Positions 1 through 43,005 of a stretch of DNA of 43,005 nucleotides are shown here, piece after piece; the stretch's first letter is position 1, and each line of letters starts with the position of its first letter. A model generated the notes under the pieces. That model searched no databases. It was not told where the DNA came from and saw nothing but the letters and a program-made list of their open reading frames with translations. The position numbers and the translations under genes are program-made. This stretch comes from Acidobacteriota bacterium (GTDB lineage Bacteria; Acidobacteriota; UBA6911; JACQSX01), in assembly GCA_036507075.1 (NCBI GenBank), contig DASXQR010000212.1, positions 1 to 43,005 of the forward strand. Direction: 5' to 3'.

Positions 1-85
1 CAGGTCTTCAGAATTCATTTTTTGCATGGATCTTAATGGAAGCCACATTCAGATGTGCAAAAAATGAATTCTGAAGACCTGACCC
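1..85. repeat. REP-like long inverted repeat (left end cut by window edge)
   Basis: Perfect 26-bp IR: CAGGTCTTCAGAATTCATTTTTTGCA (1-26) / TGCAAAAAATGAATTCTGAAGACCTG (56-81), ending GACCCC; lies just after the DUF1501 stop. Confidence 0.85.
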
Positions 86-93
86 CACACACC

Positions 94-1527
94 TTACGGC
101 AGGATCTTGTGCACGACGAGGCCTTGCACGTCGGTGAGACGATGATGCCGCCCCTGGTACTTGAAAGTCAGCTTTGTGTGGTCCACTCCCAGGCAGTGGA
201 GAATCGTGGCGTGCAGATCATGGACGCTGACCGGGTCGCGCACGATGTTGTAGCTGAAGCTGTCGGTCTCCCCATGCGTCAGGCCCCCCTTGACGCCGCC
301 ACCGGCGAGCCAGAGGGCGAAGCAGCGCGGATGATGGTCACGGCCGTAGTTGTCCTCGGTGAGCGTGCCCTGAGAATAAACGGTGCGGCCGAACTCGCCG
401 CCCCAGACCACCAGCGTGTCTTCGAGCATACCGCGCTGCTTGAGATCCTGAATCAGTGCGGCCGAGGGCTGATCGGTCTGCCGGCACTGGCCGGCAATCT
501 CGCGCGGCAGGTTGCTGTGATGGTCCCAGCCTCGATGGAAAAGCTGGATGAAGCGGACGCCACGCTCGGCCAGCCGGCGCGCGAGAATACAGTTGGCCGC
601 ATAGGTGCCCGGCTTGCGCGAATCCGGCCCATACATTTCAAAAATTGACTCAGGTTCCCTGGAAATGTCCGTCAACTCGGGCACGGACCTTTGCATTCTG
701 AAGGCCATCTCGTACTGCGCGATGCGCGCGTGGATTTCCGGATCCCGGTATTCCCTGGCTTTCAACTCGTTCAGGGCGCCCAGATCGTCCAGAAAGTGTC
801 GCCGCGCCGCCTCCGAATAACCTTCCGGGTTGGATATATAAAGGACAGGATCCGCGCCGGCGCGGAATTTCACGCCCTGATGCGCCGTCGGAAGAAATCC
901 GCTCCCCCAGGCGCGGTCGGCCAGCGCCTGCGAATTGCCGAGACCCTGCGAAACCATCACGACAAATGCGGGCAGATCCCGATTCTCGCTGCCCAGGCCG
1001 TACGAAATCCATGAACCGATGCTGGGCCGGCCCGCCAGCTCAGCACCGGTCTGAAAAAACGTCACCGCCGGATCATGATTGATCGCATCGGTGTGCATCG
1101 ATTTAATCAGGCAAATATCGTCGGCAACCTTAGCCGTGTGGGGGATCAGCTCGCTCAACCACATGCCCGACTGGCCATGCTGTCGATACTGGAAAACCGA
1201 CGGCGCGGTCGGAAAGTTGGTCTGATATGCCGTCATCCCGGTGAGGCGCTGGCCCATCCGTATCGACTCAGGCAGTTCCGCCCGGCGAAAGCGTTCCAGC
1301 GTTGCCTTATAGTCAAACAGATCCAGTTGCGACGGCGCGCCGTGCTGGAAAAGGTAAATAATGCGCTTGGCTCGGGGCAGGAAATGGGGCAGTCCCGGCA
1401 GCGCGCCGGCGGTCTGGGTATCCTCGGCGAGCAACTCGGACAGAGCGGCCGCTCCAATCCCCATCGTCGAAAGGCCCAGGAAATACCGGCGCGTGAGAAG
1501 CAGTTTCCGTTCCTTGATCGGATCCAT
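94..1527 (-). CDS. DUF1501 domain-containing protein
   Basis: Tat-like TRRYFL leader; motifs GAPSQLDLFDYK, RRLAERGVRFIQL, GWDHH, GEFGRT, GRDHHP; adjacent to DUF1553 gene. Confidence 0.92.
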   Translation of the reverse strand: MDPIKERKLLLTRRYFLGLSTMGIGAAALSELLAEDTQTAGALPGLPHFLPRAKRIIYLFQHGAPSQLDLFDYKATLERFRRAELPESIRMGQRLTGMTAYQTNFPTAPSVFQYRQHGQSGMWLSELIPHTAKVADDICLIKSMHTDAINHDPAVTFFQTGAELAGRPSIGSWISYGLGSENRDLPAFVVMVSQGLGNSQALADRAWGSGFLPTAHQGVKFRAGADPVLYISNPEGYSEAARRHFLDDLGALNELKAREYRDPEIHARIAQYEMAFRMQRSVPELTDISREPESIFEMYGPDSRKPGTYAANCILARRLAERGVRFIQLFHRGWDHHSNLPREIAGQCRQTDQPSAALIQDLKQRGMLEDTLVVWGGEFGRTVYSQGTLTEDNYGRDHHPRCFALWLAGGGVKGGLTHGETDSFSYNIVRDPVSVHDLHATILHCLGVDHTKLTFKYQGRHHRLTDVQGLVVHKILP

Positions 1528-1529
1528 GA

Positions 1530-4500
1530 TTATTCCTTCGTGACCGTCTCGTCGAGATTGAGCATCAGGCTCGCCACGGCCGCATAGGCGGCCACTTCCC
1601 GGGGATCCAGTGCGCCATCAGAAGACGACTCGCCATGCTGCAGGTAGGCGCCCGCCGCGCCCGGCGTCCGTGAAAAGTAATCTACATGGTACTCAAGGCT
1701 TTTCCGTAGAATCCCTGCTTCTCCCGCCGACGGCAATCGTCCCGTGACGAGGCGGAAGCCGTAGCGCAGACGCGAATCGCGCTCGGCGCCGCCTTCCTTC
1801 ATCATGCGCTGGCCCAGGAAGCGCGCTGCCTCGACAAAGGTGACATCGTTCATGAGATTGAGCGCTTGCAGCGGTGTATTGGTGCGCATTTCCCGCACCA
1901 CGCAGCTCTCACGCGGCGCAGCGTCAAAGTTGACCATCATCGGAGGCGCGATCGTGCGTTTCCAGAACGTGTACAGGCTTCGCCGGTAAAGGTCCCGACC
2001 CTGGCTCTGCTTATACTCCATGTCCTGCATGGAAATCTCTTTCCAGAGGCCTTCGGGCTGGTAAGGTTTCACCGACGGACCCCCAAGTTTCTCCGCCAGC
2101 AGACCGGAAACGAACAGAGCCTGGTCGCGAATCATCTCGGCAGGCAATCGGAAACGCGGACCGCGTCCAAGCAGCCGGTTTTCGTCATCGCGCTGGGCGA
2201 ACTCGAGCGTCGTTTTCGACGACTGCCGATAGGTCGCGCTTGTGACGATCAACTTCTGAAGCGCTTTGACATCCCAGCCGGAACGAACGAACTCGGTCGC
2301 CAGCCAGTCGAGCAATTCAGGATGCGACGGCGGTTCGCCCTGCACGCCGAAATCCTCGGTGCTCTTCACCAGTCCGGCGCCGAAAAACATCTGCCAGAAA
2401 CGATTCACCGCGACGCGCGCCGGGAGTGGATTGGCCGGATCGACCAGCCACCGCGCGAAGCCGAGGCGATTGTTGGGTTCTCCTGCCGGAAGCTGCGGCA
2501 GTACGGCCGGGATCCGCGGTTCTACTTTCTCGCCAGGCTTGTCATAGGCGCCTCGGATCAGGAGGAAGGTATTTTTTCGCGTCGCGTTCTCAGCCATCAC
2601 CATCACGGTGGGAAAGCTTCGCTCGAGAAGCTCTTCCTGCTGCTCGAGCGCGGCAAGCCGGTTCCAGGCACTCCGGATTTTTGGCGGCGCCGCGTTCTCA
2701 AGGAAGTACCATCGCAGCGCCAGTTTTTCACCCTCGGAACGATCAGACGCTGCTTTTACGGCAATGGCGCTCAACGGCTCACCCAGAGCAAGGGCGGCGA
2801 TTTCCTGCTCAGGGAGGGTGCGCGAATAAATCCGCACCTCATCCATCTGTCCGCGAAAGCGTCTCTCGGGACCCGCGCCGCCGCCGATTCGGAGCGGATC
2901 TTTGAACTCGCGGCCCGCGTTGCGGAATGGCCGGTAAAGAGTGTCAAGCTGGATTTGGACCGGGGCGGTCTTGCCGTTGATGTAGACCCGGACGCCTTCG
3001 GCCATCCGCGAACCGGTGTAGGTAACTGCCAGATGATGCCAGCGCCCGGGGACAAGGCTCTCCTCCGTCTCCAGTCGAATGGCATCGGTGGTCCAGTCGC
3101 TGGTGAGGTGAACGTACACCTTGCCTTTATTCAAGTGAAGGCCGTACCCCTTGCCTTTTGGGCTGTCTGCCATTTTGCTGACAATGCTGCCGTCGGGTAT
3201 GGAATCCGAGTAAACCCACGCTGAGATTGTGAAGGGATCTCCGATATCGAAGACGGCGATGTTTCCCGCGTCCAGGTACGCGGTGCCATCGAATGCCGCG
3301 GATTTCCCGATACGGCCCGGTTGCGGCGCGACTTTGCCGCCGACTTCCTTGAGCCCAACGGTGTCCTCGAATGGGAAGGAAGCTTCCAGTGCCCTGTGCG
3401 GAGCCCAGTAAGCGGGCTCGCCGCCGGCGAATTGCCGCTCCCAGGTTTTTTGCGCCTTTTCGATTTTGACATTTGATCGGCGCAGCATGCTGTGTGTCGC
3501 CGTGATCTGTCGCTCCAGGTCGAGCTGCTTGAGCTGCTGCTCGCGAGTGGGAGCGGCAACGAGCGGCGGCGAGTTTCCATACTTCATTGCCCGGCCTCGC
3601 TCCGGTACGTTGTCAAAGTACGCGTACAGTTGATAGAACTCCTTCTGCGTGAATGGATCGTACTTGTGGTGGTGGCACCGGGCGCAGCCCAGCGTCAGGC
3701 CGAGAAAAACGGTTGACGTAGTCTCGACGCGATCGACCACATACTCGACGGCGTACTCTTCCGGCACAATGCCGTCCTCGGTATTTCCCCTGTGATTCCG
3801 GTTGAATCCGGTAGCAATCTTTTGTTCCCGGGTTGCATTGGGCAACATGTCGCCCGCAATCTGCTGGATGATGAATTGATTGAAGGGCTGGTTGCGGTTG
3901 AAGGCGTCGATCACCCAGTCGCGCCAGCGCCACATCACGCGCTCGCCGTCGTACTGGTAGCCGTTGGTATCGGCATAGCGCGCCGCATCGAGCCATCGCG
4001 CCGCCATGCGCTCGCCGTATCGCGGAGAAGCAAGAAGCCGATCCACGACTTTTTCATAAGCGCCGCGGGATTTGTCGGCCAGAAAGGCATCCACTTCAGC
4101 GGGCGTGGGAGGCAGGCCGGTGAGATCGAGCGTGACGCGGCGAATCAGCGTGGTCTTATCCGCTTCGGGTGAAGGGGAGAACCGTTCGCGTTCCAGGCGC
4201 TCGAGGATGAAGAAGTCGATCGGATTGCGTGGCCACCGCGTATTGCTTACTTTCGGCAGCGGCGGGCGCTGGGGTGGAATCAGCGACCAGTGCTTCTGCC
4301 ATCTGGCTCCCTGCTCGATCCAGCGACGGATCAGTTCGATTTGTCGCTCCGTCAGCTTGCGCCCGGAAGAAATGTGCGGCATTCGTTCCGTTTCGTCCTG
4401 AGAGGAAACACGCCGGTAGATTTCGCTCTGTTGAGGATTGCCGGGCACGATGGCACGGCGCCCTTCCAAATCGACAAAGGCGCCGGCCTCTGTATCCAGC

Positions 4501-4712
4501 CGCAGCTTGCTCCTTCGTTTGGCCTCATCCGGGCCATGGCAAGCGAAACAATTGTCAGAAAAAATCGGCCGGATGTCCCGGTTGAACTCAACGCTTTGCG
4601 GAATGGGTTCCCCGCCCTGTGACCTGGACGCTGACGCGATCGACGCCACGCAGGCGCACAGCAGTGCCAGCATGCGCCAGATCCTGAACTGGTAAAAGCC
4701 CGCCTTGTTCAT
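1530..4712 (-). CDS. Planctomycete-type cytochrome c / DUF1549 / LamG / DUF1553 (PSD1) protein
   Basis: [39 protein letters not shown], LamG-like [40 protein letters not shown]. Confidence 0.92.
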
Positions 4713-4826
4713 AGCTGTTCGTGTCTATTGTAACTTTGTGCATCGGAAGCCGCTTGGAAAAGGCTGTCGACGCTCACCGCCTGATAAGCTGCCGCCTGTT
4801 GCGTGCCCACGACGAATTCAAATTTC

Positions 4827-4858
4827 GGTAGTGACTCAATTCAAACTGAGTCACTACC
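4827..4858. repeat. REP-like palindrome
   Basis: GGTAGTGACTCA-N8-TGAGTCACTACC, perfect 12-bp stem. Confidence 0.8.
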
Positions 4859-4860
4859 CA

Positions 4861-4906
4861 AATTTCGTGAAATTTGTGAAATTCGTGAAATTCGTGAAAT
4901 TCGTGT
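4861..4906 (+). repeat. TTCGTGAAA nonamer array R1
   Basis: About five tandem 9-mers abutting the stop codon of the FGE-domain gene. Confidence 0.9.
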
Positions 4907-5646
4907 TACCGAACCACGCGGAACCCGTAGTCGGCGTATTCGAGGACCGGGGAAATGCTGGAGCGCGTCGAGCAGGTGCTTGCCTTGACATGATGCCGCC
5001 ACGACCCGCCTCGAGAGGAGCGCCGCTCGCCCGCTGCAGGCCCGCGCGGGTTGCGCTCGGGCGATACGGCGTAGTAGTCCTTCTGAAACCAATCGGCGCA
5101 CCACTCATGGACGTTCTCGCACAGATCGTAAATGCCGAACCCATTCGGAGCGCCCAGTCCGACGGGAAGCGGACCTTTCACCAGGCCACCCCAACGCTCG
5201 ATGTATTCCGGCCGGGGCTGAGGCGGCTCGTTGCCCCACGGATGGAGCCCTTCGCGCCCTCCCCGCGCCGCCCGTTCCCATTCCGCTTCGGTCGGCAGGC
5301 GATAATGCCTCCCGGCAACTCTGCTGAGCCACTCGCAGTACTTCACGGCCTCAAACCAGGACACGGCTGTCACGGGCTGGTCGGGATGATTGAAGTCCGG
5401 GTGACTCCAATTGGGCGGCTCGGGGTGGCCCGTTGCTTTGAGGAAGAGCGCCCATTCCCGGTTGCGCACCTGGAAAACCGCCATCTCAAAGGCATCGACC
5501 CACACCCGGTGCAGCGGCCGCTCCTCATCCCGGCCCCCCTCGCAACCCATCAGGAAATAACCCTCCGGCACGAGCACATAATCCCCCTCCAGAATCCTGC
5601 TGGCGCCGCTTGCCTTCGCTTCCCTGGTTGTCCCCTTCTCGGCCAT
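4906..5646 (-). CDS. Formylglycine-generating enzyme (FGE-sulfatase/SUMF1) domain protein
   Basis: FLMG..DEERPLHRV, RLPTEAEWERAARGG, NGFGIYDLCENVHEWCADW, RGGSW, GFRVV; start moved to ATG at 5646. Confidence 0.88.
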   Translation of the reverse strand: MAEKGTTREAKASGASRILEGDYVLVPEGYFLMGCEGGRDEERPLHRVWVDAFEMAVFQVRNREWALFLKATGHPEPPNWSHPDFNHPDQPVTAVSWFEAVKYCEWLSRVAGRHYRLPTEAEWERAARGGREGLHPWGNEPPQPRPEYIERWGGLVKGPLPVGLGAPNGFGIYDLCENVHEWCADWFQKDYYAVSPERNPRGPAAGERRSSRGGSWRHHVKASTCSTRSSISPVLEYADYGFRVVR

Positions 5647-5691
5647 GTCAGGTTGTTCCTTTATCTTTCGGGCTTTTGTACTGCAACCGCA

Positions 5692-5716
5692 TTGTTGAGC
5701 ACGAATTTCACGAATT
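5692..5716 (-). repeat. Nonamer array R2 with TCAACAA end
   Basis: Minus strand reads AATTCGTGAAATTCGTGCTCAACAA; contains the vapC stop codon. Confidence 0.8.
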
Positions 5717-6130
5717 CTCCTGGGCTGATGGAAGCAGCGAAAACCGACCCAGTCGCGACGGTCGATACACGGCAAAGTGACGATGGTCCAGCGTAAAAAT
5801 CCTGCGCAGTCTTTCTCGCTCGGCAACACGGACCAGTGCCGCGTCGGCAAGATCCATCGGCAGGTCTCGATACTTTCGCATCAGGTCCCGCATCCGGGGA
5901 ATGTCATCGGCATTCAGCGCCAGCAGCCCGATGGCGCCGCGACCGATCATTTCCCACAATGCCTCCTGCGCTTGCCAGGAAAAATTAAGCAGGTACATCG
6001 CTTCGGTGAAGACCGGCCAGACTGTGCCGAGTGGTTCCTTCAAATTACGCAACGCTGCCTTGCAGCGCTCATGGTTCTGATCATCTCCATGAATGAGCGC
6101 GACCAAAGGCCCCGCATCGACCAGAATCAT
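5708..6130 (-). CDS. vapC: PIN-domain toxin (VapC family)
   Basis: MILVDAGPLVAL, TEAMYLL, MDLADAALV, IFTLDHRHF. Confidence 0.9.
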   Translation of the reverse strand: MILVDAGPLVALIHGDDQNHERCKAALRNLKEPLGTVWPVFTEAMYLLNFSWQAQEALWEMIGRGAIGLLALNADDIPRMRDLMRKYRDLPMDLADAALVRVAERERLRRIFTLDHRHFAVYRPSRLGRFSLLPSAQENS

Positions 6131-6384
6131 GCTCGGGCTCTCTGCTTAGAAACCAAAAGCCGGCGAAACTTGTCCCCGGTTTGGATGGAGAGATCGGTGG
6201 GACCTCCTCGGGCACACCCTATCAAGTCCGCCACACCGTCATACGGCCCGCTGCCGGCGCCTTTCTTGGGCGCCAAAACGGCGATGGCATCGCGAATTAC
6301 ATCGGACTTGGTTTGTCGTCTTTGCCTGGCCAACCTCTCGACCAACTGTTCAGTTTTCGGATCCAGCCTCACACTCAGCGGCAT
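6127..6384 (-). CDS. Ribbon-helix-helix (CopG-like) antitoxin
   Basis: MPLSVRLD..KSDVIRDAI; 4-bp overlap with vapC. Confidence 0.85.
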   Translation of the reverse strand: MPLSVRLDPKTEQLVERLARQRRQTKSDVIRDAIAVLAPKKGAGSGPYDGVADLIGCARGGPTDLSIQTGDKFRRLLVSKQRARA

Positions 6385-6524
6385 CGCCTTGGGTCTCCTT
6401 GTATGACGCAATTGTACTACAGCGACACCGAGGCGCGCAAGCAGCAGGCCGGGCTCCGACGCACAAGAACCATGCAGCAGCACGTGCACACCAGAGTCCT
6501 TGCTCAATAATTGTTCCCGCGTTC

Positions 6525-6703
6525 GTCCGCCACGGTGGGGTTCTTGGACGGCGGCGATTACACGAATTTAACGGTGGAGTTCTCGGATGGCGGCGATTAC
6601 ACGAATTTACACGAAAAAGATTCGTGAAATTCGTGAAATTCGTGTAATTCGTGTAATTCGTGTTCAACAATCGCTACTACAGCACACTCACGGGCTCGGG
6701 CAG
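6525..6703 (+). repeat. Composite element: 39-bp tandem duplication + nonamer hairpin R3 + sulfatase fragment copy
   Basis: 39-bp units start at 6532 and 6571; CACGAA/TTCGTG inverted arrays; TCAACAA end; 6670-6703 matches 7484-7517 at 32/34. Confidence 0.9.
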
Positions 6704-6732
6704 ATATGGGATAATGCCGCAAGGAAACCGTG

Positions 6733-6843
6733 ATGAAGCGTAGAGAATTTATCGGCGCAATGGGGACTGCCGTGGCGGCGAAGCGATTAGCGCGGCCCTT
6801 GTCCGCTGCCTCCGGCAAGCTGCATATCGTCAGCCTGAGTTTC
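6733..6843 (+). pseudogene. 5' fragment of a Tat-exported protein (possibly polysaccharide deacetylase)
   Basis: MKRREFIG Tat leader then KLHIVSLSF, breaking off where NodB-type FDDG would follow. Confidence 0.4.
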
Positions 6844-6993
6844 GCCAGTGGGTCATTTTTCGATTGTCAAAGCTACGCTATGGCTCTTAATCTAGCCGAG
6901 CCTACAAATCGTGGCCAGTCACCAGTGGTGAATGGGTGGTTTCGGCGCGTCTTGAATGCTCTGCAGCGTGACACTCTGCGGATGTGACTTGTT

Positions 6994-8757
6994 ATGACTT
7001 CACTTCGATCATTGTTCATTGGGGCCGCACTTCTGATCGGCCCGCTTTGTGGTCACCCCGCGGCACTGTCCGGTAAGACTTCGACCGGCGACGCGCGCCC
7101 GAACATCCTCATCATCATGTCCGACGACATGGGGTTTTCGGACATCGGCTGTTACGGCGGCGAAATCAACACACCGAATCTTGATTCGCTTGCGGCCAAC
7201 GGTCTGCGCTTCACGCAGTTTTACAATACGGCGCGCTGCTGTCCGACGCGCGCCAGTCTGCTGACGGGATTGTATCCGCATCAGGCAGGCGTGGGGCACA
7301 TGATGGCGGATAGAGGCCACGACGGCTATCGCGGTGATCTGAATGAGAACTGCGTGACGATTGCCGAAGCGTTGCGGCCTGCGGGCTATGCCACCTATGC
7401 GGTGGGCAAATGGCATGTGACAAAGAAGACGAACCCTCAGAGCGAGGCCGATAAGCACAACTGGCCGCTGCAGCGCGGCTTTGATCGCTACTACGGGACA
7501 CTCACGGGCTCGGGCAGCTATTACGATCCCAGCACGCTGGTGCGCAACAATACAATGATCACCGCCTTCAGCGATCCTGAATATCGGCCGGAACAGTACT
7601 ATTACACCGACGCCATCAGCGATAACGCCGCGCGCTTCATCGCTGAACACAAGCGAGGCAGCGGTGACAAGCCGTTCTTTGCGTACGTTGCATACACGGC
7701 CGCGCACTGGCCGATGCACGCGCTCGAAAAAGACATCGCGAAGTATCGCGGCAAATACGAACAGGGTTATGAGCCTATTCGCCGCGCGCGCCGCGAGAAG
7801 GCTGTCGGGCTCGGACTTGTTAATCCCAAGTGGGTGATCTCGCCCCGGAGTGGTGACTGGAACAAAGTTCAGAATAAGGACTGGGAAGCGCGCGGGATGG
7901 AAGTGTACGCGGCCATGATTGACAGCATGGATCAGGGGATCGGCCGCATTATCGCCGAACTGAAGAAGCAGCAGCAGTTTGACAACACGCTGATTCTGTT
8001 TTTGCAGGACAACGGCGGCTGCGCTGAAGAAATGGGACGCAACGCTCAGGCGGACAACGCGCCGACAAAATACACTTCGCGCCCTGACAAACCTGTGTTC
8101 CCACCATTGGCTAAAGACGCGCAACATTACTTCGGCTCCCTTCCGAAACAAACACGCGACGGATGGCCGGTGATTATGGGGCCGGGCATTATGCCGGGCG
8201 GGCCCGATACGTTCATCGCTTATGGTCGCGACTGGGCGAATGTCTCGAACACGCCATTCCGCGAATACAAGCACTGGGTTCACGAAGGGGGCATCTCGAC
8301 TCCGCTGATCGTACACTGGCCGAAAGGCATCACTTCGTCGCGCCGCAATCAACTCGTACATACCCCTGGCCACCTGATTGACCTGATGGCGACCTGTGTT
8401 GATCTCGGCGCCGCCAGGTATCCCGCGTCATTCAATGGAAGAAAGATTCACCCATTGGAAGGAGTGAGCCTGCGGCCCGTCTTCACCGGCAAGTCATTGA
8501 AGCGGCCACAGCCGATCTTCTGGGAACACGAAGGCAACCGGGCGATACGCCAGGGCAATTGGAAGCTCGTTGCCAAAGAGAATCAGGCGTGGGAGCTTTA
8601 TGACATCGAAGCCGACCGCACAGAGATGAACAACCTCGCCGCCAAGCATCCCGGCAAAGCGAAGGAATTATCAGCGACGTGGGATGCCTGGGCAGCGCGC
8701 GCCAACGTCCTGCCACTCGGCGCCTGGCGCGCCCCAACACCACGAACTGAAAAGTGA
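6994..8757 (+). CDS. Arylsulfatase (FGly-dependent, Cys-type)
   Basis: Signal peptide, PNILIIMSDDMG, CCPTRASLLTG (CxPxR), GKWH, DNGG, HEGGISTPLIV, WELYD. Confidence 0.95.
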   Translation: MTSLRSLFIGAALLIGPLCGHPAALSGKTSTGDARPNILIIMSDDMGFSDIGCYGGEINTPNLDSLAANGLRFTQFYNTARCCPTRASLLTGLYPHQAGVGHMMADRGHDGYRGDLNENCVTIAEALRPAGYATYAVGKWHVTKKTNPQSEADKHNWPLQRGFDRYYGTLTGSGSYYDPSTLVRNNTMITAFSDPEYRPEQYYYTDAISDNAARFIAEHKRGSGDKPFFAYVAYTAAHWPMHALEKDIAKYRGKYEQGYEPIRRARREKAVGLGLVNPKWVISPRSGDWNKVQNKDWEARGMEVYAAMIDSMDQGIGRIIAELKKQQQFDNTLILFLQDNGGCAEEMGRNAQADNAPTKYTSRPDKPVFPPLAKDAQHYFGSLPKQTRDGWPVIMGPGIMPGGPDTFIAYGRDWANVSNTPFREYKHWVHEGGISTPLIVHWPKGITSSRRNQLVHTPGHLIDLMATCVDLGAARYPASFNGRKIHPLEGVSLRPVFTGKSLKRPQPIFWEHEGNRAIRQGNWKLVAKENQAWELYDIEADRTEMNNLAAKHPGKAKELSATWDAWAARANVLPLGAWRAPTPRTEK

Positions 8758-8840
8758 TTCGCAAGGGAAAGCAGATCAACACAAACGGCCGAAGCTACAA
8801 GGTCAGAGATCTGAACAGATTTCAAAGTCCAGGCACAGCG

Positions 8841-8951
8841 GATTTACACGAAAAAGCTTCGTGAAATTCGTGAAATTCGTGTAATTCGTGCTCAACAAGG
8901 CTATCGCGGTGATCTAAATGAGAACTGCGTGACGATTGCCGAAGCGTCGCG
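8841..8951 (+). repeat. Nonamer hairpin R4 + sulfatase fragment copy
   Basis: TTTACACGAAAAAGCTTCGTG...CTCAACAA; 8899-8951 matches 7324-7376 at 51/53. Confidence 0.9.
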
Positions 8952-8987
8952 TCCATGACGAAGACGCAGGAATACCTTTCCCTGTTC

Positions 8988-9305
8988 CTAGTCGAGCACC
9001 CAGATCCCATGCGCGCGAATCTCGTCGTACATCGCGTCGGGCGCTAGATCGATCTCACCCGGCCAGGTGACCGCTCCATAGTCGAGGAAGACCTGGGCAA
9101 AGAGCTCCGGATTCCGCAATTTCGCGAATACGCCACTACTTTCACTTGCGATCCGGCGTGACAAATCCACTTCGCCAGCCGTTCCGTCCATGAAGCGGAC
9201 GGCAAGGCGGAAGCCGGGCAGCGTGCGCACGGCAGACACGCGCCAAGGAGCTTTCGGATTTACTCCTGGGGTCGAATCTTCTTGGGGGGTTGTTTGCTTT
9301 CGCAT
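8988..9305 (-). CDS. DUF2442 domain protein (TA-like component)
   Basis: LAVRFMDGTAGEVDL, GAVTWPGEIDLAPDAMY; overlaps upstream DUF4160 gene. Confidence 0.85.
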   Translation of the reverse strand: MRKQTTPQEDSTPGVNPKAPWRVSAVRTLPGFRLAVRFMDGTAGEVDLSRRIASESSGVFAKLRNPELFAQVFLDYGAVTWPGEIDLAPDAMYDEIRAHGIWVLD

Positions 9306-9519
9306 AATCTCCAATCCTCCATCAAGTCCTTCTGATGTATTGTCGCCCACTCCTTAACAAGTGCAAGCGCCCGCCGCGGGAGCGAACCGCGAATCACTCG
9401 AGCTTTTGAATATCGATCAATGCTTCATAGTCTGCGTACAGGGCATGGAAGTGCGGCGGCCCATGCTCATCCCAATACATCCGGATCAGGATCCCGTAAA
9501 AAGCGCTGATTGTCGGCAT
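9260..9519 (-). pseudogene. DUF4160 protein, frameshifted
   Basis: MPTISAFYGILIRMYWDEHGPPHFHA...KLE, then a 1-bp loss near 9397; continues IRGSLPRRALALVKEWATIHQKDLMEDW in another frame. Confidence 0.85.
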
Positions 9520-9550
9520 GACGTCAAGCGTTCTTGAAGCTGGTAACCGC

Positions 9551-9645
9551 AGTCTTGAAAATCCGCACCGATTGGTATTGAGCTGGTCATTGCCGGCGAA
9601 GCCTTCATCCAGGACGACACACGCTCGGGTCTCAATTGTAACAGG
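9551..9645 (-). pseudogene. Remnant resembling the C-terminus of a type III R-M Mod methyltransferase
   Basis: Across frameshifts reads LRPERV / VLDEGFAGNDQLNTN / VRIFK. Confidence 0.5.
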
Positions 9646-9719
9646 GTCGTTGCGGTATCCACGGTATGGTCTTTTGGCCCCGTAGCGTTCATTGCACGCA
9701 GACAGCCCGGTTCCTGTCC

Positions 9720-9920
9720 GGCACAGTCCGGTAAGACTCCGACCGGCGAAGCGCGCCCGACCATCCTCATCATCATGTCCGACAACATGGGGTTTTGGGA
9801 CATCGGCTGTTATGGCGGCAATTACACAAATTACAACGAATTTACACGAAAAGGATTCGTGTAATTCGTGCTCAACAATCGCTACTACCGCACACTCACC
9901 GGTTCGGGCTGATCCTGAAA
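9720..9920 (+). repeat. Sulfatase fragment + nonamer hairpin R5 + sulfatase fragment
   Basis: 9720-9819 matches 7062-7161 (about 93/100); 9878-9909 matches 7484-7515. Confidence 0.9.
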
Positions 9921-10087
9921 GCCAGTACCATTTCCTAGGTAATTATTTATACTTACCGAGGTTTTGTTAAACTTTCAACATGACTCGCGCAAAGACAGAA
10001 AAACTGCTCGACCTGGTTCAGCGCCGCAAGGCTGCGTTAAGCAACTCAAGATGGCATGGCCCCCGTCGGACGTGTTAAAGTCCCACA

Positions 10088-10351
10088 GTGGGCAAGCGTG
10101 AAAAGGTTCTGTCGCAGATCTTGCGCGGAACTTCTGACGCCAATATCGCCTTCAGTGACCTATGCCAACTACTGCGAGACTTCGGATTTCAAGAGCGGGT
10201 CAAAGGCAGTCACCACATTTTTGCTAAAGAAGAGGTAGAAGAGATTCTGAATCTTCAGCCCAAAGGGCCGAAAGCCAAATCGTATCAAGTGAAGCAAGTG
10301 CGGCGCGTAATTTTGAGGTATAAACTTGCAGGGCAAACAGATGAAGAATAA
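10088..10351 (+). CDS. hicA: HicA family toxin
   Basis: FSDLCQLLRDFGF..KGSHHIF..ILNLQP..AKSYQVKQVR. Confidence 0.9.
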   Translation: MGKREKVLSQILRGTSDANIAFSDLCQLLRDFGFQERVKGSHHIFAKEEVEEILNLQPKGPKAKSYQVKQVRRVILRYKLAGQTDEE

Positions 10352-10559
10352 CCACAAGTATGAGGTGATCATCTATTGGAGCGCTGAAGACGAAGCTTTC
10401 ATCGCGGAGGTGCCTGAATTGGCTGGATGCGCGGCAGATGGAACATCCTACTCTCAAGCTTTGGCAAACGTTCAAGTTGTGATTCAAGAATGGATTGAAA
10501 CGGCCAAGGGAATGGGTCGTCCGATTCCAAAACCAAAGGGTCGCCTGACTTTCGCCTAA
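10341..10559 (+). CDS. hicB: HicB family antitoxin
   Basis: YEVIIYWSAEDEAFIAEVPELAGCAADG..WIETAKGMGRPIPKP. Confidence 0.9.
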   Translation: MKNNHKYEVIIYWSAEDEAFIAEVPELAGCAADGTSYSQALANVQVVIQEWIETAKGMGRPIPKPKGRLTFA

Positions 10560-10586
10560 CCCTTTCAGTCTTCCCGGCAAGTCGCT

Positions 10587-10673
10587 GCTTAACCATCGCT
10601 GCAGTCGACGCGCCACCACCCGGTGCCTTCGGTCAACATGGTGTTCGGGGCGCGGCTTATGCCTGGATCAAGC
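10587..10673 (+). other. Degenerate attC-like site
   Basis: GCTTAAC-N4-GCTGCAGTCGACGCGCC ... GGCGCGGCTTATGC; complementary to GTTAAGC at 10036-10042; terminal GTT missing. Confidence 0.5.
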
Positions 10674-10796
10674 AACCTTTATCCTGCCCCCAGTGCCGGA
10701 GGTGATTCGAAAGTGGGACAACTTCGAAAAAGTTCTTCACGCTCCCGGCGATCTGCCTGTGTTTATCCACTGCAGTTTCGACTAACTATCTTCAAG

Positions 10797-10830
10797 GATT
10801 TCGTGAAATTCGTGTAATTCGTGTTAATTC
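10797..10830 (+). repeat. Nonamer array R6
   Basis: TTTCGTGAAATTCGTGTAATTCGTGTTAATTC. Confidence 0.85.
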
Positions 10831-10908
10831 ATACTCACGCCTTTCGAGTACACCTTTCCGGCACGCAGGTTTTAGAGAATCTCTTCGGCTGCTGGTACTG
10901 GGGTCTGA

Positions 10909-11037
10909 CTACCTATCCACGCTTCCGGCGGCTTCGCGGAAGAGGCAAAAAGTGTTGGCCATGCGCATCTCCTCTGCCGTCCGGCACCGGATTCTGAACA
11001 GGTCTGGGCTGCAAACGAGGATGGCCAGCGCGCGAGC
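10909..11037 (-). pseudogene. Orphan 3' end of a helicase homologous to 11900-13150
   Basis: ARALAILVCSPDLFRIRCRTAEEMRMANTFCLFREAAGSVDR*; aligns to 11951-12055. Confidence 0.85.
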
Positions 11038-11075
11038 CGTTGCACAGGCTTGTGCGCATATGCAATTATATATGC

Positions 11076-11375
11076 GTGTACCAAATCCGCGTCGCCCGGG
11101 ATGTTGAAAAGGATCTTAAGAAATTGAAGGCGCGTGATCGCAAATTAGTAGTGGATGCAATCCAAACTAATTTGAGTTACCAGCCGACAATTGCAACAAG
11201 AAACAGGAAAATCCTGGCGAGCCTGATTCCGCCCTGGAATGCCGAACCGCCGATCTGGGAATTGCGGGTTGGCGATTACCGCGTATTCTACGACGTTTCC
11301 GAAGCAGAGGAGACAGTGTTTGTTCGTGCCATCCGCAGGAAGCCAGGCGGGCAAACAACCGAGGAGATCTTATGA
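11076..11375 (+). CDS. RelE/ParE family toxin
   Basis: GTG start; WELRVGDYRVFYDV..VFVRAIRRK. Confidence 0.88.
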   Translation: MYQIRVARDVEKDLKKLKARDRKLVVDAIQTNLSYQPTIATRNRKILASLIPPWNAEPPIWELRVGDYRVFYDVSEAEETVFVRAIRRKPGGQTTEEIL

Positions 11376-11611
11376 AAACTACTACAATGCGAGACCTCCA
11401 GAAGAACCTGAAGGAGAGCATCGATAATGCCCAGCAGGATCGCGTGGTCATAACCAGGCATGGAAAACCCGCGGCTGTGCTTATTGGAGTAGAAGGCGAG
11501 GATTGGGATTCTGTCGTCCTTGAGACCGACCCCAAATTCTGGAAACTTATCCATGACCGCAGAAAACAACCGACTGTTCCTCTGGGTGAAATCAAAAAGC
11601 GTTTGAAGTGA
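11372..11611 (+). CDS. Phd/YefM family antitoxin
   Basis: RVVITRHGKPAAVLIG; 4-bp overlap with toxin. Confidence 0.9.
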   Translation: MKTTTMRDLQKNLKESIDNAQQDRVVITRHGKPAAVLIGVEGEDWDSVVLETDPKFWKLIHDRRKQPTVPLGEIKKRLK

Positions 11612-11704
11612 GAACAGAACGTGACAAAACGACAACACGATCACCGGCCGCCGGGAAGCACATTGCCACCGAGCGTAACGCTCGAAGGTTTGAAGCGAGA
11701 ATAG

Positions 11705-11740
11705 TTCGTGCAATTCGTGAAATTCGTGTAATTCGTGTTT
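11705..11740 (+). repeat. Nonamer array R7
   Basis: TTCGTGCAATTCGTGAAATTCGTGTAATTCGTGTT. Confidence 0.85.
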
Positions 11741-11899
11741 CAAATTCGACACTTGCGCCAAGCTGACGCCGTTATGGCTCTTACTTTAAAAAATCCGGAA
11801 AATTGAAATAAGCGACCATACGACCATTCCTTATTCCAATGGACTGAAACAAGGAGAATGAGCCGGCCAAAGGTTGCCTCTTTGAGCTCAGTATTGAGG

Positions 11900-13150
11900 T
11901 TATCCGGCCGCAATAGATGAGGCCTTACTCCCGCTCCGCCGCTCGGCCAGTTCGCGGAAAAGGCAAAAGATATTGGCCATCCGCATCTCTTCTGAGGTCC
12001 TGCATCGGATCCTGAACAGGTCTGGACTGCAAATGAGAATCGCCAGCGCGGGCGCGGGAGATGGCGACATTGAGTCGATTGCGGGAGTAGAGAAATTCGA
12101 TGTCGCGCGGAGCGTCGTCGGGCGAAGAGCTGGCAGTCGAATAGAGTACCAGCGCTCCTTCCTGACCTTGGAACTTATCCACCGTCCCGACTCGGCCTCT
12201 CTGACCGAACCGCTGAAGAAGGCGCCTTGAGATCTCGCCAACCTGAAGGTTATAGGGCGCAACAATAAGGATATCGTCGAGAGACAAAGGTCGCTTCTCG
12301 CCTTTCTGGTTGATCCAGTCACGACCGTCCAGTAAGGATATGACCTCCACGACTGCTTTAGCTTCCTCTGTGGAGCGCGATGAATTCTGTTCATGGTTCA
12401 CCAATAATAAATGGATACCCGTTCCGGGGAGACCGCTGCCCGATTCGATCGCTTGCGCGCGCGTAGACTCGTGGGGTTCCAGGCGGCCCTCGTAAAAAGC
12501 CTGGGAGATGTAGTTGCAGACGTCCGGGTGCAACCGCCATGTCTTGTCCAGCAAAAGTCCTCGCTCTGGCGGAATTGTGTCGAATTCGCCGAGGACATGT
12601 TCAAGCGCGGACGCGCCGGCCCCTTCCGGATGTGTGCCCTTTGTGACCTGGGGCAGTTGGTTTGGATCACCCAGGAGCACGATAGACCGTGCCGCACCCC
12701 CCATCGCGATCACGTTCGCGAGGGACATCTGACCGGCCTCGTCGACGAACAGGACGTCTATGAATCCTTCCATGTCGGCGCGTGCAAAGAGCCAGGGGGT
12801 TCCGGCGGCAACGCTGTATGTGCCGTCTCTGAGCGCCTGGATAACATCGCTGTTCTCTTCCGCGACAGTGACTTCTCGCTCCTTTGAACCCTCTTCCTCT
12901 TCGCATCGCTGAATCACACGAACCTTTTGCCCGGCTTCACGGCCCGCCCGGCAAACCTCATCAACCAGGTTTGTGATGGCTTTGTGGGCCGTAGCTGTGA
13001 TCCCAATCTTCTTACCGCTCCGCGCTCGGCAACGAGTATCCCGGTAGCACACATGTCACGCGCGTCGACCTGCGCGGAGCCGCCGAACCCAAGGACAGCC
13101 TGTGCCACGAATTGCCCTGTCGTTGACGGGCTCTCCTCGGCGAGATCACT
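11900..13150 (-). pseudogene. SF1 Upf1/DNA2-like helicase C-terminal half (TM0106-type), truncated and frameshifted
   Basis: VDEAGQ, GDPNQL, APYN, TVDKFQGQE, RLNVAISRAR present; Walker A absent; 2-bp loss near 12048. Confidence 0.85.
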
Positions 13151-13281
13151 GAAGTGACCGAGGCCCTGGCGCCAATTCCGTCACCACGACCTTAAGCTCC
13201 GCAGACCGCCCTGAGGATGTGGGTCTGGAACCGATTCGATTCAACCAACCGCGCCCACGTCGAAAAGAAACCGGCGCAAAT

Positions 13282-13938
13282 CTATTCGACAACGATCCCA
13301 CCGCTTTCAGTCGTCCAAAAGATTTGAAATCCTAGTTTGTGCCGGAAGCTCTCGACTTTCCGCGCGAGGTTTGCGTACGTTGAAAATCCTCGAGGAAGTA
13401 CGAGACCGAGATCGACGTCGGAGTTCGTTTCTCGGTAGAGAATGAGATCAAACAACGCTGCAGCGAACCAGTGACGGGCCTGTGGGTAGCAGCTGCGCTG
13501 CGGGTATCCTTTGACTGTGAGCCACATCTCCCGGCCGTCTGGGGACGTTGCGATTACATCCTTCCCATGTTGCCTCGATTCCGTATCGGCGGAACCGGTC
13601 ACTTGCCATCCGATACTTTGAAGATGCTCGACGAGTCGAGCCTGGACATTGCCCTCCCAGAACCAGGGCTTCTCTCCGTTGGAAGCTGCGACGTTTCGAG
13701 TAGGGGCAGCGTCAACAGAGGCCACTGTGTCCCGAGAATGAGAAACGTTGACGTACTTGTACTCCGAACCGAGCCTGCAAACATCCTTGCGGCGCTCGAT
13801 CTGCTCGCTGGATTTCAATTCACGGCAAGCACTGTTTACCGCTTGGCGACGGCTGACGCGGAGCTCTCGCGCCAGGCAATCGTCGCAGATGGCTTCGCCC
13901 GAACGAAGCCTCTCAAGAATTCTCTCTCTTAGAGTCAT
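13282..13938 (-). CDS. HTH + PD-(D/E)XK-like nuclease hypothetical protein
   Basis: N-terminal ICDDCLARELRV HTH-like segment; WEGNVQ..GKDVIAT..WLTVKGYP; AGGAGG RBS. Confidence 0.6.
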   Translation of the reverse strand: MTLRERILERLRSGEAICDDCLARELRVSRRQAVNSACRELKSSEQIERRKDVCRLGSEYKYVNVSHSRDTVASVDAAPTRNVAASNGEKPWFWEGNVQARLVEHLQSIGWQVTGSADTESRQHGKDVIATSPDGREMWLTVKGYPQRSCYPQARHWFAAALFDLILYRETNSDVDLGLVLPRGFSTYANLARKVESFRHKLGFQIFWTTESGGIVVE

Positions 13939-14006
13939 TCTGCACCTCACCTCCTTATTTGGCTTGATTGACCGCAGCTCGCTGCTGCTGTTCTTCCTTG
14001 CTCGGT

Positions 14007-14372
14007 TTAACCTCGAACGTACTCATTCTCGTACCACCTTAGAAGCTCCAGGTACTGCTCCGGTAGATCCTCAGGCCGTGGGCATGTCTTTCCACCTTCG
14101 CGATAGGAGTGGAACGGGTCGCTGGGACGAAACAGCCGTCTACGGCCGCGGCTGGTTTCAAAGAGCATCCGGTAATTTCCGGGGTTCGGGCGCTTATTTG
14201 CGACGCAGTGAAGTGATATGTGAACCTGAACTCCTGGTCTGAGCCGACCCGTGATGTTCTCCTGCGCCACGCGGTCCACAATCTCCCGAACGTTGAAATC
14301 GGGTTCTGCCGGACGCTCCCGATGCAGCAGCGCGGTAGCAACCCATACCTCATCGGCGACTTTGACATTCAT
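14007..14372 (-). CDS. Hypothetical protein
   Basis: 121-aa ORF co-oriented with the downstream nuclease-like gene; protein-like composition. Confidence 0.7.
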   Translation of the reverse strand: MNVKVADEVWVATALLHRERPAEPDFNVREIVDRVAQENITGRLRPGVQVHISLHCVANKRPNPGNYRMLFETSRGRRRLFRPSDPFHSYREGGKTCPRPEDLPEQYLELLRWYENEYVRG

Positions 14373-14479
14373 ACGTACATACTAACATACATTAAGACCT
14401 CCGCCCGCCGCACAAGGGTGTAGAATAGGTGTAATTTTGAATAGTCTGTGCTGACTTTTTCCACTAAAATTGGAAATAA

Positions 14480-15310
14480 ATGACACAGAATATACCTCAA
14501 GGTAAACAGGGCATCAGCGGCGTCTCCCGGCGTTTATTGAGCCGTCTGCTAAGAGAGCGACCGGAGACTATGACGCCGGCCGACGCCGCTCAAGTGCTCA
14601 ACCTTCCTCAAAACAAGGCGGCGAAGCTGCTTGCCGACTGGGCCAAACGTGGCTGGCTGGCGCGGGTGCGGCAAGGCCTTTATGTCCCGGTTCCTCTTGA
14701 CTCAATTTCACCCCACATAATTCCAGACGATCCCTGGCTGATCGCGGTGCGCGTGTTTGAGCCCTGCTATATAGGCGGGTGGAGTGCTGCGGAACACTGG
14801 GATCTTACAGAGCAGATCTTCCGAACCACGGTCGTCCTCACCACGCGTCGTGTTGGAGATAGAAACCCCGACCTTTTGGGACTGAAGTTTCGAGTGAAAA
14901 CCGTCAGCACCCAGGCATTCTTCGGATTGAAGAATGTGTGGCGAAATTCAGTCCAAGTTCCTGTCTCGGATCCGAGCCGAACAATCGTTGATCTGTTCGA
15001 TGATCCGTCAATGGGAGGAGGCATCCGACCCTCCGCTGACATTCTTCGAAACTATCTGGCGTCTAAAACCAAAGATCTGCCCCTCATCATCGAATATGCC
15101 GATCGTCTTGGAAACCGGGCGGTGTTCAAGCGGCTCGGCTTTTTGATGGAACAAGTTGCACCGACCGAACAGCAATTCATTTCCGAATGCAAAGCACGGC
15201 TGTCCGCCGGCAATGCGAAGCTTGACCCCACTCTACCCGCCGAAAAGTTAATCACACGCTGGAGGCTCTGGGTGCCGCGTACATGGGCACGGAGAATACC
15301 GGGTGATTAG
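14480..15310 (+). CDS. abiEi: Type IV TA antitoxin, AbiEi family
   Basis: wHTH GWLARVRQGLY, YIGGWSAAEHWDLTEQ, SDPSRTIVD, KRLGFL. Confidence 0.88.
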   Translation: MTQNIPQGKQGISGVSRRLLSRLLRERPETMTPADAAQVLNLPQNKAAKLLADWAKRGWLARVRQGLYVPVPLDSISPHIIPDDPWLIAVRVFEPCYIGGWSAAEHWDLTEQIFRTTVVLTTRRVGDRNPDLLGLKFRVKTVSTQAFFGLKNVWRNSVQVPVSDPSRTIVDLFDDPSMGGGIRPSADILRNYLASKTKDLPLIIEYADRLGNRAVFKRLGFLMEQVAPTEQQFISECKARLSAGNAKLDPTLPAEKLITRWRLWVPRTWARRIPGD

Positions 15311-16691
15311 CAGTGCGGAGATTCAGGAGTTCGCAGCCGAGCTGGGTCTTCAGCCGCGCATCATTGAGAAGGACTATGTTCTCGGCTGGCTGCTGGCCGG
15401 CATTTACCAGCATCCTGTCCTGAGCCAGTCCTGGTTATTTAAAGGCGGCACCTGCCTCAAAAAATGTTTTTTTGAAACGTACCGATTTTCAGAGGATCTC
15501 GACTTTACACTCACAGATGCCGCGCATCTGGATGAGGCATTCCTTCATGAGCACTTAGGCCAGGTTTGCGGATGGATTTATGAGACCAGCGGCATCGAGA
15601 TGCCGCTCACCAACCTGCGGTTTGATCGATATCAAAACAGACGCGGTCAATATTGTGTTCAAGGTCGCATTAGCTACCGGGGGCCATTTCGGCCAGGCGG
15701 TGACCTGCCCCGCGTCAAGCTGGATCTCACGGCCGACGAGTTGGTCGTCGGTAGGCCGCAGGTGCGCGACGTTTTTCATCCGTACTCTGATTGCCCGGAA
15801 GGAGGAATACGATCTCTCTGTTACAGCTTCGAAGAGTTGGTCGCGGAGAAAATGAGAGCGCTGGTGCAGCGCTTACGGCCGCGGGACCTTTATGACGTCG
15901 TAAATCTTTATCGACGCAATGACATGCCTGCGGACCGCGACGTTGTCTTCAGCATTCTTTCGGAGAAATGTGACTTCGTCGCAATTCCAATCCCGACGTT
16001 TGCTGTCCTTGACCAGATGTCTGAAAAGGCTGAGCTGGCCCAGGAATGGAGCAATATGCTGGCTCACCAACTTCCGTTTTTGCCGCCCTTTGAACAATTC
16101 TGGGCAGAGCTCCCGAACATTTTTGCGTGGCTGCACGGCGCCATCAGGCCTGCACCTGTATCGATTCCACTGGTTGAAGCGGTGGACACGACGTGGCGAC
16201 CTCCCGCGGCCGCACGTCCCTGGGGCGCGCCTGTTCCGCTCGAGATTATCCGTTTCGCGGCGGCAAACCACCTCTGCGTTGATTTGAAATACCAGGGAAC
16301 ATGGCGACTAATCGAGCCGTATTCGTTGTATCGAAGCAGTGAAGACAACTTGGTCCTCCGTGCTGTCAAACATCAAACCGGCGAACCACGTTCTTACCGC
16401 ATCGACCGAATCGAAGGGGCCCGGGCCACTGAAACATCTTTCAGCCCGCGCTACGCAATCGAGCTGACACCGTCAGGGCCTCTAACAGTCACAGCGAGTA
16501 CTGCCGGATACCACCCGCGCTCACTCCGCCCGCCACCGGGACTCTTCCATGAGCCTCGATACATTATCGAGTGCCCAGTCTGCAGGAAACGGTTTACGCG
16601 GAAGCTGTACGATCTGACATTGAGGGAACACAAAGACCAGAACGGTGTTCCTTGTTGGGAACGCTCTGCAGTTTTCATTGAAAAACGGTAG
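15303..16691 (+). CDS. abiEii: AbiEii nucleotidyltransferase toxin fused to WYL and Zn-finger domains
   Basis: IEKDYVL, FKGGTCLKK, RFSEDLDF, AEKMRAL, RDLYD; WYL-like RLIEPYSL..RSYRIDRI; CPVC..H..C tail. Confidence 0.88.
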   Translation: MISSAEIQEFAAELGLQPRIIEKDYVLGWLLAGIYQHPVLSQSWLFKGGTCLKKCFFETYRFSEDLDFTLTDAAHLDEAFLHEHLGQVCGWIYETSGIEMPLTNLRFDRYQNRRGQYCVQGRISYRGPFRPGGDLPRVKLDLTADELVVGRPQVRDVFHPYSDCPEGGIRSLCYSFEELVAEKMRALVQRLRPRDLYDVVNLYRRNDMPADRDVVFSILSEKCDFVAIPIPTFAVLDQMSEKAELAQEWSNMLAHQLPFLPPFEQFWAELPNIFAWLHGAIRPAPVSIPLVEAVDTTWRPPAAARPWGAPVPLEIIRFAAANHLCVDLKYQGTWRLIEPYSLYRSSEDNLVLRAVKHQTGEPRSYRIDRIEGARATETSFSPRYAIELTPSGPLTVTASTAGYHPRSLRPPPGLFHEPRYIIECPVCRKRFTRKLYDLTLREHKDQNGVPCWERSAVFIEKR

Positions 16692-16801
16692 AAGGTGGGT
16701 GGAGGATACGATCCAAACGCGTACCTTACCATAGTGGCGAGGGTCTGTGGAGATTGTGAGGGTTTGGGTAGTGGGGTCTTAGCGTCGAGATAAGTTCGCG
16801 A

Positions 16802-17488
16802 CTATTCGGCGATTGTTTGTTCGATCTCATTAAGGGTCTTAATGTGATCGGCTGTTCGAAGCGGAGCCGTTGAAATGAAAAGATTATCAGCATAGGGTGT
16901 ATTGATGCGTCGCTCGATCAAGAACCTCGCAAGTGAGCTGAACATACCCGGTAATTCCGTCTTGTCAAAATCCAATGTCAGCGAATGAAGCTGTGCACCA
17001 TTAGCTGTTTTTATGCCATATGTGTCTTGGTATACCTTTTCCGCCGCTCTGGAGAGTGCGTCAAATTTAGACACAAAACGGTTAGCGGATGATTTAAACT
17101 GTACCGTAATTTGGCTGAAGAAGAATTTCCGTGGTTCAACAGTGACCTGTCTGAAGTCAAACTCATCCCTTAAAAACTTGAGAAGATCTTCAATAAAAAA
17201 TTCGGAGACTTCCGTATTATCCGCAGTACAGACCATACCATCTTGGAACGCCGTGAAATCCTGAATCGGAAAATCGCGAGCATCTTTTCGTATTTTCCCA
17301 ATCGTGAACTTGAAGCCCTCCTTTTGTGCTTGTTCTTGGCTTGCGGCGACATTCGGTATCGTGCCAAACCGGTATCGTTCCTGAATTGAGCTAAACAGCG
17401 AGGGAAGGTATACCCCACCCAGTGGGGCAATCGCATCAATTGGAACCATTAGAATTGTTCTGCCGATTTGCGTTGCAATTAAGTTCAT
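16802..17488 (-). CDS. Hypothetical protein, third gene of RelE-HTH operon
   Basis: 228-aa ORF with 4-bp overlap to the HTH gene. Confidence 0.75.
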   Translation of the reverse strand: MNLIATQIGRTILMVPIDAIAPLGGVYLPSLFSSIQERYRFGTIPNVAASQEQAQKEGFKFTIGKIRKDARDFPIQDFTAFQDGMVCTADNTEVSEFFIEDLLKFLRDEFDFRQVTVEPRKFFFSQITVQFKSSANRFVSKFDALSRAAEKVYQDTYGIKTANGAQLHSLTLDFDKTELPGMFSSLARFLIERRINTPYADNLFISTAPLRTADHIKTLNEIEQTIAE

Positions 17489-18042
17489 TGGCCACCAGTC
17501 ATTCCGAGTGTCGCTTCAAGTCCAGTCTCCTCACGTCCTAGCAGACTCGGCAAGGACGGCGGCACTGAACCCCTCCTCTCTTGCATGAAATCGCCAATAT
17601 GCACAACTAGGCCACCACTTGCTCGCCGGTCTCTAGCCGTAGCCCAATTCGTCAAACGGCTCTCCTCTTCGTGGATGCTTTGAGCAGACAGCGCGACAGG
17701 TGACACATCTTCGTACTCTCGAAGCAACCGACTAAACGGAACAAATTTGACGAGTAGTGCGACATCAAACGCAGACGCAATTTCAAAGAGAGTTTTCAGC
17801 GTCAGTTTTCCGTAGTTCGGGTCTTCGAGCCGAGTGATTACGTTCCGTGGCTTTTGTGCCTCCTCTCCGAGTTTGCCTTGCGTCCACCGCCTTTCCTCTC
17901 TCAAAGCGCGGATCTGGAAAGGAATGCCATTTCGAATATGCTCGTAGACGTACGAGTCTCGGAACTTTTTGCTATCTAGCAATTTACGAACGAGTGAGAC
18001 GTTAGAAAGTAATTTCACGGGCACGTTCCTTCCGCGCTTCAA
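17485..18042 (-). CDS. XRE-family HTH antitoxin (HigA-like) with long C-terminal extension
   Basis: QIRALREERRWTQGKLG..ITRLEDPNYGKLTLKTLFEIASAFDV. Confidence 0.85.
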   Translation of the reverse strand: MKRGRNVPVKLLSNVSLVRKLLDSKKFRDSYVYEHIRNGIPFQIRALREERRWTQGKLGEEAQKPRNVITRLEDPNYGKLTLKTLFEIASAFDVALLVKFVPFSRLLREYEDVSPVALSAQSIHEEESRLTNWATARDRRASGGLVVHIGDFMQERRGSVPPSLPSLLGREETGLEATLGMTGGQ

Positions 18043-18391
18043 TTAGCGCCTTCCTATTGAAAGCCGTTTCGCAAATGTTCACTGGGTCAAACTTCCTATC
18101 TCGCTCAGTGGCAAACGCCAGAAACGTAAACTCCTCAGCGCCGGAAAAATACCCAATTGGCCTGTACTGAACTTTGTTCACCTTCAATCTGATCTCGAAT
18201 AGTCCTTTGCAATTCCTCGTCAACTGACCGACATACGGCCTATCCCAAGCACTCGGGGGGAGAGTTAACAAGAATTTCATGCGCATGAGAAATGCGTTCT
18301 GCACGTCTTCGTCTTGAGCTTCAAACCAGTCTAGGACGATCGTCCGATTGCTTGTTTCGGAGAGCGTAACGCTCTTTATTTTCCACGCCAT
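18002..18391 (-). CDS. RelE/HigB (Gp49-like) toxin
   Basis: VLDWFEAQ..GLFEIRLKVNKVQYRPIGYF; toxin-first order; start at ATG 18391. Confidence 0.82.
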   Translation of the reverse strand: MAWKIKSVTLSETSNRTIVLDWFEAQDEDVQNAFLMRMKFLLTLPPSAWDRPYVGQLTRNCKGLFEIRLKVNKVQYRPIGYFSGAEEFTFLAFATERDRKFDPVNICETAFNRKALIEARKERAREITF

Positions 18392-18401
18392 TGAGTCTAC
18401 A

Positions 18402-18461
18402 TCGCAAAATTGCGACATTGCAAGTGCCAAACACTTAACATTAAGTCGCAACGTTGCGACT
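18402..18461. promoter_or_regulatory. Paired palindromic operators
   Basis: Perfect 18-bp AGTCGCAACGTTGCGACT (18444-18461) and related TCGCAAAATTGCGA (18402-18415) upstream of toxin. Confidence 0.7.
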
Positions 18462-18541
18462 ATAGCTTCATCCTTATGAAAATAAAAGGCCAGCAATCCC
18501 AAGTTGTGAAACTGGAACTGCTGGCCTTTGGTCTTTTCATT

Positions 18542-18613
18542 GGGCCTGTACCTCAAGGGATAGAGGGAGTCGGTTGCTAACCGACGTGTCGTGGGTTTGA
18601 GTCCCCAGGGTTT
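18542..18613 (+). pseudogene. Degenerate tRNA (loop centre GCT, short variable arm)
   Basis: GGGCCTG-TA-CCTC..GAGG D stem; GTCGG-TTGCTAA-CCGAC anticodon arm; GGG-TTTGAGT-CCC T arm; acceptor stem damaged, no CCA. Confidence 0.6.
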
Positions 18614-18619
18614 GGGATG

Positions 18620-19135
18620 CTACTTTATCTTAAGAAAATCTTGGAGGTCTTCGTAGGCGGACTTACCCCAGAGATATCGGTCCTTGTCCCGGAGAGTTTG
18701 CGCGTGGATTATGGCGGCGACTTTTGGTAGGAACTCGGTGAACTAGAGCTCGACCTCGTTTTTCCTCCCTGCAAAGTCTTTAATCCCAAGTTGCTGACGA
18801 GCACGAACGTCGTAGACCGTGAAGCGGTTCGGATAGAGGACGGTCAAGATGGCGGTGGCCATGGGGAGCGCTAGACGCCATTTTTCAAGAAGCAGCGTGA
18901 GGCGTTCTCGATCGTTCGCCGCATCGTTGATTTCCTGGGTCAGGTTCTTTATGACGGTCGAAACGTCTTTGCCGTGCGCGAGCAGCTTTCGCTTGATGCG
19001 GGACTTGGCGCGGTTTGCCTTCCAGATCACGATGCTGAAAAATTCCTCCGCCGTGAGGTACCCGCGCTCCTGAAACGCAGTTGTCACGTCCGAGAATAAG
19101 TAGTTTTCGAGGGAGTAGTATTTGATGTAGTCCAT
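18620..19135 (-). pseudogene. Hypothetical helical protein (HhH/glycosylase-like?) with in-frame TAG
   Basis: IVIWKANR..LPMATAILTVLYPNRFTVYDVR; frame continues past TAG (18743-18745) as FTEFLPKV..LRDKDRYLWGKS. Confidence 0.65.
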
Positions 19136-19210
19136 GGGAGATTTTGATATCAAGTGATGTCTTATTAGTTGGTACGGCAGGAGGAGCCGTATTGGAAGAT
19201 GAGGGGCATG

Positions 19211-20017
19211 TCAGACCACATAGATACCACGGTGAAGCTTTCGGCTCTCCTCGGGCCTCGCGGCAAAGACGTTCGTTCCTTTTCGTATCAGCACACGATC
19301 TTCAAAATGATATACGTCTTTCCGATTCCAGGGTGGTACGGCGATAGCGATAACTTCGTGCCCTAGAACCGTCACGGTGTGCAGCTTGACAACGGCGGCG
19401 GGGAAAATATTGCTCTTAACTGAATTCTGTACCGCTTGGTCGAGCTTTTGGCGGCTTATATCCGAGCCCTGTATTGTGCCGCTGTCGTCCACGCCATAAA
19501 GAACTCTTCCACCCTGCCGCGTGTTCAACATCGCAGCGATCTCACGTGCAATCTTGTTTGCCGCCGTACCCTGTCCCTTAAATTCACAAATCTGATCTTC
19601 TCCACGCCGGCATATGTCGAGCATCTCGTTTTCAGTTGGGACCGGTAGAGACGGCGGCCGTCTTGCCTTGCTAGATTTTGAGTTGGATTGGAATGGAGAA
19701 CGCCGGGAGGAGTGGGTCAGCATTTTGGACGGACCCTGAAAATACGTTGTTGGGATCGTTCGGGCCAGCGGCACCTTTTCATATACGGGAAATCCGTCAA
19801 CTCTAAGAGAGTTCCCATCTTTGGTGCCTCTGGGCTGAATAAGGCCGCCGTCCGCCAAGAGCCTCAAATCCCTTGACACATTGTTGATGTGCCTTCGCGT
19901 GGTTTTTGCAATCTCGACCGTGTTGCGACGACCATTGACAAGCTCGAAGATTCGAAGCCGCCCTTGCGCCTGGGAAAAAAGAAAGCGCCCGCGAGTTATC
20001 AGTTCTTGGAGATCCAT
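19211..20017 (-). CDS. wHTH + Schlafen/AlbA_2 domain protein
   Basis: N-terminal wHTH (NNVSRDLRLLADGGLI); GEDQICEFK, IAAMLNTRQGGRVLYGVDDSG. Confidence 0.85.
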   Translation of the reverse strand: MDLQELITRGRFLFSQAQGRLRIFELVNGRRNTVEIAKTTRRHINNVSRDLRLLADGGLIQPRGTKDGNSLRVDGFPVYEKVPLARTIPTTYFQGPSKMLTHSSRRSPFQSNSKSSKARRPPSLPVPTENEMLDICRRGEDQICEFKGQGTAANKIAREIAAMLNTRQGGRVLYGVDDSGTIQGSDISRQKLDQAVQNSVKSNIFPAAVVKLHTVTVLGHEVIAIAVPPWNRKDVYHFEDRVLIRKGTNVFAARPEESRKLHRGIYVV

Positions 20018-20028
20018 TCGAAGAGGCC

Positions 20029-20316
20029 TTACAAGACTCGGCGATATTGCTTGCCATCTTTCACCAGCAGCCCTATTTGCTCCCACTTCTGCCAGAGCCG
20101 AGATATCGTCCCAGTGGAAAGGCCAGTTTTCTTGGCAAGTTGTGAAACAGGTAGTTTCCCAGTTTCTTCCAACAACAACCGGTGATTCCTGTCGCTAAGT
20201 ATTTCATCAAGGCGATCGGAAAGGACCGTCCTAGCAATAAGCGCAAGTAACTCTTCGATCCGCCTTAACGCCTGGACCTCCAGGGGAATCTCTGCTTTCT
20301 TTCTTGGGGATGTCAT
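20029..20316 (-). CDS. Small winged-HTH protein
   Basis: VSQLAKKTGLSTGTISRLWQKWEQIGLLVKDGKQY. Confidence 0.78.
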   Translation of the reverse strand: MTSPRKKAEIPLEVQALRRIEELLALIARTVLSDRLDEILSDRNHRLLLEETGKLPVSQLAKKTGLSTGTISRLWQKWEQIGLLVKDGKQYRRVL

Positions 20317-20341
20317 AGGAAAAAGTGTCTCCATTACGCGG

Positions 20342-21043
20342 CTAGACGCGATCAAGGTATATGGTTCCGTGGTCAATGACTCCCAGGATCGTGTCGATGA
20401 AGCTGCAGAACTTTAGCGCATCTTCGCGGGTGAATTTGTCACTTAGATGATGGTGGGTCTTGTTCCGAAATACAAGCATGACGCCTTTGCAAATACTGTG
20501 AAATCCCTCCTGTTCGTCCTTATCCGCACTCACGCTAATGACTGCCTTTTGAGGGTCAGGGTTTAGAACTTTACCCACGAGATTCACAGGATTCATGTTA
20601 GTAATTCCCGACTTCGTTTTGAGACGATCGTCTAGAACTGTCGACGCCTCGCGGATCACTCGGTCGAAGTGCTTCTTCGCCTGGAGTAGGTCCTTACACC
20701 GCGCGCGTAGCTGTTCATCCCCCAGCAGAGTACGGATTGTGGCGGCCGTGATCGGTTCCGCTTTTCGCGGCGCCGACACTTTGGCATTGCTGATGCGAGG
20801 GCTTGCGGCAGTAGATCCTGGCCCTAAGCTCCGAACCTCCTGGCGCACTTCAGCCGGTACTTTGTTGAGTGCATTGGCAATTCCAATTCCGAACTCCTTT
20901 GCCCAAATTAGTTGTGCCGCAGCAGATGAGATGCCTTGCTTGCTTGCTCTCCTACTAATTCGTTCACGCAGGTATTGCTCGGGCTTACCCGACTTCCTGG
21001 CCATTTTCGCGAGCAAGTCTGCATTTAGGCGTTTCTGCGGCAT
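20342..21043 (-). CDS. TIGR02391/Ymh family (HEPN-like) protein
   Basis: VIREASTVLDDRLK..NLVGKVL..EQEGFHSICKGVMLVFRNKTHH (RxxxxH). Confidence 0.8.
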   Translation of the reverse strand: MPQKRLNADLLAKMARKSGKPEQYLRERISRRASKQGISSAAAQLIWAKEFGIGIANALNKVPAEVRQEVRSLGPGSTAASPRISNAKVSAPRKAEPITAATIRTLLGDEQLRARCKDLLQAKKHFDRVIREASTVLDDRLKTKSGITNMNPVNLVGKVLNPDPQKAVISVSADKDEQEGFHSICKGVMLVFRNKTHHHLSDKFTREDALKFCSFIDTILGVIDHGTIYLDRV

Positions 21044-21053
21044 AACTCAAAAC

Positions 21054-21245
21054 CTACTCCACTGCTTCACGCTTTGCCTTCTTTAAATGCCTCGCGATCC
21101 GGCTGACACGGTGCATATTGCAGCCCGCGATCTTACGGATTTCGGACTGCGAAACGCCTGCCTTTGCCAACTCCACAATCAAGAGGTTACGAAGCAGCTC
21201 GGCGGTTGGATCGTCTAGTTGCGGTTTTCGCTTCTTTGGAGACAT
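21054..21245 (-). CDS. Small HTH protein
   Basis: AGVSQSEIRKIAGCNMHRVSRI; tight spacing in operon. Confidence 0.72.
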   Translation of the reverse strand: MSPKKRKPQLDDPTAELLRNLLIVELAKAGVSQSEIRKIAGCNMHRVSRIARHLKKAKREAVE

Positions 21246-21253
21246 ACTGTTTG

Positions 21254-21502
21254 TCACATCTTCTTCTTGGCGGGTGTTGATTTCCCCTTCTTCTGCTTTG
21301 CTTTGCGCAGGTTGGTTAGTGCTACGCTTACTGTATTCGAGGTGGTACCAAGTAAATCGGCAATCTCCTTTGGCTGAAAGCCTACACGATCCAGAAGTGC
21401 GATTTGCTCGTTCTGCCTCATCCCCTTAGTGACGCTGACAGTAAGGACGCGAAGTAGCTGGTCCAATTTAGCTAACACCAAATGTTCAAAAGTTTTGGGC
21501 AT
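21254..21502 (-). CDS. Small HTH protein, paralog of 21516-21758
   Basis: KLDQLLRVL..GFQPKEIADLLGTTSNTVSVAL..Lys-rich tail. Confidence 0.8.
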   Translation of the reverse strand: MPKTFEHLVLAKLDQLLRVLTVSVTKGMRQNEQIALLDRVGFQPKEIADLLGTTSNTVSVALTNLRKAKQKKGKSTPAKKKM

Positions 21503-21515
21503 AAGGAAAAGTCTC

Positions 21516-21758
21516 CTAAACGGACGCCGCTTTCCGGCCTTTACCGGCTCGCTTGGCCTTCCGCAAGGCAACAAGTTCGACCCTAACGGTGTTGCTGGTT
21601 GTGCCCAAAAGCTCCGCTATTGCCTTCGGTGAAAAACCGGCTCCGTCGAGCAGTTCGATTCGTTCTCGCTGTTTGACTCCGCGAGTCGCGGTCACGACCA
21701 AAATTCGAAGAATTTGATCCAGCTTTTCGAGTGTTTGTTCCTCAATCGTTTCTGCCAT
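21516..21758 (-). CDS. Small HTH protein
   Basis: KLDQILRIL..GFSPKAIAELLGTTSNTVRVEL..basic tail. Confidence 0.8.
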   Translation of the reverse strand: MAETIEEQTLEKLDQILRILVVTATRGVKQRERIELLDGAGFSPKAIAELLGTTSNTVRVELVALRKAKRAGKGRKAASV

Positions 21759-21965
21759 ACTTTCTAATAACAAACCCTCCATTTTAAATGTTAATGCCAG
21801 TATAAATGCATTAGGTGGAATAGGTCAACAACTCACTGATACAATGTGACATGAGTAGGATGACCTAATGAAGAAGTCCGCTAGTTTTCGAGGGCAGTAT
21901 TGGGGTCGCTTAGTTCTTACAGATCCCCAGAGGAAGGAGCGGGAGAAGATGGAGGGCGTGAGGGC

Positions 21966-23501
21966 TTACCTCCTTCCGGCAGTGGCCTTGTGGCGCGGGC
22001 GCTTGTCGTCGCTCTTCTGCGTTGCCCTTTCGCGTTCCACTTTGATGCGTTCTAGCAGTACCGAGGCGGGTTCGTAGGTGCGGTCTTCGCGGCGGGCGAG
22101 TTCCGCTTCGGTCGGGACGAGTTCGCCGCGGAATGCTTTTGCGAGGATCGCTTGCGTGAGTTTGTCGGCTCGCGTCATTGCCGCCTCTACCCTTTTCTCA
22201 ATCATGTCCGCAAGGTTGAAGAGGGCTCCGACCCGCCGGACGATTTCGCGTCGTTCATCAATCGAGGGCAGACCAACAGGCATTTCTTTGATGTTGTCGA
22301 GGTTTAGTCCGGGCTTACCAGCACCATAAGCATCATTAATCAGCTTTGCGCGCCCCTGGTTTGGGCTGACTGCCCACAGATATAGGAATTGACCCAGGGA
22401 TGGATCGATAGGCCGGACAAGCGCAATATGTTGGCTGACATACGCCTCTGGAAGATCGATTTCTACAAGAGCAGACTTCGTAACGTTGGCCCCCGTGATC
22501 GTGACCAAGAGATCGCCTCGTTCTATCCGCGTCCTTCTTCCTTCTGCATTGTTCGGCGGATCAACGTGTGCCACACCACGAAGACGCAAAGAATCCGTAT
22601 TGATATTCTCAGCACGAATGAAATACGGGCCGGAATCCACGTAATACTTGGCCCACCCGCGCGACCCACTGGTCACAAGACAGGTCAGCTGGTCCATGCT
22701 TGCCAACTCCCATTCTTCAGGAACTTCGGAGAGAAACGTGGTGTCTGGCTGACATGGTTCATGATACCGGCCGAGTCCAGATTCTTTGGTCCTGTGTTTT
22801 CGACGGGAGAGAACATCCGCGAGCAGTTTCTTTACCCCATCTCCTTGTGGGTTACTCTTTCGCCAATCTTCGGTGAGGCGGCCGGAGCAGGCGGCGGCGA
22901 GGATAGCTTGGCGAAAGCGCTTGAGGATTTTGGGGACTCTAGCGAGGCGTTCGCGGGCCGCGTTGACTTGGGCGAGGAGCGCTTCGATTTTGACGACAAT
23001 CCGCTCTTGTTCGGAGAGAGGCGGGAGCGGCACTGGAATCTCGGCGACGGAGCGTGAGGAAAGGTGGCGCACCGTCTGAGAGGATGTGTTTTCGTTAATT
23101 GCATCAAGGTAGGCCGGTAGTACGAGTTCGAGAAAGACTGGATTGTAGTTTGCCGTAAGGAGCTCTACTTTGCAGACGCGCTGGTTAAGCAGTGCGTCAG
23201 TCCCTTGCCAAAGCGCGCACTTAAAATCGCCATCCATTCCGACTACGAGATCACCAGCCCTTACAAGGTACTCTGCATCAAATGGGCCGCCGTAGAAACA
23301 CCCGGTCGTGTTGTTTCCGATGTCTCGTATTCTTAATAATGGCACGCCGGTCGCTCTATTGAAGTATTTCGACTCGAATGCAAAACCATTCAGAATCTTT
23401 GCGATCGTAGAAAGTTCTACGCGCTTCCATAACGAATGAATACCTAGTAAGGGATTATGAGACTCGGATACGATTTCGGAAACCGGTACTGTCAAACTCA
23501 T
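21966..23501 (-). CDS. hsdS: Type I R-M specificity subunit
   Basis: Two TRDs with PLPPLSEQERIV and LPSIDERREIV repeats; QAILAKAFRGELVP. Confidence 0.93.
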   Translation of the reverse strand: MSLTVPVSEIVSESHNPLLGIHSLWKRVELSTIAKILNGFAFESKYFNRATGVPLLRIRDIGNNTTGCFYGGPFDAEYLVRAGDLVVGMDGDFKCALWQGTDALLNQRVCKVELLTANYNPVFLELVLPAYLDAINENTSSQTVRHLSSRSVAEIPVPLPPLSEQERIVVKIEALLAQVNAARERLARVPKILKRFRQAILAAACSGRLTEDWRKSNPQGDGVKKLLADVLSRRKHRTKESGLGRYHEPCQPDTTFLSEVPEEWELASMDQLTCLVTSGSRGWAKYYVDSGPYFIRAENINTDSLRLRGVAHVDPPNNAEGRRTRIERGDLLVTITGANVTKSALVEIDLPEAYVSQHIALVRPIDPSLGQFLYLWAVSPNQGRAKLINDAYGAGKPGLNLDNIKEMPVGLPSIDERREIVRRVGALFNLADMIEKRVEAAMTRADKLTQAILAKAFRGELVPTEAELARREDRTYEPASVLLERIKVERERATQKSDDKRPRHKATAGRR

Positions 23502-24991
23502 AGTTTCTTTGCTGACTTTGTTGTAGCCAGCGCAGCGTTATCGTTGCCGTTTTCGAGAAGTGCAATCACGGCATTTAACTCATCGACGGCGTTTTCGAGT
23601 TCGGCGATGGCGTCGGTGGCAAGCTCCTCCGGTTCGGGAAGTTCATCACTGTCGTCGAGCGATTCGTCCTTCAACCACTTGAGCGAGTCAACCTTGTAGT
23701 CCCGCTTTTTGATCTCATCAATCGTGAATGAGCGCCATCGGTCTTCCTTGGAGTCGGATACTTTCCGCTTTGCACGGCCGTTCGAGTCCGAACCGTAACA
23801 CTTTTCAAATTCCGCGAAGTGCTCGGGTGTGAGCGGCCGGTCCTTTTTGGTGATGCGCGGAACGTTTGTCCTCGCGTCGTAGACCCAGAGGGTCTCGGTC
23901 GAGTATCCCTTGGTGAAGAAGGCCACGTTGGTCTTGGTACCGGGACTGTACGGCGAGAAGGTGCCATTGGGAAGGCGCAGCACGGTGTGGACATTGCAGT
24001 CCTGCATGAGGATTTCAAAAACGTCGCCTGCCTGATCTGCAAACAGGCAGTTATCGGGGAGCACAATGGCCGCCCGGCCGCCCTTTTTGAGAATCGTAAG
24101 CACGTGCTGCAGGAAGTTCAACTGCTTGTTGGTCGTCTCTATGGTGAAGTCCTCGCGGTTGGGGACGTCGTTTGCCCCTTTGGTGCCGAAGGGTGGATTC
24201 GTGAGGACGACGTCAAAATGCCTCCCGTCGGCGGACTCGTAGATTGAATCCCCGCCTTTGATCTGCGGCTCCAGGCCGTGGAGGTAGAGATTCATAAGCG
24301 CCAGGCGCTTCGGTCGGTCCACAAGCTCCTGGCCGAAGTAGGTTGCGCTTCTTACACGCTTTGCAAGCGCCTTATCCATGGCGCCGCCTTTTGTCGCGTC
24401 GATCAGCCACTCATAGGCGGCAACGAGGAATCCTCCGGTACCGCAGGCCGGGTCGCAGATCGTAAACTCTGCGTGGGCGCGCGGGTCCGGTTTAACACAA
24501 CGGACGATGGATTTGATTAGAATGCGCGGCGTGAAGTACTGGCCGGCGCCTTTCTTCCCCTCGCTTGCCGCCTTTTCCAACAATCCTTCGAAAGCCGCGG
24601 CTTTGATGTCGATGTCAAGCGACGTCCACTCAACCTCGTCAATCACGCCGGTGAGCTTTTTTAAGTTCACGGGATTGTTAAAGCGAGAAACGGCCTTCGC
24701 GAATATGGCCCCCAGCAGGCCCTTCTGTCGTCCCAAGGCCTGAAGCACGTGGATGTAGTGTTCATTTAACGCGAGGCCCGACTTTGCTTCGAGCGCGGGC
24801 CAGGAACAATCTACCTCCACTTCCTTTCCCTTCTCGTCGGTGTACACGGTACGGCTCAAATCAATCCCGCGCTCGTCCGCCATTTTCAAAAAGAGCAGGT
24901 AGGTCAACTGCTCGATGTAGTCCCCGTAGTCAATGCCGTCGTGGCGCAGGGTGTGGCAGAAGCCCCACAGTTTTTGTACGACGTCGCTCAT
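23498..24991 (-). CDS. hsdM: Type I R-M N6-adenine methyltransferase
   Basis: GQYFTPR, DPACGTGGFL, NPPF. Confidence 0.95.
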   Translation of the reverse strand: MSDVVQKLWGFCHTLRHDGIDYGDYIEQLTYLLFLKMADERGIDLSRTVYTDEKGKEVEVDCSWPALEAKSGLALNEHYIHVLQALGRQKGLLGAIFAKAVSRFNNPVNLKKLTGVIDEVEWTSLDIDIKAAAFEGLLEKAASEGKKGAGQYFTPRILIKSIVRCVKPDPRAHAEFTICDPACGTGGFLVAAYEWLIDATKGGAMDKALAKRVRSATYFGQELVDRPKRLALMNLYLHGLEPQIKGGDSIYESADGRHFDVVLTNPPFGTKGANDVPNREDFTIETTNKQLNFLQHVLTILKKGGRAAIVLPDNCLFADQAGDVFEILMQDCNVHTVLRLPNGTFSPYSPGTKTNVAFFTKGYSTETLWVYDARTNVPRITKKDRPLTPEHFAEFEKCYGSDSNGRAKRKVSDSKEDRWRSFTIDEIKKRDYKVDSLKWLKDESLDDSDELPEPEELATDAIAELENAVDELNAVIALLENGNDNAALATTKSAKKL

Positions 24992-27695
24992 GCTGCGATT
25001 GCCTCGTTAAATTGCCGGATAAGCTGCGGGAGGGAACCCGCGAAGATTTTATTTGCGCGACCCCAGCCCCCCGCGCGCTCGAAGATAGGAAAGGTATTGA
25101 AGTCGTCTTCCTCGATCGAGAGGTTCTCCACCAGGTGCGCGCGGATGCGGTCAAGCCAGTGCCGCTGCGCATCGGTGAAGGCCTTGCCGTCCGTCACCTG
25201 CTCGAAAGCGAGGTTTACGCGCTCTTCGGCGTTCAGGAGCGGTGAGGCATCGTCGGCCGCGTGCTTGACCATGGAAATAATGTCGGCAAGGGCCTTATCG
25301 TAGCGAAGCTTGTGGGCGACCTGGAGGTTTTTAACCGTGAAGTGCTGCGGGGCGGCGGCAAGCTTCTCGCGGAGTTCCAATAACGCGTTCGTGTTCCAGT
25401 CCCGCGGCCGGTTCAGGAGAATGCCGATGGCCTTGATGTGGGACGGGTTATTTCGCACAAAGTTTGCAAAGGCCGTCAGGTAATCCTCGGGCTTGTATCC
25501 TTTCCCATCCGTCTCTCGAACCCGCCATTCTGAACTTACCGTGTCCTGCGTCTCGTGGGCGATAAGGAAGGTGCGTTTCTTGCGGATGTAGTTGATGAGG
25601 AGGTCCTGGAAATTCTGGTCGCGGAGGATTTGCATTGTTGCCGTGAAGTTTTCTTTGAGCCGCCGCAAGAGTTCTCCAGCGAAACGGCCGATGTCTCCGT
25701 CCGGGATAAAGGCGGCGAAATCCTCCCGTGCCTCGCCGGCCATTTCCTTCTCAATCCGGCGGAGGCGCTTCACCAGGCAGCGGATGTTGTACTCCCGGTC
25801 GCGGTTCTCCCAAATCGCCTGGATAATCTCGGCGATGGTCCGCGCTTCCTTTTGCGGCGGCTCGGCGGTGATCGCCGTTACACTCTTGAAATACTCAAGC
25901 AGCGTCCCATCGAAGCAGTCAAAAACCACGAAATGAGATTTATTCGGATACTGCTCACCCTTGCGCGTGCCGCGACCGAGCATCTGCTCAAAAAGGATGC
26001 GGGATTTTACGGGCCGAAGGAAGACGATGTATTCAAGATCGGGTATGTCGACGCCGGTGGAAAGCATATCCACCGTGACGACGGTCCCCGGCTCGGGACG
26101 GTTCCGGAATTCCCGAATACGCTGGAGAGGACGGTCCACGGTGGGACTTCCGGTGATCTTTCGCACGAACGCATCGCCCCGCCCGAAGACGTCGCGGGCC
26201 AGATCAACCAACTGGTCGCTGTGTGAAGTGTGGGCGATGTCGTTTGCGGCGAAAATGAGTGTTTTGGGAAAGCGGGCGTAAAGAGCCTCATGTTCGAGCG
26301 CATACTTTTTGACTTCTTCGAGAATTTTGCGGTTGGAGTCTGGCGATGTTACCTTCTCTTCGACCTCTGTGGTGTCGAATTGGCGCTCATCCTCCATTTC
26401 GTCCAGTTGCTTGCTTCCCGTTTCCGGATCGACGAAGCTCACCTGCTCGCCTTCTTTGAGAAACACCCCCTGCATGCGGACGTTGGATTTGATCGAGACG
26501 ACGTCGTAATCGACCAGAAACCCTTCGCGGACTGCGCGCTCGTACTCGTAGCGGTATACGACATCCTTGAAATAGGAGGTCGTGTGGACGGCGGGAGTGG
26601 CCGTGAGCCCGATCTTAATCGCGTCAAAATGGTCGAGAGCCTGTCGCCAGATCGCGGTTTCCTTTGCGGTGTAGCCGCGGTGGCACTCGTCGGCGATGAT
26701 GAGGTCGAAAGCGTGAATGGGGATCGGTTCTGGTTCGACGTCTTCTTCAACCTCTTCGGCCCCGAGCTCCGGGATGACATCGCGGCCGAAGAGGTTGATC
26801 GTCATGCGCTGGATGGTGGAGATGTAGACAAATGGATGGTTCGGCTTGGGTTTTTCAAGTAGCCCTTGGGCAGCTCTTTCGGGTCGAACTTTTCGTCCTC
26901 GCCGAAATCTTCCTTGTGAAAGCGCTGATGGTAGACCTCGTAGACCTGATTGAACTTGTAGCCGGGCTCGGCTTCAAAGGAGGCAAAGGCCTTTACAGCC
27001 TGTGCGGCAAGCGCTCGACGGTCCACAAGGAAGAGAACTCTTTGCGCCACACCCGACTTCATCAGGCGGTAAGCCTCGTTTACCAGCGTGAAAGTCTTGC
27101 CGGTACCGGTCGCCATTGCAACCAGCATCCAGCGCTTGCGGTTTGCGATCGCTTTCTCGATTGCTGCGTTCGCTTCCTTTTGGTAGGGGCGGATGAGCGT
27201 GTGGTCGTTTGGGGTCTCGGATAATTTGTCGCACGCCGTTTCAATATCCCGTCCCAGGGATTCGACCAGAGCGTCGGGTGTATGGAACCGGGCGATTTGT
27301 CTCGACCGGTTGAGTTCGTGGCGGATGTCGTGGTGCCAGATCACTTCGCCATTTGTCGAATAAAGGAATGGCACTCCGTAGCCGCGGAAGTTGAAGGGTT
27401 TGCCCGCCAGTCCCTTCGCGTAGCGTTCGGCTTGGGAGAGAACGTTCTGCGGGCCGAGGGTGAGTTTCTTGGCTTCGACGACACCGAGAATCTTGCCGTC
27501 AACGCAGAGAGCATAGTCGGACGGCCCGTTTTCCGTCGGGTACTCTTCGATCGCGCAGCGGTCGTAAGCGCGGAGGGGTTTCGAGGAATCGAACGTGTTT
27601 TCGGGAACGATGCGCCAACCGGCATCGGTAAGCCGTTTATCGATGAGCTGTTTTCGGGTGAGTTTCTCCGAGTTTTTAGGTGAAGCCTTCAGCAT
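24988..27695 (-). pseudogene. hsdR: Type I restriction subunit split by a frameshift near 26850
   Basis: 5' ORF 26802-27695 (VEAK, MATGTGKT) joins in the -1 frame via KPNHPFVYISTIQRM to 24988-26805 (DECHR, TATP, QMLGRGTR, EcoEI-type C-terminus). Confidence 0.9.
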
Positions 27696-27915
27696 CTCTA
27701 AATCTCCGGTTCATTATTGGTTAATAAGGCCGGGCTTGCTCTGAAACAGCGACACAATCGTCTTGAATTGTAATGCTTTGGCGTGTTTTGGGCAAACTTA
27801 GCAGTTTATCTTTTCTTGAACTTTGGTTCATGGGATTTGAGGCTGCGCAGCTCTCAATGTCGCGCCAGTTCTCCCTACCGCGTTCGGTTCTTCGGGTTTA
27901 CAATTCGAGTCGATT

Positions 27916-28311
27916 ATGCGGAACATTTTCGACCAATATAAGCAGCCTGAGAATCGGCTTACCCATGCCCTGGTTTCTGCGCTTGAGGCAGACTCGAGGT
28001 TGCTCGGCAAGTTTGTCAAGTCGGTAACCGATGGGAATGCTCCCGCCGCCAAGAAATTGAAGGTTCTTGAGCAGCGCCTACCTGGTGAGGAAGAACCCGC
28101 AAGCGAAGAGGAAGCCGAACGGCGCGGCTTGCCGGATGCCTGGATTCACGACGGAAACGCGTGGGCGCTGATCATCGAGAGTAAGATCACATCCCGCTTG
28201 AAAAAGGAGCAGTTGGAACGACACCGGCGCGTTGCCATCCGACGGGCGTTCTCCGAAATCCATCTTCTAGCCATTGTTGTGGCTCGGCCGATTGCAGCCT
28301 CGCATCAGTGA
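27916..28311 (+). CDS. PD-(D/E)XK-like nuclease domain protein, probably truncated
   Basis: ENRLTHAL, PDAWIHD..LIIESK..QLERH. Confidence 0.6.
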   Translation: MRNIFDQYKQPENRLTHALVSALEADSRLLGKFVKSVTDGNAPAAKKLKVLEQRLPGEEEPASEEEAERRGLPDAWIHDGNAWALIIESKITSRLKKEQLERHRRVAIRRAFSEIHLLAIVVARPIAASHQ

Positions 28312-28592
28312 TCGGCTCGGCTCGCTGTGAGGGATAGTGTCGCTGGAGAAATTTCCACCCGCGGTGTGGCTCCCTCGACTATGGAAAGTCATTGCGCAAA
28401 GTTATCCTGGATGGTCCGGAATATTTCTTGAAAACTCTGCTTACCCTTGACCATGAGATTTCGGCGGAACTCCCCACGTATGCCGTTCGGAACCGTAACG
28501 TTGACGAGGAGCATTTTCCCAATGGGCGCGGCGCCTCGTAGAATACGGCGAGGACTTCCCGCGATTTGTGACGGCTTATCCTGGAGCCAGTT

Positions 28593-28829
28593 ATGAGATT
28601 TAAGATTCTCGACACGGTTGTGCTTGAGAAAGACCTGCCCGATTATGGTCTACGGAAGGGCGATCTGGGTGCTGTCGTTCACGTCTACGAGCCGGATGGC
28701 TTAGAGGTCGAATTCGTTACAGCTTCTGGACGAACAGAGGCGCTCGTGACGCTGAACGTCGGTGATGTGCGGAGCGTTGCGGATACTGACCTTATCTCTG
28801 TTCGTTCATTCAATCGTCGTTCCGCCTGA
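28593..28829 (+). CDS. DUF4926 domain protein
   Basis: LDTVVLEKDLPDYGLRKGDLGAVVHVY..EVEFVTASGRT; preceded by a short DUF6883-like tail EDFPRFVTAYPG. Confidence 0.85.
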   Translation: MRFKILDTVVLEKDLPDYGLRKGDLGAVVHVYEPDGLEVEFVTASGRTEALVTLNVGDVRSVADTDLISVRSFNRRSA

Positions 28830-28870
28830 CAGGGTTGCGTTCGCAGATGATGATCACCTGACGATCCGGC

Positions 28871-28905
28871 AACACGAATTTCACGAATTTCACGAATTGC
28901 ACGAA
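28871..28905 (-). repeat. Nonamer array R8
   Basis: AACACGAATTTCACGAATTTCACGAATTGCACGAA. Confidence 0.85.
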
Positions 28906-28919
28906 ACGGATGGGGGCAA

Positions 28920-29119
28920 TTTCTGTCGCCGTGAAACCGAATCTGGACGTCATCAACGTCGACCGCCTCAAAACGGTACGGAGATCTGATGAGCGCAATC
29001 GTCTGACGCTTATTTTCAAGCTCTCCGTTGGGCGCTGTTCCCACGTAATCTTCCGCCAGAACCCGCTCAAACAAGGAGTCATCGTGCCTGATGTTGGCGT
29101 CCACCACCTCCTTCAGCAA
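28920..29119 (-). pseudogene. NTF2-like (DUF4440) fragment
   Basis: FERVLAEDYVGTAPNG..VDDVQIRFHGD, cut off near R8. Confidence 0.6.
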
Positions 29120-29220
29120 ACGCCGGAGTCTTGTTCATCGGCTGCCGGGTCTGACGAGTTGCGCGAATTGACGGCAACGAGTAAGGGCCGGGGCCCGTCG
29201 AACCTTGGCTGATGGCTTGA

Positions 29221-29243
29221 AATATTACAAGTTTTGTAATATT
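29221..29243. promoter_or_regulatory. Palindromic operator
   Basis: AATATTACAA-GTT-TTGTAATATT upstream of XRE gene. Confidence 0.7.
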
Positions 29244-29266
29244 ATTAGTGGGTGAGAGATGGATTT

Positions 29267-29959
29267 ATGACTGCCACGAATCTGAGAGTAGGGAGAGAAA
29301 ACAAGGGATGGACCCAGCAGCAGGCTGCTGAAAGACTGGGAGTGTCTCAGGCCTATCTGTCACTCTTGGAGAATGGGACGCGCAGGTTGACGGAACGGTT
29401 GGCTCGGCGGGCACGGGCGCTGTATGACATGTCTCCCACGGTTCTCCCTGTGCAATCTTCTGGAGATGACGTTTACGCCGCAGAGGAGAACAGGGCCGCC
29501 GGCGACCTTGCGGCTCTGGGTTATTCGGCTTTTTCCTACCTGACAGGAGGAAAAAAGAAGAAGAATCCCGCTGAGGTCGTAGCTTCGCTGCTTAAAGCTC
29601 GAGATCTCGACGCAAGGCTCACAGAAGCGCTTCCCTGGCTCCTTCTTGAATACCCGGATCTGGATTGGAACTGGTTGGCCAGGGTTTCCAAGGTTCACGA
29701 TCTGCAAAATCGTCTCGGCTTTGTCACCACGTTGGCACTGCGCCTTGCTGAGACGAAAGGAAACAGGCACGCAAGGGAGGTGTTGGCTCAACAGAGATCA
29801 AACCTGGAGCGATCACGTCTTGCCCGCGAAGACACCTTGTGCCACGAGTCATTGTCGGAGGCAGAAAAAAACTGGCTCCGCGAAAATCGTCCTCCGGCGG
29901 CCAGGCATTGGAATCTCCTGACAGATCTTTCGGTTGAACATTTGAACTATGGGGCCTGA
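29267..29959 (+). CDS. XRE-family HTH protein (putative antitoxin)
   Basis: GWTQQQAAERLGVSQAYLSLLENG; overlaps downstream nucleotidyltransferase. Confidence 0.85.
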   Translation: MTATNLRVGRENKGWTQQQAAERLGVSQAYLSLLENGTRRLTERLARRARALYDMSPTVLPVQSSGDDVYAAEENRAAGDLAALGYSAFSYLTGGKKKKNPAEVVASLLKARDLDARLTEALPWLLLEYPDLDWNWLARVSKVHDLQNRLGFVTTLALRLAETKGNRHAREVLAQQRSNLERSRLAREDTLCHESLSEAEKNWLRENRPPAARHWNLLTDLSVEHLNYGA

Positions 29960-30507
29960 GTCGCTTCCAGAGCCTTGGCATTCATTCTTGGCCGAGTTGG
30001 ACTCAAAAATGTCCGCCAAAGTCGAGCTTCACTGCCTCGGTGGCTTTGTCGTAACAATGCAGTACGGACTGACAAGACCGACAAACGACATCGATATCTT
30101 CAGTATTTTGCCACCCGACCAGGTTCAACCAATTTTGACACTGGCCGGTCAGCATTCTCCGTTGCACAAGAAGCATCGAGTTTACCTGCAACTAGTTAGT
30201 GGCAGTGGCGACCGCGCCCGAGAACTACGCGTCCAGACTGATAGAACTGATCGCCGGCGTGTTCCAACGCATTCGTTTGCTTGCTTTGGATCCTTATGAC
30301 CTTGCGCTCACGAAATTGGAGAGGAATTCTCAACGTGACCGCGACGATATCAAGCACCTTGCTCGAGCTGTTCCGCTTGACATCACTATGCTACGCGAAC
30401 GATACGAAGCGGAACTCCGCCCGTATCTCGGTAATCCTGAAAAGCACGACCTCACACTCCATCTTTGGATCGAAATGATTGAAGAGCAACGCTTGCGAAC
30501 GAGCTGA
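29949..30507 (+). pseudogene. DUF6036-like nucleotidyltransferase, frameshifted near 30197
   Basis: LGGFVV..RPTNDIDI in first ORF; DPYDLALTKLERNSQRDRDD in second. Confidence 0.8.
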
Positions 30508-30557
30508 ACGCGAAACTCACACTGGTGCCGGCGCCAGCGGGTCGCGCTCGTCCGGTG

Positions 30558-30683
30558 AGCATGGTGCAGGTTCAAGCCGCAAGGAACCAAAAGGCCGTTA
30601 AACACCTCCTGAAATCCGCGCGGTTGGGAACTGGTGATAGCGAATCCATTGTCCTTGCAACCGAGCTCCAGGCTGCAATCGTG
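30558..30683 (+). pseudogene. DUF3368-type PIN internal fragment
   Basis: LGTGDSESIVLATELQA resembles the LGxGExEAIxLAxE motif. Confidence 0.5.
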
Positions 30684-30738
30684 CGTAGTTGCATACTGAT
30701 GGGCGAAGAGTTATCGTGTTGACAGAGGAGTATCTTTA

Positions 30739-30969
30739 ATGTCATCCAGGACAATCGCGACCGCGCTAAGAATGCTGAAGTCTCTGCCCGAATCTTTGCA
30801 GGATCAAGCGGTCGAGCATCTCCGAGAGTACATCAAGGTAATGCAAGACGAGCTGGAATGGGATCGTCAGTTCAAGAAATCGAAAAACGAACTTGTGGTG
30901 GCGGCACGACGCGCCAAGAAGGGCATCGCCGCAGGTCGCTCGAAATCGATGGACCATGACCGCTTGTGA
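30739..30969 (+). CDS. Putative antitoxin
   Basis: AGGAG RBS; DELEWDRQF; 4-bp overlap with RelE/ParE-like gene. Confidence 0.75.
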   Translation: MSSRTIATALRMLKSLPESLQDQAVEHLREYIKVMQDELEWDRQFKKSKNELVVAARRAKKGIAAGRSKSMDHDRL

Positions 30970-31130
30970 AATCTGCCACACTCCCGTCGTTTTGGAAGGC
31001 ATACCGGGTACTGGACGATGACACCAAGCGGAGGGCACGAAAGGCTTTCCGATTATGGGCAGAAAATCCTTTTCATCCTTCGTTGCTCTTCAAATGCATC
31101 AATCCTGAGGAAGATATCTGGTCGGCGCGG
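30966..31130 (+). pseudogene. RelE/ParE-like toxin, 3' truncated
   Basis: SFWKAYRVL..ARKAFRLWAENPFHPSLLFK..IWSAR then similarity stops. Confidence 0.75.
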
Positions 31131-31154
31131 CGCGCTCGACGAGGATCCCGTTCG

Positions 31155-31525
31155 CGGCGCCTCGCGCCAGGCTGTTTCGACATCTTTCTCCCAGAGAAAA
31201 ACCTTCACCAGATCCGAGTGATCTGCTGGTGCGAACCACCACTGCTTCTTCGGCGAATCTCGCTTCGCTTTCATGCTCTTCTCACGCATGCAGGCAAGAG
31301 CCCTTTCCCGTCAGACGGACCATTGGCCGATGCGGTCCGCGTGGCTCTTCAGGTTCTGGTACCGTTCCAGGTGGGTTGAGTCCATAAACTCAGCCCAGAT
31401 GAGCGCCATCGTCTCGTCGGGGCGCTTGCGGCGATGGTACTCTTCGGCGACAAACTGACGGAGACGGGGGTCTGCTCGCTGCGAAAAGGCTTTCAGCCCT
31501 TGCTCGGCCCAATCCAGCGCGAGAA
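31155..31525 (-). pseudogene. Internal fragment of a helical-repeat protein (SWIM-finger-associated type)
   Basis: ALDWAEQGLKAF..DPRLRQFVAEEYHR / DHSDLVKVFLWEKDVETAWREA in two frames. Confidence 0.5.
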
Positions 31526-31684
31526 CGAACGCACACCGGCTAAGCGGCGCAGCGTCTTGCGATCCAGCATCAATGCGAGTGTCATAGGTTCGTTCTTCAT
31601 TCAGGCACAAGATCATCAATCATCTGCAGTCGCCTTATGTCGTCGTTTGTAAGCCGTGGCAATATGGGATTCCAGAATTTAGCC

Positions 31685-31717
31685 GCGAATTGACACGAAT
31701 TGCACGAATTTCACGAA
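31685..31717 (-). repeat. Nonamer array R9
   Basis: GCGAATTGACACGAATTGCACGAATTTCACGAA. Confidence 0.8.
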
Positions 31718-31952
31718 CCCGGGGCAAACATGACCTGAAGTTCGGTTCGTAGGCTGATCATCCTGTCCTTGTTCCCTGTTCTTCTTTCTCTTACCAGCTC
31801 AGCGATACTCGCGATCTACCCCGCGTCGCCACGAATCGCCGCTTTTCACATCGAAGTGGTCACAAAAGTGGTTACAGTGAAACAACGCCTAACGGTTCCC
31901 ATGGCATTCAACCATCAGCGAGGTGTCGCCGCAGTCGGTGACTCCATCTGGA

Positions 31953-32447
31953 TCATTCAACCGCGTATCCAAGTGCTCGTGCGTTGTCCCGGACACGGGC
32001 GTCCCGCGTCACGAAGGTCACCAGCGGCGGCGGTTCGCCGAGCAACTCCGCAGTTGCCAAGTGCACCGCGTCAAGCGTGCGAATGGGTTCGACAGGAAAC
32101 GGCCGGCGGACGCGAGCGAGCACAGCGTCCGTCACACCCACGACGTAAGAGCGACGTTCAAACCGTCCCAGAGCACGCACCACCGCACGTTCTTCATCGG
32201 CCGTCAACCGTGCGCCAGCTCGGGCACGCAGAATCGCTCGTGCTGCCTCCGCAATTGTCAACGCGGATGTAACGTGACGGCCCTTGGTTCGCACCGACTT
32301 TAGAGCCGCAGCATCACGTTCAAGCAGCGCTGCAACCAGCGCGCTGGACTCGATATATCGAATACCTGTAATTGCACCCTCGGGAGGTAGAGCAGGTGTG
32401 GCTGCGGGCCGCCCTGGCCGCGAGGTTCTGGCGCTACGCTTCGCCAC
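31953..32447 (-). CDS. vapC: PIN-domain toxin (VapC family)
   Basis: YIESSALV, SALTIAE, IRTLDAVHLATA, FVTRD. Confidence 0.85.
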   Translation of the reverse strand: MAKRSARTSRPGRPAATPALPPEGAITGIRYIESSALVAALLERDAAALKSVRTKGRHVTSALTIAEAARAILRARAGARLTADEERAVVRALGRFERRSYVVGVTDAVLARVRRPFPVEPIRTLDAVHLATAELLGEPPPLVTFVTRDARVRDNARALGYAVE

Positions 32448-32724
32448 GATCCGCGTCGATCAGTTCTGTGGCAGTCCCTCGCGGAAGCCGAATATCCGGC
32501 CAATCCTCTGTCGGGTCACCCGCCTCGAGTGGCGGTCGAATCACCCCGGCTGCGATCAGCTCGTCAAAGCGGCTTGGCCCGCCGCCCTTCGTCTCCGTGC
32601 CGGGAGGAACGAGTTCGGCCACCACTCGGCCATGCGCGGTAATGACGATACGTTCGCCTGCCTCAATCCGTCGTATGAAGCGACTCAAGTTGTCTTTGAG
32701 TTCACGAATACCAGTGGATGTCAT
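32434..32724 (-). CDS. Phd/YefM family antitoxin
   Basis: GIRELKDNLSRFIRRIEAGERIVITAHGRVVAELVP. Confidence 0.9.
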   Translation of the reverse strand: MTSTGIRELKDNLSRFIRRIEAGERIVITAHGRVVAELVPPGTETKGGGPSRFDELIAAGVIRPPLEAGDPTEDWPDIRLPRGTATELIDADRGEA

Positions 32725-32769
32725 GTAGAGAATTATAGCTACATATGGCCACATTAGCAAACCGGTCAC

Positions 32770-32923
32770 GGGGCGGTCGGAGCATATGGAAGGCTTCGGT
32801 TAGAACGGGTACGGTCGTGCGAAGAGGCTCTCTGACCTTCTTCAAAACTCTGCGACATCGTTCATGGCGGCTGTCCTTGGGGTCGAACAGCGCCACCAGC
32901 GGTGCAGTGTCGACCAGGATCAT
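32770..32923 (-). pseudogene. Truncated PIN toxin, homolog of 5708-6130
   Basis: MILVDTAPLVALFD..TTVPVLTEAFHML then replaced by the next module's promoter region. Confidence 0.82.
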
Positions 32924-33180
32924 CGATGAAGTTTTTTGCTCACAGCCTGCCGGACGGCGCGCCTGCTCTCGCTGGATGAAGCTATCGCATATCCCCCAGT
33001 ACCGAGATCAAGTTCCTGGTAGATGGCATAGGGCCTGCGGACGGCTTGCCGCCTGACCTCGTTCTGGAGAGACCGCAAGCCACGCTTTAGAGCCTCCGAT
33101 ATCGGCAAGCCCGTTGCTTCGCGGACCTCTCTTAACGCACCTTCCGCTTCCTCGTCCAGCCTCACTGTGCGCGTTGCCAT
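32920..33180 (-). CDS. RHH-like antitoxin
   Basis: MATRTVRLD..ISEALKRGL; 4-bp overlap with PIN fragment. Confidence 0.8.
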   Translation of the reverse strand: MATRTVRLDEEAEGALREVREATGLPISEALKRGLRSLQNEVRRQAVRRPYAIYQELDLGTGGYAIASSSESRRAVRQAVSKKLHR

Positions 33181-33346
33181 GATGTATTACGCATCGTAAG
33201 ACAACTCCCCCTCTTGGGGCAAGGGCGCAAACCAAGCGTTGGGTCCGCGCGATACAACTCCCAGCAATTCACGCGTGTGCATTTTGTTTTCACTGAAAAA
33301 GGAGAAGCTAAACCAGCGCTCATTTCAGTTTTTCCCATTTTTCAGC

Positions 33347-33372
33347 CACGAATTAACACGAATTACACGAAT
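33347..33372 (-). repeat. Nonamer array R10
   Basis: CACGAATTAACACGAATTACACGAAT. Confidence 0.8.
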
Positions 33373-33389
33373 CGGACCAATCCAAAAAA

Positions 33390-33833
33390 TCATTTCAGGA
33401 ATTCGAGGTCATCTTTATCGCGATTCCTTCCGACAGCCAGTTTGTTTTTTATCAGTGCCTCTCTCCCTATTATCGGCACCTGACCGGTGTGCTCAAATTC
33501 AACCTGGACTGCAGAACTCCAGGCTTCGGCAAAGCTGACTGCATCAATTTGATTGATCAGATCGATTCGGCTGGGCGGCACTCCCAGTTGCACGATTCGC
33601 CCCGGCAAAAGCAGCTCCTCCTCAGTGAGATCGAACTGAGTCTCCAGAAAAGTGTCAAGTGCGCTTCTCAGTCGGATCACATTTCCACGCGTTGGCTCAT
33701 AAAAGACGTCCAGGTCGCCGGTTGTACGGGGATAACCATGATGGATAACGGCAATTCCTCCGATCAGCACGAAGTGGACCTTTTGTTCGATGAGAATGCG
33801 CAGGAAATCACGCCAGTCCGCGGGAAGGTCCAT
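33390..33833 (-). CDS. Nucleotidyltransferase (DUF6036-like)
   Basis: IGGIAVIHHGYPRTTGDLD, LIKNKLAVGRNRDKDDL. Confidence 0.85.
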   Translation of the reverse strand: MDLPADWRDFLRILIEQKVHFVLIGGIAVIHHGYPRTTGDLDVFYEPTRGNVIRLRSALDTFLETQFDLTEEELLLPGRIVQLGVPPSRIDLINQIDAVSFAEAWSSAVQVEFEHTGQVPIIGREALIKNKLAVGRNRDKDDLEFLK

Positions 33834-33834
33834 C

Positions 33835-34035
33835 TCAGGTGGAAGGTTTCATGTATCTGATTGAGACTGTGGTCTTCGCTGAGCGCCATTTTTCAGGAGG
33901 CCCGAAGACACGGTGCTGGAGCTGAACGAAGATCTGAAAGCGCTCTTCCGGTGTGAGCGAGCGGTAATACTGAATTTCCTCGAGACGCTGCTCGGCGTGA
34001 GAGTGAAACTTGCGAACCTGTAAGCGCGCCATCAA
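33835..34035 (-). CDS. Small hypothetical partner protein
   Basis: YYRSLTPEERF motif; 1 bp from nucleotidyltransferase start. Confidence 0.7.
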   Translation of the reverse strand: MMARLQVRKFHSHAEQRLEEIQYYRSLTPEERFQIFVQLQHRVFGPPEKWRSAKTTVSIRYMKPST

Positions 34036-34168
34036 GGGGTTACCGAACCGGTTTTTTATATTCTAACATATTGCATCCGTACAGGTTATCCGGAACATCA
34101 TGGAGCATTGATCTGGAGCGGAAGGGCCGGCCGATTTTGGCGCAAAATAGTGAAGCCAGCAAGAGTTC

Positions 34169-34465
34169 TCACCAGACTTTGCGAAGGTTTTCTAATCCTG
34201 CCAGGTAATCTTCCTTCTCGAGGTTGCACTTGATTCCGTATTCCGCAAGTGTGGTCATCATCTGTCCAACAGAAAGACCGGCCAGCTCTGCAGCTTTGCC
34301 CAGAGAAACTTCTCCATTTCTATAGCTTTCCATAGCCAGCATGACACGGCCTTTATCAACAAGCTCTCTTACAGCCTTCGACAAATCTCCCTTCCCTTCA
34401 CGCCAGAGCTGATTCAGGAAATCGAAATTGTCCTCGTCCATCCTTATGCTCATTGTTTTTGTCAT
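34169..34465 (-). CDS. UPF0175 family protein (orphan antitoxin)
   Basis: YRNGEVSLGKAAELAGLS..LAEYGI. Confidence 0.82.
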   Translation of the reverse strand: MTKTMSIRMDEDNFDFLNQLWREGKGDLSKAVRELVDKGRVMLAMESYRNGEVSLGKAAELAGLSVGQMMTTLAEYGIKCNLEKEDYLAGLENLRKVW

Positions 34466-35813
34466 CGGATTGCCTCCAAACGCGCTCTTGCGGCCGACAA
34501 GAGTTCGGTGCCATACCGCCCGTGTCGTTGCAGCCTGCTTCAGGCGCCTCACACTGATACGCTTTTCCCGTATCGCTTTCTCGATCAAAAGAGCATCCGG
34601 ATATGGAGGGATGAAAAGGTCTCGCGTTCGGCGGCTTGTTGTTCTGAGAAGTCGATGCCCCGAAGTGGACGAACAGCGCCACGGCCACGAGCGTCAGGGC
34701 GACGGCCGAGGCCACTGCGATCAGGAAGCCGCGTTGGATCGTGGTCCGTTTCGCATAGGCTCCGATGAGGGCGGGAATGCCGGTCCATCCTACCGCGGCG
34801 ATGGCAAAGAAAAGACCGATTGCCCGCCCGCGCACTTCGATGGGGAAATGCACCAGCAGCAGAGCCAGAATGGTTGGAAATATCGGCCCGAAAATCAGTC
34901 CCGCCGCGGCCACAGTAATTTTGGCTGTCCGTGCACTCCGGGTGAAGGCGACCGTCGCCATGACATCCATGCAGAGCACCGACAGCACCAGGATCAGCAG
35001 CGTTTCCTTTCCTGCCGGTAAGGTGAACGCAGTGATCAGGCGGGTGATCATGTAGCAAAGCCAGAATACGGAGAGCCAGCGCAGCGCTGTCGCTTCGGCC
35101 ACTCCTCGCCCGACAAGGAAAGTGGTAGACCATGCGCCCATGGCCGCTTCCAGGGGACTGTAAAAGAAAAATCCCAGTGCGCAAAGCCAGAGCACGGGAT
35201 CTGTCAGCAGGCCGATCACAACCGACTCCGGAGAGGCCTGGGTCGTGAGGACGGCTGTGGCGGGAAGGCGGGCGGAAAAGTCCACTGCAAGAGCCAGGAT
35301 GCCGGGAATCAGAGATGCCAGTCCGAGACCGGACAGAATCAGCGGGATGTCTCTTTTACGAAGCAGTACCGACAGCGCGATCGGTGTAAGGAAGGCACCC
35401 ATGCCGAAAACGAAATTGGACAGGTTGGTTGCATAAGTCATGCTGCCGCCGAAGGCCGTCGGAACGATGACGTTGACTGTGTTGACAATTGCGGACCAGG
35501 CGCTCCCCAGAAGCAAAATGGCGATAAAAGCAGTCACATAGATCCGGGCCCGCGCGAGCGTGAACAGCCCCACCCCCAATAGAAAACTTCCACCCACAAT
35601 CACCATCTGCACGCCGAAGTGATCGGTCAGAAACCCGCTGATCAGGATCATCGGGATGATGGTGAAACCAAACGCCGAGACCAGGCCACCCACGCGAGCC
35701 TCGTCGATTTGCAGGCGACGGGCCAGCGGGAGTTTGATACTTCCCACAAGCGCCACCGCCATTCCAGAAATCAGAAGGAGCCCGATGGTCATGGGCTGCA
35801 AGAGTCTGTCCAT
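34398..35813 (-). CDS. MFS transporter
   Basis: About 12 hydrophobic segments, GFLTDHFG, GPIFPT; the last ~80 aa look like read-through. Confidence 0.88.
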   Translation of the reverse strand: MDRLLQPMTIGLLLISGMAVALVGSIKLPLARRLQIDEARVGGLVSAFGFTIIPMILISGFLTDHFGVQMVIVGGSFLLGVGLFTLARARIYVTAFIAILLLGSAWSAIVNTVNVIVPTAFGGSMTYATNLSNFVFGMGAFLTPIALSVLLRKRDIPLILSGLGLASLIPGILALAVDFSARLPATAVLTTQASPESVVIGLLTDPVLWLCALGFFFYSPLEAAMGAWSTTFLVGRGVAEATALRWLSVFWLCYMITRLITAFTLPAGKETLLILVLSVLCMDVMATVAFTRSARTAKITVAAAGLIFGPIFPTILALLLVHFPIEVRGRAIGLFFAIAAVGWTGIPALIGAYAKRTTIQRGFLIAVASAVALTLVAVALFVHFGASTSQNNKPPNARPFHPSISGCSFDRESDTGKAYQCEAPEAGCNDTGGMAPNSCRPQERVWRQSDDKNNEHKDGRGQFRFPESALA

Positions 35814-35852
35814 TTTTTTGTGCGCCTATTTCTCCCTTTGCGCGCCGCCCCC

Positions 35853-36046
35853 GCGTTCGGGCTCTGAAGTCACGATTGAAGTGCGGCTCTTCAGGGTCCC
35901 TCACTGCGTTCGGGCTCTGAAGTCAGGATCGAAGTGCGGCCCTACGGAGCGCGAACGAAGTGACGACCCTGAAGTCAGGATCAAAGTGCGGCCCTACAGT
36001 GCGCGAACGCCGGTCGAGCGCCCCCCGCCGAGAACGACCCTGAAGG
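35853..36046. repeat. ~53-bp periodic REP/BIME-like cluster
   Basis: CTGAAGTCAGGATCGAAGTGCGGCCCT-like core at 35864, 35917, 35969 with GCGTTCG/CGAACG spacers. Confidence 0.8.
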
Positions 36047-36129
36047 CGTCGAAGGAAACGCGGCAGCAATCGAACGTCAGTGTTCTCGTCAAACGCCGGG
36101 ACCGCCCGCCTGGTCGCCATCCCTGCCAA

Positions 36130-37860
36130 CTAAAGCCGCGGTTGGGGCGGTTTCATGGGATTCCAGACCCCCGCCCCGCGACGCTTCACTGGCCGCCTGT
36201 AGACTTTGTCGCCATCCGTTACATACAACCACTGCATGTTGGGACCGCCAAAGAAAACATCAGACACGCCCTCGCTGCGGGGCGGGCTGATGATCGCCGT
36301 CACGCGGCCCGGCTGATCGCATACCTGCACGCCCAGCTTGGTAGCGACGTAGAGAAAACCTTCCGTATCGAACACCATTCCCCCGGCCTGGGTCTCAGAG
36401 GACTCGTCGGGCGTTTCCAGGCGATAGAAAGGCTGTCCGTTGATCAGCGATCCATCACGCTGGATCTGAAACGACCACACCCATCTCGTGTGCGGGTCAT
36501 TGACCGCGAGCAGCGACTGGTCGGTGGAAGCGCGCACGCCCCGCGGCCAGTCGATGCCGTCATGGACTACGCGCTTGTTTCCGGACGCGTCAACCAACCA
36601 GACATGATGAGCCGGCGCCTCGCTAAAATAAAGCTCATTGCGCGCCGTTACCGTGAGGTGATGCGATTGTACGCCCTCCGCTATGACCGATTCTTTGCCG
36701 TCGGTCGAGAAGGCGACGATCCTCTTGCGGTCGTGCTGGCCGGCGTACAACCGGCCATCCGGACCGAACGCAATTCCGTGCGCGCCATTGCTGCCTTCTT
36801 TCCAGACTGTGATCTTGCCGTTGCCATCGATCTTGAGAATCCGGTTGCGTCGATTGTCCGTGAAATAGACGTTGCCGTCCTTGTCCACCGTGGAGTCTGC
36901 GGTAAGGTGATAGCCCTGTCCAAGTAATTCCCAGTCTTTGCCCGGCTCCAGTATGTTGTACACGCCACGATCATTTACCTTTTCCGGCCGGGTGACGGGT
37001 TTTGGATAATCCTTCCAAACCCACCGAAGAGCGTCCGGAAGGATAGCGCCGCCATGTTTGGCATTGTGGCCCTCGGTCCCGATCACAAAGTTGCTTTCGT
37101 AGCCCGCGTACTGAAGCGCGGAAAAGATTTCCTGGTTGCCGAGAAACCAATTGCCTGAGTAGATATCCTGATCCTTGCTGCCATCTTGCAGGAAGACGCG
37201 CAACGGTTTGGGCTCGCTCTTGCGGATCAGGGACGCCAGCGTGTCGCCGCCGCGTAAATTCGTGTAACTCCCGATGAAGCTGACGACCCGATGAAAAACA
37301 TCCGGCCGGTTCCACGCGGCGTTGAATGCCGCAATACCGCCGGAGCTCGATCCCGCGATGGCGTAATCGTTCGCATCTTTCGATATGTTGTAATGCTTCG
37401 AGACTTCGGGCAGGATTTCCTGGGTCAGGAAACTTGCGTAGCGGGCGCCCAGGGCGTCGTACTCGTAACTGCGGTTGTAGCGGTTCTGCTGGTTGGGAGA
37501 AGCCGACAAAAGCACTCCGGGATTGATGAAGATGCCGATGGTTACCGGCAGTTCGCCCTTGTGAATCAGGTTATCAAAAACGATCGGCACGCGCCAGCCG
37601 CCGGTTTCCGTCACCATACCGCCGCCGTCCTGAAAGATCATCACACAAGCGGCCTTTTGTGGGTCATATTGGGCCGGAACATAGATCCAGTAGTCGCGCA
37701 CCGTGCCTGGATAGATGCTGCTGGGCCAGCTTTGCTGCGTGACAGTGCCCTTGGGGAGGCCCGGCTGCCGCTGGGAATCCGGGCCGAGGACGTAGTCCTC
37801 TGCGTAGATCTGCGCCACCGAGACAACAACCAGGAAAGCGAAAATAGAGATCCTGCGCAT
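36130..37860 (-). CDS. Secreted esterase (Fes-like alpha/beta hydrolase) + SMP-30/gluconolactonase fusion
   Basis: Signal peptide, YWIYVPAQY, GSSSGG nucleophile elbow, beta-propeller repeats. Confidence 0.88.
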   Translation of the reverse strand: MRRISIFAFLVVVSVAQIYAEDYVLGPDSQRQPGLPKGTVTQQSWPSSIYPGTVRDYWIYVPAQYDPQKAACVMIFQDGGGMVTETGGWRVPIVFDNLIHKGELPVTIGIFINPGVLLSASPNQQNRYNRSYEYDALGARYASFLTQEILPEVSKHYNISKDANDYAIAGSSSGGIAAFNAAWNRPDVFHRVVSFIGSYTNLRGGDTLASLIRKSEPKPLRVFLQDGSKDQDIYSGNWFLGNQEIFSALQYAGYESNFVIGTEGHNAKHGGAILPDALRWVWKDYPKPVTRPEKVNDRGVYNILEPGKDWELLGQGYHLTADSTVDKDGNVYFTDNRRNRILKIDGNGKITVWKEGSNGAHGIAFGPDGRLYAGQHDRKRIVAFSTDGKESVIAEGVQSHHLTVTARNELYFSEAPAHHVWLVDASGNKRVVHDGIDWPRGVRASTDQSLLAVNDPHTRWVWSFQIQRDGSLINGQPFYRLETPDESSETQAGGMVFDTEGFLYVATKLGVQVCDQPGRVTAIISPPRSEGVSDVFFGGPNMQWLYVTDGDKVYRRPVKRRGAGVWNPMKPPQPRL

Positions 37861-37921
37861 ATCAACAGCATTCTACAGCTAATCGTCGCGGCCAGTCCGG
37901 ACTTCACCACAGGGACACAGC

Positions 37922-37977
37922 CCGGCCGCAGGCCGCAACCAAGTCGAGGAGAGACGGCCTGAGGGCCGTCTCTCTCC
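37922..37977. repeat. Short intergenic repeat and hairpin
   Basis: CGGCCGCAGGCCGCAACCAA followed by GAGAGACGGCC-TGAG-GGCCGTCTCTC. Confidence 0.65.
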
Positions 37978-37988
37978 GGTGTCCTGCT

Positions 37989-38090
37989 CGCCAGAAGCAA
38001 CATCACAAGAGAACGTCCTTTCGGGATGAGCTGCTGCAACTACTGGAGAAGCACCGGGTGCAGTACGACGAGCGGTATCTTTGGGACTGA
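37989..38090 (+). mobile_element. tnpA: IS200/IS605 TnpA (Y1) C-terminal remnant
   Basis: RQKQHHKRTSFRDELLQLLEKHRVQYDERYLWD*. Confidence 0.75.
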
Positions 38091-38116
38091 GGTACCGATG
38101 CCTGCCGAAGCTAATG

Positions 38117-38185
38117 GGACCGCTTGCGCGGTCCCGACGATATTGGGGATCGTTGACCGGGGGTGCCCGGACCGCGAAGCGGTCT
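38117..38185. repeat. Inverted REP-like doublet downstream of tnpA remnant
   Basis: GGGACCGCTTGCGCGGTCCC and GGACCGCGAAGCGGTC hairpins. Confidence 0.7.
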
Positions 38186-38235
38186 AGGTCCAAAAATGTG
38201 GCAGGCACGCAGCAATGCCTAAGGCTCACGCTGGA

Positions 38236-41200
38236 TCAGAACACAAAACGCAAGCCTACCTGGATCATCCGCGGCAGGCCCCACATCTGACTTACCTTGC
38301 CAAAATTCCCGCTTCTAGGATTGGTGGTTGGCTGATCGAAATGCGGATGATTCAGTGCGTTCAACAAATCCAACCGGAGCTGAAAGCTCCGTTTCTCGTC
38401 AAAGTAAAATCTCTTGAGCAGGTTCATGTCCCACAGATTGAGACCCTGCTGGCGCAGCTTCGTGTTTGGAATAGTCGGGAAAACCCTTACGTGGAACTGG
38501 CCGGGCTGGTCAACAGCCGCCGTCACGAAACCGGACGTATTAAACCAGCTATCGACCGTGCGCTGACCGGAGGGGATGAAAATGTCAGCGGTATTTCCCC
38601 GGTAAAACACATTGGGAAACCGGATCGGCTGCCCCGACTGCGCCTGATAGACGGCGCCGACTTGCCAGCCCCCGAGGAATCCGTTTACCCAGGCCGGCGC
38701 GTCGGCGCCGAAGCGCCGGCCGCGCCCATACGGCAGCTCCCAGATGCCGCTCAAGGCCAGATGATGTTCCCGGTTGAAGTCGCTTAGAGCCCGATCCAGT
38801 TGTGTGTCAAATTCGTTGAAACGGGTAGTCTGATCGATCTGCTTCATCTTGGTAAACGCGGCTAGAAGCGTCCAGCCTTGCGAGAATCGTTTCTCCATCC
38901 TTGCCTCCAGGGAGTGGAAGAAGGATTTACCCTGCGGCTCTCCTTCAACAACCAGGTTGCTGAATTGGGGAAAGGGGCGCAGCAGCGCCTGCTTTTCAAT
39001 GGTGGCGCCGTTGAACGCCGTGCCGGGAATCAGTCCCAGAAAAGGATTCGCGACGCGAGTGCGCAGATCTGACTCAATGGCATTATTCCGCACATTGCCG
39101 GTGGCCCAGAAACGCGCCGGCAGGGCATCAAGCCGGCGATTCACCAGCAAGTCGCGCGTCGTGCTGCCCGTGTAGGCCACCTCGACAATCAATGTTTCGG
39201 TAAACTGATATTGCATGCCGACGCGCCATCGGCGCTGGGACGGATTGCGCCTGTCCAAATTAACAAAGCGGTACTCCAGCCCCAGTTGCTGTGCCAAGCC
39301 TTTGGAAGGCCCGGCCGGCGCGAGAAAGCGTAGACCACCGGCCTGGATCGGCGGAAAGGGATCGGCCATTGTGCCGATAAACGTCAGGCCGTCGTCCAGC
39401 GACGCGATCAGAGGCGTGGATTGGGAGAACCCGAATTGAAACCCGTCGATCGCCTGAACTCCCGTCGAGGTATTGTAAAAAATTCCGTAGCCTCCACGAA
39501 TCACCATCCTGTCTGTTAGCCGGTAAGCGGCGCCCAGCCGCGGCATGATGTTGTCCTTGTCGCCGCGCCACATCGTCTTTGGCGCGCCGCGCACTCCGGC
39601 AAACATCGGGCCGCCAGTCACCTTGAATTGACTGGCAGGAAGTTCCGTCAGAGGCTTGAGGGCATAGGCCGCCTCGGCTGCCGCAGCGATAGGCGCAGGA
39701 GAATCAAAATCGTAACCGACCGTGAGCCGATTGAAGCGCTCTGAAATGGGCCCTTCAAACTCATAACGCAGGCCGAGATTCAACGTCAGGCGGCGGTTCA
39801 GGCGCCAATCGTCCTGAAAGTAAGCGCCCCACACGATATTTTGTTGCGCGTAACTGTCATTGACATCGACAAGCCCTCCCGACGGCAAGCCCAGAAGGAA
39901 CGCCGCCAGCGACAGGCCGCTCTGTTGGGCCGAGGTTACTGAGTCCCTTCTGGTGAAGGTGTTGTCAAAACTGAAACTGCCGGCTACAAATCCCGGCGCG
40001 CGGCTGTTGTGCTGGTAGCGGCGGAGGTCCAGCCCAGTACGGAGCGTGTGATCCCCGCGTGCATGGCTGAGCGAAAATCTGGCCGAGTAAATGTGCCGCT
40101 TGTCAGAGTCCGAACGGGGGTTGCCAATATTGGGCAGCGTCGCAATGGCCATCCTTGACATGTGCTGTAAGTCCCCCGCATGTTCTTTCAGGTAGGCCGG
40201 GAAGCCCAGTTGTGCGTTATCAAAGCCGTCGGTGTTCAACTCACTCCCCTCCCGGAACATGCTCCAGGCCAAATTTGCGTTGGCGACGGTGCGATTGTTA
40301 ATGGTGTAGACATCGTCGAAGGCCAAACCTGCATTGACGCGCCTCAGTCCGTTCGACTGAAATCCCCGGCCTGTCCAGTCACCCCGGTCCTGCAGTCGAT
40401 TGTTGTACTGCCAGCGAACAAACATCCTGTGGTGGTTGTTGATCTCGTGATCGAAGCGGTTCAGCAGGGAATAAAAATTCTCGTTGCGTGGCTGCTGCGC
40501 GGCAAAGTAATTGTTCGACAAGTCGCGTCCCGCATTGTCCATATTGTTGGGCAAAGGGAAAAACTCCAGATATTTCCTGGCAACGGGATTGATCAGGTTG
40601 CCGGGGATGATGTTGTTGGGGAAAGGGTCGCGCACCACGCGATTTCCTTCTTTCCGCGCCGAGAAAGGATTGTAGATTCCGAAATCGGGACCGCCTCTTG
40701 CCAGAATTTCCACAAAATTCCCGTTCCTTTCCAACTGAGTGGGTGTCCGGTAAAAGCTCGGCTCCTGGTTGGCATCGTACAGGCCGTTATAGCTGAAGAA
40801 GAAAAACGTTCTGTCTCTCCCATTGTAAATTCGGGGGAGAACGACCGGACCGCCGGCGGTTCCTCCCAACTGATTGTAGCGTCCCGAGCGCTGCCGCTCT
40901 TCCTTGGGACTTTGCTTGCCTGCGTTTACGTCTCCCCAGAAGCTGCGATTGACAAACCAGTCGGTCGCGTTCCAGCGCTGCTGGCGATGCAGGTCGTAAA
41001 GCGAACCGTGAAATTCGTTTGTGCCGGACTTGACCGATACGTTGACCGATCCTCCCATACTGTTGCCTACTGAGGCGTCAAAGGGAGCCGTGTCAACCCT
41101 GAACTCCTGAACGGCGTCCGTTGGGGGAACATAGGCCACTCGGTTCCCGGCGGTGGCGTTGGGCATTCCATCCAACGTCCATTCGTTTGCCCGGTTTCCC

Positions 41201-41754
41201 GCGCCCGCGATCGAAATATTTGAAGTTCTGCTGTTATCAAACGCCCGATTGAACATCGGTTCAGCGTTGCGCACTACGCCGGGAGCCAAATACGCCAGCG
41301 CAAACGGATTCATATCCGTGACCGGAAGTTCGTTGATCCGCCGGTTGTCGATCAACTGTCCCGCCGATGCGTTGCTGGTTTCCAGCAGCGGCACCTCGCC
41401 AGTGACGGTGACCATCTGTGTCGCTTCTCCTACCTGCAGCTCGATGTTGAGAGTGAGCCGTTGTCCCGTCGCCAGCTCAATTCCTTTGCGGAAGTATTTC
41501 TTGAAGCCCGGCAATTCCGCCTGAACCATGTAGCTACCCGGAATTAGAAACGCCGCTTCGTAGTAACCAGAATCGTTGGTCAGCACGCTCGTCCTGACGT
41601 TGGTTTTGACGTTAGCCACGGTGATCTCGACACCTGGGACCACCGCCCCGGTCTGATCCGTCACCGTCCCAAGAATGGTAGCCCGGCTCTCCTGCCCAAA
41701 AGTGGGAACGCTGGCAATCAGTAGAAAAGCAGACGCGGCAAGAAATTTTTTCAT
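38236..41754 (-). CDS. TonB-dependent receptor with N-terminal carboxypeptidase-regulatory-like domain (Oar type)
   Basis: GTVTDQTGAVVPG, DAVQEFRV, KSGTNEFHG, YFQDDWR..LNLGLRYE, terminal PRMIQVGLRFVF. Confidence 0.95.
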   Translation of the reverse strand: MKKFLAASAFLLIASVPTFGQESRATILGTVTDQTGAVVPGVEITVANVKTNVRTSVLTNDSGYYEAAFLIPGSYMVQAELPGFKKYFRKGIELATGQRLTLNIELQVGEATQMVTVTGEVPLLETSNASAGQLIDNRRINELPVTDMNPFALAYLAPGVVRNAEPMFNRAFDNSRTSNISIAGAGNRANEWTLDGMPNATAGNRVAYVPPTDAVQEFRVDTAPFDASVGNSMGGSVNVSVKSGTNEFHGSLYDLHRQQRWNATDWFVNRSFWGDVNAGKQSPKEERQRSGRYNQLGGTAGGPVVLPRIYNGRDRTFFFFSYNGLYDANQEPSFYRTPTQLERNGNFVEILARGGPDFGIYNPFSARKEGNRVVRDPFPNNIIPGNLINPVARKYLEFFPLPNNMDNAGRDLSNNYFAAQQPRNENFYSLLNRFDHEINNHHRMFVRWQYNNRLQDRGDWTGRGFQSNGLRRVNAGLAFDDVYTINNRTVANANLAWSMFREGSELNTDGFDNAQLGFPAYLKEHAGDLQHMSRMAIATLPNIGNPRSDSDKRHIYSARFSLSHARGDHTLRTGLDLRRYQHNSRAPGFVAGSFSFDNTFTRRDSVTSAQQSGLSLAAFLLGLPSGGLVDVNDSYAQQNIVWGAYFQDDWRLNRRLTLNLGLRYEFEGPISERFNRLTVGYDFDSPAPIAAAAEAAYALKPLTELPASQFKVTGGPMFAGVRGAPKTMWRGDKDNIMPRLGAAYRLTDRMVIRGGYGIFYNTSTGVQAIDGFQFGFSQSTPLIASLDDGLTFIGTMADPFPPIQAGGLRFLAPAGPSKGLAQQLGLEYRFVNLDRRNPSQRRWRVGMQYQFTETLIVEVAYTGSTTRDLLVNRRLDALPARFWATGNVRNNAIESDLRTRVANPFLGLIPGTAFNGATIEKQALLRPFPQFSNLVVEGEPQGKSFFHSLEARMEKRFSQGWTLLAAFTKMKQIDQTTRFNEFDTQLDRALSDFNREHHLALSGIWELPYGRGRRFGADAPAWVNGFLGGWQVGAVYQAQSGQPIRFPNVFYRGNTADIFIPSGQRTVDSWFNTSGFVTAAVDQPGQFHVRVFPTIPNTKLRQQGLNLWDMNLLKRFYFDEKRSFQLRLDLLNALNHPHFDQPTTNPRSGNFGKVSQMWGLPRMIQVGLRFVF

Positions 41755-42004
41755 CTTTCCTCTCTCCCTGACCCAGCCCGCCTTTCTAGCGAGCCTGCGT
41801 GGCTTGCATATCGGTTTCTTCAGAGACGTTTACCATTATCAAAGGATGTGGTCCAGAAATATCGCGGAAGCTGAATTTACCAATCGCAGTGGGACTGACG
41901 GCCGCTTTACCCGCAAGTCCGCTGAGCCAGAAAGCTATGAATACCAGGGCGTCCCGCGCCGGGCTTCGATCCGAGCATTGGATGGAGCTAGCACCGCCCC
42001 AAAA

Positions 42005-42135
42005 CCGGACGGCGCGGATCCGGAGGTTGCCGTTGTCGATGAAAAATAGATTCCCCTGCAGGTCAATGCGATGCCGGTAACGTCCCGGACCTGCGCCTGA
42101 AAGGCGGGCCCGCCGTCTCCGGAAAAGGTAACGAC
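42005..42135 (-). pseudogene. NHL-repeat fragment
   Basis: FSGDGGPA..VTGIA / DLQGNLFFIDNGNLRIRAVR in two frames. Confidence 0.65.
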
Positions 42136-42534
42136 ATTCAAATGCCGACATTCAATTATTGAAAAACCATCAGCAGCCAAATTCCGCTGACCTCGATCAA
42201 AACATAACCAGAGTAGAGCAGGGCTAATATCATTTTCCATGGGCAGGTTCATTTGATTTAAGCTCAGAGCCTGTGAAAAATTGAATTAATCTTCTCGCCA
42301 CTTCAACGTAGATTCCTTGGAAACAGGAGCGCGAAGACAGGCGCGCTGTGTGGAGTGATGATCGTCAACCGGAGCCCACTTGGATCCGATCGACTCCTTC
42401 TTCTGAATCACGCGGCCAGGACAGACTGCTTCAAGAAGCGGACGGACGACCTTCGGCCGAGGCCGTTGAAATTCGGAAACAATGCTGATTTCGGATTCTT
42501 CGTCTGAGTTCCGGCCGAAAAGCGAACGAGCCAG

Positions 42535-42989
42535 AAGAGCAGGAACTCGCGAATCGGCGAGACCTTGTCGACCGTTGGACAATTGCCTACAACGAAACGC
42601 TGCGGCCTAAATTGGCCCTGGGTACCTGCCGATTTGCCGGACGCGTTATTGAAGACCTGGTGAAAGCAGCCGGCGACCGCCGAGACGTTCTCATTGGCGG
42701 CGAACTCGGCGCTGCAGTCCTGACAAAACACCTTCGTTCGGAACGAGCGACGTTGCACCTTGAAGGAGATCTCAACCGAGCATTGGCTCTCATGCGACTA
42801 CTTCCCGATCCAAAAGGTAACGTTGACTTGATTCGCATTTTCGGTACCGACAACGCTTACGATAAACGGAGACCAGCCCTGGCCGACCCTCTTCTTGTTC
42901 GTGCGGAGCTTTTGCGCGCACCCGGCGAGCGTATAAGAGAGATTGCGGACGATCTCTTTGATAAGCACATCGCTCCGCGACTTCAATGA
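42535..42989 (+). pseudogene. AbiEi-type antitoxin C-terminal part (5' decayed)
   Basis: DLVDRWTIAYNETLRPKL, GGELGAA, ADPLLVRAELL..RIREIA; overlapping ATG at 42986 may start a partner gene. Confidence 0.65.
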
Positions 42990-43005
42990 TTGATCGAACC
43001 CAGAT

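Follow-up and report, generated by a model that had tools for sequence, protein, structure and literature searches.

A conserved array of small HTH proteins with HEPN and Schlafen nucleases and a candidate operator over its own promoter in an Acidobacteriota bacterium

Clusters of small helix-turn-helix (HTH) genes with effector genes have been described as poly-wHTH (PRA-wHTH) systems, which were predicted in a single paragraph, without experiments, in bioRxiv 10.64898/2026.10.19.760177 (October 2026); the cargo named there comprises HEPN, cNMP cyclase, HKD, TIR and ParA/Tox-RelA proteins, with the PRA-wHTH lying upstream of ParA/Tox-RelA. Ymh is a HEPN family whose described fusions involve paraMORC, AbiJ-NTD1/2 and AbiTii and which is located in restriction-modification (R-M) operons (PMC3710099). 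Bacterial Schlafens are described as phage-activated tRNases, and HTH fusions make up 8.8% of the Schlafen set in PMC13056530. A search of the literature on HTH arrays with HEPN or Schlafen nucleases returned only PMC3710099 and the poly-wHTH preprint as relevant.

The window analysed here, a 43,005-nt stretch of contig DASXQR010000212.1, carries on its minus strand six co-oriented genes in the order H1, H2, H3, NTD+Ymh, H4 and wHTH-Schlafen. The intergenic gaps along this operon are 13, 8, 10, 25 and 11 bp, and the 25-bp gap before H4 shrinks to 7 bp with the alternative ATG start at 20334. The ORF coordinates thus agree with the first-pass annotation, which had proposed six close-packed same-strand genes in this order with gaps of 8–25 bp. 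A seventh gene (18620–19135), which had been counted with the cluster, does lie about 75 bp beyond the wHTH-Schlafen gene as claimed. However, it contains an in-frame TAG at 18743–18745 and no homologue of it was found in any of the fetched array loci, and it was ruled out as a module member. Its product matched no solved structure and has one plasmid homologue, annotated as 'hypothetical'. The window also contains several ordinary toxin-antitoxin (TA)-like gene pairs.

Comparison with the poly-wHTH description showed a common architecture. The preprint describes runs of small HTH genes whose N-terminal extensions vary, together with alternative effectors, most often HEPN; the window locus has four linked HTH genes, and variable N-terminal extensions and alternative downstream effectors, with HEPN commonest, are found here too. 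The differences concern three points. The domains in the preprint are described as winged, whereas the prediction for H1 is a wingless fold and HTH subtypes A–D and F lack a wing by sequence. The cargo beside our arrays comprises HEPN, Schlafen, REase-like and PD-(D/E)XK-like proteins, whereas ParA/Tox-RelA, TIR, HKD and cNMP cyclase were recognised neither among the neighbours listed, on what are short contigs, nor among 29 Pfam-scanned proteins. Finally, neither an operator nor an adaptor domain on the HEPNs is mentioned in the preprint's paragraph on these systems, where the HTH proteins are proposed to coat invader DNA. Judged by the published description, the module in the window probably belongs to the poly-wHTH class. 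The locus had been taken for a system without a name: in a PADLOC run, as had been proposed, no module protein of the window convincingly matched a system model, but a similar class had been predicted in the preprint of October 2026. The Swt1-HEPN cargo of related arrays matched the PADLOC candidate PDC-M34 (PDC-M34B, E 7.9e-43) over that domain only.

The first small protein, H1 (21516–21758, minus strand; 80 aa; subtype A), was modelled by AF2 as an all-helical protein without strands (pLDDT 86.9), in which an N-terminal amphipathic helix precedes a sigma4/LuxR-like HTH, predicted to be wingless. Structure comparison (VIA-align) gave Z 7–8 to sigma region 4 and LuxR-type HTHs, and the Pfam match to Sigma70_r4_2 (E 1.4e-5) was under the family cut-off. 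H2 (21254–21502, minus strand; 82 aa) is a subtype A paralogue with 54% identity to H1, in line with the earlier view of the two as paralogs. H3 (21054–21245, minus strand; 63 aa) belongs to subtype B, a helix plus HTH, which shows profile homology of 90–99% to subtypes C, D and F and 69% to A, and which is the commonest gene directly 5′ of NTD-Ymh (20/27 cases). H4 (20029–20316, minus strand; 95 aa, or 101 aa with the ATG at 20334 as start) belongs to subtype E and combines an N-terminal helix with a predicted winged HTH; its match to HTH_IclR (E 1.6e-5) is the only one among the weak Pfam HTH matches of the small proteins to pass the curated cut-off. Subtype E comes before wHTH-Schlafen in 8/13 cases and shows profile homology of 87–92% to the effector wHTH domains. 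Among H1–H4 and the effectors, a winged appearance, judged by sequence and Pfam, seems limited to H4 and the Schlafen N-terminus.

The poly-wHTH description includes rapid diversification of the DNA-binding domain and tandem copies in a single polypeptide. Six HTH subtypes were distinguished here, with 14–35% identity between them and N-terminal helices of varying length. Recognition helices are conserved inside each subtype, with the reservation that the search pattern skewed the choice of subtype A members and builds this conservation into the metagenome set; GT[ST][SP]NTVRV is nevertheless common to seven of the nine loci found via Ymh. All the small HTH proteins and the NTD are basic, so that nucleic-acid binding fits better than mutual binding. 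Foldseek returned nothing at E 0.001 or better, ESM Atlas placed H1 in unnamed clusters only, and where multi-stretch matches turned up in the best 150 representatives, the proteins resemble HTH-repeat proteins of an unrelated kind.

The first effector, NTD+Ymh (20342–21043, minus strand; 233 aa), consists of a helical adaptor (aa 1–74, AROD/ANTAR-like), a linker and a Ymh HEPN domain. The latter passes the family cut-off (Pfam Hypoth_Ymh, E 6.5e-18; TIGR02391, E 4.2e-11), has the HEPN fold with the R-x4-6-H motif, and gave Z 8.2 to the sacsin HEPN in structure comparison (VIA). The RNKTHH residues R193, H197 and H198 are invariant in all 38 aligned homologues, so the reading of this gene as a TIGR02391-type HEPN with an intact motif was borne out. 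The fold and the invariant R-x3-HH motif are those of the Ymh family (PF09509/TIGR02391; PMC3710099), and the domain is a putative RNase. The second effector (19211–20017, minus strand) consists of a wHTH, a basic linker and a Schlafen/AlbA_2 domain, which scores past the family cut-off (Pfam SLFN_AlbA_2, E 6.6e-19) and contains the catalytic Ex4(E/D)xK motif known from prokaryotic Schlafens (PMC13056530). This motif (E140-x4-E145-x-K147) is invariant in 13/13 full-length homologues; the earlier wHTH-AlbA_2 assignment stands, and the protein is predicted to be a Schlafen tRNase-type RNase.

The 74-aa NTD had no Pfam match. Its comparison with the AROD of archaeal Rpa1 (VIA) gave Z 7.4 and an rmsd of 2.9 across 56 residues, a score that for a small helical bundle is inside the range of common arrangements. 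The two share a three-helix domain, but the AROD of Rpa1 is acidic and OB-fold-binding (PMC10122647), whereas the NTD is basic. Residues 10–58 also matched an NCBIfam replication factor A model weakly (E 0.028), RNA-binding ANTAR domains were similar at Z 4.8–5.7, and ESM Atlas gave leads below 0.9 only. No support was obtained for the NTD as a permuted small-HTH protein (hhalign, at most 21%). Among the 70 proteins listed, its fusion partners were all HEPN-type (47 DUF4145-like, 13 Ymh, two Swt1 and eight divergent Ymh-like), although distant fusions may be missed because the representative-library profile search used subtype E as the query. Unlike the Ymh fusions described in PMC3710099, the NTD here is tied to HTH arrays and lacks a Pfam match.

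The six-gene operon is a genuine, conserved module. In GTDB genomes, full-length NTD+Ymh homologues adjoin small-HTH genes in 9/9 cases, and Ymh matches without the NTD in 0/13. The 68 dereplicated array loci of the metagenome set contain at least two small HTH genes in 65 cases and at least three in 50; an effector gene is present in 57 and two or more effector types in 14. The cargo is interchangeable between NTD-HEPN, wHTH-Schlafen and wHTH-REase-like proteins, with counts over these loci of 26 for Ymh, 17 for REase-like, 11 for Schlafen and nine for Swt1 (the last from our own HMM, Pfam confirming four proteins); a PD-(D/E)XK-like gene was also seen. All profile-labelled cargo nucleases have an N-terminal NTD or wHTH, save two standalone Swt1 genes (at loci L007 and L097), and there is no strict pairing between HTH subtype and effector type. 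Ymh and Schlafen occur together with an array, as in the window, at six of the 68 loci, so the synteny that the first-pass annotation proposed to look for does recur, and its idea of a conserved multi-HTH and nuclease module, with HEPN and Schlafen motifs both intact, holds. Effector-less arrays are nearly all truncated by contig ends. Neighbouring genes include R-M, AbiE, AbiJ and GmrSD.

The distribution is patchy. The NTD was found in 0/40 relatives, arrays in 4/301 genomes of the phylum, and the cassette in 1/301 sampled genomes of the Sulfuricaulis phylum; ECF sigma factors (four of eight phylum matches, and one from another search) had been removed from the array matches. The cassette was found mainly in uncultured lineages, by record titles Acidobacteriota, Gemmatimonadota and others. 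H2 and H4 had no match in 72,556 plasmid and 50,697 phage records, and IMG/VR gave no match for Ymh and one weak HTH match.

Upstream of H1 lies a sigma70-type promoter (21799–21828, minus strand) with 10 of 12 consensus matches, the −35 TTGACC at 21823–21828 and the −10 TATACT at 21799–21804 being separated by an 18-nt spacer. Within this spacer is a candidate operator box CTAATG (21809–21814, minus strand), whose position is conserved in homologues. A further candidate box, CATTAG (21865–21870, minus strand), lies 56 nt before it, and an imperfect box CATTAA (21791–21796, minus strand) downstream forms with the spacer box an inverted repeat around the −10. Homologous loci have a conserved TTGAC at the corresponding position, with CTAAYG starting 13–14 nt past it in 27 of 32 such pairs. 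CATTAG/CTAATG occurs in 54 of 74 upstream regions, where its placement with respect to the −35 is fixed; 30 shuffles gave 6.9 ± 2.5. Across the 74 loci, 27 box pairs have the 54–56 nt spacing, and 20 pairs in homologues have a spacing of 16–19 nt. The conserved boxes around the −35 and −10 point to self-repression, and the array probably represses its own promoter through the repeated CATTAG boxes. The 6.1-Mb genome contains the proximal inverted repeat a single time, at the array locus, which speaks against a host regulon and makes a host global regulator an unlikely binder; two looser long-spacing matches (C57 and C101) have no array beside them. Both the conserved putative operator and the swapping of effectors are additions to what the first-pass annotation had recorded.

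At least two boxes were found at 43/59 arrays starting with subtype A versus 2/15 starting with F, so that self-repression by way of this box may be limited to a single clade. The box-bearing loci are also related to one another and not independent. Covariation of the box with the A recognition helix was not clean, as three loci (L071, L076 and L079) have a second-place NTVRV protein and no box. One locus (L085) has four boxes, a single HTH gene and no effector seen.

Taken as a whole, we favour the reading that this is a self-repressing, modular HTH array that holds swappable nucleases inactive until phage infection frees them, at a probability of about 0.47. Array proteins would bind the CATTAG boxes and would form hetero-oligomers by means of the N-terminal Leu-rich helix that they have in common, an arrangement that would account for the presence of several half-sites with three fixed spacings. 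Effectors would dock on this complex by their N-terminal domains, the AROD-like NTD serving HEPNs and the wHTH serving Schlafen and REase-like enzymes. The HEPN RNase and the Schlafen tRNase-type enzyme would be kept inactive until the complex is lost or titrated during infection, and RNA cleavage would then lead to abortive infection or dormancy. We infer this defence function, together with binding and oligomerisation, from the features described above.

In PrrC/EcoprrI, a HEPN RNase gene lies beside hsd genes and the HEPN is fused to an ABC-ATPase. The first-pass annotation suggested that the module, placed behind a type I R-M system, possibly backs it up in a similar way, and hsdM/S do adjoin the module here. 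In the window, however, the Ymh protein has a helical NTD only, with no ABC-ATPase, and the module, which has its own promoter, stands outside an hsd cluster whose hsdR reads as two frames (26802–27695 and 24988–26805). Genes for hsdM/S adjoin 6/39 loci, namely 6/30 metagenome loci that have over 1 kb of upstream sequence and 0/9 GTDB loci; they occur in both orientations, three of the six being divergent, although one array (L078) follows hsdS directly and has no box. This rarity rules out R-M guarding as a general feature, and a PrrC-like monitor at this locus is most improbable. Autorepression and tight coupling are features of type II TA systems, whose antitoxin binds and neutralises the toxin, and the operon has a candidate operator overlapping its own promoter. 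An addiction module, serving to stabilise the island or to bring about stress dormancy and not to act specifically against phage, would fit these features and the TA-like pairs nearby, but we regard it as very unlikely, given that the plasmid and phage records, where it would be expected, gave no match and that stacked RNases, DNase-like cargo and defence neighbours favour immunity.

A purely transcriptional switch, in which the array does no more than repress or sense as a multi-subunit assembly and undocked effectors reach RNA or DNA by their N-terminal domains after derepression, would account for the operator, the basic, ANTAR-like NTD and the loose pairing of subtypes with effectors. We consider it unlikely, since the NTD is found only beside arrays (9/9 versus 0/13) whereas a free RNA-binding domain needs no array, the wHTHs of the effectors share homology with subtype E of the array, and a simple repressor would need fewer than up to six paralogues. 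In the model of Li, Burroughs and Aravind, HTH proteins coat invader DNA and prevent it from being expressed or replicated, the nucleases are a backup, and effectors may co-assemble on that DNA via HTH-like domains and become active on dimerising. The architecture is that of section 37 of the preprint, and basic tails, divergent subtypes and wHTH domains on effectors are compatible with coating. It is rather unlikely here, as the fixed self-operator, a conserved DNA motif in the cassette's own promoter, does not fit the coating proposal as published, the recognition helix is the conserved part within subtypes (for A partly by ascertainment, tempered by the Ymh-found loci), and effector-less arrays almost all end at contig ends. 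More ambitious, and quite unlikely, is a new class of immune platform that differs from the winged PRA-wHTH family and is built from as many as six divergent mini-proteins of the sigma-region-4 type, joined in a hetero-oligomer. This assembly would repress the operon, act by way of two adaptor domains as a universal antitoxin for plug-in HEPN, Schlafen and REase-like enzymes, and serve as a decoy for phage proteins directed against sigma70 region 4 or against DNA-binding regulators of the host; the HTH subtypes would then present different baits, with the effectors as different warheads.

Defence catalogues may lack the cassette because it was found mainly in uncultured lineages and in few of the sampled genomes. 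With two intact predicted RNases in 3 kb, the locus is a compact test case for poly-HTH conflict systems, and its conserved candidate self-operator would allow coating of the invader to be tested directly against a self-repressing multi-subunit antitoxin. If the self-repressing array with docked effectors is correct, one scaffold serving unrelated nucleases through two adaptor domains would represent a new mix-and-match route for immune effectors.

Six minus-strand genes separated by 8-25 bp made up the operon: the small helix-turn-helix (HTH) genes H1 (21516-21758), H2 (21254-21502) and H3 (21054-21245), a gene for a 233-aa Ymh protein (20342-21043), a fourth small-HTH gene, H4 (20029-20316), and a winged-HTH (wHTH)-Schlafen gene (19211-20017). 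These coordinates agree with the order, orientation and spacing claimed in the first-pass annotation. H1 and H2 are 54% identical, in keeping with the paralogy it proposed, and the Ymh and AlbA_2 identities it gave were borne out by Pfam and NCBIfam matches above cut-offs (SLFN_AlbA_2 for the latter). The RNKTHH motif is intact as it had stated, with R193, H197 and H198 of the Ymh protein invariant across 38 aligned homologues picked from the best 120 of 249 matches. The Schlafen motif E140-x4-E145-x-K147 was likewise invariant in 13/13 full-length homologues and agrees with the catalytic motif in PMC13056530.

The AF2 model of the Ymh protein (pLDDT 82.4) showed a five-helix N-terminal domain (NTD) joined through a disordered linker to a HEPN fold (best structural-neighbour Z 8.2). 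The NTD had no Pfam match; its top structural neighbour was the AROD of archaeal Rpa1 (Z 7.4 over 56 residues), ANTAR domains were also near (Z 4.8-5.7), and NCBIfam independently gave a weak match to replication factor A (E 0.028). These likenesses are leads only. In a word-based search over 8000 candidates, all fusion partners of the NTD in 70 newly listed proteins were HEPN-type (47 DUF4145-like, 13 Ymh, 2 Swt1 and 8 divergent Ymh-like). The 47 DUF4145-like fusions form a large family of ~231 aa (L094:1975-2670, L119:4560-5264; P0363-P0431), in which NDKVH replaces the R-x4-H motif and a Pfam match is mostly absent.

The gene content of the module was conserved and its effectors were swapped. 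In a scan of GTDB contigs, the Ymh alignment picked out 22 loci. All nine NTD-bearing Ymh loci adjoined small-HTH genes when the window proteins alone were the queries, and broader HTH profiles, seeded from those same nine loci, found 3-5 small-HTH neighbours at each; such neighbours were found at 0/13 NTD-less loci, some on short contigs. When the H1/H2 alignment was used to scan metagenomes, the best 80 of 174 matches were kept and dereplicated to 68 loci, of which 65/68 had at least two small HTH genes and 57/68 an effector gene (Ymh 26, wHTH-REase-like 17, wHTH-Schlafen 11, Swt1-HEPN 9). Two or more effector types occurred in 14 of these 68 loci, and the multi-HTH, Ymh and AlbA_2 synteny that the first-pass annotation had proposed to search for was found in six; the gene order of the window recurs in locus L055. 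Of the 11 effector-less loci, eight stopped no more than 100 nt short of a contig end, L036 had 164 nt left, the Schlafen gene of L095 was cut and L085 looks solitary.

The second commonest cargo, the wHTH + REase-like family, matched nothing in Pfam or PADLOC and was labelled from a conserved D...D...AFALKG...Q pattern. Its members (L003:8020-8925, L048:5969-6871 and related loci) are 300 aa long with conserved DWGGE-x-ND...AFALKGP...MGKNGDQIQRLF. In an array variant (L121:7563-8824, L090:6768-7990), a coiled-coil wHTH gene precedes a separate nuclease gene, called PD-(D/E)XK-like by eye and without a Pfam match. One uncharacterised gene (MKLRAGVLILGSLLWD...), also without a Pfam match, follows wHTH-Schlafen in both L056:7493-8236 and L061:5828-6319.

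Five of the HTH subtypes look wingless by sequence (A-D and F), and profile comparison related most pairs of them at 90-99% probability (A-B and A-D lower, 69%). Subtype E looks winged, and its profile matched the effector wHTH domains, both Schlafen and REase-like, at 87-92%. H1 is predicted to fold as a long N-terminal helix and a three-helix HTH resembling sigma region 4 or LuxR.

CATTAG/CTAATG was the top hexamer in 74 dereplicated 150-nt regions upstream of the first HTH gene, occurring in 54 against a shuffle expectation of 6.9 +/- 2.5 (maximum 12; 30 dinucleotide shuffles), although these counts are non-independent trials because the loci are related. The geometry was fixed: CTAAYG started 13-14 nt after TTGAC in 27/32 pairs, CRTTAG followed this spacer box by 16-19 nt, on the far side of the -10 box, in 20 pairs, a second CRTTAG preceded the spacer box by 54-56 nt (27 pairs) and a distal CTAAYG lay 23-25 nt before the upstream CRTTAG (16 pairs). 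The promoter in the window is of the sigma70 type (10/12 consensus matches) and flanked by three boxes, and the genome contains a single copy of the proximal inverted repeat. The nine loci found through Ymh, and therefore free of HTH pattern bias, had at least one box in 6/9 and at least two in 5/9; none was found in 10 regions upstream of NTD-less Ymh genes, a weak control with some approximate starts. The boxes are typical of arrays starting with subtype A (at least two in 43/59) and rare in F-first arrays (2/15).

The distribution was patchy. The NTD was found in 0/40 relatives, and true arrays in 4/301 genomes of the phylum, window genome included; in sets of genomes around G319, G320, G323 and G322, arrays occurred in 1/301 (G319 itself), 1/251, 1/251 and 0/251, respectively, and nothing in the phage or plasmid collections matched H2 or H4. 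Insertion into a tRNA site is suggested for two Gemmatimonadota arrays (L009:5621-5773, L014:1120-3475), which lie shortly downstream of tRNA-His/tRNA-Trp genes; an integrase-like fragment accompanies one of them.

In the window, a degenerate tRNA-like element (18542-18613, plus strand, anticodon GCT) lies 6 nt past the stop of the seventh gene. ARAGORN called it tRNA-Ser; it scored 24 bits in Rfam (cut-off 29), and lacks CCA and a long variable arm. Neither the rest of the genome nor the other array loci hold a similar copy, and the genome does have a normal tRNA-Ser(GCT) of 92 nt. The element is possibly an old attachment-site remnant. The seventh gene (18620-19135, minus strand), which the first-pass annotation had placed after the operon, contains an in-frame TAG (18743-18745). 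It has one plasmid homologue, from Deinococcus (45% identity over 93%, annotated 'hypothetical'), and presumably resembles helix-hairpin-helix glycosylase-like proteins, for which Pfam and solved-structure searches gave no confirmation. An AbiEi + AbiEii pair (14480-16691, plus strand; AbiEii has a WYL domain at its C-terminus and a tail that contains Cys) and an overlapping minus-strand row of a Gp49-like (RelE-type) gene, an XRE HTH gene and a 228-aa gene without family match (16802-18400) are also present. Small TA-like pairs and nuclease-like genes are dense at 9000-14400 and 28600-34600, several looking broken; they include HicAB-like, RelE/Phd-like and PIN-like genes called by eye, an SF1 helicase fragment (Pfam) and two orphans (13282-14372).

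We tentatively favour, at a probability of just under one half, the array as a self-repressing multi-subunit antitoxin or scaffold restraining plug-in nucleases until infection disturbs it. The small-HTH proteins would oligomerise and bind the operator, repressing their own promoter, while docked nucleases would be held back; infection, as the putative trigger, would disturb the complex and free the nucleases, with a presumed anti-phage outcome. That the same array and operator serve purely as a transcriptional switch seems unlikely, and coating of invader DNA by the HTH proteins slightly less probable again. An addiction module is improbable. Least probable is a guard for the type I restriction-modification (R-M) system, which the first-pass annotation had likened to PrrC: hsdM/S adjoin 6/30 metagenome loci with >1 kb upstream (three of the six divergent) and 0/9 GTDB loci. 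The proximity reads as common defence-island residence and not as a PrrC-like dependence. In the window, hsdM and hsdS are intact and hsdR is in two frames (24988-27695, minus strand; break near 26800-26860), which may be a real pseudogene or an assembly error.

The first-pass annotation did not recognise the architecture as a named system. This held in PADLOC, whose run, as it had proposed, matched none of the six proteins convincingly to a system model, and literature searches found no description of such a module other than one preprint on poly-wHTH systems (Li, Burroughs and Aravind, bioRxiv 10.64898/2026.10.19.760177). Section 37 of the preprint sets out, as a prediction without experiments, a class in which several wHTH genes in a row, their N-terminal extensions varying, are accompanied by alternative, mostly HEPN effectors; the proposed action is to coat the nucleic acid of the invader. 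Because the architecture matches this description, the module probably belongs to the class, and the figure and supplements of the preprint may already show such loci. In the sections and passages compared, wingless subtypes, a HEPN adaptor and an operator are not mentioned, nor is Schlafen or REase cargo for this class. Judged from sequence, the module is best filed as a real, conserved, probably defence-type variant of a recently predicted class, and its main new, testable feature is the conserved self-operator.
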